Part shown: positions 1-64,000 of the stretch, piece by piece
Layout of the letters: every line of letters begins with the position of its first letter
How positions within the stretch are numbered: position 1 is the first letter of the stretch
From: Marsupella aquatica
Taxonomy: Eukaryota > Plantae > Marchantiophyta
Direction: 5' to 3'
Length of the DNA stretch: 64,000 nt
Assembly: GCA_973895155.1 (NCBI GenBank)
Contig: OZ316899.1
Location: 7,567,241-7,631,240 of the forward strand
The notes under the pieces: model-generated
Told to the model about the DNA's origin: nothing
Database searches by the model: none
Seen by the model: the letters and a program-made list of their open reading frames with translations, nothing else
Made by a program: the position numbers and the translations under genes

Positions 1-848
1 TTTTGGTGCGTTCAAAAGTTCTTGCCAAGGGCTATAAAGAGAATTTTAGTTTGGACCCAAAAGATCAACTTCAAAATATCCTGAACCGATTCTCCTGGAT
101 ATTTTGGCACTTGTTTGTTAAAACCGTTTCACATCTCTTTTCCACCTCTTGAGCTTTCCCATTAGTTTATTAGAGTAGGATATAGAGAGACATAGTTTAG
201 TACACCCTTAGGAGTTAGATTTAGAGAGTCTTAGTTTCATCTCACCTTTTAGGACTTTAAGTTTAGATGAGAAAGGGTTTTTAGGTTTTTAAACCTTTTG
301 GCATCTCAAGCCTTTTGAGGGAGCCTACAATTGGACTCCCAAGACCATTTTTCATTGTCTTATCCTTGGAATGTTAATCTTTGACCATTTTGGGTCTTTC
401 TCTCATGCCAATCTTGGGCTTAGGAGGGAGGATTAAACTAAAAGGAAATGTACCCCACTTCTACATGGAAAGCATTACATCCGTCTCAAGTTCATGGATG
501 AATGTCATAACGAATATAGATTTGTAAGAGAAAACTTTGATATCTAGGGAAAGGAGAATTGTAGTGAGTCATTGGATGTAAAGCCGATCTCTTTTGAGTA
601 TATGGAAGTCATTGATATATGAAAATCAGATTACCTATGGATAAGAAGTTAGATTTTATAAACTTATTGATCTAAGAGTTTCTTGGAGAATTGTTTTAGG
701 ATTCTTGAAGAAGAATAAGTAAAGAAATCGCTATAGGGTTTTGAACACCACAAAACCGGAGTAAAATGCTTTACTTATTCCTTACGGGACCAAATCTTTG
801 TTGTTTTGAGCAAGATCCTATATAGTTGATGTTTTTCTACTTACCACA
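1..848 (+). mobile_element. Right-hand end of an LTR from another retrotransposon, inserted into the 5' LTR of the Copia element (continues left of the window)
   Basis: Non-coding and AT-rich, with a TATA-like CTATAAAG near 31. Ends ...TTACCACA at 848, exactly where similarity to the Copia 3' LTR begins. The first ~70 bp of the Copia 5' LTR are missing here. Orientation is tentative. Confidence 0.5.
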
Positions 849-1129
849 CACTAGTTTGAGTTCCAGGTTCCCATAGACCATGGGAGGGGGTATACCCAAG
901 GGGAACACAAACTTGTGCTTACATTTGAAGGTTCACTCTTCAAGAGACAAAGTGAGACAGTGAGAGGAGGAGCTCTAGCACGTTCGCTATGGCGGATGTA
1001 ATCGGTGTGTATTACTGGATTTCTCTCACGGTCGTGGACGTAGCCCAGACAAGGTGAACCACGTACTTTCAGTGTTAGAGTCTATGGATGTTGTTCACAT
1101 GTGTTGACGGTCTAGATCATATCCCAACA
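849..1129 (+). repeat. 5' LTR (5'-interrupted) of the Copia element
   Basis: Direct repeat of ~6284-6576, with about a dozen substitutions and one 12-bp indel; ends CCCAACA. Confidence 0.9.
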
Positions 1130-1131
1130 AT

Positions 1132-1143
1132 TGGAATCAGAGC
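1132..1143 (+). promoter_or_regulatory. Primer binding site, tRNA-iMet type
   Basis: TGGAATCAGAGC, one mismatch to the canonical TGGTATCAGAGC, 2 nt after the LTR end. Confidence 0.85.
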
Positions 1144-2264
1144 TTGGGGACCGAGATTGAGAAGCGTTTGGGGCTCATCGTGACCGATTTGTGGGGTTCG
1201 GTGCGGGATGTGAGCGTGAATCGTCTCCTAGTCAAAGTAGCACAGGCTTTGGTCTGTTCCTATGTTGCTTAGGTGGAAGATTGTGTGCATTTTGAAGGTG
1301 GGAAGACAGTTTTCTTCAATGTGAGCGCAATTCGGGTTTTGCTTGTTCGTCTTTTGTCGTTGATTTGATCCGGGGAGTTACAAACGGGACAAGGATCAAT
1401 TTGCAACAAACGGGAAACACTTTGGTGGTGTGTGTGATCACTAACTTGATTTTGAAGTTGGCTATTAAGCTCAGGCAGCCATAGTCGAGAACTCAAAGCG
1501 GCGGTCGTACGATTGTACAAATTTAGGTTGATTTTTTAAAATCATGATCTTGGGTCGTCCATAGGCTTGTTGGGAAGATCTCATTGCGCTTGTTCCAACC
1601 ATATAAATTATAGAGCGATCAGAGATTGGACGGCTGAGATACGGGCAATCAAAGCAGGTTTGACTTTGGCTACATGGCAGGGTGCGGGAAGGGCGTTCGG
1701 CCGAGTACGGCAAGGGTGACAGGGCGGCAGGGGGCGGCAAGGCGCTTGGGGTGGTGGGGCACAACGCAAACAGGCACTGTCCTGTTTGTGCCAAGTGCCA
1801 TAGGGCAATTCGCCCCCTGCGCAGGGCCAAACGCCCCCTGTACTTTTATTCCCTATATTCTCAATTTTCTAGAACGTTGAAATTCAACGGTAAATTAGGG
1901 ATTTGACAAGGCAAATGGGTTCCGTTTTCCGAGATGTTTTGCAGGGGTGTTCCGTGGGGAGTTAGGGAGAGGCCTGAAAAATAGGTTTAGGAAACGAAGG
2001 TGTGTGCAAGTTTTATTAAAATGAGTCCTTGAGGGGGTCTAAAACGACATTTTGACCCCCCTACGATCAACGATTAATACCTCTCGGCTCGAGTGTCCGT
2101 TTGCAGAGCTGTTTGGTGTTTTGGAAAGGTTATCTTGCAGGATACAGGAAGGTGAAGTCAGTTATTGATTTAGATCACTTTAATTTTTTGGTCATTTTTT
2201 GGGTGAGGTTGCTTGGAGGGTCCGATACGGTTTGGCAACCTTACAAGCACCTTGGTAGCTTAGA

Positions 2265-5200
2265 TTGAATACATTGCATGTAAGAGTAGGAGACATTGTC
2301 AAGGCGTCCCAAAAGGTGACCAGTGCAAAGTATGAAGTGGAAAAATTCACCGGGCGCAATAACTTCACATTATGGAAAGTACAAATGAAGGACGTTCTTG
2401 TTTCCCAAGGCTTGGGTTCAGCATTTAGCACCAAGCCATCCTCCATGACCGATAAGGAGTGGAAAGACATTGGTAATCGTGCTCTCAGTTTGATTAGGCT
2501 CCACTTGGCACCTGAAGTTTTACTTCAGGTTGTGACGGAGGACACAGTTACAAAGCTGTGGGATCGACTGAAGCTGATGTATGAGAAGAAGTTGTTGACA
2601 AATCAACTATACACAAGCTTGAGGTTGATGAACTTCAAGATGGCTAAAGGTAAAACTATGCACAAACATATTGATGGTTTTAATTTAATTGTTGCAGAGT
2701 TGGCGAGTCTCAATGAGAAGGTGGATGATGAAAAGAAGGAACTTCATTTGCTTACTTCCTTGCCACTCTCATATGAGAACCTGATCCAGACAATCTTGTA
2801 TGGCAAGACAACGTTGACCTATGATGAGACAGTGAACACTTTGCTATCAGACAAAATGCAAAAGAAGATACACAACGGTTCTTCTTCTTCATCTGGATCA
2901 ATACTAGCAGTTACCAAGGGCAGGTCACGAGAGCATTTTATAGGCTCCTCTGGTAAAACCAAGGCTAGATCAAAGTCACGTGACTCGAAGGGTGTTGAGT
3001 GATGGAAATGTGGTCAGAAGGGCCACATTAAGAGGCATTGCATGAGTGGTGCTAGCATTCAAAGTCAGACAAGTTTTGTCACTTCTAATGATGATGCTGA
3101 TTTTGCCTTATGTATCGGTTCCCAGGGTGAGGGACGGAGTGGATTTTAGATTCTGCATGTTCCTTTCATATGTGCCATGACAGGGAGGTCTTTTGCACCT
3201 ATGAGCCAAAACCAGGGAACGTCTTGATGGGGAATGATCAACCCTGTCAAGTCATTGGCATAGGTACAGTGCGCATTCAAATGTTTGATGGAATTGTGCG
3301 TACGTTGATGAACGTTTGTCACATTCCAGATTTGAAGCGGAATTTGATCTCTTTGGGAGCATCGGACACATCTTGTCAATGGAGTACAACCAATGGAGTT
3401 TTGAGGGTCACACGTGGTCCTCTAGCGGTGATGGAAGGTAGGAAGTAGGGTTAGATATCTTGGTAGGTACCACAATTCTTGGTAGTGCCAATGCAATTTT
3501 ATCACAGGTGGATCAAACACAATTGTGGCATGCACGGTTGGGTCACATGAGTGAGAAAGGGCTGAATGTGTTGTGCAAACATAATCTCTTGCCAAGTGCA
3601 AAATCGTGCAAGTTGGGGTTTTGTCAACACTGTATCCTTGGTAAGGAGCATCGTGTAAGTTTCTTAGCAGCCAGTCATACCTCTAAAGATATTTTGGATT
3701 ATATTCATTCTTATGTGTGGGAATCACCTGAGCTCTCACTGTCAGGAATGAAGTATTACATATATTTTATTGATGATTATTCAAGGATGATCTCGGTGTA
3801 CTTTATGCGTGAGAAGTCTGAGGTGTTCTCAATCTTCAAGAAGTGGAAGATGCAGGTTGAGACACAAACAGGGAAGAAGGTGAAATTTCTTTGTTCGGAC
3901 AATGGAGGACTGGGGAGTATATCTCTAATGAGTTTCATCTCTATTTAGAGCGTGAAGGCATTACCCGACATTTGACTAATGCATATACTCCTCAGCATAA
4001 TGGTGTTTCTGAGAGGCTGAATAGGACACTATTGGAGAGGTACAAAAGTATGTTGAGCCAAGCAAGTCTATCAAAGATCTTTTGGGCTGAAACTGTCAAC
4101 ACAACAGCTTACCTACTAACATTGTCTCTAGTTAGCAGTATTGGTCTTAAGACTGTTTGAGATGTGGCACAAGAGACCTGCAGATTACACGAGATTGTGT
4201 GTGTTTGGATATGAGGCATATGCGTTGTTGCCTCTAGTTTCACGGAATAAGCTTGACCCAAAGTCTGTGAAATGTGTGTTTCTTGGCTACCAGAAGGGAG
4301 TAAAAGGGTATCGTCTTTGGGACCCAGAGGTGCTAAAGTTGGTAGTCAGCAGGGATGTTTCCTTCAATGAAGGTCCATCATTGAAGGAGAGGGAAGAAAT
4401 GCCACATACTCCCGATGCTGACATGATTGAGGGGGAGATTGAGCATGAGTATGCTCATGGACCAACACCAGCGCCGACGGTACCATTGGCACCAATACCA
4501 GCAGCTATAGTTAGTGGAGAATCAGTTTCTCCTAGTGTGGGTGAGTCATCTAGGCGGTCATCTTCACGGCTAGTTCAAGCTCCAAAAAGGTATCGTACAT
4601 GGTTTTCCTCAGATCAATTGGAGAGTGATGATGATATTGATGATTCTGGAGCCATTATGCTTACAAAAGATGGTGATCCATCTACATATGGTGAAGCCAT
4701 GTCTTCTATGGATAGAGCATAATGGAGTGCTGCCATGCAAATAGAGATGCAATCATTGCATAAGAACAAGCCTTGGGAGTTGGCTAAGCTTCTTGAAGGT
4801 AAACAGGTCATTGACAGCAAGTGGGTATTCAAGAAGAAGGATGACGCTTTTGAACATGCAGAGAAGATCTACAAGGCCAGGCTTGTGGCCAACGGATTCA
4901 CCCAAGGGAAGGGTGTGGACTATAATGAGGTCTTCTCACTAGTAGTAGCAATGGCTACTTTGCGCTTGATTATGGCATTGGTTGTTCTGTTTGATTTGTG
5001 CATGGAGCAGATGGATGTAGTCACAACTTTTTTGTATGGACTACTAGATGAATTGATATTCATGAGGCAGCCACAAGGATTTGTGGCTAGGGTAGGGAGC
5101 ACTTGGTGTGTAAGCTATTGAAGTCACTTTATGGTCTGAAACAAAGTCCAAGGCAGTGGAACAAGAGGTTTTATACCTTTACGTTGTCACTGGGCTTTGT

Positions 5201-6136
5201 TCAAAGTGAATATGACTATTGTGTCTACATGAAGAAGGTGAGCAATGCAATGTTTGGTTTCATTGTTCTGGTCCTTTATGTGGATGATATGCTCATTGTT
5301 GCCAAGGATATGACAGAGATTATTAAACTCAAGACTCAGTTGAGCTCAGAGTTTAGTATGAAGGATTTAGGATCAGCCAGATGCATACTTGGGATGGAGA
5401 TTCATAGAGACAGGACGAAGGGGAAATTGTGGCTGACGCAGAGTAAGTATACAAAGAAGGTACTTGTTAAGTTCAACATGGCAAGTGCTAAGGCTGTAAC
5501 TACTCTTCTGGCAGCACATTTCAAGCTTTTGGCTGCATCTTGTCCCACATATGAAATTGAAAAGGGGTTGATGTCTAAGATTCCTTACAAAAATGCAGTG
5601 GGCAGTTGATGTACCTTATGGTTAGTACTCGACCAGACATAGCACATGCTGTGGGTGTGGTGAGTAGGTACATGGTTAACCCAGGGAAGGTACATTGGGA
5701 AGCAGTCAAATGGATTCTAATGTACTTACACGACACATCTGAGGTTGGTTTGTTGTTTGATGCACATTCAAACAATGCGATGTCTCTTGTTGGATATGTG
5801 GATTCAGACTATGGTGGTGATTTGGATCAGCAAAAGTCTACAACAGGGTATTCTTTCACGTTGGCAGGAGGATGTGTAAGTTGGAAATCCATGAAGCAGA
5901 AGTGCATATCTCAGTCGTCTACTAAAGCTGAGTATGTAGCAGCAGCAAAGGAGGCTATTTGGTTGGGGAAGTTGACTCATGATTTGGGGATTCCACAAGA
6001 ACAGGTGGATCTTCATTGTGATAGCAACAGTGCTATACATATTGCGGCAAACCAAGTGACGCGTGGCAAGGTAAAGCACATTGATATCAGATATCATTTT
6101 CTCAAGCAAGCTGTTGTTGAGAAAGAGATTGAGTAA
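2265..6136 (+). pseudogene. Copia gag-pol polyprotein (Gag, zinc knuckle, protease, GAG-pre-integrase, integrase, RT, RNase H), disrupted
   Basis: Motifs: zinc knuckle *WKCGQKGHIKRHC (stop at the first Cys), WILDSACSFHMC, LWHARLGHMSE, SDNGG/TPQHNGVSERLNRTL, LYGLKQSPRQW, LYVDDMLI, GYVDSDYGGD, KHIDIRYHF. Several stops and frameshifts. Confidence 0.95.
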
Positions 6137-6201
6137 CTAATCAAGATTGATACATATAGTTACAAGTAACACTACTAGGTAGTTAGCTGAGGACTAGAGC
6201 C

Positions 6202-6576
6202 AAGGGGGAGTTTGTTAGGTTATGTCTCTAGTATAACCTATATACTTCCATAGTACTAGCTAGACTTCACTATACTAGGATAGCACTAGTTTGAGTTCCA
6301 GGTTCCCATAGACCATGGGAGGGGGTATACCCAAGGGGAACACAAACTTGTGTTCACATTTGAAGGTTCACTCTTCAAGAGACAGAGTGAGAGAGTGAGA
6401 GGAGGAGCTCTAGCACGTTGGCTATGGCGGATGTAATTGGTGTGTATTACTGGATTTCTCTCACAGCCGTGGACGTAGCCCAGACGGGGTGAACCACGTA
6501 CTTTCAGTGTCAGAGTCTATGGATGTTGTTCACATGTGTTGACGCTGTCTCGTTTGGTCTAGATCATTTCCCAACA
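6202..6576 (+). repeat. Polypurine tract (6202-6210) and 3' LTR (6213-6576) of the Copia element
   Basis: AAGGGGGAG, then TT, then TGTTAGG...CCCAACA. Confidence 0.9.
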
Positions 6577-7761
6577 TTATACAATGGGAAGGTATAATTT
6601 ATGTGAAGTATTTTCTCTCTTGTAATATTGTATGAGATGTGCCACTGTCTACTATACAAGCTATGGGGTCGTCCAGTGTGATGGAGTATGTAGTAATTGT
6701 ATGTATTTTGGGTATTGCAGTATTGAATTAGAACTCTGCTATGTTATCTTCCATTTCAAGAAAATTTCCTTCTCTTGGCATATTATTGGAATTTAAGCTC
6801 TCCTGGTATAACTTAACTAAATGGTTGGGTGCTTTGCATACATTTCTCAAATGCCCTCTTGTTCCACATGGAAAACAAGGGGTTGCATCAGGATTCTTAT
6901 CTTTGGTGGTGTTGCTATGGTCTCTTTGTTCTTTGCCTTTGCTCCAGCCTTGACCTCTTCCTTTGGTACTGCCCCTATACTGGAATCTATCATCTCTGTT
7001 GTTCCAGTTATTCATTTGGGTTCTACCAGCACCTCTACCTTGGTGATGTCCTCTGGGAATAAATCGTCCACAATTTCCTCTATTATTTCCGCCTTACCAA
7101 TTTCCTCTTCTGTTTTGATCAAACATGTTGTAGTTACTTTCTGTCTTCTGTGGTGGTGGAGCAGTGCCCGCGGGTTGAGACTTTGAATTTTCAAGTAGCA
7201 GAATTTGGTGTTTCTCGGCCAGCAGCATATGCGCAATTAGTTTAAAGTATCTCGTGAAGTTCATAATTTGACACTAGGAGGATAAAATCATGTTAGTTGT
7301 ATGAAAGGTAGATAGCAATTTTCAATTTGTTCATCATCTGGGACCGGGTGTCCACATACTGAAAGTTGGGATACAATCCAAAAAATTTCATTATTATAAT
7401 TTGCTACTGTTGTATAATCCGGTACACACAGGTTTATCTAGTCATGTCTTGCGGCCGGTAATGATATGGTTTTCATATGATCATATCTTAATTTCAATTC
7501 CTCACATAGAACTCTTGGGTTCATTTTGTTCATATACTGAGTTTTTAGGGGCTCAGCCAAATGATGGCAAATAAAAACCAGTGCTTTAGCTTTATCTTGA
7601 AGAGTTGCCCCAACATCTATTTCAATTGAGTCCAATATATTTTTGGAGGCTAGATGGGCCTCAATATCGAGGGACCATGTGAGATAGTTAGCCCCATCGA
7701 CTGATAGTGCCCTAAAGTTCAACTTTTCTATAGAAGTATTCATATTTGTTGAATTGTGCAT
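6577..7761 (-). pseudogene. Bianca-type gag and start of protease, disrupted
   Basis: ORF fragments 7438-7761, 7012-7236 and 6728-7015, plus a DSG protease motif truncated at the 6576/6577 junction. Confidence 0.8.
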
Positions 7762-8457
7762 TCAATGTGTAATAGTGCAATATATGATTCCTAATGAGGA
7801 GGGTGGAAGTGAGTTGAAACTTCCCTTTTGATCTTGCAAATTGTTGTGATGTTGAATCTCCTAATAGCGGGTCTCACATCGCCATCCTTTGTTTATGTAT
7901 GTTCACAATTTGAGGATATTTGTGTTGCCGGATTTTCAGATTTCTCTGACTCTTTCTATAGGTTTCTCTATAGAGAATTGTCAGATTTTCATGGTTGGCG
8001 ATGAGTGAGCAAGTAGCAGTTGCAATTTGTGATGCATCTTGTTGAGAATGATTGCATTCTTAATTGGAATTGAATCCTTATCCCCTATACGCTTCATGTC
8101 GAGGAAAAACTCTGGAGATCAATGGTAATGTTATTTCTATAAGGGATTTTAAAGCCTTATCCTCATTATAGATAGCCAAATTCAAAATTTCAAAGACTAA
8201 TAGGGCTGAATGATTGCTAAAGGGTCATAGCCAAAAAAATAAACTTCTTGAACTTGTGTTGATAACATATTATGGTAAGAACATCAACCATAGCTAGAGA
8301 GCTCAAATCAATATCCACACACACTCATACTTCATTGATAGATAAGTAAGGAATACAAAGGGTAATAACCTTATAGGTTGTTTGGTAACTGCCTTGTGTG
8401 GTGTTAACTATGGTTAGGGTAGCTAACCATTGTAAGGTTAGATTTTCACCCTTAACA
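6577..8457 (-). mobile_element. 5' part of a Bianca-lineage Ty1/Copia element, interrupted in its protease by the Tork-like element
   Basis: Gag KLNFRALSVDGANYLTWSLDIEAHL...KAKALVFICHHL...LKLRYDH and knuckle CFPCGTRGHLRNVCKAPNHLVKLYQESL match Bianca Gag. Protease CIVDSGTSHTILQERKYF lies at ~6600-6660. Degenerate Bianca-type PBS TGTTATCAACACAAG at 8253-8267. The outer LTR boundary (~8457) is uncertain. Confidence 0.8.
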
Positions 8458-8760
8458 CAAGGAACATTTTTAAAGTACTTCCCAAAAAGAAGAAATAATG
8501 TAAAGGGCAACCGCATTGCAAGTTACAAGGAAAACGTCAATCCCATCAAGGACACAAGGAATCATGTGATCAATTCTTCCATCAGCATGGAGGTAAACAA
8601 AAATTGTTTCAAAAGAAGTAAGTTGCTTTCCAAAGCAAAAGACTTAAAATGAAGGCTTGCTATTCTTTGTTCAAAAGTTGATTCATGGTATTGTGTCACA
8701 AGTATGGTTGATCCACTTGATTTCAGTGGAAGGATAGGACAAAGTTTTTTCATGCTACCA

Positions 8761-9721
8761 TGCGCCGCGCAAGGCGGTTCAGTCAGCGACATCTTTTGGT
8801 TAGGCGTAACGACAGAATAGTTGTCATTAGGCGCCGATTAGCGGCACAATAGGAAGAATTAGGACCGGATCAGTTAGGATCAGCCAATGTAGGATAGAGT
8901 CCATCAACGGACTAGATTTTGGTCAGTAGACTTAGCTGCTACCATTCCGGTCAGCGCCCTTGTTGTCGACGGTCAACCGGTCAGAGGAGTGCGGCCGGCT
9001 AGTCAGAGGGTAGTTAGTCAGTAGGCATTGCCTCGGAAGGTAGTATCTTCCGGTTCCTTTCCGCAACCGTAGTATTTAGGCTTCCCTTTCCGCTATGGGA
9101 GGGGGAGAAGGCTTAGTTATCTCAGCATAAGAAAAGGCGAGGCATGGGGAGTCCCGACCTGAACAGGGTCAGAGCGCACCAAGGAGTGAGAGCCAGAGTT
9201 GAGCTTGCTGGGCAAGTGCAGGGCGGGGCCTCGTAGAGACTGGGCATCGACTGCCGTTGGGCCTGCTGACCCCCTTAGAAATCGAGTCAACTATGTAAAC
9301 TGATTCTTCGCTGAGTAAATATAGTCTTTTCCCTCTAATGTTTCTGCAAGTAACTGGTGTTGTGTGTATGCTTTGTCTGGGCAAAGGCGCCATTTCAAGG
9401 GACGTACCGGGTGCGAACTAATGGTAGGGATTGCCACCCATTGCATGTCACAAGGTTCTATTGCGTTGATGGCTTGAAAGCCCCAAGCCGGGAGTTAGTC
9501 CGAGTCACTAACTGTGGGAATATTCCAGCGGTTGAAAACAAATATACCTATGACTAGTACGAGTTGCGTGAGTGTTATACCAGTAAGTATATTGCCTTAG
9601 CCCGACTTAGTGCCAATCGAGGCCACTACACACCTCCTTGCCCAAACCCTCACCCCTACTGGTGGTCAAGGTCGCCCCATGGAGCTAAACTGGATTTAAG
9701 GCCCGGGTTAGGGGTGCGACA
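8761..9721 (+). repeat. 5' LTR of the Athila-like element
   Basis: Direct repeat of 18649-19608; starts TGCGCCGC, and similarity ends at ...GCGACA. Exact termini uncertain by a few nt. Confidence 0.9.
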
Positions 9722-9738
9722 TATGGCAACCGGTTTTT

Positions 9739-9756
9739 TGGCGCTAGATGGAGGGG
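9739..9756 (+). promoter_or_regulatory. Primer binding site complementary to tRNA-Asn
   Basis: TGGCGCTAGATGGAGGGG, one mismatch to the reverse complement of the plant tRNA-Asn(GUU) 3' end as I recall it (...CCCCUCCUUCUAGCGCCA). Confidence 0.7.
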
Positions 9757-9804
9757 GCACTCGTTTTGCCTTACGAGTGGAGCCGTGTAGTGAGCTATTA
9801 ACCT

Positions 9805-12800
9805 TTGATTTTGTCCTTGACGTGTAGGAAGGGGCATGCCCCTTACCCGGTCACGTTCTGCGTATTTACAACAACCAGACGGAGCATCAAGTTTGGAAGG
9901 AAATACCACATCTGGCGGAGCAGGGAGCTTGGCTTCCCAAGCAGGATCGCTTATTGTGATGGGAACCCAAGCAGCAACGGCGGGAGGAACTCCACCGGTT
10001 CCACCAGTCCCGCAGGCACAGGTGCATTGCGGCCTCCGGCAGCCCAGAATATGTCACAGCAATCTTGGTTCCACTATCAACCCTTCAAGGGACGACCCAC
10101 GGACGACCCCGATGAGTGGCTAGCTGAGTTTGAGGCCACAGCCAAGGCAAATGGCGAGGAGGCCATTAAGCTAACCATCCTTCCAGGCGTGCTACGGGGA
10201 GAACCACGCCCGTGGTTTAACTTGCAACCCCTCGGCTTCACATGGGGCCAGTTCCAGAGGGCATTTTTGCAAGAGTTTAGGCCCGTGGGGATCAAATCTC
10301 AGGCCTTGTCAAAAATCGGACGAATGCAGATGGGTAAGCATGACTCACTTCGCAAATTTCTGCAGCGATTCCAGAAGGTTGCCGCCAAGATTTGGCCTAA
10401 GCCCGATGACTCCCTGTTGAGGAAATGGTTCGTCAATGCGCTACCCCAGAGGATGGCATTCTCAGTGCTAGAAAAGAAGACCACCACTCTACAACAAGCA
10501 ATTGATAGTGCCGAATCCTTCAGGGAATCGCACTACGCCTCTCAGCTTAATAGGAGGACCAAGCATAAGAAGAGCAGGAGGTAGAAAAGATGAGAAGAAA
10601 AGGAAGAAAAGACGTTGGCATAAGAAGAAGGGTCGGACAAGGTCTTTGTCAGACTCTGATTCAGAGTCTAGTGATTCCCTGTCCAGTAGCCCGACGTCGA
10701 CTGGCTCATCCTCCAGCGATACCGAGTCAGACTCTTGTAACCACCGAAAGAAGAAGGGATCACGGTCAGATGCGAGTAAACATAAACCATGATCCAAGGT
10801 CGTCACCACAGACCCCAAGGCCGCGGAGGTAGAAAAGCTTAACAAAATCACAAACCGGCTGAAAGCACTATCAGTGCGCTTGGCAGAGAAACCGCCTGAC
10901 AAGAAGAAACCACCAGAAATCCGAGCGCATGCTTGGTGCTCCAAGTGTTATCAGTCTGGACACGTGGTGCAAGAATGCCCAAGGTGGAACACTCGTGTGC
11001 ACCAGATAGAGTTGGAGCCCGGACAGTCCGAGCCACAGGGAAGCACAATGGAGTACTTCTTCGAGGATCCGGCTGAGGCGGTATTCCAGATGAGTATGAC
11101 GGGACCTCGCACCCTAAGCGGCCACAATCCCGGGTTCCATACCCCTTATCCGTATCCTATGAATAGGCGTGGCTCCTAGATGATCAGCAATCCAAGTATT
11201 CCGCCTAAACCCGAAGTTTGGCGGACCCCGGTTTGCTATAATTGCGAGAAACCTAGTCACTTTGCTCGAGAGTACACGGAGCAACGGAAGCAAGGGGATG
11301 GGAGAGCGATTCCATTGTGCCAGGTCTATCAAACCGAAGCACATTCCATGTCAAACTGCAACTTGGTGTTAGCCACAAAGGCCGGCGCCGTCCGAGCTGC
11401 TCAACCTGCGGCCCCACCGACTACGGATGCGGTAGTACAAATGGTAACGTTGGAATGGCAGGACGACTCCACCGAGTGGATCAATCTCATAGAAGCAGTC
11501 GAGCAACTGGGAGCGCACACAGACAACAAATGTTACCGCGCTTCTACCCGATCATCCCGCAAGAAAGACAAGTATGAAGCACGGGCTCTGAAGAATGACA
11601 AGCAAAGAGACATGGCCGCAGATAACCATAGTCCGATGGAACCGGACGAGCAAGAAGACTACCAGCGGGATAACCCAAAGTTGTTTTACCCGCGAGTAGA
11701 GGAGCTGGTCAAAAAGCAATTGGAAGCCTACGAGGCCCAAGAGCACGAAAAAGCCATTAAAAAAGGATATCGCCGATGTTAAGGCGGCAGAAAAAGCTGA
11801 GGAGGCTAAGACCGCCTTGGAAGCTCAAGTCAAGGAAGCAGAAACATTAAAATCCGTGACCCCACCGTCTAACCAGTACGACATCAAAAAGGATGTTCAA
11901 AACTGTGCAACCACGGCCACCGTCGGACAACTATTGCAGGATAACCCAAAGTATCGGCAACAACTCAAGGAGATGCTGATAGGGAAGAGAAGGAGACGGC
12001 TACCTTGGGTAAGCACCTTAGCCGACTATATGATGATTTACCAAGACTTAGGAGCGCCTGAGGTCTCTATCGAGATAGCGGGCTGTACTGTTTGGTTTGT
12101 ACTGGTAGATGGCGGGTCCAGAGTAAATATCATGACGGAGGACACTTCCGTGAGGTTGGGATATACATCTTATCAACCCACGGTGCGTGCCATTCGGTTA
12201 GCAAACGGCACCCGGATCATGCCATTGGGGACGTTGACCAAGATATCCACGTGGATTGGAGGCCTTAAGTTTTTTCTAAATTACCTGGTGATGCAACCAG
12301 TCTGACCCTCAGCTTATCCAGTACTGTTAAGCAGACCCTGGTTATACAGTGCCCGAGTCATTACCGACTGGGGAAAGAAGGAGTTACGATTTGGTAACCC
12401 GACTACGACGGTGTCATGGAAGGAAGAGGACTATCAGAACAAAACACCCCAGGGACCCGAAGAATATGACTCAGAGGAGGAAATCTCAGAAGAAGAGGTA
12501 AATATGGTAGAGTTAATCTCTCAACTGGACGAAGAGGAAGTCTTTGGGGGAAGTGCCACCCGAGAGGCCCATATTCTGAACCAGCCCAGACCAGCAGCCC
12601 CAATCGAGACGCCAGGGATGCCAATAAGAGATGATGCGGCGGCGGGTGAAGAATTCCCTGTAATAGTGAGCCCTACGAAGGTCATTGGCCAGGGCACCTT
12701 GCCAGGTATACTCGAGGAGGGCACTACCAAGGCCACCACTCCTCCCAAAAGAAAGAAAGTTACATGGAGCCCCGAGGTACCATCCGTAATGGGGGAACCC

Positions 12801-15800
12801 AAGGAGCTCCCCAAGGAGCAGCCGACAATCTGGGAACCTGTGGCCTACGATGGCACCAGACTCGAGGAATTGGAGGCCCATCTTGACCGGGCCACCAGAG
12901 ACCATGTGGATGTAATCCGCAAGGAACACTATAGCAAGTACACCACAAAGAGGGAGAGGACATTCAACGTCGGTTATGGCCTACGAGCCCCGGAGGAAAA
13001 GGCTATCCAAGAACTCCTATCAGAATATGAGGCCGTCTTTGCATGGAGTCATCGAGACTTAACCGGAATTTTGCCGGCCTACGGCGAACACGTCATTGAT
13101 CTAAACTTGGGTGTTCATGCCGTCCGAGAGAGACAACGAAGACTAAATCCAAGACATTCCATCTTGGTAAAGGAGGAGTTAGATCAACTGATCGTGGCGG
13201 ACATCATCTACCCCGTCTTATCCAGCGAATGGGTGTCCCCCATTGTGGTGGTTCCTAAGAAGGTAGGGCCCGATGGTAAACCCAAGATTCGAATATGCCA
13301 GGATTACCGAAAGCTCAATGACGCTACTCGGAAAGACCATTACCCACTCCCCTACACGGATATGGTCCTTGACATGGTAGCCAGAAATGAGCTATACACC
13401 TTCCTGGATGGATATTCAGGTTATAACCAGATTTGGATTAGACTATCGGACCAGCTCAAAACTACGTTCATCACGGAGTGGGGAACCTACGCATTCAGAC
13501 GGATGCCCTTTGGCTTATGCAATGCCCTGACTATGTTCCAACGATCATTATGAATATTTTTCATGATTTCCTACAAGAATTTTTGGAGGTCTTCATAGAC
13601 GATTTTTCCATCTTCAGAACAATTGCTCAGCACCCAAAACACCTGAGGTGGACTTTTGAGCGATGCCGAGAAGTAGGTTTGAAGTTACACCCGGGTAAAT
13701 GCTTCTTCGGGGTAACAGAAGGAGTGTTGCTCGGACACCAAGTATCCAAACGAGGGATTGAGGTGGACCAAGAAAAAGTGGCCACTTGGATGAATGTACC
13801 TTACCCAACGGACCAAAAGGCGGTGCGATCCTTCTTAGGCTGCGTAGGTTACTACCGACGATTCATTCAGAATTTTGCCAAAATAGCCCTGCCCCTTACA
13901 GAAATGATGAGGCAAGACGCAGTCGTGGAAATGACTCCACGCAGAGTAGCAGCCTTTGACGAACTAAAAAAATGGCTAACTATGGCTCCAATCTTGACTA
14001 CCCCCGATTGGAACAAGGAGTTCCATGTGTATGTCGACATATCTGGGTTTTGCATCGGGTCAGCGCTGAGCCAACTAGACGACGAAAAATGGGACCACCC
14101 CATTTACTTTGCGAGCCGACAACTGTTTACAGCGGAGAAAAACTATTCGCCCACCGGTCGGGAGGCCTTGGGGATCATCTACTCGTGTAAAAAGTTTTGC
14201 CATTATCTATTGGGATATAAGGTGGTATTCAATACTGACCATGACAGTCTGAAGTACATGGTAAACAAAGCGGACTTGACGGGGAGAATAGCCCGTTGGG
14301 TCCTGCTGCTCCAAGAATTTGACTACGAAGTCAGGGTACGACCTGGGAAGGCACACGTGAATGCGGACTTCTCAAGGATCGAAGGGGAATCGGACGACGC
14401 ACCTGTCGATGATGCATTCCCTGATGAAGAATTATTCCGCATGGAAACGGACCAACCGACGTGGTAGGGGACCTAATCACCTTCCTCTTAACGGCCCGCA
14501 TTCCAAGTAACATTAACCAGGAGGCCGCGTCAGTCTTCCTACGCAAGGCAGCACCCTACATGATGATACGCGGACATCTGCATAAGGAGGGCGTCAATGG
14601 GAAGATCCGCAGATGCCTAGATTATAATGAGACGATCATTGTCATGCAAGCTATGCACGAGGAGGAGGCAGGGGGACACTTCACCCCGGTCACCACGGCT
14701 CACAAGATCTTGGATGCAAGTTATTGGTGGCCTACGCTTCATCACGACGTAGCCCATTTCATCCAAGGTTGCAACTTGTGTCAGCGCGCGGGCAAACCCC
14801 GCAGATTAGGTAACATCCTCTTACCCCGATCTTTCCCCTTGCCCCGTTTGAGAAATGGGGCATTGATTATATCGGACCATTCACCCCAGTAACTCGAGGT
14901 TGGTGTTGCCGGTACATCCTTCTCGCTATTGACTATTCGACTAAATGGGTAGAGGCCCGGGCAACGGTCAAGGATGACACGGCCACCACCGCCAGGTTCC
15001 TGTATGAATAGATCTTCATCCGTTTTGGACCTCCCTTGGAGTTAGTCAGCGACCACGGGAATCATTTTTTGAACAAAACAGTGGAAAAACTGACTGACCG
15101 TTACCTCGTCAAGCACAGGAAGACTACCCCTTACCATCCCAAATGTAACGGATTAGCAGACCGGGCTAATGGCATCATAGGAAAAATCCTCAACAAAACC
15201 GTAGCTGCCCACAAAATGGACTGGGACGACAAGCTTTTCGCGGTGGTCTATTCATACAACTTGGCGTTTAAGACTACTACAAACCATAGTCCATATTTCT
15301 TGGTATTCAGACAACATGCGCTTGTACCCATCGAGTTCAAGGTCGAGACTCCTCGGGTGAGCATCTGCCATAGGTTACCGGAGGATGCTAGTTTGTCCGA
15401 TCAAGCATATAAGATTGACAGTCTAGAAGAACAGAGATTGTGGGCATCGCGATGCGTGGCTGCCAAGCAGGAAGCAACAAAGAAATAGCACGACAAGGGA
15501 CTGCGCTAGGTGGACATTGCTACGGGATATCTCGTCCTTTTGTACGATAGTATGTACATGTACTTTCTAGGAAAGTTACACACACGCTGGCTGGGACCTT
15601 TCATTGTCCAGCAGATGTACCCGAACGGATCCCTCCAGCTATCAACGTACGCCGGCGACCTCTTTCCCAATCCAGTTAGTTACGATTGTGTGAAGATGTA
15701 CTTTCACGAGGATGACAAGCATAATGATGTTCGCGAGGATGCTTCACACTTGAGTGGGGAGCTATGTGACACGGGTAACGTGTCACTTAACCAAACGCAG

Positions 15801-15812
15801 GTCATAGATTAG
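9805..15812 (+). pseudogene. Gypsy gag-pol (retrotransposon Gag, zinc knuckles, aspartic protease, RT, RNase H, integrase), disrupted
   Basis: Motifs: FKGRPTDDPDEWL Gag, CSKCYQSGHVVQEC and CYNCEKPSHFARE knuckles, VLVDGGSRVNIM protease, VFIDDF RT, TDHDSLKY RH, HEEEAGGH..CNLCQ and TPYHPKCNGLADRAN integrase. Confidence 0.92.
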
Positions 15813-16290
15813 GTCTTATGCGATCATTAGGACCGTAGCCGTAGCGTAGAATAGCACAAATAGCCATCTTTGCCATTATGAATAGATTAGGAGTAGGTTA
15901 GTGGATCAGATGATTACAAATTAAAGTAGAGGGTTATTACGCTCGACCGCGGTACGGTGGCGGCGGTGGAGTAAAATCCGTTAGAAGAATCACGCTTGGA
16001 CCGAGATGCCGACTTCTGCTCATCATCAATGACCGGAACAACCTTGCCCACTCACGCTTGAAGCTCACCTTGGCACCTCCATAAGAGCGGAGTCGATGGC
16101 GTTGCGGGCCATTTGCTCATTTCTACCTTTCAAAATTCGCGGACGCTGCCATTCTCTCGCCTTCTTGCTCGAATCAAGCTGACCTTTACGAGGAGATCAT
16201 TGAGGGATAAGAGCGGGTTGTGGCAAGATTTAGTCAGGGCAAGGAAGACCTCCACCAGTAAGCGGACCAAACAGCGGGAATGCGGACTCG

Positions 16291-17030
16291 ATGAACCAGA
16301 CTACAAAGGTTAGTATGACCCTTACAGCCTTGGGATTCTGGACCTTGTTTGGCGAGGTAGGTGCTAAGTTCTCCGAGACTTACTGGTACTCTTGTCCCGA
16401 GAAAGCCGCTTACGAAAGAAGATACGCAAAGTTGGTGGCCAAGGTAGCGCAGGTTAACTATGAGAAGACAGCTATCACCAGGGATTCCAGCTACAATGAG
16501 CTGCGATACTACATCACCGAGCTATATCTCAGCGAGGAAGGGCTTAGATCGGTAGCAGAGGCGATTCTTGAAGTCCCCGCGAAGTTCTTTAGGCTGAAGG
16601 GCAGCCAGCGGCTTACTCAAGCGGAGTAAGATCCCGGGGTACCTAGACCAGCATATCGCAGCCGAAAAGCACCAAGAAGACATCAGCAAACAACGGGAAG
16701 CGGCGCGTAATCTTACGTTTCTGGGAAAGCTCCAACGCCTTCAATTGGGATATGGCTACACCGACCCCACCAGCCCCTCAGCCGATGACCACTGGCGTAC
16801 CCCCGAACCAGTCCCAAGTCCGTCCTGTGAACAACACCGAGTGTTCTTTGGGTTCCTAGCGAGTTAGTCCGCATCTCAAGCAGCATTCTTGTAAGCGGGC
16901 AGGGACGACGCCGACCCCCAAATTGACAACGCAAACCAACGCCGCTCCTGCACCTGCCCCGACTAACCCCCCGACCAACCAGGCCCGACGGCCATCGGAT
17001 AATCCCAAGTCTAACTTATTATAGGTAATC
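16291..17030 (+). pseudogene. Accessory ORF A of the Athila-like element, unknown function
   Basis: 112-aa ORF with probable decayed continuation; lies between the integrase and accessory ORF B. Confidence 0.4.
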
Positions 17031-17099
17031 CGCGTCCCCAAGGTAGTCTGGATCGCAATCAAGAAACTCGACCACGCGGACTACCTCAAGGAGCATCAG

Positions 17100-18622
17100 T
17101 TGGAGCAGTTCGCTCACTTGCTATGGAGACCGTGCACGGCCGGGCCAAAGGAGATTTGTGAGTTCATCTCCAATTTTGACACTAACGCATCAACCACCAA
17201 GGTTTCAAGACAGACCTTATCACTCATGGAGCATCGGATGGCACAGATCTTTTGCCTGCCAACCGGGCTGGTGCCGGTTGAACTCCAAATTCGGGATAAG
17301 GAGTATACACCTCGACACTTCAACCCGAAGGTAAGACGGACAACGGATACAAGCAGAGATCGTGCACCAACTTAATCTGCAGGGAGCGGCTTAACTTCAT
17401 ACGGACTACCCTACACATGATTGAGCCACGATCCGAGATCTCCCTCTGCACAATCGTGCAGGTGGAACTGTACAAATGGCGGAACTGGGCCCAATTCTTT
17501 TACCGAAGGTTCTTGGGGGAGCTTAGGTGGGCTCAGGGAGGTATGGCTATTGGGGGGAAGACTTACTTGGGAAGTCATATCGCCATCATCCTCGCCTGGT
17601 ACAAGGCACGGCGGGAGGCCAGAGGAAAGAATATGGCCACCTCAGCCCCAACTAATGTCACCCATGCTCCAAGGGAGGCATCCCCAAGCGAGCGGACTAC
17701 CGTGCCTCGGCCAAACCCCGAGCCGGAGGCCCCGACTAGTACTCCGTCACCCCCTCCTGCTGAAATTCCGCTGCCCCCTTCCGTTGAGCCTCCGCTACCC
17801 GCAGTACAGCCACCCCCAATCCCTCCACCACCTGAAGAAACCTTTCCTTCCCAAGTGCAGACTACAGAGGAGCTCACCACCCTGCCCGAGGAACCACCGG
17901 TACCCAAGAGGATGGAGGACTACCAAGTAGCCCCGGAGACCATGGCCTACGACCTGGTCCAGAAGTTTAGTCAGACTTTGTCAGGGGAGCTGGCGATGTA
18001 CATCGGACAACAAGTCTCGGCGTACTTTCAACCAGCCTTCTTCATGTTAGAGCACCAACCACGGATTGTAAGCCGCTTGGAAGAAGAACTCATGGCGAAG
18101 GGGAATGAGATCGGGCGCCTCCAAATGCTGGTAGAACACCTCGAGGAGGAGGCCACTACCCGTCGTGAGGAGTTAGTCCGCACCGTCGAACAGCGGGACG
18201 GACTAACCCAAGAGTTGAGCAGGGCGCAAGCAGATCTCAAGAAGCTGGACAACACCATGCTTCAGTTGCGCTCGGAATCCTTGGCTCGGGTTACCAGCTT
18301 GATCGACCTCAACAACCAATTCCTACAAGCAGCTCAGCAGGTGGCTAGTCTCTCCGCCAAACGGGATAAATTGCTGGCGCAAGACCAGACCCATCGTGAC
18401 TCCATTGACCAGCTCAACCTGGAGGTAGCACGGCTCCAGATCAAGGTCGATGAAGCTGCAAACAAGGCGAAGGAGGCTCTGCAGGACAACAAGGCCTTAC
18501 AGGACCGCATTACCCTGCTCGTCCTCCAGCGGGGAAGACCTGGGCCCACCTCTGATCAAGGCGGCTCGAGGTCTCGCCCCGACAGGGGGACAAACCCTGG
18601 TCCGACCACGGCTCACACGTAA
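17100..18622 (+). pseudogene. Accessory ORF B: Athila-type accessory domain, Pro-rich linker and long coiled coil
   Basis: ORFs 17100-17375 and 17417-18622 (401 aa) joined by a frameshift. NWAQ motif, PPP-rich tract and a heptad-like E/L/Q-rich region. The stop lies just before the PPT and 3' LTR. Confidence 0.7.
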
Positions 18623-18648
18623 GAGGTGGTTAGCAAAGGGTGGAAGCA

Positions 18649-19608
18649 GGCGCCGCGCAAGGCGGTTCAGTCAACGACATCTTTTGGTTAGGCGTAACAA
18701 CAGAATAGTTGTCATTAGGAGCCGATTAGCGCCACAATAGGAAGAATTAGGACTGGATCAGTTAGGATCAGCCAACGTAGGATAGAGTCCATCAATGGAC
18801 TAGATTTTGGTCAGTAGACTTAGCTTCTGCCATTCCGATCAGCGCCCTTGTCATCAACGGTCAACCGGTCAGAGGAGTGCGACCAGATAGTTAGAGGGTA
18901 GTTAGTCAATAGGCATTACCCCGGAAGGTAGTATCTACCGGTTCCTTTTTGCAACCGTAGTATTTAGGCTTCCCTTTCCGTTGTGGGAGGGGGAGAAGGC
19001 TTAGTTATCTCAGCATAAGAAAAGGCAAGGCACGGGGAGTCCCAGCCTGAGCAGGGTCAAAGCGCACCAAGGAGTGAGAGCTAGAGTTGAGCTTGTTGGC
19101 AAGTGCGGGGCGGGGCCTCGTAGAGACTGGGCATCGACTGCCGTTGGGCCTGCTGACCCCCTTAGAAGTCGAGTCAACTATGTAAACTGATTCTTTGCTG
19201 AGTAAATGTAGTCTTTTCCCTCTAATGTTTCCACGAGTAACTGGTGTTGTGTGTATGCTTTGTCTGGGCAAAGGCGCCATTTCAAGGGACGTATCGGGTG
19301 CAGACTAATGGTAGGGATTGCCACCCATTGCATGTCACAAGGTTCTGTTGCGTTGATGGCTTGAAAGCCCCAAGCCGGGAGTAAGTCCGAGTCACTAACT
19401 GTGGGAATATTCTAGCGGTGGAAAACAAATATACCTATGACTAGTACGAGTTGCGTGAGTGTTATACCAGTAAGTATATTGCCTTAGCCCAACTTAGGGC
19501 CAATCAAGGCCACTACACACCTCCTTGCCCAGACCCTCACCCCTACTGGTAGTCAAGGTCGCCCCATGGAGCTAAACTGGATTTAAGGCCCGGGTTAGGG
19601 GCGCAACA
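18649..19608 (+). repeat. 3' LTR of the Athila-like element
   Basis: Direct repeat of 8761-9721, preceded by purine-rich AAAGGGTGGAAG. Confidence 0.9.
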
Positions 19609-20142
19609 CCCTCCAATAGACAAGAACTGCGTCCAGAATCGTATGGCCAAACTGGAAAGGATCATGTGCGACATTCAGAGGAGATGGAAGGCGACTAAAG
19701 ATAAGCAAGAGAACTAGGGTCGAAGCTGGCGCGTGGACTGAAGAACTGGTGCACTGCAAAGGATCAGCCCCCTTTTTATACCCTGAGAGCTCGTCAATCG
19801 CCCGTCGCCTCCTCATCACTTATAGGCCGAGCCTTTCACGCTTGCAGTGTACCGACCACTCCGCCAGTCTGGGTCAGCGAGTGTCAGTGGCCGCCTCCCG
19901 AAGTTTGTTATACGGACCCGAGGGGGAAAGGGGAGGGCCCATTACACGCTCGCAACCCGGGCGTGCGAATGGCAACCCGCCGCCAGCCCGAATACAAACG
20001 CCCCTTATTGACTAATGATTTTCTACTCATAATGGCTACCTAAATACTGTCATTATGCTAATAATTACGGCCTAAGATACCTCTACTATGCGTGCTAAGC
20101 GTGTTTAGGCCGAATCATTTATTAGCCACCATACCGGCAACA
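19609..20142 (-). mobile_element. Truncated LTR (U3/R part) of another retroelement
   Basis: On the minus strand it starts TGTTGCCGG at 20142 and has a strong TATAAAAAGG near 19771-19781, followed by a CT-rich leader. It is cut off at the Athila-like 3' LTR. Confidence 0.5.
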
Positions 20143-20147
20143 TCACA

Positions 20148-20214
20148 GCCATACTCACATACATGCATAACATGGACAAGAGCATACACAAATACAAGAT
20201 AGTGTACCGCAACT
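20148..20214 (-). repeat. 67-bp repeat A, outer copy (identical to 20629-20695)
   Basis: GCCATACTCACATAC...GTGTACCGCAACT matches 20629-20695 at 67/67 by eye. Confidence 0.92.
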
Positions 20215-20581
20215 GAAATCCGTGAAAGACATAGTGTCATAAAACACGTAAGAACACACACAGTCAAGCCAAACCCACTCCGCAATGGAGAATCTAGCCA
20301 GGTCAAAGCTAACGGGACACCATAGCCAAGGAGCTCCACTCACTACCAAGGCTCTCCCAACGCCAAAGGCTCAACTCAAAGAACTAACCGTCCTTTGAGC
20401 CTCTCCACACTATACCCTCCAACCCTAAGGGCGGGTCCTACAAGAGGAGTCACCCTCAACAGGGCACCCCCTCTAACCCTCTACCATGGAACCAAACTCC
20501 TAACTAGGCACTACGGCCCATCTAAGGTATGGACTCCGCTAGCACACTACATAGTCTAGCACGCTACGTATGGTCATGACA
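20214..20581 (-). repeat. 3' LTR core (repeat B) of the DNMT-Gypsy
   Basis: Matches 29618-29979 with about 9 substitutions and 2 small indels. Confidence 0.92.
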
Positions 20582-20864
20582 GCTGTCGTGCGAATCCACA
20601 TCATCATACAACATACATCGCTGGTCATGCCATACTCACATACATGCATAACATGGACAAGAGCATACACAAATACAAGATAGTGTACCGCAACTCGCCC
20701 CCCTAACTGGCGGTTAGGTCCCTCTAACTCCCAGGTAGCCCTATCCATCTACTACATGCTATACACCTTCATGGGTGCATTGATCAGAAAGCCGGGTGCT
20801 ATGTTGCCCCATTGTTAATCGCCATCTGTAATCCATACCATGTGAAGATCAAGTCATCCACCTC

Positions 20865-21010
20865 CTAAGTACACCAAGGACAAACCCACCGTCCAATAGG
20901 CACAACATCAATAGGTGGAGTTAAGCATGACATATGCCAACCCCTAGAACACCTATCACAAACCAACATACGAGCTGCTTCACTAGTAGACCCACACAAC
21001 ATGCACCTCA
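20865..21010 (-). pseudogene. PHD finger at the integrase C-terminus
   Basis: CMLCGSTSEAARMLVCDRCSRGWHMSCLTPPIDVVPIGRWVCPWC is a canonical C4HC3 PHD with the conserved LxPP and W. Confidence 0.92.
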
Positions 21011-23850
21011 AGCTAGCACGTATCACTACCAAGATGGGGTCTACTGTACCATCCACGTTTGGGAGGTGACATGGCGCACAATTACGCACATGGTCCTTCC
21101 AAACAACACCATTATGACCCTCCAACATGAGAACTCCAGAAGCTAACACCTCTCTCACACGTAAGATAGTGCATCCTGCTGTCACATCCAACGTTGTTGC
21201 TGCAAATAGACATAGTCCCCCACATGGAACCTACAAATGGATGGTCGATAACCTCCACCCCGGATGGTTGCATAACGCAACGTATCTGTGTGTTGAGCAA
21301 TGGCAAGGTTCTCAAAGGCTGTTGGCATAACTCTTTGAAAGAGCTGTGCCCTTTGAGAACACACCCTCATCCACACCTCCGGGTCATCAAGGTTCACCAC
21401 CTCACTAGAATCTCAACAAATTTTTGTGGGCAAGTCTGGGTCTCAGCCGTACAACAGAAAATAAGGTGAGAAGGAAGCCAAGGATGCTTGATCATGGCAA
21501 TTGAATGTCCCAATCTCCAAGATGCCCCTTCTGTAGGCCATACTTGCATAATCCCCTCTTCACCGTCTGAACAACATGCTCTGCCAAACCATCCGCCTCT
21601 GGATGATCTCGAGATGTGGTCCGATGATCAATCAACGCCTTGTCACACAAGACCTGAAACTCACCCTGAAACTCCGTACCCTGGTCGGTCAACACCTCCG
21701 CTGGTGCACCAAAATGACTTAGCACTCTATCAAGAAATGCATACGCCGTTCCCTCACTTGCCTTGTCAGGAAATGCCACCAACTCAATCCACTTAGAAAA
21801 GTGCTCCATCATCACCAACACATACCAATGATGTCATCTAGTTAACGGTAATGGTCCTAAAAAGTCCAAACTCCAACGGTAACCCAACCCCATAATAGGT
21901 AAGGGGTGTAACTGTGGTGTAGGGGCATTGAACGATGCCCTCACCCGATCGCAAACCATACAATGTGACACCAACTGTTGCACCTGAGTGTGCATGCCAC
22001 GCCACCAATATTGACCAAGAAGTAAGCTATACGTACGCTTTACTCCAAAATGTCCCAACTCCTCATGAGCATGTCGCACAATGCGCTCTCTCTGAGCTAT
22101 ATGGGGTACCACTCGTACTCTACCATCCTCCCACACACGGAGAACATGTGTTCCCTCCAATCGGTACCTCCTAGCACGTTGGAGAACACAGTCTCGCTCC
22201 TTGGCACTCATTATGCCTGGCACCCTACTGGTCCGTAGGAACTCTAACACCAACGCATCATCATGAATATCACGCTGATCTGTAGGACCATCTCCAACCT
22301 CCGGATCTGCAAGCTGGCCATCTACCCTCTGACTAGAGGAAGGTGTAAGGTGATCCTCCATACTAGAGTTCACACCCAACAAACACAAAAAGGCAGATGC
22401 ATGCCATCCTGGCACCATCTCCTCATCAACCTCTCCATGTCATCTAGCTCCAGTATCATCCTCCTGACTAGGACATGGGTTCCTACTCAACCCATCAGCA
22501 TCAAGGTTGGTAACTCCAGGTCTATGTACCACCTGAAAGTCATACTCCTGTAAGATAAGAGCCCACCGTGCAAGCTTTCCTATAAGCTTATCAGACTCCA
22601 TCAACCACTTGAGCGGTTGGTGATCAGTAACAAGGGTAAACTCTGTGCCAAACAAGTAACACCTGAAGTGTGCCACAGCCCACACTGCTGCCAAGCACTC
22701 TCCCTTGTACGAACCATAGCTTGATTCTGCTGCATTGTTTGAACGACTTGCATAGGCCACCACAAACTCCTTGTTCTCATCATCATGTTGTGTCAACACC
22801 GCTCCAATCCCCAACATACTCCAATCAGTGTGCAGTTGAAATGGGTGACCCCGGATAGGTCTCCTCAAGATAGGCGCAGACACCAACTTGGCCTTGAGCG
22901 CCATAAAAGCTCTCTCCTGGTCATCTCCCCACTGCCACTCCTGATCAGACTTCAACAACTTGTTCAAAGGCTTTGCTGTAGCACTAAATCCCTTCACATA
23001 TCGCCGATAGTAGTTCGCCAATCCCTTGAATGCCCGAACTCTACTCACATCTGTCGGCCAAGGGATACGTGCAATAGCCTCAACCTTTGCCTGTTGGACC
23101 CCTAAACCACTTGGGTAGATCACATGACCCAAGTACTGAACATCCTCATGGAAGAACCTACACTTTCCTGGATGTAAACGTAGACCATGAGCTTTCAATC
23201 GCTCAAACACAATCTGCAAATGTTGTTGGTGCTCCTCCACAGTATCACTGAACACCAAGATATCATCAATGTAACACCGAACAAAATCCAATCCTGCTAG
23301 GATCCTGTCCATCACTCTTTGAAACTCGGCAAGTGCATTCTTCTGAAACCCAAAGGGTAAGAATTGCCACTGATACAAACAATCCTTGCCATATGAGTTG
23401 ACTCCCCAAAATGCTATCTTGGCCTTGTCACTCACTCGAATAGGCAACTGATGGTATCCTGCCCGAAGATCCAAAGTACTGAAAATCCTTGCATGTCCCA
23501 CCACATCAAAGATCTCCTCAGGTGTGGGCATGGCATACTTATCGGCCTTTGTCTACCGATTGATAGGACGGTAATCTCCACACATCCACCTCTTTGTGTA
23601 GTTGCCATGCACATCCTTTTTGACAGGCATGACAGTGACTGACGCATACTCCCCATGCGACAACTCCACTAATCCAGCCTCCAAAAGGTCCAACGTCTTA
23701 CTCCGAATCAAGTCCCTCTCCATATCACTATATTTGTAGGGACGACGAAAGATTGGCGTATCACTAGCCAAATCAATCCGTATACCAGCCAAAGCACCCA
23801 ACTCCTTCATTCTAAAGGCAAAACAACTCCTATAAGCACATAGGAATTGT
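21011..23850 (-). pseudogene. RT, RNase H and integrase of the DNMT-Gypsy, disrupted
   Basis: Motifs: CGDYRPIN, FSTLDLRAGYHQL, CYIDDILVFS, LHTDWS, VTDHQPLKWL, HEELGHFG..CMVC, WSLDF, LTDQGTEF, HPEADGLAE. Confidence 0.95.
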
Positions 23851-24169
23851 GTGTGTCAACCGTCGTCTTTCACCTCCTGTCAGCTTAGGTCCAAGTGATG
23901 GCTCCCAGGTCTCCTCTACCGGTACACTAGAGGAAGAGGACGACGCCATTGGTTTCTATGCCACCTCCTCAGACGATGGCACATGCTCCTTTACACCATC
24001 ATTTGAGCAAACAACTCCTCCACTAGCATGGGCCACCAACTCTACATGCCCATCCATCACATCCCATGTACTCCAAGGATGCCTCTACCATCCTGGAAGG
24101 CAACGAGCTCATCACCAGGCGTGAAGTAACCACAGACATGGTCCTAAGTCTCCGCTGCTCGGCCATCGC

Positions 24170-25110
24170 AAGGCTCACAATCCATGTCAAACAGTTCAAG
24201 TCCATAACCTGACCCAACACCTGGCGATGTGATGCCTCTGAAACTGAAGAGACTAATGTCACACCGGTAGGAAACCCCATAGCACGCTCTCTCTCATCAA
24301 CGTTGGGCTCCACCAACTGGCGCACATGAGAATCCCATACAAGCCCAAGACCACCATCCCTATAGGCATGTGATGAGGGAAAACTCACAAATGTAGGCAA
24401 AGCCATTCTAGGCTGCCCCACAAGGTTCAGTATTGCCATGGGTGACCTATCCACCGCTCTCACCACCTAAGAACGTCGTCCACCATCCAAAATACTATCC
24501 ACGGTGAGAGATAGAGGCCGCTGGATTGCATCATAGGTGCGCCTCAAAAGCTCCCTGGGTAACAAGTTTGTCCACCACAACAGTGGACGATGTGCACGCG
24601 AGCCCACCCTCGCTGCATCCAACAAAATAGCTGGCCCAATCCATGACCGTACCTCATGTGCAGCCGTGATCACATGAGATCTAGTATCACCCAACAAAGG
24701 GACGTTCTCCATAATGTAAGTTGGAGCACGTGCCTGATGCACTTGAAGATGACGCAACACCCGCAACATCTCCCAAAACATATGAGAACAAGGGTCACGT
24801 AACCCTCCACCATGACCAGCCCGAGTATGTCCCTGACATGGCCATCCAGCAATCACCAAATCAATAGGGCCAACCCTCTCAAGGTCTTGCGACCCAACAA
24901 TGAAATGTCTGATGGCAAACTCTGTTGATACCCCCAAATTGCGGACTGTGACAACAACTTAGGGTATCTCTGCATCATCAATGCAAGATGTCGTGATGAA
25001 ACCCTCCTTGCAGTCTCATCTCTCTCCACATACAACTACTTCCTCACAGGTATCCCGATCAGCCAAACCAGTGCTAATCCCACCAAAGAGGTCCAACACA
25101 CAAATACCCT
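24170..25110 (-). pseudogene. C5 cytosine DNA methyltransferase domain (Dnmt3-like) embedded in pol
   Basis: Motifs in canonical order: I VLDLFGGIST, II YVERD, IV IDLVIAGWPCQG, VI YIMENV, VIII GSRAHRPLLWWTN, IX ERERAMGFP, X RQVLGQVMD. Broken by a small deletion, frameshifts and stops. Confidence 0.9.
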
Positions 25111-26337
25111 TTGGTGGATACTCCCAAACAATGGGTGTTGTATCCAAAGGAGACAACCCCACTGGACCACCAGTAGGAGCTCGTCTTGGATCCTCTACCT
25201 CCACAGGTACAAAGGGTGTACTCCAAGCGTGTGATATCAAATGATCAGCCTTCTGCCTCAACACTCCACTTGAACTCCAAAGTGGAACATCCAACAAGGA
25301 GGGTACCACTGCCGCCAAACTAAAGACCTCCTCTACCTCCTCATAGACTGGAGAATCCACGGCTAAAAGGTTACCCTCCAACAAATCCCCTAGCCAAGTG
25401 ACCACTCCACTAAAACCAGCAACTGATGCCAATACCTCTTGGGAAGTCCCTCCTGGTCTAACCCCAGAAATAAATCTCACATGCACTTGGCTCAAACGTC
25501 CATCACCAGACTGCCAACCAGGTCTAAAGGCTGTTGTCTCAATCCAATAGTCCATCTGAAAACCCATCGGGTACAACACTGCACCTCCAACTAGTACATC
25601 ATACGACTTTGCTGATGTCACCACAACAGTCACTCCTAATGTAGAGCTATCACTCGCATGATCTGGCCTCATCTGCACTGACACCCTCTCCCATGTCATG
25701 AAGTGAGACCTATCACTGGCTCCTCCAAGTGATGTCTGAATCTGGAATGGGCATGGCTCCAACTCTGACCTCCGAATACCCAAACCAATACAAGCTGCCT
25801 TCCCCAACATCAAGGTTGGACACCAGAGTCCAACAACACCCTCTCTGGTCTACACACCTGTCCTGAAGGACTCACCAATCGAAAGACACCAGTCTGGTTG
25901 TCCAACATACATACTCCAGGTGTAAGCCTCTCACGATCAATGGCTGGTCGGGCTGGTAATGCATCCATCCTCGCCGCTGCCGCCTGCCAAGTAGCATTGG
26001 TACTTAATGCAACATCTGACACTAAGGGTTGCTCAACAACAACACCCTCACACACCTCAGCACTCGTAGCAGCAACACTCCCACGTTCACACAACGTGCC
26101 GGCTAGCTGAAATACGCGAGTCATGTCAACTCCTGAGGCCATCAACTCAGTTGCTGAAAACAATGAGGATCCTAATATTGAGGTTGCCATCCGCAACACT
26201 GCACTAGAGGCTACATCTATGTCTACTACATGTGATGTAGATGCCCCTGTATCCACTATCGGCTCAACAGGTCTCATAGGAACCATGGATGGAGTCCTAA
26301 GCACCTCTGACAACAAGAATGACTGGGGAAGCCTAGC
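25111..26337 (-). pseudogene. Aspartic protease region of the DNMT-Gypsy pol
   Basis: VLLDSGVQP catalytic motif and SYDVLVGGAVL flap-like motif; frameshift at ~25812. Confidence 0.8.
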
Positions 26338-27969
26338 CTACCTCCCAGCCTCACCCCTCTGTGGGTCCAACTCCACAATGGCACCACGTGGCTCTGAAGC
26401 TCTAGCTGCACCTCTCGTCAATGCAACTGATGCCTCAACTTGTGCCGCACTCGCCATATAAGAGAGATCATTGCCCCCATAAGACGTGAAAGCCCCTGCT
26501 CCCAAACCTGCTCGAGGTGGAATACCAGCCATAGTAGCAAGTTTTTGCTCCAATTGCTCAATCCTATCCGCCATAGCAGCCTCTGTTGTAGGGGGAGGGG
26601 CAGCCACTATAGGCGCTCCAACTGCTGGTGGACCTCTACCACCCCTACCACCTCTACCAGCTCCACCACCTCGGCCTCTCTGAGGTGCTCCACCACGACC
26701 TCGACCACCCATCCTCAACTCTGGGTATAGGTCAAAACAACGGTCTCGAGGATGACCTGCTCGACCACAATGATCACACTGCACCTGGGCCGACTGAGAT
26801 CCATCCTCTAAACTCCATCCTCCACTCTCCTGGGGACAAACCCTCCGGACATGATCACCTCCACATGTCCAACACACTGGTCCTTGTTGTTGGGCAGCAT
26901 ATGAAGGCAACGGTCTCTGCACACTCGGCCCTCTGGAACCTGATTGAGGTCGTGCCAAATCTCCACAACTCCCACTACTACCACCACCACCACCACTATG
27001 AGACTGTAAAGTGGCTGGCTGAACACGAGAAGTAGTGGTCATATCCCTATTGAATGCCGATGTCACTACCCTCTCCTCCACCATGTTAAGCTCAATCTTC
27101 TCAGCCAAAGCAAACACACGGGACAACGTGGGTGGATCATCACTCATCAGAGTAGCATCACGTACCCTCCTCCGCAACTCTCTGTCCAAAATCCCATACC
27201 AGAACTGGATTGCCTGCGCCTCAGTCACACCCTGGGTAACTGAAATCAAACGCCGCATACAAGTGTATGCCTCACGAAGACTCTCACCAGTCTTTCTCTC
27301 AAACTCCTGAAGTCTCCTCAACTTCTCTATCTTCACCCCCTGGTAGTTCTTCTTCAATCTCTTGAAGAACTCTATAACTGGGCTGAACAAAGGTGGAGCG
27401 CTAGTGCCTCCACTAGTGCCTCCACTGGTGCCTCCACTAGCACCTCCACTAGTGCCTCCACTAGTATCAACACCACCCTGAGTGATAGACACATAGGCTG
27501 GAGACCAATGTTGTCTCCATGCCTCAATCTCAACAGCATGGTCCTTCCGGAACTGATGATAATCATCCATGGGAGGCCCCTCCAAGTGCTGAAACAACCC
27601 CTTCCATGCCAAGAAAGGTGTAAATAATGTGGCGTTACGCAACATCTGCATATCACACCATTTATCAAACTCTTGAATGAAGTCCTCCAACTCAATGGTG
27701 CCCACTGCCCCTGAGTAATGTCGTGGGCCCTTCATGGCCCCGTACATCCCGTCCATATCCCAAATCAATGGGGCTGCTATACTGGACAATACAATTGAAG
27801 ACTTGATGTTTGGAACACCCTCGTCCTCCTCCTCATCAACTAACAGTAGTGGAAAAGGTAGCCGATACCTCAATCCACTCTGTGTAAAACCACCAATGTA
27901 TGCACCAAGGTCCCCAACAGGACCACCAAACTGCTCCGTGATGACAAGCCGCAACAGCACCACCACCAA
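26338..27969 (-). CDS. Gag of the DNMT-Gypsy (open 543-aa frame)
   Basis: GESLREAY retrotransposon-gag motif, two CCHC knuckles (CWTCGGDHVRRVC; CDHCGRAGHPRDRC), RGG-rich tail, and a 12-bp tandem (GGTS)n at ~27401-27465. Start codon uncertain. Confidence 0.85.
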   Translation of the reverse strand: MVVVLLRLVITEQFGGPVGDLGAYIGGFTQSGLRYRLPFPLLLVDEEEDEGVPNIKSSIVLSSIAAPLIWDMDGMYGAMKGPRHYSGAVGTIELEDFIQEFDKWCDMQMLRNATLFTPFLAWKGLFQHLEGPPMDDYHQFRKDHAVEIEAWRQHWSPAYVSITQGGVDTSGGTSGGASGGTSGGTSGGTSAPPLFSPVIEFFKRLKKNYQGVKIEKLRRLQEFERKTGESLREAYTCMRRLISVTQGVTEAQAIQFWYGILDRELRRRVRDATLMSDDPPTLSRVFALAEKIELNMVEERVVTSAFNRDMTTTSRVQPATLQSHSGGGGGSSGSCGDLARPQSGSRGPSVQRPLPSYAAQQQGPVCWTCGGDHVRRVCPQESGGWSLEDGSQSAQVQCDHCGRAGHPRDRCFDLYPELRMGGRGRGGAPQRGRGGGAGRGGRGGRGPPAVGAPIVAAPPPTTEAAMADRIEQLEQKLATMAGIPPRAGLGAGAFTSYGGNDLSYMASAAQVEASVALTRGAARASEPRGAIVELDPQRGEAGR

Positions 27970-29606
27970 ATCACCACCACTAATTAACCAAGTAACGTCG
28001 ATGTTGCGGTTTACTCTAGCCCTAATAGCTACATGGGTGTGGGCAACCTAACCTGTCATCACCACAAGCAACCTCCCATGGTCTACTGGTCATTACTCCA
28101 GTCTCACCGTGAGAGAAACATAGGTAGTCCGATTGGTCATCACTCCAGCCTCACTACTGGCAGCACACTGGAGTAAAACTACTTCGGAAATCAGCGTCAG
28201 CCCTAACAATGGGCGCGCAAGCAAGAAGCATCAATGGAGGGGATCCAAACACAGGAAGTCCAATGACAACCCTCCAATCGCAAATGAAATACAAAACGGA
28301 AATCAAGGTAACACAATCCACCAACCGTGGCGCCCCCTGAATCCACAAAACAAACCACACAATCCTAATGCAATGTAGCTACTCCGCTAGTAGTCTATGA
28401 TGTGCTCCTTGCACTCCCAGCATTTGATAATGTCACCTGCATGGAAATGCTATCCACCACCACCCGCTAGGAATCCCAAAATGGGTCCTAACGCAACCTA
28501 AAACGATGCATATATGGGGAAAACGTCCAAATATTACACCAATTCCTCTAAGGCAGTCTATACACTAGCAGAATTCAGAACCTGCCAGTTAAGCTTCTTG
28601 TAGGCAGAATAGGGCAAAGATGGGTGACCAGTTATGCAACACAATACTCACAGAAACTACTCACAAATCTGCAAAACTATCTCACGCCCAAGCTTGCTTG
28701 CTTGCTCCCTTACTCCTTTTCTCCCCCTCTCACGCCCACTCACCCCGAGCTACCACGAGTTGCCTCGAAGCCTCAAAACGCCGAGAAATGCTCGAGACAT
28801 GCCCCTTTCGCCCCAACTTGCTCTGCCACGCTACGCTACGAGCAAAGCGTCCCCAACATGCAGGTTTGCTATCCACCATAGCCAGGCCTTGAGCTAGTCC
28901 ACAAAATTTTGATCTCTGATTACTCCGTGAATCCTCAACGAAAAATGAATCTGTCTAGACCAGGATTCAATTGGCCACCATAGATATCTCTCAAAAAGAA
29001 ATCAACTACAACTGAGGTCTGTACTTTGAGCTAAAAATCGGACAACATTTCGGCCTATACATTTCCGAAAGCACAGCGCTTTTGCTCATGATCTATGAGC
29101 CACAACTAGGACAGCGCTTTCGCGCCACTGATCACACAACACAGATCTGCAACTCTGTCATCCAGATCTACTACCAACGCACTGAAATCCGGCAGCGCTT
29201 CCGCATAGATTCATCAATACAGAAATCTGCATCGGTCCCTCTCTAAACAACAATTCGCTCCACACCAGAGCTAAATAGTTCTGCACGATTGAATTGATGT
29301 TGCAAATCAGACAAAGATCAACATCAAAAACCTCTCACCCGATCTGGATGACTTCCAAGAGAGCTTTCGCACTCAAGCTTTCCAAATCTGAAAAACCGTC
29401 GAACACAAACCAGATTCTTCATTCTTCGATTACTTCCAACTCGCTTGACCAAACCAGGCGATCTTTAGTGCGTTGGAAAGCTCTCAGCAATGCGCTTCTT
29501 CCCCACCCATACACGGACCAGATCCACAATGTATCCATGGCTGATGCTATCAAGCAGCCCACCAGATCCTACTGATCTCCGATCGAAGTTACAATCGATC
29601 ACTATG

Positions 29607-29617
29607 AGTTCTTTGAG
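29607..29617 (-). promoter_or_regulatory. Self-priming PBS: 11 nt complementary to an LTR-internal sequence
   Basis: On the minus strand CTCAAAGAACT directly follows the 5' LTR. Its complement AGTTCTTTGAG lies in the LTR at 29785-29775, 26-29 nt downstream of a TATA (29814-29811). No TGG tRNA-type PBS. Confidence 0.8.
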
Positions 29618-29979
29618 TGAAATCCGTGAAAGACATACTGTCATAAAACACGTAAGAACACACACAGTCAAGCCAAACCCACTCCGCAATGGAGAATCTA
29701 GGTTGAAGCTAACGGGACACCATAGCCAAGGAGCTCCACTCACTACCAAGGCTCTCCCAATGCCAAAGGCTCAACTCAAAGAACTAACCGTCCATTGAGC
29801 CTCTCCACACTATACCCTCCAACCCTAAGGGCGGGTCCTACTAGAGGAGTCACCCTCAACAGCACCCCCTCTAACCCTCTACCATGGAACCAGACTCCTA
29901 ACTAGGCACTATGGCCCATCTAAGGTATGGACTCCGCTAGCACACTACATAGTCTAGCAGGCTACGTATGGTCATGACA
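29618..29979 (-). repeat. 5' LTR (repeat B) of the DNMT-Gypsy
   Basis: Direct repeat of 20214-20581; TG...CA ends. Confidence 0.92.
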
Positions 29980-31653
29980 TCTTCCTTTGGACTTCTTCCC
30001 CTTCGCACTCTGATACTGAAGCAAATGCATTTGATGTTCTGAGATTTCTGGATCGGATTTCAATCGGATGGGAACACCATCAGGGCCAACCCATGTGCAT
30101 TAGCTACTTGGACAATGACAGTAAATATAAAAACAGGACAAGGAGCAACAACCTTTTGGCAATGGTATACCCAACTCCAAATATCAATAGCACTTAAAGT
30201 ATCTCTTCTTCGTGGAAAGGAATTCTGTAATCATAAGAAACAAAAGTATAGATGGGAAGAAAGGGCAGTCCACTTCCCGCTGAACAACTGGTGGCACAGG
30301 ATCCATCATAACAGCAAAAGGATAAGCCAATTCCTGAATAGCTTGGGTGAATTCAAAATTCATCTCAACAAGGTTTTGTTTCTTCAAATCAAGGGAACCT
30401 GGAGCTATAACTCCAACTGGTTCAGCAAATACACATTGTGGCATCCTCTGTACTTTTGTTGAAGTTGAATCTGGTACTGCAGGGCTCTTCTCTTCAATTG
30501 TAGTCCAAGCAACTGTAAATGAGGAAGAAGGATCTACTTGAGCGTTTGTTGTGGTGGCCTCATCATCAGCAACAGGTTTGAGTGGAGAATTGAATGGTGT
30601 CTCCTCTAGTGAATCAGCATCATCATGAGAAACTTCAATTGAAATTGGAGAAGCAGGTAGGGTATCTGCAATTAACTCCATCACTTCGTCAATAATCCCT
30701 TCCTTCTCACAACCGAGCAATTACATCAGCTGAGCAATAAGTGGAAACTCTAATGCGTGATCAGCATCCGGAGGTGTAGTAGATGTCTCTAACAGGGGAT
30801 GAAACTGGTGACATGGGTGGGGGTGATAGTGAGGATTCCCCTCTGAACGGTAAAAACTCTAAATGTAGCGTTCTCTCCTCATCTGCTGTAAAGCAATTAG
30901 TGTGATGATAAATGCAGGCCAAGTGTGGTGCAATATTAAGTGCATAAATCAAAGTGGACTTTGCTTTCTAATCTCACAACTACATCATGGGAAATCTGAG
31001 CCCAATTAATCAGAGTGGCCAGTGTCAAGGAAATCCTGGTCCTAGCTTCAAGATTCAAAATAGGAATGAGGAAAGCTAACAACGGTTTCAAATGTTAAGT
31101 CTCCAAACAATGCTCAACTCTCCATCCATTCCTGGTGACCCACTCTTCTCTTTGAGAATAAGATTCAACTTCACTTCTCAATTCTCCATTGGGATCACAC
31201 AATCCTTCACCTTCGGCTGGTATCTTATACACTTCAGCATTCAACGATTTAGTCCACTTCACAGGCCTAGCTCTGTTCTTTGATCTTACAGCCGGTTATT
31301 TGCTTATCAAATCCGTGAATAAACTAGACTCAATTACATGCCAAGGAAAATCCAATAGAGATTGCAAACCCATCAATGCCAAATTCTCTTGTGGATTCTC
31401 CTTCATCTCTGGAACTTCAGGAATTTCTACAAGCACCGGTCTAGACTTTGGCATTTGAAATGGTGTTGCGCCTTTCGTATTCTCTCTTGCTCTGCGGCCC
31501 TTCATGCGCGCCATCGCTGCTGAAATAGAAATGGAAATTCACAGTGTGCGCCTCGGCAATCCAAGTACAAGTAGTGCCCTTTGTAACTGTGTAGTGTCTG
31601 ACAGCAAGCCTCCGTCTCTTGCTTTTCAATCTTTTCAGCCGACTTGTGAACAA
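29980..31653 (-). pseudogene. Old remnant of a retrotransposon accessory ORF
   Basis: Reads ..AEVYKIPAEGEG..NGWRVEHC..LLAFLIPILN..TRISLTLATLINWAQI.. followed by an acidic Pro/Ser-rich tail. Same motif pattern as accessory ORF B (17100-17620). Many stops. Confidence 0.5.
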
Positions 31654-32379
31654 TGAATAGCTCCTCTCAATAAGATTTAGGGTTAGTCATAGCGCTCTGT
31701 GGGTTACCTAGGAGTGTCAATCACACTGATAATTCCTCTGGTAATCTACTCAAGGCATTCTTTGTAAATGAGTGGCGTCCTCCCAAACAGCTAGACTAAA
31801 ATACTAAGAACATTTTTTGTAAATGCTTAAAGTCCATAGTAAACTTGTTTACTTAATTTTTTAAGACTGTTTTTACACTAAAGAGCTACTCTAAGCATTA
31901 ATGAACTTCAAAAAACAAACAAAAACATGACTATAATTTTGACATCTTGTATATCTACTCTATTACCCCTCATTCTGGGAGCTCCTCATTCAGAAATGAG
32001 GTGGATCCCTGTCCTCATTCTGGGAACACTTCCTTTGGCAATTGGTTCATTGCATAAATGCTACCAAGCGTTTTATTGGCAGACGAACTAATCGGAGAAA
32101 TGCAGCTGGTGACACTATTCCTTTCTCTCGCAAATGATGTTGCTTGGTGGTGTAAGCAGTGTGATGCAGATGCTCATGAGGATACCATACACTGTTAGTG
32201 GCTCTGTCCAGATTCGCAAAATATTTGGCAATGGATGCTTTGGATGCCATTTTGGGAGCTCCTCTTGCTGGGAGTAATTGTGGTGCTCCTCTTAAACCAC
32301 AAGTGCACCTCTAAAGAGCTACAGTTACCCTTTGCTCTCATTGTAAAATGCACAGGTTCAGGAATTGGCTTTGAGCTCC

Positions 32380-32900
32380 ACCACAAAAAGTGATGAGTGC
32401 AACAACTTTTTGTGGCAAGTGCTCCACAAAAGGTGAAGACTGTTCCACCTTTTATGGTGAGTAGTGATGTAAGGAATGAGGCTTTTATGGGGGGAGTTTT
32501 CTGCAATGGGCAGGAGCATAAGGGAGCAATGTTGCATGGAGGTAGAAGGCCCATGGGTCACAAACTCCTTTTCTTTAAGCTCTGGCATATTGCCCAAGGT
32601 ATTACCAACTGGCACTTTGGAGAAGGATGAGGTGAGTACTTGAGGGTATTCAGATTCAGATCTGGTATGAACTTAGGATGAATATGAAGGTTGCCTGCAA
32701 GAAAGGGGGTTGGATGGTTTGGTTTTGGAAGAATCGACACAATTGGTTAGATCTTTCATGGGTTGGATTGCATCGAGGAATGGACACAATTGGTTAGATC
32801 ACGAGGTCTTTGGCAGCCGAATGATGGAATCATACTCTGTAGGCCTCTGAGTGACCACACCTCATGCTGTCAACAGGTCTATACCTGCCAATCTTTTGCA
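32380..32900 (+). pseudogene. Possible highly decayed LINE ORF2 C-terminal fragment
   Basis: CNNFLWQVLHK and KLWHIAQGITNWH resemble zf-RVT-adjacent motifs of plant L1 elements; no RT core visible. Confidence 0.25.
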
Positions 32901-33522
32901 ATACGTGAACAGAACCTTTACTGTTGCATACCAACATTTAGGTTCTATAGAAATTCAATGCCTTTCGACGTTGTCCAATATTAAGAAACGGCGTGCCTTC
33001 GACTGAACACTCACACTGTCACCATCTTAAGTCTGGATCATTTTTAACCCCAGATTTATTCTTTACGGTGTTAGGTCAATCACTAACCCTTTCCACTGCC
33101 TTCCAACAGAACCCACCCATGAGATAGGACTTTCTTCTCATTGCCAATTCTTTCATCTCATTCTGGGAGAGAACGTTTTCAAATGTTGCATGGCCTCTGG
33201 CAAAGCGGCTGCATATCTGGCAGGCCAGCCCCTCTGGCGCAATGTGCGGGGATACCAACCCTTCTGAGGGGTAGAAAAAATTCAGTTCTATTCAATCTTC
33301 AATCAAACACATGTTTCAGTCTTGACAACCACAACTCCCGTTTCACTCATACTGTTTTGAGCAATTTTGGTACTTTGGACAGACTTTCAGCTGTCAGAGT
33401 ATCTTAAGAGTGTCCCCACTCAACATTAAGAGTGATACATAGCAAGTGAGAGCATGTAAAATAATCTACCTACAGGTGAGATGAGACCTTGACTAAGGTA
33501 ACATAGATGCCTGCCGCAGCAA

Positions 33523-35808
33523 CTACCTTTTAGGAACAGTCATTAAATCAACTACCACAACGCTAATATTGTCACTACTCCCACGAGCTAATGCAAGTTT
33601 AGTTAGAAGAGCAGCAGCTACAGCTGCTGGAGACTCTTCTATTTCTTCATTACTAGGAGACTCATTAAGATTTGCAGAGATGTTACTGCGGCGATGACCA
33701 GCTAGACATTTACGTGCTATATCACAAACGACTTCATTAGACAGCACATCCCATAAACCATCACTCGCCAGTATCAGGCATTCATCCTCCACCGTGCGCT
33801 GAGTGCAAGTTACCTCAGGTTCAGCTATGACAAAGGGTTTCAAGTACCGATCACCTGCACAGAAGGAAATTAACCAGAACATGAGATGACGAGAAGGAAT
33901 TTGACTTGCAAAATGATACTGGTATCCTGATCTTCCTATCCATATTGCCATTTTAATTGCTTTCTGACATATCTTCCAGCAGAGTGAAAACATGTAACAT
34001 CTGCACAAGGGTTGTGCGTACTGTTTACCATTCTTTCCCACAAATAAAGCACAATGCGGCCAGATTTTAGTCCTCAAAGGTCTCGACTCATACCAATAGC
34101 TCTTGACATCGCAAGAACACCAAGCACTCGATAACCATTCCAAAATATGACGCGGCCACCGGCAGCCTCTACTCGAGCCATTTCATCTTCTCGATCAGGC
34201 TGCAGCAAGTAGTATTGACCACCTCAAGTTAAATGTGACCTATGCCTCTACTTGACGAAGCAAAGACTCTGGAGTTACCAAATCTGAAGTAACCTCGTGT
34301 CATAAGCTCCCAGACTAGCCAACAGCAACAGAATATAATTTCTTGGATAATTCCTCATCCAGGCACCAATGTATAAGTATCATTTACCTTGTGATCCTGA
34401 GAGAGAGCTATTGCATGACCTCCACGAGATAGCACAGCACGAGAATCCCCACAATTCGCAATGATCAACTGGCATGAGCTCACAACAGCCACCACAGCAG
34501 TGGAGCCTACTGTTTCGGGAGCAATAGGGTCTGTACAACATTTAGCACTTCCTTCTGGTTTGCCACATTGCCCTCCTCGCCAACAGACACCTCCAACTTC
34601 AGCGTCCATCCTCAAGAAACAGGTCAACATTGCTTTCTTCCACTTAAGATCCCAACTGTCAAAACCTGAGGGAGTGCTTGCGTTTTTTGTTACCGCAGTC
34701 ATCTCCTCTGCTAACATGTGATGCAGCCGATCTGCACAATATAAAGCTGCCTGTACAAATGCAAAGAAGTAACGTTTGATCATATGCCAGGTGTTCAGTC
34801 CGATACTAATTTGATACAATGCTGTAACACCTATCCCTCATGGTTATTATCGCAGAATTCAACACCTGGCCTGACAGGAATCAAACAACTGACCTGAGAA
34901 CCTCCATGCCCGTCGTAGACTCCAAAAAAGTGAAAATAACTGAAGCAAGGGATTCTGCAGTTACATTGGGCTGTGTCACAGGGAAGTAACAGAAACGAAG
35001 GAACGGAAGCAACAGCATCTTCCATCTCTCGCCGCCGCCCACACACCGAAACCGACCCATGCGGTGGACATTGTTCATCGGCAGCAAAATCCAGGCTAGC
35101 ACTGGAGCTTGATCCTGAGAACTTCACACTTGAATGACATTGATCGACTCTGGCTTGTGACCCTTGCCGATTAAGAGGTTGACCCTCAACTTGGTGACTG
35201 TCAATAGTAACTTCCTCCTGCACTGAGCTCTCGGTAGCACTTTGAACCGTCTGAGTAGCATCTGCTGTCCAGGTAACAGATGATCCCCCTTCTACCTCAT
35301 TGCTCTCAAGACTCGTACTGGTGCTGTCACTACTAATACTACTACTGCCGCTGCTTGTACTGCCACTTCCGCTGCTTCCGCTTTCATCTTCTCCACTGCT
35401 GCTGTTCTGCACGCTGTTGGCCGTCGAAGGCCTTTCCCAGTTCGAAGATGGAGCTGCACCATTATGTCTTGTCATGATCTCGCCACCTTCATATTTCAGA
35501 GGACGCCGCGGATGACTGTCACGCCTGCTCTCATCGTTGTCTACAGGATGCCGTAAGACAAAGTCATTCTCAGATTTACACAGAGGACTCAGTTTCCGCT
35601 CATTGCAAGACATGCAAGACTGGTCGTTTACAGACCGTGAGCGCTTGTTTACGGGCTCCAAAAAAGCACCCGAGTTAGCTATCAGCTTGAAACGTCTGAT
35701 TTCCATCCTCCGGCGCCGTGCTGCAATAGCACCACCCTCAGATGGGAACGATTCGTCTACGAAAGAATATGCGCTTCCGTACAGATCAGCTGCAGCTAAT
35801 GTCTCCAT
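33523..35808 (-). CDS. Clade A protein phosphatase 2C (ABI1/PP2CA-HAI-like negative regulator of ABA signalling), ~571 aa. Exons 35808-34894, 34750-34388, 34199-34094, 33854-33523; alternative in-frame ATG at 35847
   Basis: GT-AG introns give a continuous frame (915+363+106+332 nt). Motifs: [85 protein letters not shown] (receptor-binding Trp present), [23 protein letters not shown]. Confidence 0.95.
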
Positions 35809-37224
35809 TTCCTCCCGAACTATTATCACCTGCCAGGCCGAGAGCATATCTGCAGTAGTGGAACTCTAGTTGAGATAACTTCTGCTCAGACATACGATAA
35901 TTCTTGGCATCATCACTTCAACGGCATACTCTTACATGGACACACGAAAACTTCCACTGGGCTACCTTTCTGCCATACACCACTTTCTCTGTACTAGCCA
36001 GCACGGAGGAGCTCGAAGTTATACAAGATGCGAATAACTGCTATGGCAGAACAACAGAAATCATAGGCTAGAGATGCACTACAGTGCCGTGACTTTCGCA
36101 TGGGGTCCACTCACGCATATGCTCAGATAGCTGAAACCTACGGTCGTCAGCATTCAACCACAGCTATCCGAACACCACTCCGGTAACATGACAACAGGGA
36201 CTAACAACGAATTGTGATCAGCCACAATTCGAAAAGGCTATCACGAACAGGCTGAGAACTGACGATAACATCTCATATGTGGAGGCAAGCTTCACATCAA
36301 GAAACTAGAGAACGGCATGCTAACCGACGCACCAACATCATCAGGCGGGAACGTCGCAGGATCTTTTACACGATAACTTTATCTGGATTTCACGGAAAAG
36401 CATAACAAGACATGAACTAGACCGCCCACTAGCAATGCTATCAATAAGGAAAAAGGCATGGCCAGAGTTCCATACAAACCTTAAAATGATCGACCACGGG
36501 CTACACTTTTGCAGCCGATCGACACTTTTTTGAACGGGGGTCAGTAACATCAAGCTTCACTTTAACGCTTCCTCCCTCAATCCTTCCTCCAACATCCAAT
36601 ACTCCTACATGAGGAGATCGTCATCTGTTCACTCAAACCACACATCGGCACCTGAGGTCGTGAGGCGTAGTGTTTCTGTTAAGGACAGAAATCTTCAAGG
36701 GGAATGACGACATGAAGGAACACCAAGGCTCACAGCAAGAACGTCCCCCTTGCTCTAGGTCCAAACGAAATCTCCAGAGAACCTTATACGAAACTCAGGG
36801 AGAAGAAACGAGCTTTCCACTGTATGCATATCTCACCTTGCATGACTATGCAGTACTTAGGACGACCATACCGCCAGAACAGTGAAGTAATCTCCTCTTG
36901 CAGTCTACAAGACAAGTACAAAACTGAGTAAGAAGGCCCAATTGTCGAAGATACGTATCCAGATTCAGCTTTCGGAACGAGAAGAGGTCGGAGTGGAGCC
37001 CTAGACGTTACCCCAGTAAGAACTTTCAAAGAACTTCGTGAACCTGATCAAGAAATTTAGACTAACACTGGCCCTTTGCCCTTGGCTTCAGTTCTTCCAC
37101 TATCGATGGAATCGCGAATCAGGTTACACCGATGGGTCTCTGGTGGCAACAGCTACGACCTAGATTCTGAAACCCGAAAGCAAACCTCGGTTAGATCGAC
37201 GGGTGGCACACTAGCTGTGTCACA

Positions 37225-37667
37225 GACGGCACGTCTGGCTAGCAAGATTCAGCGGAGAAGTCTCTATGCAAAAAATCCATTGTGAGTTGCAAACGTAAAT
37301 GCTTTACCACAGGGTTGCCCCAGGTCGTCCACACGTATCTGATAAGTAAACCACAATCCAAACAACGGAAATGATCCACCCTCTTCCTCCAGCTGCTGAA
37401 ATTGCCCCTATGCATACGTGACCTGCGGTATCCCGTCCGAGAGAACGAACGAAACACGACCGAGAACGAAGGAAGTATCTTACCCGACTCACGTTATCTG
37501 CCGCTCTCTTCATATAACCTCTTCCAAGTAGAGAACACAACACAACCTCCCACCCACAGGATAGAAGCAACAATGACGGGTGACTATGACTCCGGAAAAT
37601 TTACAGCCGCCGTGGAGAGTAGGTTAAAAAACATTTTCATTTCACATATCGGACGTGAACACGTGTG
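37225..37667 (-). promoter_or_regulatory. Cluster of ACGT-core (ABRE/G-box-like) motifs upstream of the PP2C
   Basis: CACGTC ~37229, CACGTA ~37332, TACGTG ~37415, GACGTG 37652 and CACGTG 37660-37665. Clade A PP2Cs are typically ABRE-driven. TSS not determinable. Confidence 0.4.
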
Positions 37668-37948
37668 AAACCTTACATAACCAGCCACTCGGAACTAAGT
37701 CACCATTATTATTATGAGAAATAACGAGTCTTACACTAGTGGGTTTGAGTAGGGCCAGAGAAGCACATATGTGCCAGGGGTGCACATTTTGTATCAATAG
37801 TCAGGAAAACAGTTAATTAAATCCAATGACTCTGGATCTTTCACACTCAGGAATTTTTTTGCATTATGACAAAGGACTAAAATGACAAGATACCTTATCA
37901 TAGTTGTAGACTAGCTCCATTTTCGTGCATTGCACGAAAGACTTAGAA

Positions 37949-38053
37949 TGAGGACAAGATGTCGAGGTGAGGACAAGATGTCAAGGTGAGGGCAAAATGT
38001 TGAGGTGAGGGCAAGATTTGAAGGTGAGGATAAGATTTTGAGGCGAGGCAAAC
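37949..38053. repeat. ~19-bp minisatellite, 5-6 copies, near the Helitron 3' end
   Basis: Repeating (T)GAGGACAAGATGTCGAGG-like units. Confidence 0.8.
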
Positions 38054-38259
38054 ATGGTTGTCCATTACAAACATATAATTCAGGCAAAAACTCAAAGAGA
38101 TTAATACAAAAGTGATATAATCTTTATTCATGCATGCAATAAATAACCTCATCAATCATATATAACATTTTTTGTCAACCTTGCTTGACCCTCCTCGGAA
38201 TCTGAAAGTAGAACATTGTAGGAGATGTTACCCTTGAAAATTCTATATACAATTGTCCA

Positions 38260-41200
38260 TGACTAAATACACACTTTGAAAGTTGTAACTCTACATGTTC
38301 TAAAGTCTGACCTTGAGCCTTGTTTATGGTCATTGCATATGCCACTCGAATGGGAAATTGGACCCTACATAATTAAAAAGAAGTGATTTGTCAGATGTCA
38401 ACAAAATAAGTGGGATAAATGTAAGGGTCCCTGCATGTTTCCCTACAAGAACTCGTGCCTCAATGACACAACAAATCATTGCTCTCACAATTAGCCGAGT
38501 ACCATTACACAACCCCAAGAGTGATCTATATTCCTAAGTAAAATGATAGGGCATCCAACCTTTAGTACCAACTTATGAGGCGGCAGACCACTTGGCTTGA
38601 GCGTATTCAAGAATTCCGTAGGGTAGACATTCTCCCCTTTGAGTTCATCCAGACGATCAATGCTAAAAAACTCTCTTGATTCCCCGAGAAGTACTTCTAA
38701 GATAAAGTCATTGATTTTTAGCACCTCGTCATTTGTCGGCGCTAGGATAGTTCTCTCACTTAAAAACCTATCCTCCACATTAGCAAGAGATGGGTAAATT
38801 GCATGAATCAATGATTCCACGCATCCTCCATCCACCACCATAGACTCAAGGCCAGTAATAAGATTATTTGAAGGCCATCCTTTTGGAATTTTATCATTGC
38901 CTAATTGTAGTAGCCACTCCGCAAATGTAACATTGCCAAATTTAGGAGACGCATTAATTCCTCTTGCCCGCATATTTCAATTTGCTTCAAAGTCCGTATA
39001 CTACACGACCCCACAATCTCCGGACGAGTTGCCCTTGCCTTCGCTAGAAGCAATTGTCAAAAATCACCTGCAAATACAACTAGAACCCCTCCAAAGATTT
39101 GGTCATTATCTTGTATGTCGCATACAGTTCTATCCAATGCCTCCACTCCATGTCAATGGATCATGGGATGAATCCCACAAAAGTAAAGTTGCCCTGCACA
39201 ATAATTCGACAAGGTCAAATTGTTTTTGGATGGCGCATGTCGATATCAAGATTGGTTTCTATGGTAGTTTGAATCATGAGTGCGCAGTGCGTCCTCAATC
39301 TAACAAAAGACTTGCAATATCCGAGGAAGCCACGGCCAATGCAATGTCCCCATTTGCACGGACTCTCCAAAGTAGAACATTCTCCAAAAATGTTTTGCCC
39401 GTCCCCCCTGGTCCATCAATAAAGAATGTCACTTCATCTTGAGCCCTCACTGTTGCAAGTTGTTGTAGAAGTACATTCATTGGATAACATGGCTCCTCTC
39501 TTATCAACCGATTTCTATTTTCTTCCTCTTGGAAAAACTCCATTACCTGGTTCCAAAAGACCAAACTCCAACAATGTTTACCGACACTATTCAAAGCCTC
39601 ATCCATCAAATGTAGAGCAAAGCTTTGTTGCTACTGCTCTGTTGAATCTAAGAAGCCCATGGATTGCAAACAATACCTACAATCATCACTCAAATTGGAT
39701 GCATGTTGTATCCATAGGTCGTACTGTTTGGCAACACCTCCAAACAACAATATTGTAATAGATAGTTGCCAAATTTGCGCACCGGTTTGCATGCTTACCG
39801 CTTCTTGAAGGCATCTATCCCACTCCTCATCATTCTCATACAAACCCTGTGCAAAAGCTGCAGCCTAAAAGGTTGGGTATACAGTTCCCTCAAAAGTGCA
39901 AAGGTCAATGCACGATGTTGCACCTTTGATGTGAGAAAGAAGGGCCCTCAAGTAGTATTGTTCACCCGCGACTGGTGGCACAAAATACATCCTGCCAATG
40001 CTAAACCCTCTTCTTTGTGGGTTCCATGCATGGGAGGATGCATCCCATACAAACTCATGGGGGAAGTTGTTGTACAGAAGTTGTGTTGCAATGCACTAGC
40101 TCTGAACCACCTTGTGAGGGTCGTGTCCCTATGAGATTCTCGTTGGACCACATCACTAATGTCATTGAACATTATAGATTGTTCTCCCTCACAATGCACT
40201 TGCAGCCATTACACCAAAGTAGTACTCTCAAACATTTCAAACTGGTTAATATGCCATACTCCTTTAGCAACAGACACATATCTGGCATCTAAATGCTCCT
40301 TTACTTCATCTTGTTGCTCCACCTCCACCGTTGCTTTATTGTGCCCTTTATACCATTACTTATATAAATACTTGATTGCTTTAATGGAGCAACAAATCTA
40401 CACATTGATATGGGCATTAAATCTCATGCTCATATATGGACTATGAGGAACAACCCACCTATTGTCAAACTTAAACCTGCTCCGGTCTTTCAGGAAATTG
40501 CAGCCATCATCCCGACGTCCCGCCCAACATTGGTACATGGGATACCCATCATCTCCAAAAACTGTTATGGTTGAGATTGATCTTGGGTAACCCTTGCTAC
40601 ATTGTCCGTCAACCATGCAAGGTGAGTTTGGATACCCACAACTGCAAGGATCATGTACCATGGACTTCATAATAGTCTGATATAATTGGGGATAAACTTG
40701 CCCGTCTAATATCTCTACTGAAACCAATTGGTCAACCAACTTTGGGGTGCGGTGCTTATATCATTCCACCAATATTATCAAAATGTGGGCATGCGACAGA
40801 CTCCTCTTCTGAAATTTGATGACATACATAGAGGCAACACGTCTACCTAATGCCCCTGCCCAAATATTTGCCAATAAGGCCTTCAACTTAAGTTTAAACA
40901 CTCTCACAACAATGTCATCGCGGTCGGCCGGTGTCTGGTAGGGGTAGCACTCCACTCTGATTTCAGGCCATTCAAGATTGCACGTAAAAGTTGTGAAAAG
41001 GTTAAGAGGCCCGTACGTTCAAACAATAGCCATGGCATTATGATAGGCCTACATCATATGTCGTGCACTACCCCCATGTGTGGACGGTAAAATATAGGTC
41101 CTATCCACATTGCTTGCTCATGCATCCCCCTCTTGGACTACATCCTGTAGCCCTTGACACAACTAAGTCCGAAGCTTTTTTTGATTGTTTTGAATACATG

Positions 41201-42640
41201 TGAGGCATGTCTGATCAATACACGTATATGCGTCAACAATAAATTGCTTCAGCAAGTGTCCACTGCAAAGCAACCAATCATCTTCCTGCCTTGCATGTAA
41301 CAGATACGCATAGTATTGAAGTTGGGTCACCTTCTTAGAACAATTTTGTCCACCCCTCGCTCCTGGTTCAATAGCCACAATGACCCCATGTTGGAATTTG
41401 TGGCCTGCCAATGGGATGTCATAAGACCACCCGTGCAGCTCGTGAGGGAAGAGTAAAACATAATGGAGGGGAGCATAGGACCTATGCCACTCATAAATCT
41501 GTTGCAGCCCACAATTACTCTTCCTTGGGATTATATCCCTCCCACATGTTTCAATATCCTCATCTCCAACCATTATCATGCCAATTTCATCTGCCATTGG
41601 CTTATTGTAGCGCCTAGGGTTGGTGTCCCACTCCGCTATATCTCTTGCATCTCAGTGCCGTCAATGCGGCTCCCCACATTTTTAAAAACCCTTACATATG
41701 GATTGTACGTGTGGAGCATCTCTTGCAAGGAAGCCAACATCGCTTGATCCAACCGTGGCATCCTATTCATCTTGGAACCCAAGAAAAAACCATAAGACAA
41801 AGCTTAATGTTGCATCATGTAATATCAAAGGAATTACATTTCAAGAAAGTTGTGCAAGACTTAGTGAATTACCTGTTCCCCAACTCATTCCTTGTGTCAT
41901 GAATATAGAGTTGAGCAAACTTGGGCCCCGCTCCATTAGGCGGTAAGAGGCTACTAGCACAATGATAGAATGCTCATTGGATACAACAGGAGTATGGGCC
42001 ATGATTGCCATCCCTATTGTCAAATTTCACATCTAGAGACGTAAATGCTAGTGCGTTGTTGTACCCTCAAATGTTCCTCCAGAATGCTATAGCTCTGGCA
42101 TCAGTATCGATCATCAAGTCTTGAAGAGGCTCAGGAGGAACACCAAGTGAAGGCAATCCCACTTTCCCATCAGCGCAACACATGGTGAAGCATGGGTTGC
42201 ATTGTGTTCCTGACTTGCACTCGTCAATCCAATGCAGAGCTTTACATTGTGGGCACTCAATGTTAATTTTCCCCAAAAGGTGTCGAACCATTGTAGGGTC
42301 CAATGGTTGCCTTGCCTTTGGCAACCGTTGGATCTCTTCCACTCTTTGGCGCTCTTGCAAAACATCATCTGGATTGGGTTGAGCTGAGGTAATTGGTGCA
42401 ATGTTTGTGCCTCCCATTTCCACTTGAAGGATATGGTCAATCTCCCCTTCTCCCAGTTTGTTTGACAAATCATTGAAGGTGCCCTCAACAAACGTGCCAA
42501 ATTGACCAGCCCCATCATTAAGGATAGGATTTTCCCCCTTGTGCAAGGCACCATCAATGCGCTGGCCAATCTTCATCACAGACGTGAGGTACAGATTGTC
42601 CATTGTTTGGTATGGGCTCACGGGACGGGGGATAGGCAAA
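38260..42640 (-). pseudogene. Helitron Rep/helicase (RepHel), heavily disrupted
   Basis: Zn motif CPQCKALHW..MCCADGKV. Rep motifs LFTTFTCN, VIKFQKRSLSHAHILI, IKYLYK. PIF1 helicase motifs [45 protein letters not shown]. Confidence 0.93.
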
Positions 42641-43139
42641 GAGGCAACCCCATGCTATAAAGCGCCATGGATGAGCCAATCCTTGTCAAAGACGTCCTGA
42701 TGTTGAGGCGCATTGTTGGTTGTGGGCTTGCATGGTGAGACAATCACAAATTCCTGAGGAGGTTGGTCAATCCTACATGCATCCAGGGCACCACCGATGA
42801 GCCATCCTTCATCAAACATGGGGGGTTAGACTAACCATTCACAGGCGTTGCTACATGACTGCAAGTTGCACTTGGGGCGGTCTCTTGACTATTATTGATA
42901 GTGGCGGATCTGGGCGATGCCTACTGAGCAACTCTTGCTTCACGACAAAGTTGCCGTCCACTATTTGCACGGGCAGATGCCACAATTGGTCCTAAACTTT
43001 CCGCCTCATGGGAGGCCAATTATGTTGTTGGGGTGTGCCGCAAGCCCTTGCTTCTTCTTGTAGTTGTCAGCCACTAACTGAGTAAGTTGGCGCGACACTT
43101 GGTGCAGCACTGGATTCAGGAATTGGGAGTGTCGCACTT

Positions 43140-43506
43140 GGTGGAACGCTTGTTTCTCATACCAGAGGCTCCAAACTTGGTGTGCCACTTGGGTATAATA
43201 TTGCACGGACTTGAGTCTCCCCTTGTAGCCATTGTTGCGCATATTGTTGGCAATGCCTCAAATTTGTGGCCTCCTTGCTTCGGGCATAGCGCCCTCAACG
43301 GGCTTCCAACCTCTCCCTTGGGGTTCCCAAAACTGTTTCCAGTTCTGGAGGGCCCACACTTGGTATGCCACTTGGTTGTGGTACCACACAAACTTGAGTA
43401 CCCTCTTGTAGTTGCCGTTAGGCACTTTGTTGGCGACGCGTTGCATTTATGAAATCCTTAGTTTGCACATAGCGCTTGCGATTGGCCTCCAACCTCTCCT
43501 TGGGGG
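43140..43506 (-). repeat. Diverged 183-bp (61-codon) tandem duplication inside an ORF remnant upstream of RepHel
   Basis: Anchors recur ~183 bp apart (CCACTTGG 43185/43368; CTTGAGT 43210/43393; CCAACCTCTCC 43306/43490). Confidence 0.7.
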
Positions 43507-44429
43507 TCCTCATATGAAGAAAACTCTCAAAACCCCTTCAACATCTACATCCAACCCACACAGCGTATGAGAATTTTGTATGCACCCATGGTCAAGCATG
43601 ACAGACCCCTTAACATGTTGAACACCGGTTGGGCCACACCTTTGCAAGAGACTCAAGACATGTGAAAAGATGTTGTATCCACTAAGGATATTGCAACTCC
43701 TCGTCTTACCCTCCCAACCTTGGTGGTGATCATCTAGCCTCTTGCCCCTATGGTATCAATTTTGTTGACATCAGGTCCTCCAACCAACAAAGAAAATGTA
43801 ATAGGAGAAAAAAATCCAGCGACCCCATTCCAACCGTCGTAACCCATTTTCCCTTGATTGGCAGCCATATTTAATGTAATTGTAACCCATTAACAATGAC
43901 TGTCACCAGTAATGCCCATGGTCCACCCGCGGGTGACCCATGCAATTGCCCATTCTGGACCATGGGCATTCTTCCATCCTGTGGGTGACCCATGCAGTTT
44001 CCCATTCCCAGGCCGTTACCCCTATGGCCAAAACTCCCATTCTTATTTGCGTGACTCCCATAGTTGCCCACTAAGTATTTCTCATTGCCTCCCAGAACGA
44101 AATGGTCCCCTCATATATGCGTTTGGGTCTTGCCACCCCCAAACAATGTTTGGTTGTGCTTTTTTGGCATCCAACCCAAAATATACTCACAATTCTGTTG
44201 TTGCACCGGTGCGTGTACAATGGTACATTTAAACCCGGAACTCAATATGATCCAGGCCCGCAAGTAATTGCCTGAGCCGCGTAGAGACTGACACAATCCA
44301 GGCGCGGCAATAATGAGGGCAGTCGTGGGCATCTGATGGTCCGTGGCGAGTCAGCCCAGACGTGTGGACAACGACACAATCTAGTTGCGACAGTAAATAA
44401 TGGCCTCACGCCATGGGCAGCCAATGGCA

Positions 44430-45075
44430 GTGATATAGTCATGGGCAACGAGGGGCCAGGGGCAAGGTGCAACCTTAGTCTGGGTGGGGAGGTAGCTGCC
44501 AGGGCAAGGCGCAGCAAGGAGCAATGGGCAATGGTGGGCGGCCAGCCTTGGCAACCAAGGCGCAAGTGAGGGCTAACGGTGGGTTGCCAACCGCGGTCCA
44601 GACATGGATGCACAGCAAGGGGGCAAGGCACGAGCCCGGGCACAAGTGAGGGGAGGGGTTTTTGTCCAGGCATGGAGGCTCAGCGTGGCAAGGAGCAATG
44701 GGCAACAATGGGCGGCCAGCTAGCAACCAAGGCGTGAGCAAGGGCTGACAATGGGTTACCAACCGCAGTCCAGGTGTGGAAGCATGGCAAGGGGCCAAGG
44801 CGCAAGCAAGGGGAGACAACGGGTTTTTGGTCCAAGTGTGGAGGCGTGGCAAGGAGCACAAGCGACAATGGGTTTTTTGAGAGCATGCTTGGACCTGGTG
44901 GCCACATCAAGGCAAGCACGCCTAGGTTGGGGTGACACGGGCATTAGGGGAGCAATGGGCAAGCAAGCGGGCAGCCACGGCACGACGACACCACTTGGAC
45001 CGAGTAGAGGCCATTGCAGGGTGGAGGCAAGTCCATGGGCTGTGGCCATGGCAGCATATGCCAGTCCAGGCATGG
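44430..45075. repeat. GC-rich diverged tandem repeats (~173-bp period with shorter subunits)
   Basis: AGGAGCAATGGGCAA..GGGCGGCCAGC at ~44517 and ~44691; AACCGC.GTCCAG at 44589 and 44761. Confidence 0.7.
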
Positions 45076-46411
45076 GATAATCTGTTGGGGCCGTGACTGT
45101 GGAATAGTCATTGAATGGAGTTAATATTAGAAATTTTGCAACTTTTTATGGAAAGTCGCGCTCTTTTAAAAGCGTCACTCTTATTCTGGATGCTTTGGAA
45201 AGCGTCCACCTTGTTACCCAATGCTTGCAATAGTGTTTACTGAATGTTAAAATTTCTAGAAAATATGGAGCCGATATATATAGACGCCTTGTGAGGCGTC
45301 CGACCACTCAAGTTGACTTTACTAGAAGCATCTGCAGATGACCACTCACTTCTTTGATGTTGTCTGAAGTGTCCAACAGCACACCAACACTTTTTGAAAC
45401 ATCCACTTGAAAGGACAAAAGTTAGACGCTGTCAAAGAAGGGATTAAACTTCCCGACGCTTTGTGAAGCATCCATTAAAGTACTGACGCTTTGTGAAGCG
45501 TCTATGTTTGGAAGATAAAGAAAGACGCAATACTTTCAAAATTGTCCGCCAAGTATCATTGCCGTTCATAAACGTTTGCTACCCCAAAGGCGACCTCAAT
45601 GTACCAATGCTTTTTGAAGCATCCATCCAAAGTTAGAATTATTTTAGTTTTTTGCAAGTTTAGATTTTTACTGGAACCACTTGATTATTTAGAATGCTTA
45701 CCGACCTTAGTTTGATCTGAAATTTTGTGTGCAGGATCCTTGTTTATCAGACTATGCATGGGGTTGTGTACTTCATTAGTTATCAGTGAGTTTCATCAGT
45801 CACTAATATCAGTCCAACATTGGAACTCAGCAAATCAGCTGAGATGATTTTTTGGGGGGCACAACCCAATTGCAGTCCGCGCCTTTGTCGGCGCCTCTCT
45901 CAGGTTGGATTGAGTACTTTACTTCGGACCATTTCTTATGTCGGCTGCCTCTCTGACATTAAAGGAGAATCTTAAGTTTCATCTTGGCGGCCTCTCTGAG
46001 ATTTCCTCAAAGTTCAGTTGAATCTCAGCGAGCCCCGCCAAGATCCAACTGAAATTTCAAGGAAAAAGAAATGGTTTTGACTAGCAAATCAGCTAAAAAA
46101 AACTTCTCACACAGGGTCTTTGATATATCATGGGGTGTCGCTACTAAATCTCAAAAAGGATCCATACAACACATCGTACAACATAGTCCATAAAACACGT
46201 CCCTTTCCAAGACTCATCTCAAAGACCCTCATTGACTTATCCAGGAGAGCTCGGCATGACATTGAAAAACAACATGGGGTCGAGTGTTGAAAGTACAGGA
46301 CCAGAACATAACCTTTGGAGGAAATTTTGATTTTACTTCGTATAGAACATGTTGCTCTGGTGTGAAATATTCACAGATTGAATTCACAAAGGCAATCCAT
46401 TGATCCTCTAT

Positions 46412-46930
46412 CTACAAACTGATCGTCTGGTAGATTAGGTCTACAATAATCTTTTGTCTTATAAGCAATAAATGTTTAGGGTCAACCGGCAATATAGAGC
46501 CTCTAGAAAGATGCTCCATGTACATTATGACATATACTCCACAATTGTAACTATCGGGTTGGGCTGGAATATTGTCGCGAACGATGCGTTGCCATTGTAA
46601 TGGCGATAAGTGGGGACAACTGCGCAAGCGGGACAGGTCATGGAGAAACCGACCGACATTCACCAAATCATCGCATTCCCATGCTTTGTCTCCAATGGGA
46701 TCGAGCAAATGTAATTGCTGCAAAGTAAAATCGACCACAGCTAGTACCCAATGTTTTGGCCTATGGATGGGGATTAGAATGAGGTCGAATGAAAAGACGT
46801 CAATGCCCTTCACAAATGCCAACACTGCGTTGAAGCTGACGCATCCGCTTCCAGCTTGTGTATATTCAATTAATAGAAGTTGGGAACGAAGTGATAATTG
46901 AATTTCCTTATATTAAGCATCTTGACCTAG
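46412..46930 (-). pseudogene. Ulp1/SENP-family (C48) SUMO protease catalytic domain
   Basis: ILIPIHRPKHWVLAVVD (His), LLDP (Asp), PAQPDSYNCGVYVIMYM (Gln, Cys). N-terminal part frameshifted. Confidence 0.88.
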
Positions 46931-47015
46931 AAACTCAATACATAAACTCCTGGAGTCCCTCGGGACATAAAATGAGCCAAATTGTTTCAAAATTGGGAAC
47001 CTGCACCCGCACTAC

Positions 47016-47357
47016 TCAAACAAATGTGTTGGGTTTGGTGGCCTTGTAAGTTATCTTTAGCTTTCGCGATGGAGGTTGAATCTTGCGGTACGTCAAGGGG
47101 AACTTGATCTTTGAATCATGGAACTGCTTGGTACTTTCTTGCTTGCACAGAGAGACAAGGACTGTCGTAGTCTTGATGATCTGGATGCAAGGGAACCGAA
47201 CTCTATGACAAGAAGCCATCTCATCATACATCTGCTCTACAGCGATGTTCAACGTGGTATCACAATATTCCTTGTACATGTTGTGATAACCTGTACGACT
47301 CTGATACCTCACCCAGAAACCGAAGTTCTTAATTGTGGTGGGCTTCTTTTCAAAGAT
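47016..47357 (-). pseudogene. RPL18a: Captured terminal exon of 60S ribosomal protein L18a
   Basis: [42 protein letters not shown]..; begins right after an intron-like T-rich tract ending CAG; no upstream exons seen. Confidence 0.9.
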
Positions 47358-47904
47358 CTGGTAGACACATTATTCAACATTTGTTAACTTCAAAACTAGA
47401 AGGGTAACACATTAAACAACAAAGAAACTCACAACATCCTCCTTTGGTCCTTCAGAGTCTGTACTTTGATTATGAAGTTTGACTGAGTTTCTGTTTACTG
47501 AAAGAATGTGACTGTGTAAGAGTTCCGTTTGGCAGTGGATTGGTTGAAGCACTTCATGCTAGTGTGTTGTCCACAGCTCTTCAACCAGCTTTCGTCTTCC
47601 TTGTCTTTCACCACTTACAATGACATCAATTCAGCTAAGACCATAGAAGGTTCCAAAGCATCTAACTTGTCAAATCGCATTCTGTTACATCAAGGACTAA
47701 GGTGTTGGGTATCAAAGGAGACAGCACAACAAACACGCTGAAAAGACTTCAGGACTGGGTTCAACAAGGTAGTGAAGGTGCTTACAGCCATAGTAAGTAT
47801 GCATTCTGTATCTTTCTCTGTTGATGTGAGCTTGTGCATAATGGGAGTTGTAGTTGGCAAGAGTTCCATAAGGCCAAATATGAATAGATCCAGAAGTATG
47901 TGTA

Positions 47905-47946
47905 TGAACCAAGTGTAGAGTTGACTCTTTCTGAATATTGTAGTCT
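47905..47946 (-). pseudogene. Ubiquitin fragment
   Basis: DYNIQKESTLHLV is identical to ubiquitin residues 58-70; the flanks are not ubiquitin. Confidence 0.65.
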
Positions 47947-49449
47947 CTTTCTGAACGTACAGTTTGGTAGGGCCAACGCCATGTGATCATGTACTTGCTC
48001 TAGCTATAAAGTTCTGAAGATATAAGCATTTTCTGTTAGACCAGGCAACTTGGGAGTTGGTAAGTGTCACCTGCATCTGAGGGGCTACACCGGGGGCATC
48101 AGTGGAGGTTCACTTGCACAACACGACAGCCAGTGAATTTTCTCTTTGGTGCAACCTGCAAGGTGAGACTTTTGGTCTTTCTGGATGAAAAAATAGGATC
48201 TTAATATGATTGATATACATGTCCGTCGAGATCATGGGTTTATCACCAAGCTCTTTGTCTTAGGAAACTCATAAACTCAGAATCAAATATGTACTATGCA
48301 CGTTTCATGCTATGTGTATACTATGACCTGTAGTTGGAACCAAGACAGTGAATGGGAACTGATTAGTTTAGGTTGGTTGCTATTGGCGAGGCAAGTCAAC
48401 CTCCTGCTCGCCTTGCTCAGCAAAGGACGTGAACAGAGGACATCACAACAAAAGCAACACTTATGGTGAGGACCCGCAACACTGAACATGTGCGGCTTGC
48501 ACACAAGGCAGAGATGTTGCACCTTGAGTATGTTAGACTTGGGATCCTTCCAGCCCATTCTGCATGGTACTTTGAGTACCCTGTTGTTTCCAAGAACAAC
48601 TACAGCCGGCCTCTACCTGCTTCAGTACCCTTCCCAACATCCTTGGTATTTGTGTCTCTTGTACATGACCCGCCACAAATTAGGTGCCAAGGGTGTGTGC
48701 ACAGTTGCCAATATGACTGTCCTGCCTGTAGGGCTTCTGGCTCATAATTGGATGACCATTCTCTTGGATGCCGATTTTTGCACAGAGCACAATGTATCAT
48801 CTGGAACCACTCGCCATCCTGCAGTGTGCCTGGTGATGTTACTTGTCCTGCCCTCCCAGACCCCACCACCGGTCACTTTGGTGTCTACACATGTTTGGAT
48901 CACATGCTCTAGAGGACCACTTGTCACACCGCATGCACAGACCAGATACCATTGACCTGTAGCTTAACACTCTGACTTCAACACAAAGGATATTTACTTA
49001 AGCAAAATATCCTAATTTAAGAGGCTAGCAAACTCGCTTAAAAGTCTCTATTGAAAGACTGCTTTCATGACTGCTTTAACCTGGTGAACATTGCAACGTT
49101 CAATGAATTAATGGGCCATGTGATAACCTATAAAATGTGATTTATGCCTCACTTATTTGTCTCAGCCACTATCATAGCCTATTTAGGATGTATAAATTTC
49201 AACCCTTATGACAATGCTTCATACCAATCCTCTTTGAAGAATGCCTGTTTTACATGTCACGACTATTGTATGTGATTCAAATGCATGAAATGTTGTTGCA
49301 GATCTCCTTTGGTGAATCATAGCCACAATTAAAATTGAGGTGTTGGTGGAGCAATTGTATTAGGGGATCAGTTTTGTGTGTTGGCTCAACATACCAAAAG
49401 TATGTCTGCTCTGCATCCTTGTGTGGCCATTCCAATTCATTGCAGTAGC

Positions 49450-49593
49450 AAATGCCTTTGTACCTTAAATGCTAAATATATTTTACTTTTTGTGCAGTCT
49501 GCTAAATTATAGAGTCTATCTAAATGCCTTTGTACCTTAAATGCTAAATATATATTACTTTCTGTGCAGTTTGCTAAATTGTAGAGTCTATCT
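49450..49593. repeat. 72-bp tandem duplication
   Basis: 49450-49521 and 49522-49593 are nearly identical, just upstream of the PHD ORF. Confidence 0.9.
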
Positions 49594-49604
49594 CATGTGC
49601 AGGC

Positions 49605-50294
49605 ATGGCACGGCCTAAAATTCAAGCCAAAAAGCGTGTGATAGAGGTGAGAAACACAGGTGTACTTGGGGCAGATGCTACTAACTTCTCTACAAGTCAG
49701 ATTTTCCAGAAGGCAGCTCATTGTTGTGCCATTTGTGACGATGGTGGGGGCCTGGTCATTTGTGAGGGCCCTTGCATGAGGCATTTCCACCTCAACCCGA
49801 AGTCTGACCTTGCTGCAGAAAACAACTGTCTAGGGGTGGGCCTCCCGTCAACACACTAGGGAGACTGGATGTGCACTGATTGTTTGGAGAAGCAGGCTAA
49901 GTGTGCACAGTGAGCACAGTGTGGGAAGTTGGGGTCCTATGAGGGCTCTGTTGATGCTGCAGCAAATGTTAGGAAATGTCCAAACCGTTTTTGTGTGAGA
50001 TTTTTCTGTTTTGAGTGTTTGCCTGCTCATGCCACAGCTTGCCCACTTCATAGGTGCAAGGCATGTGGTGAGCATGATGATGACTACTGGACTGACATAG
50101 TCCACTGTGCTAGGTGTCCCACTATGTGGCACTATCATTGCCTGAAAGATCGTCAAGCGGAGGGTTATGCTTGTGACAGAGAAATCTATGATCACTCTGC
50201 ACATGGTGTTGATCGATGGATATTTTATTGTCATCGCCATGCCATTGATCCTATCTCGCGCACTCCTGTGAGAGATCACATATCTTGGCTGTGA
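49605..50294 (+). pseudogene. Stand-alone EDM2-type composite PHD-finger protein (two in-frame stops)
   Basis: CAICDDGGGLVICEGPCMRHFH...CGKLGS...CPLHRCKAC...CARCPTMWHYHCL...IFYCHRHAIDPISRTPVRDH follows the EDM2 PHD region, including its TPVRDH end. Single frame with stops at 49857 and 49911. Confidence 0.85.
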
Positions 50295-50886
50295 AGCTGA
50301 ACATTGTACATGCACAGTGCACCTGATGTGGATGTACTATTTTTTGAGATTGCAAAGATTCCAATTTTGAAAAGGAGTTGGATAGGCGAGTTTCTATAGG
50401 CAGCACTTATCTTGTGCTCTGGAGTTAGTGGCTGGGTACATGCCTATAAAAACTTATCCTTACAAGCCTTCTTGGAAGTATTTAGGCTGAGTGGTCATTT
50501 TCATAAACACTTTCATCAGACTGCTAAATTAAAATAGGACTTCTAAGTTGTAAGCGTATAAATTATCAGGCATGCAATTAATCAAATTGCCCTATAAGTT
50601 TGTCATTGAATGTATCCTCCTTTACAACAAAATATGTATGTGCCATGACAAGTTGGTTGCACTTCATTTCACCTTTGATATGGATTTTGTAGTATATATT
50701 CAAACAATGTCCTGCATCCGTGCAGGTGCCTAGTACGTATTGTTCACATATCCCTTGTACCTATCAAAATCGGACCTGAGCACCAGTGGGCCAGATCAAC
50801 TCAAAAAGCATGAATTTTGTTGTACTTGTATTGTCAGGTGAACCCATTCTTCCAAAATTCACTGTCATCATGTAGGGTGTGTGTAC

Positions 50887-51743
50887 ATGGAGCCTGGGAA
50901 ACGTAGAAAGTGTGACCACCCAGTAGTGTTTACAGGGGTCAGAGCGATTTTGGTCCATGGCCAGCATGGGTTGACCAAAGTGCATTGGCCAACTATACGG
51001 AAACGATTCTCTGAGCTCCATGGCACTGTAGTTCAGGACATCACTCCAGAGACTATACATGTTGTTGCAGGGACATGGCTATTAGTGATAAAGAAGTGGT
51101 CATGGTCCTACATGAATTCTGCAATTACTAAGCAAGGCCTAAAAGTAGTTGAGGCCTCTTGGATCACAGATTCCATAGCACATAAGATTGTACAGGATAC
51201 TGAGCAATATGAGCTGTGGGAGGATGAAGAAGTTACTGCATCAGCTTGGGCTGAACAAGAAGTCTGGGAAGCAAAGGCACGGCTTGCTGATCTCCAATAT
51301 GGACCTATACTCAACAAAGGACAGAGCTCTACATGGCTGAGGAGACGAAGCAACCAACCCCCATTCTGAAAGGGCTGAGCATGGTATTTGTGGAGGCGGG
51401 AATTGGAGAGGTTAAGTGCAAAGTGTACAAGTCCACAGTGCTTGACCTAGGTGGGACAGTGGAGGAGAATATAACAGAGGACACCACTCATGTCATTACT
51501 AAGTCATATCCCAAAGCCTGCCGCAAGTTTGGGAAGGGAGACATTCGTTTTTATGTCATGTCCCATAATGTGTTTGTGGTTTCATATGCTTGGCTTGTGG
51601 AATCAGTAGCAGCTGGGAAGCGTCAAAACCCAATGGACTATGATCTTTTTGAGGCCTGGCCACGGAAGGGTCAGGATCCTTACAGAGAGGACTATGAGAC
51701 AACAAGTGAGGAATGGGTCATTAGCAATTCTGAATCAGAGTGA
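50887..51743 (+). pseudogene. Tandem BRCT-domain protein (DNA polymerase lambda-like BRCT), one frameshift near 51340
   Basis: Two BRCT patterns: FTGV..LHGTVVQDITPETIHVVA..VVEASWITDSI..YEL and LKGL..LGGTVEENITEDTTHVIT..VVSYAWLVESVAAGKRQNPMDYDL. Confidence 0.82.
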
Positions 51744-51940
51744 GGAGTAGTAGCATCAGTTTGGACACAAGTTTTTTTGTATAAATCAGATCATTGAAAT
51801 AAATGTGATCTTTGAACTAATGTACCTTGTTATGGTTGGTGGCAGTTGGGCTTATTTTACTGTTGGCGGATTGTTGTTTCCTGCTGCCTAGGGGTGTCAC
51901 TGTAAACGTACTGGGTGGGCTCAAATCTCGGCGGTAGACT

Positions 51941-52470
51941 TTGGTGGGTATGTTGCCTTTCCTAGATCAACAGGCGCTATTATGGCTCCTCCTCCGGGTT
52001 GCCATATGGCTGGCCACAATTAGGACTCTCCTGCATGGGTTGGTGCTAAAACATTTCTTGGCACCGCCTGAGGATGCAAGAGATGCTGAATCTATCGTGA
52101 ATGAGGATGCACAGTCCGAAGTGGACATCTACTTTTCAGCAGATGAGTTAGACAAGCCCGATGTTGTAGGTGGTTCCTTGTTGCCTGATTTGGCAGATGA
52201 TATAGTTCTTTCACATGTCTGGCCGAGGGTTCTTGTGGTGTCCTGTGCACAAGATATCTGCAAATATAGACAAATTAATACACGGTGGAGGGACTTGGTA
52301 GCAACTTGCCCCAGTGGAGGGCATTGCATCCACTGCTTGTAGGCACGGATGCAAGACCCCCATGGCATGAGCAGGGTTTAGACCTTGATGATTTAATGTA
52401 CATGTCTGAGTACCTGAGGTTTGAGTGGCATCGAGAACAGGGTTGGTACCCATATCTCACCTGGTAATAA
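51941..52470 (+). pseudogene. F-box-like protein, frameshifted
   Basis: SLLPDLADDIVLSHVWPRV...CKYRQINTRWRDLV matches the F-box pattern; hydrophobic N-terminus. Confidence 0.65.
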
Positions 52471-52813
52471 GGTGAGATATGTGATACCGCTCTCACACCT
52501 ATGCCTGTGACTATACATGATTGGACTCTGATATGGTCATGGGTGTACATGCAGAGGCGGTACATTTGAGGACAGCGGAGGAGGTGGTGACACCCTCCAA
52601 CATTTAGGAATTTTGTGTCATTCACTTGACAGTAGGTACACTACTCGCAAACCTGTTTTTTTCTTTTGGGGTGGTTTAGGGTTTGTGAGAATTTAGTACA
52701 CGTTATGTTAACTCTTTTGGCAGATATAGTCAGGGATATATGGAACACAAATACCACCATTCGGCATCCTTGTTCACTGCTGTCCATGACTGCAGTGCTC
52801 CCAGCCTGTTACA

Positions 52814-55800
52814 ATGCACCCTGGTCACCACCCTCCCCAGACCCAGCCCAGGGCACAGGCACTGCCTTTGCATCATCCCACAAGGATATCACACCATGAT
52901 AATAAGCTTTGGCAGCGTGAAAGGTTACGAACAAGACTTTCAGGAGCCAGTAGGATGAGATGTCCTTGTGCAATCTGCCAAGGATCCCGTACCAGGGGTC
53001 TGAATGAGGTTTGGCGGCATATTGCGGTTCATGGAAGAGATCCACGACATCAAGTTTGGAATGATCCTGCAGAGGAAGATTCTTCCGACGAGGAGTGGAG
53101 GTTAGAATTTGATGTTGCCAATGCTGCAAGACGGACAAGTGAGGTTCTGCCTGGTGCATTTGAAAATGTTGTAGCTGGTCTCTGTGGGTTGTCAGCTCTC
53201 CAACAGGATGGTGCTCAGGCAGCACCACGTGACGAAGGAATTCATGTGGAAGAGATGGTGAGAGACATCTTCCAAGACTTGGATGCATTTCACGATGGGC
53301 TGGACAACGAAGAGGATACGGCTGCAGATGCAAGTGTGCCCCCTGTCGAAGAGCCTCTTGATGAGTTTGAGATAGGGCAGGAAACCCCTAGGCATGATGG
53401 GATGTTTGGCTCTCCCTTGCAAATACAGGAAGGCAGGAAGTCTTTGTACCCCGGTAGAAAATGTTCTAAACTGGGATTTGTCATCATGTTCCTGAACATT
53501 TGCGGCAACCACAATGTCCCCAACGTTTTGGTTTCTGAGTTGTTGGCATTCTTGCGAACAACTGTGCTACCAGATGGTAATATTTTGCCCAAGAACATGT
53601 ACAAGGCAAAAAGATGCATATCTAATCTTGGATTGAACTATGATTCCATCCATGCCTGTCCTGATGGGCATGTTCTTTTCAGAAAGGAGTATAAAGAATC
53701 GTTGACATGCCCTAAGTGTGGGAAGCACAGGTATTGGAACTCAGGAAAGTCTATGGTTCCCGCCAAGGTACTTTGCCATTTTCCACTCATTCCCAGACTT
53801 CAGCGGATGTTCAGAAGCCGTGCCATCTCGGAGATGATGACTTGGGCAACTAACAAGAAAAGTGATGATGGGCTACAATGACATGCTATAGATTCAAGGC
53901 AATGGAAACTCATAGATGAGATGTATCCCGAATTTGCTGTTGAGCCAAGGAATGTCAGACTTGGGCTGTCATTGGATGGGGTAAACCCATTTGGAGACAA
54001 GAACAACAAATTTTTGTGTTGGCCTGTAACTATTTTGAATTATAACCTTCCTCCTTGGATGACTACAAAGCGATTTTTTGTTCTGATGGTCCTACTAATG
54101 CCAGGGCCAGACAGTGTTGTATCTGCCAACATAGATGTGTTTCTGGCTCCCCTAGTGGAGGAATTGAGAAAGCTTTGGGAGGAAGGAGTCCTCACATATG
54201 ATGTCCTACAGAGGCTTGGGAGGTTGAACCCATTCATCCTTAGAGTCATCGTCATTCTGACTATAGCTGACTACCCAGCCCATGGGATGATATCAGGCCA
54301 AACAACAAAAGGATATTGTGCTTGTACTATCTATGGGCGCAATGTCACCAGTGAGTACTCCAGAGCCCTGCAGAAAGTGATATACATGGGCCATCGTCGT
54401 TTTTTGAAGGCAGATCACCCTTACAGAGAAAGACAGGCATTGATTGCACACTTTGGCAATGAGATTGAGCAACGTGGACCCCCGACACGAGTGACCAAAG
54501 AGGAGATCAGGCAGTGGGGAGCACTGAGGGATGACTATATCAAACAAGGGGGCAGGGAAGATGGAGTGAGTGATCCAATAAAGCGATATGGTGTAAAAAG
54601 ACTTAGCATATTGGACTTGGAGCTCAAGTATTGGAGGGTAAGCCTCTTGGAGTTGATGCTAATTGGGATACATGTTTTGGTTCAGAGCATGTGCATTCAT
54701 TTTGAAGAGAGAGACTAAACTTGAGGCATTTGCTGACGCTTTTGCATTGCAACGGTGCAGGAGTTTGAGCCAAGCAAACATAACATTGATGTTATGCACA
54801 TTGAGAAGAATATTTGTGAGAGTCTACTCAGATTCTTGTGTGGAGAGAAAGACACTGGTTCAGTGAGATTGGATCTTGAATAGAGGGGAATGAAACCCCA
54901 TCTTTGGTTGAGGCCACATGCCCACAGAGCTGATGTGCTCTTGAAGTACCAAGCGCCCTATGTTCTGACAGATACAGAGTGGCAACTATTTGTGCAGAGG
55001 TTGAGTTCTTTGAAGGTTCCTTCAAACTATGGCAGTGCTTTCAAGAAGCATATCATGACTAGAAAGCTTGGTAGTATGAAAAGCCATGACTACCATATAT
55101 TGATGCAACAGGTGTTGCCTTTATGTCTGAGGGGCCTGTTGCAGAAGCCTGTTCGTAATGTGATCATGCGACTCAATGATGTGTTTCGTCATATTTGTGT
55201 GAAGGTTTGGGATGAAATACACTTCCCACAATTGACAGGAGATGTCGCTCAGGTGCTGTGTGACCTGGAGATTTATTTTCCTCCCGCATTTTTTGATGTG
55301 ATGACCCACCTACTTGTCCATGTTGTGGAAGAGCTACACCAATTTGGGCCTATGAGTGCTCGTTGGTTGTACCCTTTGGAACGGTACATGAAGCTACTCA
55401 AAGGTCACGTGAGAACATATTACAAACCTGAAGCAAGCATGGCTAAAGGTTACATCAAGGATGAGACTCTGGGATTTCTGACCGAATACATAGCACAATA
55501 TGAGCATGTGAAGACCAGGGTGTGGAATTCTGATGAGGAGGAAGGGGTGATAGGTGAAGTACTGGAAGGGGCTGCAACCACAAAGAACCTGACCACATCT
55601 ATGAGAGACTTGGCACATGACTTTGTATTGCACAACACTGTGGTGATGGAACCCTGGATACAGTGAGTGCATACATGTGCTATAATCCAGTTCATGAGCT
55701 TAAATGTTGTGTGCGTGTGATTTTCTCCTTCAGCCTGTTCATATTTACCCAAGCTAATGTTGTGTGGTTGTTTGTTCAGGGAGTATGAGTCATTGAAGGC

Positions 55801-56400
55801 GGCCCATCCCACTGCAGGAACAACTTTTCCAGGTTTCATGGAGTGGATTAAAGTGGCAATTAGAGAGCATCACAAGACCCACCCAGACATGGATGCAGAC
55901 GTTTACCTACTGTCTAATGCCCTAGCCTAAAAGTGAAGACTTACAAACGAATGAGAGCATATGGGAATCACTTTCGAGTGAAGGATGGTGACAGTGCCTA
56001 CAGGGTGACAAATGACTGTGGGCTCATCACTGTATTTGAGCAACAGAGCCACAATCACGACAGGGCCTGGATGGAGATGGGATATGTGGGAGAATTAGTT
56101 GACATATGGGCTCTGGACTATGGGGCGGTGTCCAGTCCTGTGATTCTTATGAAAGGTTCATGGGTGCGGCAGGATTGGCTTGGTAATAGGGCTACCATGA
56201 AGAGAGACAACGACGGTTTCTTGCTGGCCAATTTCAGAGGGAAATTGCCCGAATGGTCTGAGCCATTTGTGTTTCCCATGCCAGTCAGGTGGAGCAAGCT
56301 TTCTTCCTGGATGTGGAAGACTCCCCAGGTTGGCGTGTAGTGTGTCATAAATAGGCCAGGCAACGTCGAATGGAAGGATCAAACCTTGAGTTTCATTTAC
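52814..56400 (+). pseudogene. CACTA Tnp2/TnpD transposase (transposase-associated Zn motif, Transposase_21, DUF4218/DUF4216-like regions); introns ~54638-54760 and ~55663-55779
   Basis: Motifs: RCPCAIC..H, IHACPDGHVLF..CPKCG, PLIPRLQRMF, EPRNVRLGLSLDGVNPF, NYNLPPW, IADYPA, IDVMHIEKN, MKSHDYH, FPPAFFDVMTHL, WLYPLERYM. A few stops. Confidence 0.95.
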
Positions 56401-56905
56401 ACTCTCATAGTGCCTTTGATCGTCGGCGTTCACACCAAGTGCTTGTAGTTCATGATAGCGGGGACTTCATTCCTGTGACAAGGGTAGATGCATTTGCTGA
56501 AGGAGGCAAATTCAGAGATGCAGATGCCAACAGTGTGCCTGTGCCATGAGTAATGTGAATTGTTTGCATGGACATTAGTGAGGGGATGTGTAATAAAGTA
56601 ATTCTGAAGCAACACAGATGTATGGATGGATGCCTGGTGATTGTGGATGCATTGTGTTATACGGGGTGACCATAGATGACATGTTTTTGTGGTCCAATAG
56701 GATGGAACAGAGTGACACAGAGATGTGTGAGTATGAAAGGAAAGCTATGGAACAACAAGCATACGTGAAAGCCAAAATTGCAGAACTGGATCTGGAAAAG
56801 GATGTGGCTGAATTGTAAGGGAACGATTCTCAACTACACCCCTCCGCTGATTTGTGTGACATGAATAGTTCAATGTGGCACTGAAATTGTGACTGTATTC
56901 TCATA

Positions 56906-59900
56906 TTGGAATGTCGTAGAGCAGCAGGTTTTTCAAAGAAACAAAAGGAGTACGCAAGAAGGGTGACCAACACTATCTCTGGGCCTGTGCGTCGGAGTGA
57001 CAGGTTGAGCAAGAAGGTCGTACCTACAATGGCAGAATGTGGAGATGACATGGATGCTATGCAAGTGGGTGCAGACACTAGACAAGAAGATGAGTATTTT
57101 CGAGAGGAAATGGATGAGGATGGGGGTTATGAAGATGAATACATTGCAGAGCAGCCCCAAAAGAAACAGGTAAGTAGTTTTCCCAACAAGCTAGGTTTAG
57201 AGTTAAAAACTCTTGTTGAGAGGTTTCATATGTTCAGTACTACACCCTATGTACCTTGCTTAGTTCCTGACATTGTAGTTGGTGATGTGATGCAGCGTCT
57301 TGCCAGTTCTGTTTTGCCTGCAAAGCCTGTGCATGCACCATACTAGCAGGGGGGCTGACCTCTGATCAAGGTTGGCGAGGTGGTAGTAGTGGTAGATCCC
57401 AGGCTGGTGCCCAATACTATGGCAGGGGGCAAGCTCTAGGTTATGCCCGTGGCAGAGGCAGAGCAGGCCCAAACCCATAGTCTCGTGGGTATGGACGTCC
57501 ACCTCAACCATGGGGATGTGAGTATATATATATATGCCAGTTATTTGTGAAGGCATGGCACTCCTGAATTTCAGACTACATATCAATTTTTGACATTGTT
57601 TGGGATGTATTGGATTCAGACAACATGAAATTCTGTCCACCTGCCATTGCATGCAGATTCTGCCCAACCTGATTGGGCAAATGCTGGTAATGATCAGTTC
57701 CAATGTCCACAAGGACAGACATGGGTTGAACCAGGTTGGGAGGATGGTGGTGGGTCGTGGAATGAACAAGGTTGGGAAGGTGGTGAAGGTAATTGGCAGG
57801 GATTTCAAAATACAGTACCTACAAATGTTGGAAGAGGGGCAGGTAATCTCTGATCTTGTCAGCAATGGAAGAACTCATTATATGTGGAGTCCATTGATGT
57901 GGGGGGGATTCTGCATATGTATAATAATAGAAAATGTATGTGTGCATGTTGGACAGTCGAACCATCGACTCAAGTATTCACTAATGCCCCTATGCAGATG
58001 CAGCACGGAAGGGGGCCAGGTATGTTGGTGAATGTTCATATGTTTTCCTATAGTTTGTACTACGTTTTCAGTACATATGTTTGCAGCCACATACCTAGAA
58101 AGTGACATCATCCGGCCCCTGTACTAGGCTGGACAGGTGGTCCAGGGTCACAACAATTCCAGAGTCCAGTCCCTGCACAGGCATCTACAGGCAGAGCTAC
58201 AGGTATGTATGTTTGAAGAATTTTTCTTGAAGTGAAGCATTGAATGTTGCCGTCATCCATTCTGCTGTATGTGGTTCTCAAGCATGAATGGCATTGTATT
58301 TTCCCAGGTGGCTTCAGAACCACAGGTAGGGTGAATGAAGGGGTGGCCAATACAACGCCCAGTACTACCAAGAGTAGTGCACGAGGGGAGGTGACAAAGA
58401 AAGGGAACGTAAAGTTGAATGAGAGACAATGGGTGGATGCTGAGTGTCCTCGTAAGAACCGTTGGCATGCTGATTTGAAAGCTGAAGTATTGCGTTATTT
58501 GATGTGAGTGTTATTAATTTTAAAAAACAACATCCAAAAGATTGGAAGACTGTATGTGAAAATGTTGCTGCCAAATGGAATTATGTGGGCAGTGATGATG
58601 GCGCGGACATAGGTTGCCTAGAGAGTACAGTAGGTAAAATCATAAAGCAAGAGAGGTGGAGAATGCATAAGGCTTGGAAGGAAGGTGGGCAAAAGCCAGA
58701 TATGCCTCCACCAGCCAGTTGTGATGATAAAGTGTGGGCAAGGTTAGTAGCTTATTTTGTAACAGATGCTTCTAAAAAGAAGAGTTCACAGATGACCGAG
58801 GCCAGGTTGAGTGTTCAGAACCCTAATCTGACAGGAAGGACCAGCATTGCACCGACAGCAAAACATTTGGTAAGAATCAATGGCCTAGCTATGTAATTTA
58901 TGCTACACTATGTACTATTTTTTAGTGTAAACCCATACATGTAAACTTTGTTTTTTAGTGTACGTTCCATGAATAATAATGATAATTTGTGTTTGCCATG
59001 CATGTGCAGAAAGCCCAATTGGGGCAAAGACCTTCAAAAGAAGAGTTGAGGGCTGATATTGTGAACACCCGGGCTCAAGAGGGTGCATCTGAATCCTCCA
59101 AGCATGTAAGTTATATGAGTTCTGATTGGTAATTTAATGACCTGCGTTGAATTTCAGGTGTACACTGTATATAACATTGATTGTGCATATATTGCCCAAC
59201 ATTTCATATGGAGTGATTGAACCTATACCCTTGTGTCATGTAGGGAGGTGGATCTTCACTTACAAAGATAAGTGGTCGTTTGAAGGCTGTCGAAACATGT
59301 CTTCCAGAGATCAATGAACGTTTGAATTCATTGACTGACTTGTTCCATGTGAACTTCAAGACATTAATGGAAGCTATTGTGTCGGTGAGAGATAAAATTG
59401 ATTCCAATTCTGCAGGAGTTCCACCATCACCACTTGAGGTGGCAAAGTCGATGCACTCTTCTGGCATGCCAACGACATGTAGGCTTGAAGGTAAGGCCTG
59501 TACAACTATGTGGGATATGATTAGTAAATGTATAGTTTGAATTGACATAGTTTGTTGAATGTGTTATTTTCAGTAACATATATTGTGGTTGTTGTGTCCA
59601 TAGAGAATAAAACAGGTGCTGCAGAGAAGAAGTATGAGAACCTGGCAAATACTCGCTGTAATTTAGAGGCAACAAAGTTGCAGTCTGTACAAGCAACTTG
59701 TTTGACAGAGGGCAGTCAACCATGTTTGGATGAGGATGACATTGGCAAGGGAGTGGATGATATCAATGTTGGGGCAAATGAGGATATCAGCAAGCATGAC
59801 AATGATACCATTGAGCCAGATTCATGCTATGTAGATCTTGACTCCATTGCAGAGATAAATGATTTGCAGAATGTATCATTCTCAATGACAGGTGTGCCTC

Positions 59901-60400
59901 TTGTTGAGATAAATCCAACCAAAGAGTTAGTTGGTATGACACTCCCAGGTGGTGAACTTGCTGCTGTGACAGTCCTAACAGAGGAACCTACTGAGCCTAG
60001 CTTCACTACTGTGAAGAGAGGAAGCATGCGCACACGAAGCAAGTCTGCTGGTGGGAGCAGAGCCACGTCAAAGGTTTCATACAAACCTCCAAGAACGGTG
60101 CTGGCAGAAAGATCTAAGGTGGAAGTCGGGAAAGCACCTAATGCTGAGGGACAAAGTGGCTTGTTAGCTGTTGATGAGAGTGGAACACGAGTAGGATTTG
60201 GCAAAGTGTAGGTTGGTTCCACAACGTTCCATGGCAAGCGGATTCCCCCAGGTTATTCAGTAGTGTTAGTCACATTACTAGTGAAACCTAAAGCTGTCCT
60301 TCCCATTCCAAACACAAATGATGATCCTCCTCGAAAGACACTTGGAGATGCTGCAGGTTCTTTGGTATTATGGCCAAGCAAGTTCATAGAGGATCCATAA
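56906..60400 (+). pseudogene. CACTA TnpA/Ptta-like second gene, multi-exon
   Basis: 58504-58870 PPASCDDKVWARLVAYF..KKKSSQMTEAR (Ptta/En-Spm pattern). C-terminal FHGKRIPPGYSVV..LPIP..TLGDAAGSLVLWP (Tnp1/En-Spm C-terminal domain pattern). Confidence 0.75.
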
Positions 60401-60899
60401 CAATGTCATGCCATTATTTGTTTGTAGTGTGAGTCATGTTATGTAGATTTTAGATGTCAAGAAGGAGTACAAGAATCATGTCCTCTTGGAGATTCATAGT
60501 ATCATGCATGTGCTTTCAGTTATCTCATCATACAGTCATCAATTATGAGTTCCTGTTTTGTCTGAATTACATTGATCACATTGTAAACTATTCCATTGGA
60601 ATTCAAATGATCTACATTTTTGAGCAAGATTGTGATTCTGTTTAATTCTTATTAATGTTTTGTGTAGGATCTCCTTATATGATGCTTTGTTTCATGTGAA
60701 TGTCATTCATGCTATGTTCATTTCTTGTATTCAATGTGTTATATTTCTAAAGTTAGAACATCAAGTTTCTATGTATTGTAATGTGGAGTGCTCTCTCTCT
60801 TTACGAACTGTACCTCTGTGTTCATTAGTCATGGTTACAACTTGCATGTGAACCTTATTAGTTATAAACATGATGATATAGAGTCCCAAATGGTTCTGT

Positions 60900-61255
60900 T
60901 GTGTGACCCGGGCCAGGGTCTCCATTGGTCTCTCCTGTGACACTAAATGGTCACACGCTAGTCGTTGTTGAATGCGGGTAAGTCATGTATGTGACTTACC
61001 ATGTGACTCGTTAAAGTCATATTGTAGTAATGTAGAAACAAGGCTAGACTCCACAATAAAGTCATAGATCAGTCACAAATGGGTATCAAGGAAGTCACAA
61101 AGCCCAGTATTAATAGTGACTTCCATTTTTTGGTCTCAACTTTTGCAACTCCAAGGGTCACAGCGTGGGTCAAGTCACGTTGAGTCACAATGAAGTCACA
61201 TGAGCCAAAATGAGTCACATATTGTGGTCTCAATTCACCTCGAATTCTTCTAGTG
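60900..61255. repeat. CACTA right subterminal repeats and TIR
   Basis: About 15 AGTCAC/GTGAC motifs in both orientations, ending TAGTG at 61251-61255. Confidence 0.8.
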
Positions 61256-62463
61256 GGATCAAGAAGATTGGGATCACTTGGAAACTGAAGCCAGAACACC
61301 ACTATTTGAGGGATCTCCATCCTCATGGTAAGGTTGTCCTTAATTTATCACAACTATGGAATTTCATCCATTGAATATTGGGCAGACTAAGTTGTAGTGC
61401 CAGGCATGCCATCTAGCTAGCTACCCGGACTAATTGCAAAAAGTCTGGTTTTTGTGGTTTTGCAAATACAGGTTGGGTGCAACTTTGTTGATGTTGAATT
61501 TGCAAGGAGTTTTCAATGGTTCGGATGTCCATACAGATGCACTCTTCCAATTGTTCCACACCAAACTCTTGCCCCAACCAAACACTCTCCCTGGATATGT
61601 GAGGGAGGCTAAGAAGTTGTTAGCCTCAATTGGATTGGCTTTAGAGACTATCCACATGTGCCCAGGTGGGTGCATATTGTATAGAGGGGTGTACAAGGAT
61701 CACACTCATTGCCCAGAGGAAACTGTAGGCTTCCACGGTATCGACCAGACACCATTGGAGACAAGATTGCAGAAAAGGTAATGTTTTCCTCAACGCAATG
61801 TGAAAACAAGAAAGTCTGACTTTTAACGTTGCGTTCTTTCAAACAACGTCATATATGACTATGTAATTGATTACTGTCTTTACGTCGTCCATCTAACTTA
61901 ACGTCATTCAAAATGATGTAGATATTTTTTTACATTGTAAGGGAACCCATAAGTAACGTCTTAAGGTACATCGTATTTAAGAAACGTCGTCCGTGACCAT
62001 GTTCGTTTTCCGGATACATAGTTTGGAAGGACGTTTAGGGTTATTGTCTTCAAATTGACAACGTTACATTGATTCTGGCAGGTTTTTTGTTATTTCCCAA
62101 TCACTCTCTGACTTCAGCACTTATCCACACTACAGACTTGGCATGTGGAGAACAAATCCCCACCAGGGATAGTGCGATACCACCAAGATAGTCTAGCATG
62201 GAAGCACATTGATGCCACTTGGCCGGATTTTGCCCAGGAGCCTAGGAATGTTTGTTTGGGGTTGGAAATTGATGGAGTGAACCCATATAAGCAACGACAG
62301 AAACCTAAGTCCATCTGGCCTGTTCTTTTGATAAATCAGAACATCCCTCCATGGTTGGCAATGAAGAAGGGTCATGTGCTTTTATTAGCTATAATTCCAT
62401 GACCCAAGGCCTGTAAGAATCCTGATATCTGTTTGGCTCCAGCTTATGAAGAGCTACATAATC
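61256..62463 (+). pseudogene. Fragment of a second, different CACTA Tnp2 gene, interrupted at both ends
   Basis: EARTPLFEG, NTLP..EAKK..IHMCPGGCILY, DSLAWKHID..FAQEPRNVCLGLEIDGVNPY, NIPPW, with GT-AG introns. Confidence 0.85.
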
Positions 62464-64000
62464 CACTACTACACTATCATCCATTTTTGCAAACCCAAAA
62501 ATATCGCAACTAACAAAGAACTCTACATCAAGAATTCTACGTGTTGCGATTAAATGCGCATCGCAACACCTTCGCCACTTGCAAACCTAAATGCTTCGCA
62601 ATTGGACCATCGCAACACCATCGCAACGACTTCGCAATTACCCAACCACATAGCCTCGCAATTTGCCGTACCTGTGTGATGTTTTGTGTATCGCATGCAG
62701 TTCGCAAAGCCCCACACCAACGCCGCTGCGGTTGTTCAAATTTGCGAATGCTTTTGCTTCACAGATGGTTTGCGGTATTAGTTGACTCAGAATCTGAGAT
62801 ACTTTTAGGTTCATAAGTTGCCGTTGCATTTGTATCGCAGATACTGGAGTGTTTTGCTTCAAATAGAATGAATCAATTGCGTTCGCAATTAGCAAAGAGA
62901 GAAGAATGGGATAGTTATGAACTAGATTGAATGTAAAAGTGTGATGCAATGTTGCTCACAGGTTGCAAGGTAAATGAGCTGGTTAGTTTTGAAGTTTAGG
63001 AATTCTCAACCGGTTCGCAATTGTTTGAAAGCACAAGCTTCAATAAACATTTTGCAAGGTATTCCTCTTGGGTATGGACCCAATGTATTGGAAGGCAAAA
63101 TTGGTGTTTATAAGATGAGAAATAGGTGCATGTACAAAATGTAGGAGTTCAAGGAACCCTATTCATAAGAAGGGTGGCATATGTGATGCCAAGTGGACCC
63201 TACTAACCATATCCTACCTCTTCCTATCCTAAGCTCTTACATGGCTAGTCACTCAAACTTACTAAAATGGGCTCTTTCTACCCCTCTTGGCCGGCTTCTT
63301 GCCCTTATCCTTTCGGGAACGTATATCCTGCTGCTGACGGGTGCGCAGGGCCCGTGGGTGCTCCTGCTCCTCCTCCTGTTCCTCCTGCCCCTCCTGCTCA
63401 TCCTCATCGTTGTCACCTGCCTCCTGCTCCCCCTCATCATCAACCTGTCTCGCTGACGCAAGACTAGTGCGACTGCCATGATGGGATGAACCGCCCTCAT
63501 GGCTATTGTCTCCCCCCTAAGCACCACTAGTAAGGGGCTGATCCTCATCATCACTATTGCTCACATCAGCACCCGACCTCTCAGGCTCATCCGAATCCTG
63601 CATCCATATACTCAATGAGTTTATGCAAAATTAAAGGGTCCCCAACAATGTTTGCATGACAACTAAAAAATTGTCAAAACTAAGATACTCACAGTAGCCA
63701 ACTCGGCATCTACCATCGCAAAGAGGTACTTTTGTCCATGCTCCATTGCTGTCTCAATATATTTCTTTGATATCTTTCTCTTGTATTTCCAGTACTGTCA
63801 TGCATGCCACCAAAAATTAAACACAAAAAAATAAAACCTAGCTTATAGCCTAAAACTCACCCTAATTAAACCCCACAAAAGCAAACCTCATTCCAAGGGA
63901 ATTCATAAACTTTGCGAAGCTAATAGGTTGACAACATGGGAAGGCCAATATTTTGCAAACTCATTGCGATGTTCGTTGCGATGCGCGTTCCTTCGCAACG
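62464..64000. mobile_element. Third, probably non-autonomous CACTA element (runs off the window)
   Basis: CACTACTACA at 62464 cuts the Tnp2 fragment. Dense TCGCAA/TTGCGA subterminal repeats at 62500-63030, reappearing at 63910-64000. Confidence 0.75.

Follow-up and report, generated by a model that had tools for sequence, protein, structure and literature searches.

A 64,000-nucleotide stretch of the genome of the liverwort Marsupella aquatica (hereafter the window) contains a decayed copy of a Ty3/Gypsy retrotransposon that, by sequence comparison, appears to belong to the KnitGypsy-Dnmt3 lineage of Klebsormidium. All features described here lie on the minus strand and are given in window positions. 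We lean slightly towards the view that this green-plant element encodes Gag, protease and a DNMT3-type cytosine methyltransferase (DNMT) first, that reverse transcriptase (RT), RNase H, integrase and a PHD finger likely follow by stop-codon readthrough, and that the DNMT likely methylates cDNA newly copied from the element itself. Three features go beyond the first-pass annotation of the window and are absent from the literature consulted: a conserved readthrough-type stop, ends laid out as A-body-B-GC-A-B with an internal junction, and a Tf1-like self-priming signature.

Domain organization and decay of the window copy

The domains are ordered gag-protease-DNMT, stop, RT-RNase H-integrase-PHD, which is the Ty3/Gypsy gene order with a DDE integrase 3' of RNase H. 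ORF1 (23959..27756), whose frame is broken by three frameshifts and three stops, is colinear with Marchantia Mp4g09160 (P0123) at approximately 64% identity. It encodes two Cys-x2-Cys zinc-knuckle-like motifs (26767-26874), an aspartic protease region (25460..25880, with LLDSG at 25822-25839 and Asp_protease_2 matches on relatives) and the DNMT domain (24150..25110), in which two frameshifts and two stops are found. Downstream lie a Ty3-type RT and RNase H (22443..23855; Ty3 RT E 4e-63; YIDD at 23262-23273) and an integrase with H2C2 zinc finger, DDE core and C-terminal part (21200..22100); the PHD finger noted at the end of the integrase closes ORF2 (20868..21005; Pfam E 1.7e-10). RVT_1, RT_RNaseH and Integrase_H2C2 exceed their Pfam cut-offs, and rve scores 46.5 bits. 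With six frameshifts and eight premature stops, the copy is dead, as first proposed. The DNMT had been placed within pol between protease and RT; this order stands, but pol is not uninterrupted, because the DNMT ends ORF1 at a conserved stop (23956-23958).

A DNMT3-type methyltransferase under purifying selection

Seven C5-methyltransferase motifs had been read in canonical order, and all were located between the protease LLDSG and the RT YIDD: motifs I (VLDLFGG, 25079-25099), II (YVERD, 25018-25032), IV (GWPCQ, 24833-24847), VI (MENV, 24701-24712), VIII (SRAHRP, 24584-24601), IX (ERERAMGFP, 24269-24295) and X (RQVLGQ, 24209-24226). The suggested profile search matched the DNMT as well as the PHD finger, Pfam DNA_methylase reaching E 1.9e-8 and 34.6 bits (cut-off 22). 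A family profile built from 26 sequences scores 56.5 bits against DNMT3A versus at most 25 against DRM, HhaI and DNMT2. An alignment-based AlphaFold model of the relative P0004 (pLDDT 94) retrieves only DNMT3A/B/C among the matches listed from the top 50 ranks of a fold search (TM 0.84 for the top target). By profile and by predicted fold, the latter being that of P0004, the family DNMT is of the DNMT3 type, and its motif order is linear, non-DRM, with a catalytic Cys and E-N-V, in agreement with the initial description of a non-permuted enzyme.

Purifying selection on the domain is indicated by dN/dS values of 0.13 for the open-frame pair of loci L067 and L069 and a median of 0.24 (range 0.175-0.51) for the window against 59 mostly decayed loci. 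The DNMT also co-diverges with RT, as DNMT and RT distances correlate overall (rho 0.72, n=66) and within groups (0.91, n=13; 0.51, n=42).

Distribution and kinship of the family

Related elements are present in Marchantia, Calypogeia, Riccia, Sphagnum, Closterium and Klebsormidium; chlorophytes have them too, with the DNMT placed 3' of RNase H. Among 80 loci, all selected by searches baited with the DNMT so that family members without it are uncounted, RT lies within 1.5 kb of the DNMT in 55 of 58 informative loci, and integrase and PHD are each present in 25 of 27. The domain, adjoining RT, integrase and PHD at many loci, is a conserved family feature. Of the sequences compared, 74 of 81 are nearest to Sphagnum proteins and represent one family rather than independent cases; three Gypsy elements without a DNMT served as outgroups in the comparison of a single origin with two captures. 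The suspicion that intact relatives exist is borne out by open frames in L067 and in ORF1 of Mp4g09160. In Marchantia polymorpha, several copies have entered the annotation as if they were ordinary genes, namely Mp4g09160, Mp8g17980, Mp6g11220 and Mp2g26090.

The link to Klebsormidium is provided by the K. nitens protein GAQ93235 (P0404), which matches the family profile (E <1e-60), shows the gag-protease-DNMT order, ends just past the DNMT (it is annotated as partial) and is approximately 40% identical to the window copy. In a midpoint-rooted DNMT tree of element domains alone, the K. nitens DNMT falls in the same half as that of the window (support 0.77-0.86). The novelty claimed for embryophytes is therefore lower than first implied, as the lineage appears to be that of KnitGypsy-Dnmt3 (de Mendoza 2018), yet the finding is broader, as its range spans bryophytes and chlorophytes. 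Literature searches, with most subscription papers and key supplements outside their coverage, found no land-plant report of this Gypsy-DNMT lineage, and two later papers name "streptophytes" only.

A conserved stop codon after the methyltransferase

A stop follows the DNMT in 59 of 63 sequences; in the window it is an in-frame TAG that, with the next six bases (23950..23958), forms a predicted readthrough site. Relatives carry TAG-CAA-CCN, TAG-CAA-TCA or TAG-CAG-TTA at this position, with CAR following in 56 sequences and the full CAR-YYA in five, among them the divergent loci L044, L067, L068 and L069. UAG-CAR-YYA is the tobamovirus readthrough motif, according to the accessible text of PMC3542737. 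RT-RNase H-integrase-PHD is thus likely produced by stop-codon readthrough and, since the readthrough-type stop closes ORF1 after the DNMT, the methyltransferase itself would likely be made at the Gag level. In the window and in Sphagnum-type copies, reinitiation could also occur, because an in-frame ATG is present 6 nt past the stop and the context is mostly CAA-CCC. Two Closterium proteins and P0328/P0474 lack the stop and run DNMT into RT. As a rule, the family does not show the single ORF for DNMT and RT described for KnitGypsy, a description that may be loose, because K. nitens P0404, a partial protein, also ends after the DNMT.

Element ends, palindromic junction and predicted self-priming

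The element begins with repeat A1 (29618..29979), which starts with TGTCA, a start common to 19 related loci, and ends with TTTCA. At the other side, a polypurine tract (20696..20708) adjoins not a copy of A but repeat B1 (20584..20695; 112 bp, ending in CGACA), which is followed by repeat A2 (20214..20581). Both element end sequences are joined here in the palindromic junction GACA-GC-TGTC (20578..20587). A2 in turn joins directly a second B (B2, 20148..20214), of which 67 of 112 bp remain, its 3' end and the target duplication being lost. A1 and A2 are the same at 353 of 362 aligned bases (2.5% mismatch and two indels), so that the divergence of about 3% reported between the LTRs holds, whereas the plain LTR pair does not: the layout is A-body-B-GC-A-B, without two identical full LTRs. 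A plain pair was rejected because the target duplication around A1 and A2 is missing and relatives finish at B, and an origin of B as a host duplication because B is kept at 75-85% across loci.

Integrated copies of the family start at A and finish at B. Relatives have TG...CA termini and 4-bp target duplications, exact in seven of nine two-ended loci and with one mismatch in the other two, and do not show the NCGN preference attributed to Phygy; the window copy cannot show a duplication because its 3' end is missing. The GACA-GC-TGTC junction is found in six Sphagnum-type loci, in the window and in the divergent L067 and L069. In 13 loci the ends are A-body-B or body-B and A2-B2 is missing; this may be a normal product, or stem from recombination or from collapse during assembly. 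Unbiased opening of a two-LTR circle is disfavoured, since it would give A-B-A-body-B and 0 of 20 5' ends have this form. Foamy-virus integrase is described as cutting palindromic LTR-LTR junctions (PMC1180852, in part), and the sequences suggest that the family likely inserts via an unusual built-in end-to-end junction.

Priming also appears to depend on the element itself. The 11 nt following A1 (29607..29617), the predicted primer-binding site, lack a TGG start and are not tRNA-like, so that no tRNA primer site is seen. These 11 nt are perfectly complementary to 11 nt within A1 (29775..29785; 0 of 500 shuffles), located about 27 nt past a TATA-like box and predicted to be the RNA 5' end and self-primer. 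A match of 9-14 nt is retained in 10 of 20 decayed A1 copies and is short or missing in the other 10. The family therefore seems to carry the self-priming signature of Tf1-type elements, which have ordinary LTRs.

Proposed replication cycle and role of the methyltransferase

In our model, the DNMT would be translated at the Gag level, packaged in the particle and released by the protease, and would mark the cDNA before or at integration. Reverse transcription would be self-primed in the manner of Tf1, starting at the 11 nt that follow A1, and plus-strand synthesis would begin at the polypurine tract before B1, producing a linear B-GC-A-body-B-GC-A DNA. The ends of this cDNA would be joined, by circularization or an end-to-end template jump, and the integrase would open the GACA-GC-TGTC junction beside the primer site, the internal junction therefore acting as a heritable master copy of both ends. 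The PHD finger, which most resembles those of CHD4, PHF12, KMT2C/D, DPF2/3, KDM5 PHD1, PHF21A and ATXR5, would bind the unmodified H3 tail and bias integration without steering the DNMT. The original "writer plus reader" label hence needs care: because it is located at the integrase C-terminus beyond the conserved stop, the PHD more likely guides integration than the DNMT.

According to the accessible text of PMC5890265, de novo CG methylation was obtained in yeast with a Dnmt3 carried by a DIRS element; the KnitGypsy domain of Klebsormidium produced no methylation there, a result its authors judged inconclusive. CpG depletion was rejected as a mark of self-methylation: the observed/expected ratio of the element (0.43) is no stronger than that of the neighbouring Copia (0.47) or CACTA (0.32) elements, a neighbouring Gypsy having 0.78, and is thus non-specific.

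Other roles for the DNMT were weighed against methylation of particle cDNA. The enzyme may act mainly on chromosomal DNA, whether copies of the element itself or the chromatin of the host, in a self-limiting or host-manipulating manner, after release from abundant Gag-protease-DNMT. This would fit a predicted Gag-level output that far exceeds the need of one cDNA. It would also fit Marchantia met mutants, in which TEs are derepressed and gain non-CG methylation, and the term "methyltransferase activity" is enriched among up-regulated genes, which may be outside this family (10.1101/363937, in part). We consider it unlikely, as the position in the polyprotein suggests packaging and the Klebsormidium methylome is plant-like (PMC5890265, in part). 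Somewhat less probable, and speculative, is that the DNMT binds or methylates the GACA-GC-TGTC junction at its CAG/CTG or nearby CG sites, one junction being protected and the other cut. Junction and DNMT do occur together from the window to the divergent L067 and L069, the alternative cut is absent from all 20 5' ends, and both KnitGypsy-Dnmt3 and SymbioDIRS-Dnmt3 combine a Dnmt3 with A-B-A-B repeats (PMC5890265, in part). In the available text of PMC7192593, however, both PAT and Ngaro have split repeats, and a methylase is listed for DIRS and PAT but not for Ngaro.

Still less credence is given to a domain that modifies or binds element RNA. This has been raised for LINE-borne DNMTs inactive on yeast DNA (PMC5890265, in part) and would suit the predicted co-expression with Gag, but profile and fold point to DNMT3 and not DNMT2, and the related DIRS-borne Dnmt3 methylates DNA. 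The idea that the DNMT is a passenger or serves a structural purpose, its catalysis being irrelevant, is even more improbable: although the DNMT dN/dS of the L067-L069 pair exceeds that of RT and integrase (0.04 and 0.03) and motif IV of many relatives has E-C in place of P-C (GWECQ in 59 of 176), purifying selection is strong and the catalytic Cys is retained in 168 of 169 aligned domains. Finally, a single insertion of a methyltransferase taken from a host or a bacterium, or contamination by a contig from an alga, can practically be dismissed, as no supporting evidence was found, the DNMT occupies the same position in many genomes, an intron-bearing, liverwort-like PP2C phosphatase gene with four exons (33523..35808) lies outside the element at 3.5 kb, supporting the proposed land-plant rather than algal origin, phage matches are just 24-31% identical among the matches listed (15 of 582), and none of 125 pattern hits to viral contigs is a relative. 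These last two results leave a viral origin unsupported as well.

Methylation of the element's own cDNA remains our preferred reading. An extended version of it, which we entertain tentatively and with more doubt than conviction, holds that the lineage is as old as green plants, with DNMT3 and PHD carried along all the way from chlorophytes to bryophytes. In land plants at least, the DNMT would be made at the Gag level and integration would obligatorily proceed via the internal palindrome from circular or end-joined cDNA, combining DIRS-like end regeneration with a DDE integrase and with self-methylation as part of replication; the lineage would also have jumped between liverworts and peat mosses.

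Comparison with known systems and significance

The closest known system, KnitGypsy-Dnmt3 of Klebsormidium nitens, shares with this family an intronless, non-permuted Dnmt3 in a Gypsy polyprotein under purifying selection and DIRS-like A-coding-B-A-B repeats (legend of Fig. 4c). It was reported as a lineage-specific capture in one charophyte, whereas the present family extends over liverworts, peat mosses, Closterium and chlorophytes, and the available description of KnitGypsy-Dnmt3 mentions neither a PHD nor target duplications and is silent on the junction, on the conserved stop and on priming (PMC5890265). SymbioDIRS-Dnmt3 likewise has a Dnmt3-type domain, active in CG de novo methylation in yeast, and A-B-A-B repeats, but uses a tyrosine recombinase instead of a DDE integrase with 4-bp target duplications (PMC5890265, in part). 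Tyrosine recombinases also distinguish PAT and Ngaro, which share the split direct repeats (PMC7192593, in part). The EpiLTRs of Cymbomonas and Euglena are LTR elements with methyltransferase writers and a chromatin reader, but these are DAM, a DNMT4-sister DNMT and a chromodomain, and the preprint, as far as available, sets them apart from streptophyte Gypsy-DNMT3 (bioRxiv 10.64898/2026.05.21.726589). Gypsy-7a_cRei of Chlamydomonas carries a PHD in Gag-Pol and shows an insertion bias to intergenic DNA, although its domain legend lists no DNMT (PMC9940879, in part). Tf1/Tj1-type LTR elements share a primer site complementary to their own 5' RNA, and plant Tcn1 elements carry chromodomains where this family carries a PHD (PMC4600332, PMC6317226, both in part). 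The host plant PpDNMT3a/b have a DNMT3-type catalytic domain but differ by a C-terminal DUF3444 (PMC6453930, in part), for which the element proteins scanned gave no match. A survey of plant Ty3 clades (REXdb: Chlamyvir, Tcn1, Phygy, Selgy, OTA) makes no mention of a PHD or methyltransferase.

Before this analysis, the sole known Gypsy-DNMT3 case was that of one alga, with an enzyme that gave no methylation in yeast. Because family copies are present in Marchantia polymorpha, in which methylation mutants derepress TEs, self-methylation is directly testable. In bryophytes, the family may confound host DNMT counts and the interpretation of non-CG methylation. Standard LTR finders would set wrong borders on such elements. 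In addition, the end structure suggests an element with a DDE integrase that routinely integrates from an LTR-LTR-type junction, a route debated for retroviruses.

The DNMT-bearing element and its setting

The element at 20148-29979 (minus strand) encodes, in this order, Gag, an aspartic protease, a C5 cytosine methyltransferase (DNMT), reverse transcriptase (RT), RNase H, an integrase and a PHD finger. This methyltransferase-bearing Gypsy element is a real feature of the window, and we assign it to a DNMT-bearing Gypsy family with high confidence. The first-pass annotation had read C5 methyltransferase motifs in canonical order, and all seven lie in that order within 24209-25099. The two profiles it proposed as a check, DNA_methylase and PHD, are both matched in Pfam (E 1.9e-8 and 1.7e-10), together with RT_RNaseH (2e-35), RVT_1 (6e-25), Integrase_H2C2 (1e-16) and rve (5e-12). 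The copy is dead, as had been noticed, with six frameshifts and eight premature stops relative to open-frame relatives. Its ends had been described as LTRs about 3% apart; this divergence stands (nine mismatches in 362 aligned bases and two indels), but the ends are not a plain LTR pair, their layout being A-body-B-GC-A-B.

The DNMT is of the Dnmt3 type and unlike DRM, in agreement with the initial reading. The best PDB match of the window segment (one stop read as X) is DNMT3A, and the profile of 26 family members gives 56.5 bits for DNMT3A and 49 for DNMT3B, against at most 25 for DRM, HhaI, HaeIII and DNMT2. With the AlphaFold model of P0004, a close relative 77% identical to the window segment (pLDDT 94), all Foldseek matches listed from the top 50 ranks are DNMT3A, B or C. 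Among the matches listed, phage proteins resemble this DNMT only distantly, and no relatives were found in viral contigs.

The earlier doubt that the contig might be algal or a contaminant is answered at the level of land plants by a PP2C gene of four exons that lies 3.5 kb away (33523-35808, minus strand), which we take to be probably of the ABA-pathway group A type. Its best named match is Apopellia endiviifolia, with summed tblastn bits of 703 (Marchantia 531, Sphagnum 506); exon 2 is 74% identical to Apopellia, and the PP2C is 72, 68 and 64% identical to Calypogeia, Marchantia and Sphagnum, respectively. In two single-exon trees it groups with Apopellia, one Calypogeia paralog and one further protein (bootstrap 78 and 80). 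By gene similarity the host is a land plant, and likely a liverwort.

Other mobile sequences surround the element. A decayed Copia-like element, classed from ORF motifs, occupies 849-6576 (plus strand; LTRs of about 290 bp, 92% identical), and a Gypsy neighbour lies at 8759-19608 (plus strand; 963-bp LTRs, 94% identical), with an additional 440-codon sense ORF ahead of its 3' LTR (17300-18622) that has no Pfam match. Further along are Helitron remnants (38.5-42.7 kb), part of a Ulp1-type protease (46.4-46.9 kb) and a weakly matched BRCT domain (50.8-51.4 kb), and a CACTA element spans 52.8-58.9 kb.

Family spread, architectures and descent

Every search was baited with the DNMT, and the counts given here thus cover only DNMT-bearing family members. 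Protein searches returned 212 near-length and 39 longer relatives, the named ones being from Marchantia polymorpha, M. paleacea, Riccia sorocarpa, Calypogeia fissa and three Sphagnum species (best per genus 63-75% identity). A one-off insertion had been considered; among 80 metagenome loci, themselves selected by DNMT, the domain recurs with RT at most 1.5 kb downstream in 55 of 58 informative loci, and with integrase and PHD in 25 of 27 each. Most loci belong to a single Sphagnum-type family, Sphagnum proteins being the nearest matches for 74 of the 81 sequences. The suggestion that intact relatives may exist is borne out by metagenome locus L067, in which both frames are open, and by Marchantia Mp4g09160 (P0123), whose open frame runs through gag, protease and DNMT in colinearity with the window. 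Mp8g17980, Mp6g11220, Mp2g26090, Mp8g15430 and Mp7g09570 are further M. polymorpha models that match the family (P0124, P0129, P0134, P0160 and others), and all six look like parts of elements of this kind.

Searched by profile, 1.84 billion representatives yielded 389 matches at E < 1e-30. Among the 30 matched clusters looked up, those with an organism name are GAQ93235 of Klebsormidium nitens, three proteins from Closterium and two from Scenedesmus, and Chromochloris was reached by protein search (P0159). Two architectures occur. Where the organism is named, DNMT precedes RT in streptophytes, whereas chlorophytes (e.g., Scenedesmus P0400, Chromochloris P0159) have RT-RNase H-DNMT-integrase-PHD in one ORF. 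Among the best 150 of the 389 representatives, this second order is complete in 28, and RT or RNase H lies ahead of the DNMT in 60. In proteins of this kind (P0154-P0159, P0336-P0472) the DNMT is often missed by Pfam, motif IV is frequently GWECQ, and some carry G-patch or Tudor domains.

The 15 DNMT-first elements come out as a single clade (support 1.0) in an RT tree of 66 elements, and with fragments of three non-DNMT Gypsy elements as the sole outgroups the 66 group together (0.994). DNMT distances between elements are correlated with their RT distances (rho 0.72; 0.91 and 0.51 within groups). A single old lineage of DNMT-bearing Gypsy elements would fit these trees, which are not proof of it. 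Between the window element and Sphagnum-type copies dS is about 0.6, and window positions 20149-27945 align with loci L066 and L062 without a break over some 7,960 bases (78% identity), non-coding ends included. This divergence is low for the moss-liverwort split and suggests horizontal transfer between the likely-liverwort copy and the Sphagnum-type copies.

A conserved stop after the DNMT

Marchantia, Calypogeia, Sphagnum and several other family proteins end 120-126 residues past motif IX, and at the DNA level an in-frame stop occurs at that point in 59 of 63 sequences; it is absent in Closterium and some other elements. CAR follows this stop in 56 sequences and the full CAR-YYA in five, including the divergent L044, L067, L068 and L069. 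Tobamoviruses have UAG-CAR-YYA as their type I readthrough motif (PMC3542737), and in L067 the conserved stop alone parts the two open frames. Gag-protease-DNMT would then be the abundant product, and RT-integrase-PHD would be produced by readthrough. Reinitiation is a rival for the window and Sphagnum-type copies, in which an ATG lies 6 nt past the stop. L067 (976-8226) has frames of 1369 and 1047 codons with a single TAG-CAG-TTA between them, and the same repeat junction.

Repeats, ends and priming

On the minus strand of the window, repeat A1 (29979-29618) precedes the body, and the polypurine tract is followed by B1 (20695-20584), which GC parts from A2 (20581-20214). B2 is directly joined to A2, starts identically to the B behind the polypurine tract, and is truncated at 20148 in this copy; the complete A-body-B-GC-A-B form is visible in relatives. 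An LTR-like fragment with a TGTG start and a TATA-like box (19609-20147, minus strand) adjoins B2 and may have caused the truncation; the missing part of B2 does not turn up elsewhere in the window. Copies start with TGTCA and end with CGACA, and 4-bp target duplications are exact in seven of nine two-ended loci, with one mismatch in the other two. The B1/A2 junction reads GACA-nn-TGTC in six Sphagnum-type loci, the window, L067 and L069, nn being GC or a C-to-T/G-to-A derivative.

Behind A1, 11 nt are complementary to 11 nt within A, about 27 nt past a TATA-like box, the same signature as in Tf1-type self-priming (PMC4600332); in 10 of 20 copies the complementary stretch measures 9-14 nt, some of these copies being the same insertion counted twice. 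The RNA is predicted to start at a AGTTCTTTGAG site some 170 nt upstream of the end of A. Standard reverse transcription from the self-primer would yield B-GC-A-body-B-GC-A, and the integrated form would require joined ends and an opened junction, a reaction that foamy-virus integrase has been reported to perform on 2-LTR circles (PMC1180852). A-B-A was found at none of 20 5' ends, so that, contrary to a simple circle model, cutting would be biased or joining one-sided.

Thirteen loci stop at B1 without A2-B2 (L020, L024, L025, L036, L040, L041, L045, L046, L047, L059, L072, L073 and L076), for reasons of either biology or assembly; five of them contain A1, four with exact 4-bp duplications and one with a mismatch.

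Possible roles of the DNMT and the PHD finger

In the most likely reading, the DNMT would be packaged with Gag and methylate the new cDNA, a chain that we consider, as a whole, somewhat more probable than its negation. Indirect support comes from the position of the domain, from selection and from the activity of a DIRS-borne Dnmt3 in yeast (PMC5890265). The catalytic Cys is retained in 168 of 169 aligned DNMT domains, and DNMT dN/dS is 0.13 for the L067-L069 pair (RT and PHD 0.04 each), with a median of 0.24 for the window against 59 loci. Two observations count against cDNA self-methylation: the Klebsormidium domain was inactive in yeast (PMC5890265), and CpG depletion is not an element-specific mark, the element (0.43) not going beyond the neighbouring Copia (0.47) and CACTA (0.32). 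Among the rival readings, action on chromosomal DNA is unlikely. A part in choosing which junction is cut is slightly less likely still, and RNA as the substrate is improbable. That the DNMT is a mere passenger domain is the least probable of these rivals.

Best PDB matches of the PHD finger are CHD4, PHF12, KMT2C/D, DPF2/3, KDM5B PHD1, ATXR5, PHF21A, UHRF1 and AIRE, whose PHD fingers mostly read unmodified H3 tails. The finger is accordingly predicted to bind the unmodified H3 tail, with K4 methylation blocking the contact. Because it ends the integrase, its role is likely integration targeting. PHD fusions to transposable elements are known in general (10.1101/2021.11.30.470311), and Chlamydomonas Gypsy-7a, which carries a PHD, inserts preferentially into intergenic DNA (PMC9940879, section 13).

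Relation to published elements

The concept of a DNMT-bearing Gypsy element and its repeat layout are already known for one alga: KnitGypsy-Dnmt3 has DIRS-like repeats and was described as a capture in the K. nitens lineage (de Mendoza et al., 2018; PMC5890265). Neither the text of that paper nor the three supplementary files searched mention Marchantia. A 2025 paper (PMC12344493) and a 2026 preprint (10.64898/2026.05.21.726589) say only "streptophytes" in the parts consulted, the latter also describing other writer-plus-reader LTR elements, and neither PHD nor methyltransferase occurs in a plant LTR survey (PMC6317226) or a Physcomitrium transposable element paper (PMC7466625). The literature searched, of incomplete coverage, holds no land-plant or chlorophyte report of the family, and split repeats with a DDE integrase were not found there beyond the 2018 legend. 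Nor did the literature examined mention the pairing with a PHD finger, a stop of the readthrough type, target duplications combined with an internal junction of the two ends, or signs of self-priming.

In Marchantia met mutants, transposable elements are derepressed, non-CG methylation increases and "methyltransferase activity" genes are enriched (10.1101/363937), the last being a lead only towards this family. Copies ending at B1 have no terminal repeat and would escape LTR finders.

Follow-up and report, generated by a model that had tools for sequence, protein, structure and literature searches.

A conserved putative self-priming site in a split-repeat, DNMT-carrying Gypsy family from a liverwort

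Background

In the fission-yeast retrotransposon Tf1, the mRNA pairs through its first 11 nt with the primer-binding site, and RNase H cuts after nucleotide 11; retention of the self-primer has reportedly been seen in this element. To our knowledge, self-priming has been shown experimentally only for Tf1-type elements of fission yeast. Elements with split direct repeats, such as DIRS/Ngaro/PAT and TOC1, rely on a tyrosine recombinase and are not known to duplicate their target.

For plants, the main text of Neumann et al. (2019, PMC6317226) gives self-priming as predicted for 12% of elements, chiefly in the Tcn1 clade of mosses and club mosses, which groups with Tf1/Sushi, and in TAR copia elements, and in no other plant chromovirus group; that main text makes no mention of liverworts, PHD or methyltransferase. 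A passage in Novikova et al. (2010) states that no site was found in SM-Tcn1. Gypsy elements carrying a DNA methyltransferase (DNMT) were first described in Klebsormidium, as KnitGypsy-Dnmt3, in the main text of de Mendoza et al. (2018, PMC5890265), where their repeat structure is called 'the same as that of a DIRS retrotransposon' (A-coding-B-A-B); a passage of a 2026 preprint (10.64898/2026.05.21.726589) names the group 'streptophytes (Gypsy-DNMT3)'. The main text of PMC5890265 has no occurrence of 'PBS' or 'primer binding', and the primer site, the termini, the target duplications and the junction anatomy are therefore undescribed in that main text. Our full-text literature search, which covered main texts, turned up no study of how DNMT-Gypsy elements are primed.

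Results

Anatomy and relatives of the element

The window, a stretch of 64,000 nucleotides of Marsupella aquatica DNA, holds a retroelement of about 9.8 kb on the minus strand, running from 29979 to 20148. Stop-to-stop frames and Pfam matches give the coding order gag, DNMT, reverse transcriptase (RT), RNase H, integrase and C-terminal PHD finger, all on one strand:

26341 to 28047, minus strand: gag remnant with CCHC knuckles, a stop-to-stop frame with no Pfam match in which the CCHC motifs were read by eye
24470 to 24958, minus strand: C-5 cytosine DNA methyltransferase fragment (PF00145, E 1.9e-8), inside pol and upstream of the RT
22443 to 23552, minus strand: reverse transcriptase and RNase H (PF00078, PF17917, PF17919)
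21495 to 22439, minus strand: integrase, H2C2 zinc finger and DDE core (PF17921, PF00665), interrupted by a stop codon
20868 to 21230, minus strand: PHD finger at the C-terminus of the polyprotein (PF00628, E 1.7e-10)

All coding parts are broken by stops or frameshifts, of which there are many, and the window copy is therefore dead.

The DNMT piece had 42 matches spanning 50-85% identity, and most of these liverwort, moss and metagenome relatives lie at 59-78%; the genera named among them are Calypogeia, Marchantia, Sphagnum and Riccia, all liverworts or mosses. For the RT-RNase H piece the closest named proteins come from Marchantia (83% identity) and Calypogeia (81%). Next are Gypsy proteins that bear a PHD finger, some with a DNMT and some without; they belong to Closterium, Klebsormidium (49-56%), Chara, Volvox, Pleodorina and Tetraselmis. 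The best 120 of its 3,309 matches come from liverworts, charophytes and chlorophytes, with a few from seed plants or animals at 34-45% identity, and none of these 120 is named as fungal. PF00628 is annotated in many of the 120, and the chromodomain family PF00385 in one Haematococcus protein only. A PHD C-terminus was likewise found by translation in five metagenome relatives, and some relatives carry PF00145 and an RT in a single protein; a search of viral contigs with the RT returned no relative. With the DNMT assigned at the level of PF00145, these relatives place the element in the DNMT-carrying Gypsy group first described in Klebsormidium. Like KnitGypsy-Dnmt3 it has a DNMT inside a Gypsy pol and DIRS-like repeats; its closest named relatives are liverworts.

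The first-pass annotation of this DNA had linked the element to the Tf1/sushi/Tcn1 group. That link did not hold up. Chromoviruses carry a chromodomain at the position where this element has its PHD finger, and because a PHD finger and no chromodomain was found there, membership in the Tf1/sushi/Tcn1 clade is not supported by these sequences. The element further differs from Tf1/sushi in the DNMT domain in pol and in having its nearest RT relatives in the green lineage. The family does not resemble the chromoviruses of Tf1/sushi/Tcn1 type.

A putative primer-binding site and its complement

Four features at the 5' end of the element bear on priming:

29618 to 29979, minus strand: 5' repeat A1 (TGTCATG...GGATTTCA), an LTR-like unit with promoter, R and U5, 95.7% identical to 20214-20581
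29607 to 29617, minus strand: putative primer-binding site CTCAAAGAACT, directly adjoining A1
29775 to 29785, minus strand: R block AGTTCTTTGAG, the predicted first 11 nt of the transcript and predicted self-primer, complementary to CTCAAAGAACT
29811 to 29814, minus strand: candidate TATA box with predicted promoter function, 26-29 nt upstream of the predicted RNA start

In minus-strand orientation, A1 ends in GGATTTCA at 29618 and the site follows at once. The first-pass annotation had placed the site, its complement and the TATA correctly, and its description was accurate: CTCAAAGAACT is an exact 11/11 complement of AGTTCTTTGAG just after the 5' LTR, and the complementary block begins at 29785, 26-29 nt downstream of a TATA at 29814-29811 (context GGTATAG). 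The pairing in fact reaches 12 bp, since T 29774 can pair with A 29618, the base that ends the repeat. In the whole 9,833-nt element the complement of CTCAAAGAACT occurs only twice, once per repeat. A minimum-free-energy fold of the putative leader is closed by the helix between the site and the R block, with pair probabilities of 0.74-1.0 for nucleotides 1-11.

The same annotation had reported no tRNA primer-binding site, and the site lacks the mark of one. Sites complementary to the 3' end of a tRNA are marked by TGG, and this one begins with CTC. An Rfam search of 29300-30100 gave no match. The window and 42 relative loci, scanned with ARAGORN, contained no tRNA gene to compare with the site.

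Conservation in a second lineage

To collect relatives we scanned metagenome contigs with the DNMT alignment; 156 of 213 matched stretches were confirmed as relatives, and the best 80 of these 156 were kept. Sixteen of the 80 were compared with the element at locus L025, and all of these proved 79-96% identical to it in nucleotides, mostly 82-94% per aligned piece. The element in the window represents a separate lineage: its repeat end is only about 74-81% identical to that of the metagenome relatives, and its leader cannot be aligned with theirs after the site. We aligned 32 repeat copies from relative loci with the two window copies; five pairs of loci sample the same insertion twice (L010/L025, L031/L023, L070/L072, L005/L006 and L008/L026).

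The common form in the relatives is TATAAAG, 13 nt, then CTCAAAGAAC-ATA-GTTCTTTGAG-TTGAGCC, and the repeat end CATTTTCA is followed directly by CTCAAAGAACT. The site comes next after 26 of the 32 copies (5'-type); five lead into block B either directly or after an insert (3'-type), and one into other sequence. The site is exact in 14 of the 26 5'-type junctions and has one substitution in 7, several changes in 2 and disrupting indels in 3. Despite the low identity of the repeats, the R 11-mer is the same in the window and in most relatives, while the loop beside it differs (GGTT in the window, ATA in the relatives). TATA(A)A is kept about 31 nt upstream in most of the 32 copies, with a T-A step at the predicted start. 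The first-pass annotation had named conservation of the complementarity in relatives as a test of its proposal; both 11-mers and the TATA spacing are kept in this second lineage, although its repeat is only about 78% identical.

Contigs of four public sequencing runs at a likeness of at least 80% to the window (84, 455, 8 and 930 contigs) told a similar story for the site. None of the best-supported 40 of 90 variant places in these contigs falls inside either 11-mer. Among the 24 runs listed with matches to the element, none is recorded as RNA. Run contigs part from the window exactly at 29606/29607 (X3, 8; X8, 1; X9, 16 (low agreement)), and in a second comparison six X3 contigs diverge at that same step. 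Likeness between sublineages thus ends exactly at the 3' edge of the site 11-mer, and the same 11-mer therefore has at least three unrelated leaders behind it.

Covariation between site and R block

We compared the R block with the site in 19 copies, those of the window and of 18 loci. The comparison left out the 5' copy of L066 together with L061, L009, L029 and L047, where the R block is deleted or replaced, and L062, L005 and L006, where the site is broken by indels. Site and R block pair in 198 of the 209 cells; 10 of the 19 copies are fully paired, 6 of them perfectly and 4 with one G-U. R position 1 is A, T or C among copies, and departures from the common form are mostly transitions, as expected because the copies are decaying. 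An RNAalifold consensus of 15 leaders retained the closing helix.

The compensatory changes that the first-pass annotation had suggested looking for were found in part. Two changes on both sides keep the pair in L057 (T-A to C-G and G-C to A-T) and one does so in L058, while a both-sided change in L043 breaks it. When sites were shuffled among copies, the observed pairing was reached in 5% of 20,000 trials (p about 0.05, borderline). The copies form one decaying family plus the window lineage and the covariation comes from one sublineage, so that the signal in these alignments appears weak but positive.

A hairpin upstream of the predicted start

The first-pass annotation had missed two features of the element: a third copy of the motif, which gives rise to a hairpin shortly before the predicted start, and the split direct repeats treated below. 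The third copy is as follows:

29790 to 29799, minus strand: left arm of the U3/R hairpin, degenerate in A1 (CTCAATGGAC); the family form CTCAAAGAAC equals the site

In the relatives, CTCAAAGAAC precedes the R block at a short distance; it matches the site completely and forms a 10-bp inverted repeat with R. The left arm in A2 of the window reads CTCAAAGGAC. Variants that restore CTCAAAGAAC at 29794 and 29792 are the major letter at both places in X3, X8 and X9, and at 29794 only in X2. The arms are kept across the difference in loop sequence between the window and the relatives, and the palindrome is deleted in five copies.

Because the TATA lies just 15 nt upstream of the left arm, the arm would be absent from RNA that starts in A1 and present in its 3' copy. 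We speculate that the arm in U3 masks the 3' copy of the primer sequence. The R block can also pair with this left arm, and its conservation may in part serve the hairpin rather than priming; this is our chief ground for caution.

Split repeats, termini and joints

The 3' part of the element is built from the following pieces:

20695 to 20704, minus strand: polypurine tract AGGGGGGCGA, adjoining B1 upstream, with a presumed role in priming
20584 to 20694, minus strand: B1 (20694-20629) and x1 (20628-20584); the end of x1, ...GACA, is the right terminus of the family
20575 to 20590, minus strand: x-GC-A junction CACGACA-GC-TGTCATG, a near-palindrome formed where the element's right end meets its left end
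20214 to 20581, minus strand: 3' repeat A2, 95.7% identical to A1 over 371 nt and carrying the same internal block
20148 to 20213, minus strand: B2, an exact copy of B1, following A2 as CA-GTTGCGG and cut at 20148 by another repeat

Block B thus measures 66-67 nt, and its two copies, one after the polypurine tract and one directly after A2, are 100% identical (67/67 with the preceding A). In the relatives the full layout is A1, site, internal region, polypurine tract, B-x, GC, A2, joint, B-x. These DIRS-like split repeats (A-int-Bx-GC-A-Bx) were found in the window, in seven relatives and in the run contigs. A polypurine tract precedes B in all 10 one-unit relatives (A-int-Bx) and in L025, L066 and L002; variant tracts among those 10 are ...GGGGGGTGA in L029 and ...GGGGGGAAA in L074.

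The inserted termini are TGTCATG... at the start of A and ...(C)GACA at the end of x, and the left boundary TGTC is the family terminus in the relatives. Exact 4-bp target duplications flank six of the eight relatives in which both ends were present:

L025: AAGG
L066: TCTC
L008: CACA
L023: TGTT
L029: TACA
L057: TGTG, assuming a shifted and mutated TCTC start

The duplication is 3/4 in L054 and there is none in L058. For the copy in the window, whose 5' flank ends in AAGA, no target duplication was found, because B2 is cut at 20148 by another repeat; contigs have loose ends at 20147, and depth is very high across 20020-20094. In the window lineage, contigs leave the element at the A of GACA (20584/20583) and run into diverse flanks (X2, 9+3; X3, 21; X1, 14+3). 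These contig ends together with the family termini indicate that the internal x-GC-A junction is a right end abutting a left end. In L025 it is a perfect 16-nt palindrome, CATGACAGCTGTCATG.

The joint between A2 and B2 varies among copies:

Window: CA-GTTGCGG
L060 and run contigs: CA-GTTGTGG
L025: CA-ATTGTGG
L066: CATTTTC + 18-nt insert + GA + GTTGTGG
L008/L026: CA + CTCAAAGAA(A/T)T + GCTA + GTTGTGG

In the window, L060 and the run contigs, A2 is bluntly joined to the base that comes first after the polypurine tract. In L008/L026 the sequence between A2 and B2 is exactly the 11-nt site followed by 4 nt similar to the end of that tract. These joints look like the two ends of a conventional cDNA joined together, one at the boundary between A and the site and the other at the first base after the tract. 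The DNA end that they define lies precisely where priming on the 11-mer would put it; in this respect A terminates like a cDNA. A copy from a tRNA primer is 18 nt long, and the retention of 11 nt and not 18 nt fits a short self-primer.

Ten of the loci with enough 3' sequence are one-unit and seven are two-unit, the window being the eighth two-unit copy. The mirror permutation, Bx-GC-A-site, was found in 0 of 24 copies. We considered a plain LTR with Bx-GC-A at both ends and rejected it, all 24 A copies before a site having unrelated upstream flanks. Random opening of a two-LTR circle at either palindrome is disfavored by the lack of any mirror form in 24 copies against eight two-unit copies.

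Discussion

Probable self-priming and its alternatives

The conserved complement at its TATA-defined place and the evidence from the joints together make Tf1-like self-priming the best reading of this site. The fold-back mechanism proposed by the first-pass annotation thus stands, at the level of a predicted start, on conserved pairing, a sharp edge and an 11-nt insert at one joint. We think it likely that 29617-29607 is a primer-binding site and that its primer is the 5'-terminal 11 nt of RNA from the element itself, with a predicted start at about 29785. Coincidence is a very improbable explanation. Short complements do occur in shuffled sequence: among 20,000 mononucleotide shuffles of the repeat, with three start offsets allowed, 548 gave a match of 8 nt and 116 a match of 9 nt, but only 13 (about 6.5e-4) reached at least 11 nt, and the real match is kept across lineages, at the TATA-defined place and with sharp boundaries. 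A genuine site could instead be served by a host RNA, such as a tRNA fragment or half or a small RNA, with a 3' end equal to the R block, which would then mimic the host RNA or be unrelated to it. Half-tRNA primers are known in plant copia lineages according to the main text of PMC6317226. We nevertheless hold a host primer to be improbable here, since an exact complement lies at the predicted RNA start in both lineages and since the R block of L057 has changed along with its site, which a host primer would not require. The site also lacks a TGG start, and the 11-mer has GTTC followed by TTT, which is unfit for the conserved T-loop with its consensus GTTCRA.

The three copies of the motif, in the left arm of U3, in the R block and just after the repeat, might also form a structural signal, with minus-strand priming taking place elsewhere. 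Candidates are a promoter-proximal hairpin, a strand-transfer or circularization signal in a DIRS-like cycle, and a palindrome that binds a protein. Such a signal would explain why the left arm and the R block form a conserved inverted repeat around a loop that differs between lineages, and the DIRS-like split repeats (Fig. 4c legend of PMC5890265) imply an unusual cycle. It would leave unexplained why the joints of A and B set a cDNA end exactly at the boundary between A and the site, one of them keeping exactly 11 nt, why the site and the polypurine tract occupy the canonical places of a pair of priming sites, and why the R block of L057 has changed in step with the site and not with the left arm. 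On balance we judge a purely structural role unlikely.

Under self-priming, transcription would start about 29 nt after the TATA, and the 5' end of the RNA, AGUUCUUUGAG, would fold back over the 168-nt R-U5 onto CUCAAAGAACU. RNase H would cut after nucleotide 11, and the freed 3'-OH would prime minus-strand strong-stop DNA, which would jump to the copy of R in A2; plus-strand synthesis would begin at the polypurine tract before B. Here the start site is predicted from the TATA spacing, and cleavage and the identity of the primer are taken over from the Tf1 model, to which the element is likened from its sequence.

Comparison with known elements

As in Tf1 and Tf2 of Schizosaccharomyces pombe, a tRNA-type site is absent and an 11-nt block adjoining the 5' LTR can pair with the start of R, which is a predicted start here. 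The occasional copy of the primer site at a cDNA end (L008/L026) likewise resembles what is reported of the unremoved self-primer of Tf1. Unlike Tf1/sushi, the element has an extra copy of the site in U3 that pairs with R, and its repeats are split (A-int-Bx-A-Bx). With the plant Tcn1 clade, as the main text of PMC6317226 describes it, it shares a Ty3/Gypsy affiliation in a non-seed plant, the lack of a tRNA site, a site complementary to the LTR and predicted self-priming; Tcn1 elements are described as having a chromodomain with an aromatic cage, in contrast to the PHD finger here. The layout A1-int-B1A2-B2 and the internal junction of right end against left end are those of DIRS/Ngaro/PAT and TOC1, from which the family differs in its DDE integrase, its TGTC...GACA termini and its 4-bp duplications.

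A possible permuted replication product

The split-repeat architecture implies that the replication cycle of this element is not fully conventional. Topologically, the inserted two-unit form would equal a two-LTR circle, with Bx-GC-A as the LTR, opened at the palindrome of the 5' LTR; the one-unit copies may come from one-LTR circles or from recombination between Bx copies. We tentatively suggest, as a possibility about which we remain doubtful, that this DDE-integrase Gypsy element inserts a circular permutation of the expected product of reverse transcription. The site and the polypurine tract would define a conventional cDNA with long repeats Bx-GC-A, and the joining of its ends would give the variable joint of A and B, which once kept the 11-nt copy of the primer site. 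Integrase would then insert a molecule opened at an internal palindromic att site (...GACA-GC-TGTC...), producing the 4-bp duplications, and the extra site copy in U3 would, as an anti-primer hairpin, mask R in its 3' copy. If true, this would account for the 'DIRS-like' split repeats without a tyrosine recombinase.

Conclusions

The mechanism is a known one, and what appears to be new is its description in a DNMT-carrying Gypsy family; self-priming having already been predicted for moss Tcn1 elements in the main text of PMC6317226, the novelty is modest. A clean and conserved signature of self-priming in a liverwort DNMT/PHD Gypsy family would widen the known range of the mechanism, and the site anchors the replication logic of a puzzling family with split repeats. 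The most interesting point is that the predicted cDNA ends and the ends actually inserted do not match: with the site and the polypurine tract fixed, the former are expected to differ from the latter, and this mismatch opens to testing the question of how split direct repeats arose in an element that bears an integrase.

Arrangement of the element and its ends

The DNMT-Gypsy element is built of split direct repeats in the order A1-int-PPT-Bx-GC-A2-joint-Bx, where A1 and A2 are the 5' and 3' LTR-like repeats, B is a 66-67-nt block present in two copies (B1 and B2), x is the stretch that follows B, and PPT is the polypurine tract upstream of B1 (window 20148-20704 and 29618-29979; L025:1679-10805, one of the metagenome loci with relatives). 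Compared with the cDNA predicted from the polypurine tract and the primer site, the 11 nt immediately after A1, the inserted form looks circularly permuted. Its termini are TGTCATG...GACA, and the target duplications are 4 bp. At the internal x-GC-A junction, a 2-nt spacer parts the right end of the element from its left end, and the resulting CATGACA-GC-TGTCATG is a perfect or near-perfect palindrome (window 20575-20590; L025:10338-10366); the spacer in L066 is AT. With right end facing left end across 2 nt, this junction resembles that of an LTR circle.

A second high-copy repeat (window 20020-20147) adjoins B2 at 20147/20148 and removes the 3' end of the element. Depth in three sequencing runs (X1, X2 and X3) is very high over window 20020-20094. 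About 25 nt beyond B2 on its downstream side, within apparent flanking repeat DNA, there is an AATAAA at window 20120-20125 that is probably outside the element.

The inverted repeat at the U3/R border

A conserved inverted repeat spans the U3/R border in the window (29775-29799) and in the relatives, with a loop that varies by lineage; in the family form, its left arm is the same sequence as the primer-binding site. Deletion has removed the palindrome from five copies.

Variant copies

Ten loci (L023, L029, L033, L034, L049, L054, L056, L057, L058 and L074) hold one-unit copies, A-int-Bx without A2-Bx. Duplications of 4 bp, exact or matching at three of four positions, flank four of the five such copies with both ends visible. 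They were either inserted in this form from the start or arose by recombination between the two Bx units.

In the element of L008 and L026, the joint between A2 and B2 (L008:13080-13110; L026:5680-5710) keeps an exact copy of the 11-nt primer site, followed by GCTA, which is similar to the end of the polypurine tract. Unrelated sequence takes the place of the U3 part of A2; this 3' repeat is a recombinant. A rearranged copy is seen at L013:6003-6260 and L027:6013-6270, where the PPT-Bx region stands in inverted orientation directly beside a 5' repeat cut to its last few bases; auto-integration or a nested event may have produced it. Elsewhere, a different LTR element, whose 786-nt LTRs are 94% identical, is nested within a DNMT-Gypsy copy (L050:1398-9228).

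The polyprotein C-terminus

The polyprotein ends in a PHD finger (window 20868-21230) that is kept in relatives, and the corresponding domain, PF00628, is widespread among green-algal and charophyte Gypsy relatives. This is the place where chromoviruses carry a chromodomain.

What the first reader, a model, noticed from the sequence alone, without database searches (positions are those of the whole stretch)
49605..50294. Stand-alone EDM2-type PHD module next to a transposase
Seen: a 229-codon intronless frame with only the composite PHD region, ending in the TPVRDH signature. One of its two stops derives from a 9-bp duplication (GCACAGTGA/GCACAGTGT). Known: EDM2 PHD fingers bind H3K9me2-containing chromatin and act with ASI1/AIPP1 to allow full-length transcription across intronic heterochromatin. 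Inference: a TE-borne mini-EDM2 could act as a decoy or adaptor that helps the silenced element get transcribed. Its strong divergence with preserved Cys/His residues suggests long selection rather than recent capture.
Basis: partly seen in the sequence, partly recalled or inferred. Interest (0 to 1): 0.78.

Follow-up and report, generated by a model that had tools for sequence, protein, structure and literature searches.

The report
Transposon-borne mini-EDM2 histone reader gene
This is a broken copy of a small gene carried inside a high-copy plant CACTA transposon; the gene consists only of the histone-reading PHD module of the host factor EDM2, and its intact relatives likely read histone tails for the transposon, which would be an undescribed kind of transposon accessory gene.

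Summary
Window 49605-50294 (+) is a 229-codon frame with two in-frame stops: TAG at 49857 and TGA at 49911. The TGA lies in the first unit of a 9-bp tandem duplication. The frame encodes only an EDM2/NSD-type triple PHD module and ends in TPVRDHISWL.

It sits inside a roughly 14.4-kb CACTA element. The 3' end at 61399 is clear; the 5' end near 47010 is approximate. Summed contig depth in public DNA runs is about 100 times that of the flank. The same strand carries a tandem-BRCT ORF, a TNP2 transposase and a TnpA-like ORF.

Intact relatives of 187-245 aa exist. They form one clade (100/100 support) on a long stem, beside a liverwort-specific EDM2-like paralogue clade. Subfamilies are only 38-53% identical, yet 19 of 23 Cys columns are invariant. 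This fits one old capture followed by selection, not a recent fragment.

Against a function here: this copy is dead, and over 99% of contig depth in two organisms shares the 9-bp insertion. I found no RNA evidence and could not fetch the relatives' genomic context.

The function is inferred: a nuclear H3-tail reader that aids transcription or placement of the silenced element. I rate it a new variant of a known kind, moderately interesting.

The parts
47010..61399 (+). CACTA (EnSpm-type) DNA transposon that carries the PHD frame. The 3' end is firm; the 5' end is approximate.
   Evidence: The 3' end reads ...GTTGTAGTG at 61392-61399, with AGTCAC-type subterminal repeats at about 60900-61250. 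Summed contig depth in four runs rises between 46714 and 47318 and falls after about 61443. In X1 it goes from about 170-217, to 1400-7800, to 443. CACTAC at 47010 is the only candidate 5' terminus. The flanking trinucleotides are CCG and CCA.
49605..50294 (+). Pseudogene copy of the stand-alone EDM2-type triple PHD gene (229 codons, two in-frame stops).
49857..49859 (+). In-frame TAG, private to this copy.
   Evidence: nearly all contigs in X1, X2 and X5 read C at 49857.
49905..49922 (+). 9-bp tandem duplication. Its first unit ends in the in-frame TGA (49911-49913).
   Evidence: the form without the 9 bp is 0 of 2846 depth in X1, 1191 of 165054 in X2 and 172 of 172 in X5.
49450..49593 (+). 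Two copies of a 72-bp tandem repeat directly upstream of the ATG. Each unit ends in an acceptor-like tgtgcag.
50887..51743 (+). Second accessory ORF, a tandem-BRCT protein. It is frameshifted in this copy near 51291-51369.
   Evidence: Pfam BRCT 33.6 bits, above the cut-off of 21.3. An intact 294-aa relative, P0162, is 59% identical, and the two window pieces are collinear with it. An X1 contig has 16 more bases at 51217-51580.
52790..56340 (+). TNP2-type transposase, in several frames (introns or decay).
   Evidence: Transposase_21 217.7 bits, DUF4218 93 bits, and Transpos_assoc 22.8 bits (below its cut-off).
58486..58896 (+). TnpA-like ORF.
   Evidence: Transposase_24 26.1 bits, below the cut-off of 28.7.
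47016..47369 (-). Antisense fragment of ribosomal protein eL20 near the element's 5' end, probably a captured host fragment.
   Evidence: Ribosomal_L18A 59.7 bits. It lies in the high-depth part.
60900..61399 (+). 3' subterminal repeat region and terminal inverted repeat.

Best explanation
The frame at 49605-50294 is a dead copy (two in-frame stops) of a roughly 226-residue gene that lies inside a high-copy CACTA transposon and belongs to a family of small proteins made only of an EDM2-type triple PHD module; these proteins likely act as nuclear histone-H3-tail readers that would help the element be transcribed through, or placed in, silent chromatin.

Shown directly:
- the frame, its two stops and the duplication;
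- its position upstream of a tandem-BRCT ORF, a TNP2 transposase and a TnpA-like ORF on one strand;
- a step of about a hundredfold in contig depth across that block;
- intact relatives with a conserved start (MARxK..., basic) and a conserved end (a stop 2-12 codons after DHIS);
- one clade for the small proteins, set apart from all full-length EDM2-like proteins and next to a liverwort-specific paralogue clade;
- near-invariant zinc ligands;
- a confident fold model that matches NSD PHD5-C5HCH and PZP histone readers.

Inferred:
- one old capture of a host EDM2-like PHD module, without its RFD-like N-terminal domain and its C-terminal region;
- maintenance by selection in active element lineages;
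- nuclear localisation, from the basic N-terminus;
- binding of an H3 tail.

Most speculative is the mechanism. A close second is that it tethers the transposition machinery to a chromatin state. This copy makes no full-length product.
For: Family and origin.
- One search found two intact proteins of 226 and 220 aa at 80% and 73% identity, out of 169 candidates.
- (HMMER against 1.84 billion representatives) gave 252 hits at E<=1e-3. The seven best (E 7e-73 to 4e-33) are all 166-245 aa. Liverwort, fern, algal and angiosperm EDM2-like proteins follow (names).
- In the tree (49 rows, LG+C20, careful search) the 10 small proteins form one clade at 100/100 on a stem of 2.61 changes per column. That clade is sister to 6 liverwort paralogues at 92/80.
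- The tree (127 rows, quick search) gives the same grouping at SH-aLRT 89.

Constraint.
- Among 8 full-length members, 38-53% identical between subfamilies, 19 of 23 Cys columns are invariant against 33 of 192 other columns.
- The window copy departs at only 2 of the 52 columns that are invariant in the other 7 members.
- In the zinc-finger cores the listed copy variants run 9 synonymous to 5 nonsynonymous, against 4 to 20 elsewhere. Fisher p = 0.005, but I chose the cores post hoc.

Transposon-borne.
- establish this, as laid out under parts.
- The BRCT neighbour is likewise a conserved intact ORF in a relative.

Fold.
- The model has pLDDT 84.3 and pTM 0.77.
- Foldseek matches JADE1 and BRPF1 PZP domains at E 4e-5 to 6e-5, and NSD1/2/3 PHD5-C5HCH at probability 0.99-1.00.
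- VIA-align gives NSD3 4gng_D at Z 5.9, rmsd 3.3 A over 90 residues.

EDM2 biology. I read passages of PMC7529245 and PMC7472560. They state that the EDM2 PHD fingers bind H3K9me2-marked chromatin and that the ASI1-AIPP1-EDM2 complex promotes distal polyadenylation across intronic heterochromatin.
Against: - This copy is dead, and its sisters mostly share one lesion. Forms lacking the 9-bp insertion are 0 of 2846 depth in X1 and 1191 of 165054 in X2. No majority alternative at the TGA was listed among the 40 of 48 rows shown. So the bulk of the family in those genomes cannot make the full protein, and the element evidently amplified without it in cis.
- Over all 38 listed coding variants the ratio is 13 synonymous to 25 nonsynonymous, close to neutral.
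- Several relatives are truncated or frameshifted: P0011, P0013, P0014, P0018, P0025 and P0038.
- I could not fetch the DNA around any relative, so it is not shown that they sit in CACTA elements, and no codon-level dN/dS was possible.
- Pfam matches to the three NSD-type PHD models are mostly below their curated cut-offs in the small proteins.
- The fold matches have modest Z scores (5.9), and whole-model TM-scores are 0.2-0.3.
- The acidic stretch that precedes the first Cys in EDM2 is replaced by QKAAH in the small proteins, so the histone mark read may differ.
- The module lacks every other EDM2 domain.
- The 5' end of the element is not well defined. Only CACTAC is there, no 5' subterminal repeats were found, and the putative target-site duplication matches at 2 of 3 bases.
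Confidence: 0.6

Rival explanations
1. The PHD frame is a transduplicated host fragment with no function for the element. It was picked up like the eL20 fragment nearby, is carried passively, and is decaying.
For: - The same element holds an antisense eL20 fragment and a ubiquitin-like 13-residue string, so this family does capture host pieces.
- The window copy has two stops.
- More than 99% of contig depth in X1 and X2 shares the 9-bp insertion.
- The 38 listed variants run 13 synonymous to 25 nonsynonymous.
- Many relatives are truncated.
Against: - Passive fragments do not stay open for about 220 codons between lineages only 38-53% identical.
- They would not keep 19 of 23 Cys columns, a common start and a common end.
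- The clade is monophyletic on a long stem, not scattered among host EDM2 proteins as repeated recent captures would be.
- Identity to any full-length EDM2-like protein is only about 30-36%.
Confidence: 0.25
2. The frame is not a stand-alone gene. It is one coding exon of a longer element transcript, spliced to the BRCT ORF or to the transposase, so the PHD module would be a domain of a larger protein.
For: - All ORFs lie on one strand.
- The ATG sits 2 bases after an acceptor-like tgtgcag.
- The last codons, CTG TGA, contain a GTGA donor-like string.
- En/Spm-type elements are known to use alternative splicing of one transcript; I recall this and did not test it.
Against: - Relatives from different subfamilies all stop 2-12 codons after DHIS, and they start with the same basic MARxK leader.
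- The BRCT relative P0162 has its own Met and stop, matching the window's ATG at 50887.
- The one acceptor I checked by eye, at 50837/50838, would run straight into a TGA.
- HMMER found no protein that joins this PHD type to BRCT or TNP2. Of the 150 listed hits, I checked domains for only a few.
Confidence: 0.1
3. It is an ordinary, possibly domesticated, host gene that merely lies beside a transposon.
For: Short PHD-only EDM2-like genes are annotated in Marchantia (280 aa) and in grasses (259-386 aa).
Against: - The frame has the same or higher summed contig depth as the transposase: about 2900-3500 in X1, against 15.7 for a unique flank contig.
- It lies between the element's 5' region and its transposase.
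- It carries two stops.
Confidence: 0.03

Closest known systems
EDM2 (ENHANCED DOWNY MILDEW 2) and its PHD module, chromatin-binding subunit of the ASI1-AIPP1-EDM2 complex
   Same: - It has the same composite module: a first PHD finger, an NSD-type PHD and a variant C5HCH finger, closed by TPVRDH.
- Forty-eight columns are invariant in an alignment with four EDM2-like proteins.
- EDM2-like proteins are the best long hits.
   Different: - Identity is only about 30-36%.
- It has no DNMT1-RFD-like N-terminal domain and no C-terminal region.
- It lacks a loop of about 20 residues in the second finger.
- QKAAH replaces the acidic stretch before the first Cys.
- It is multi-copy and transposon-borne.
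- Histone binding and partner binding were not tested.
VANC anti-silencing proteins of Arabidopsis VANDAL (Mutator-like) transposons
   Same: Both are separate accessory ORFs of a DNA transposon, proposed to counter host epigenetic silencing. I saw the abstracts of PMC5735166 and PMC10398659 in the search listing.
   Different: - VANC is a sequence-specific DNA-binding protein with no PHD module. I made no sequence comparison here.
- The present gene derives from a host histone reader.
- Its anti-silencing role is only inferred.
Pack-CACTA / Pack-MULE transduplicated host gene fragments
   Same: Both are host-derived sequences inside a TIR transposon. The same element also holds an eL20 fragment. 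I read passages on Pack-CACTA capture in PMC13317346.
   Different: - Pack elements are non-autonomous, and their fragments are usually recent and close to the parent gene. Here the element carries its transposase.
- The ORF is complete, with its own start and stop.
- It is only about a third identical to host proteins and forms an old, diversified clade.
NSD1/2/3 PHD5-C5HCH tandem and PZP (PHD-Zn knuckle-PHD) histone H3 readers
   Same: These are the best structural matches of the model. NSD3 4gng_D gives Z 5.9, rmsd 3.3 A over 90 of 97 residues. JADE1 and BRPF1 PZP domains give Foldseek E 4e-5 to 6e-5. All three NSD-type Pfam models match.
   Different: - Sequence identity is 17-27%.
- There is no SET or acetyltransferase context.
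- Z is modest, and a shared fold shows no function.
Short PHD-only EDM2-like host genes (Marchantia P0064, 280 aa; Triticeae, Miscanthus, Eleusine and Panicum, 259-386 aa)
   Same: They also consist of little more than the EDM2-type PHD module.
   Different: - They fall elsewhere in the tree: the grass proteins lie inside the angiosperm EDM2 group, and the Marchantia protein lies in the liverwort paralogue clade.
- They are annotated as single host genes.
- I found no function in print for them in the listings I saw.

Membership tests
EDM2 orthologue | Composite NSD-type PHD module (PHD-1st_NSD, PHD_NSD, PHDvar_NSD/C5HCH) with all zinc ligands | tested here: met
   24.3-27.1, 20.1 and 23.3-24 bits, at or just below the curated cut-offs; relatives reach the cut-offs (P0009 27.7, P0159 28.5, P0015 31.2 and 28.3); the ligands are conserved.
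EDM2 orthologue | TPVRDH(I/L) motif closing the PHD module | tested here: met
   window codons 220-225 align with GTPVRDH of four EDM2-like proteins.
EDM2 orthologue | N-terminal DNMT1-RFD-like domain (PF12047) | tested here: not met
   it is present in EDM2-like P0004 (48 bits) and absent from all six small proteins scanned. The window frame starts only 39 residues before the first ligand Cys.
EDM2 orthologue | Long C-terminal region with the methyltransferase-like part | tested here: not met
   the frame ends 4 codons after TPVRDH. EDM2-like proteins continue for about 800 residues.
EDM2 orthologue | Binding of H3K9me2-marked chromatin and association with AIPP1/ASI1 | not testable with these tools
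   This is known for Arabidopsis EDM2 from passages of PMC7529245 and PMC7472560. Nothing was measured here.
CACTA / EnSpm DNA transposon | TNP2-type transposase | tested here: met
   Transposase_21 217.7 bits (cut-off 28.6) and DUF4218 93 bits.
CACTA / EnSpm DNA transposon | CACTA termini as inverted repeats | tested here: inconclusive
   The 3' end CACTACAA (reverse strand, 61392-61399) is clear. The 5' side has only CACTAC at 47010. A search for the 20-nt 3' terminus in inverted form, allowing 3 mismatches, found nothing else.
CACTA / EnSpm DNA transposon | Subterminal short repeats | tested here: inconclusive
   The 500-base bin at 61000-61499 holds 8 AGTCAC/GTGACT hits, and no other bin in the window holds 3 or more, so no 5' cluster was found. 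A 20-bp tandem array lies at 61172-61220.
CACTA / EnSpm DNA transposon | 3-bp target-site duplication | tested here: inconclusive
   The flanks are CCG (47007-47009) and CCA (61400-61402), matching at 2 of 3 bases. The difference is a CpG-type transition, but the match is weak.
CACTA / EnSpm DNA transposon | Multi-copy in the genome | tested here: met
   summed contig depth is 1400-7800 across 46.7-61.4 kb in X1, against 15.7 for a flank contig identical to the window. The same step is seen in X2, X3 and X5. The tool cautions that depth is not a copy number.
Pack-CACTA transduplicate | Recent fragment close in sequence to its host parent, in a non-autonomous element | tested here: not met
   Identity to host-type proteins is 30-36%. 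The clade sits on a stem of 2.61. The transposase is present.
NSD-type PHD5-C5HCH / PZP histone-reader fold | Fold of tandem zinc fingers as in solved H3-bound structures | tested here: met
   pLDDT 84.3, and NSD3, NSD2 and NSD1 give Z 4.9-5.9 over 83-90 residues. This shows the fold only, not the ligand.

The most novel reading that the evidence does not exclude
A lineage of CACTA transposons, probably of liverwort-like plants, has long carried its own chromatin toolkit as two separate accessory genes. One is a histone-tail reader stolen from the host's EDM2 anti-termination machinery. The other is a tandem-BRCT protein. With them the element reads its own silent chromatin, either to keep its 14-kb transcript from ending early or to choose where it lands. 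That would make it a DNA-transposon counterpart of VANC anti-silencing factors and of retrotransposon chromodomains.
Probability: 0.3. Interest if true: 0.78.

Novelty: new variant of a known kind. Interest (0 to 1): 0.6.

Why it matters
EDM2 is the host factor that lets RNA polymerase read through heterochromatic transposon insertions. A transposon family that has kept a copy of just its histone-reading module for a long time would be a natural experiment on what that module does alone. It would also be a candidate case of a mobile element turning a host anti-silencing reader to its own use.

It would add a second, unrelated class of transposon-encoded chromatin factor in plants, besides VANC, and it would come from a non-flowering lineage. 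The paired tandem-BRCT gene hints at a link to DNA-damage or phospho-mark reading at excision sites.

Intact natural members exist, so binding specificity and effects on polyadenylation and methylation can be tested directly.

If the gene proves to be inert cargo, the case is still a clean example of an unusually long-lived captured ORF.

Tried and rejected
- No whole genome is held for this window, so I could make no census of copies.
- The look-up of sequencing runs listed no RNA holder. All laid runs are contigs of unrecorded kind, so nothing can be said on expression or splicing.
- Two metagenome scans for DNA of relatives failed. In one search, 139 pattern matches held no relative. One search gave one unrelated marine scaffold, L001, which I did not use.
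- Because of this I computed no codon-level dN/dS and saw no flanks of relatives.
- The repeat finder found no convincing terminal inverted repeat for the element. The 20-nt 3' terminus has no inverted partner within 3 mismatches.
- The sequence search of solved structures gave only single PHD fingers: AIRE at E 9e-4 for the PHD protein, and nothing below E 0.06 for the BRCT protein.
- The structure of the BRCT protein P0162 from a 4-row alignment failed (pLDDT 32.3). I made no fold search with it.
- Complex prediction of the PHD protein with the BRCT protein gave no verdict (score 0.00, controls not run). This says nothing for or against binding.
- The promoter/terminator scan is a bacterial consensus and is uninformative here.
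- Three look-ups of earlier findings of this scan returned nothing.
- Six literature searches found no report of an EDM2-type PHD gene in a transposon: EDM2+CACTA+PHD, transposon-encoded anti-silencing+PHD finger, CACTA+PHD finger+BRCT, EDM2-like+captured, EnSpm+PHD+accessory, and liverwort+CACTA+EDM2. The review PMC13317346 has no occurrence of EDM2, PHD or BRCT. These searches cover only the held library. PMC3890799 (Lei et al. 2014) is not held.
- I considered and dropped the idea that the 9-bp duplication creates a usable intron. The donor-like GTGAGC at 49910 and the next AG are 10 bases apart.

Full report
**What is in the sequence**

The + strand frame 49605-50294 reads 229 codons and a terminal TGA. 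It has two internal stops, TAG at 49857-49859 (codon 85) and TGA at 49911-49913 (codon 103). GCACAGTGA at 49905-49913 is followed at once by GCACAGTGT, so the TGA sits in the first unit of a 9-bp tandem duplication. Intact relatives have no insert there and read AKC-(A/T)QCGKLG. The frame ends RTPVRDHISWL. In an alignment with four EDM2-like proteins the match runs from CAICDxGG to GTPVRDH(I/L), with 48 invariant columns.

**What the frame encodes**

- Pfam finds the three NSD-type PHD models in order. PHD-1st_NSD scores 24.3-27.1 bits, PHD_NSD 20.1 and PHDvar_NSD 23.3-24. All are at or just under the curated cut-offs.
- Some relatives reach the cut-offs.
- Annotated EDM2-like proteins are the best long hits: Punica 1246 aa at E 5.8e-15 and 32% identity, then Cajanus and Spirodela. 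These are 5 hits among 384 candidates.
- The small proteins have neither the DNMT1-RFD-like N-terminal domain of EDM2 nor anything after the module.
- They lack a loop of about 20 residues in the second finger. They also carry QKAAH where EDM2 has an acidic stretch before the first Cys.

**Surroundings**

The same strand carries, in order:
- a tandem-BRCT ORF at 50887-51743;
- a TNP2 transposase at 52790-56340 (Transposase_21 217.7 bits, DUF4218 93 bits);
- a TnpA-like ORF at 58486-58896 (Transposase_24 26.1 bits, under its cut-off).

The block ends at 61399 with ...GTTGTAGTG, preceded by AGTCAC-type subterminal repeats. To the right lies another, more decayed TNP2 region. To the left lies a ULP1 protease ORF on the other strand.

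Contigs of four public runs laid on 45000-62000 show a step in summed depth. In X1 it is about 170-217 up to 46.7 kb, 1400-7800 from 46.7 to 61.4 kb, and 443 beyond. A flank contig identical to the window has depth 15.7. X2, X3 and X5 show the same step. The tool warns that depth is no copy number, but the step marks a repeat of about 14.4 kb that includes the PHD frame.

The 5' end is only approximate. CACTAC at 47010 lies within the rise, but no longer inverted repeat and no 5' subterminal repeats were found. The flanking trinucleotides are CCG and CCA.

An antisense eL20 fragment (59.7 bits) lies at 47016-47369, inside the high-depth part. This family therefore does capture host pieces.

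**State of this copy and its sisters**

A second laying on 49540-50340 listed differences shown by at least half of the depth.
- The TAG is private to this copy. C replaces T at 49857 in 2755 of 2864 (X1), 263982 of 265566 (X2) and 93.3 of 93.3 (X5).
- The 9-bp insertion is widely shared. The form without it has 0 of 2846 (X1), 1191 of 165054 (X2) and 172 of 172 (X5). One X1 contig end reads on as the uninserted form.
- No majority alternative at the TGA appears among the 40 of 48 rows shown.
- In organism D (X7) only the first-finger part, about 49696-49850 and 49918-49971, is covered, within unlike flanks.
- Changes private to the window are mostly G>A and C>T. That is what decay of methylated DNA gives.
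- The BRCT ORF is frameshifted here. Its two pieces are collinear with an intact 294-aa relative, and an X1 contig has 16 more bases there.

This copy is an old, dead one, and most of the family in two organisms cannot make the full-length PHD protein.

**The family**

- The word-indexed search found two intact proteins of 226 and 220 aa at 80% and 73% identity, 2 hits among 169 candidates.
- HMMER with their profile against 1.84 billion representatives gave 252 hits at E<=1e-3. The seven best (E 7e-73 to 4e-33) are all 166-245 aa. They come from unnamed Logan, JGI/IMG and ENA contigs of 1-13 kb.
- Full-length members share a basic MARxK-type start and stop 2-12 codons after DHIS. Other members are truncated or frameshifted.
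- Among 8 full-length members the subfamilies are 38-53% identical. Even so, 19 of 23 Cys columns are invariant, against 33 of 192 other columns.
- The window copy departs at 2 of the 52 columns that are invariant in the other seven.

**Trees**

For the trees I cut the module out of 165 hit proteins. Of these, 135 covered at least 150 profile positions.

The quick tree used 127 rows. I dropped four near-duplicates, three short rows and one protein with a duplicated module. It put the 10 small proteins on one side of a branch at SH-aLRT 89.

The careful tree used 49 rows that I chose: the 10 small proteins, 6 liverwort paralogues and 33 others. It was run under LG+C20 and rooted on Mesotaenium. 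The small proteins form one clade at 100/100 on a stem of 2.61 changes per column. That clade is sister, at 92/80, to a clade of liverwort proteins from Calypogeia, Riccia and Marchantia. These are 280-768 aa and distinct from the long Marchantia and Riccia EDM2-like proteins (names).

The long stem makes the sister placement less sure than the monophyly. The pattern fits one old capture from a liverwort-type paralogue followed by diversification. It does not fit repeated recent captures.

**Selection**

I could fetch no DNA of relatives, so no proper dN/dS was possible. The 38 listed coding variants among copies run 13 synonymous to 25 nonsynonymous, near neutral overall. In the zinc-finger cores (codons 40-62 and 122-136) they run 9 to 5, against 4 to 20 elsewhere. 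Fisher p = 0.005, but I chose the cores after seeing the data.

The stronger argument is the open frame and the kept ligands across lineages that are less than half identical.

**Fold**

A model of P0002 built from a 28-row alignment has mean pLDDT 84.3 and pTM 0.77. Residues 1-24 are disordered.
- Foldseek matches PZP domains of JADE1 and BRPF1, some of them H3-bound, at E 4e-5 to 6e-5. It matches NSD1/2/3 PHD5-C5HCH at probability 0.99-1.00. Whole-model TM-scores are only 0.2-0.3.
- VIA-align gives NSD3 4gng_D at Z 5.9, rmsd 3.3 A over 90 residues, with NSD2 and NSD1 close behind.

The fold is that of a tandem histone-tail reader. The ligand is not shown.

**Mechanism**

Passages I read state that EDM2 binds H3K9me2-marked chromatin. 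With AIPP1 and ASI1 it suppresses proximal polyadenylation in heterochromatic introns (PMC7529245; PMC7472560). Its PHD repeat is described as a likely histone-tail binder (PMC3632883).

From that I infer, without a test, that the small protein is a nuclear H3-tail reader. It would serve the element in one of two ways:
- by favouring read-through of its own silent 14-kb unit, or by competing with host readers;
- by tethering transposition to a chromatin state.

The module lacks all other EDM2 parts. An adaptor role would therefore need new contacts, and a decoy or tether role needs none.

**Novelty**

Six searches of the held library found no report of an EDM2-type PHD gene in a transposon, and one review on gene capture has none either. 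Transposon accessory factors that act on chromatin are known (VANC), and so is capture of host fragments by CACTA elements. I therefore rate this a new variant of a known kind.

The type, the carrier and the long constraint hold. The function is open, and this copy is dead.

Noticed in passing
window 50887-51743 (+): A second conserved accessory ORF of the element, a tandem-BRCT protein. It is frameshifted in this copy. An intact 294-aa relative (P0162, 59% identical) has the same basic MxPGKRRK start and an acidic end. The member P0163 was seen on 6 contigs.
   Followed up: partly
window 49450-49593 (+): Two copies of a 72-bp tandem repeat (94% alike) directly upstream of the PHD start codon. 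Each unit ends in an acceptor-like tgtgcag. An X5 contig joins 49466 to 49555 with 13 other letters between.
   Followed up: no
window 47016-47369 (-) and 47712-47999 (-): An antisense fragment of ribosomal protein eL20 (Ribosomal_L18A, 59.7 bits) and a 13-residue string, DYNIQKESTLHLV, that I recall as ubiquitin-like. Both lie in the high-depth 5' part of the element and are probably captured host fragments.
   Followed up: partly
window 61400-62402 (+) and 46412-46912 (-): The element appears to be nested in another CACTA-type element of lower depth. A TNP2-like region lies to the right and a ULP1 protease ORF (Peptidase_C48, 66 bits) to the left. Both flanks have similar intermediate contig depth.
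   Followed up: partly
window 45000-62000: Where the window differs from the laid contigs, it mostly has A where they have G, or T where they have C. In X1 the counts are A>G 100 and T>C 109, against 18-49 for each other type. This is the signature of deamination of methylated cytosines in this copy.
   Followed up: partly
window 849-6576, 8759-19608, 20214-29982: Three LTR retrotransposons, marked by direct repeats of 281-963 bp at 92-96% identity. One is copia-like and two are gypsy-like, judging by their ORFs.
   Followed up: no
window 38491-42654 (-): Long ORFs that look like a Helitron-type helicase, judged by eye from the translations. I made no family scan.
   Followed up: no
window 33523-35865 (-): A probable host gene with PP2C-like exons, judged by eye from the translations. 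It is the only non-repeat gene I noticed in the window.
   Followed up: no
window 45100-45620: A cluster of short palindromic GACGCTTTGTGAAGCGTC-like motifs. It looks like the subterminal region of yet another DNA transposon.
   Followed up: no
proteins P0028, P0053, P0072, P0107, P0064: Grasses (Miscanthus, Triticeae, Eleusine, Panicum) and Marchantia have annotated short proteins that are little more than the EDM2-type PHD module. They are separate from the transposon clade in the tree.
   Followed up: partly
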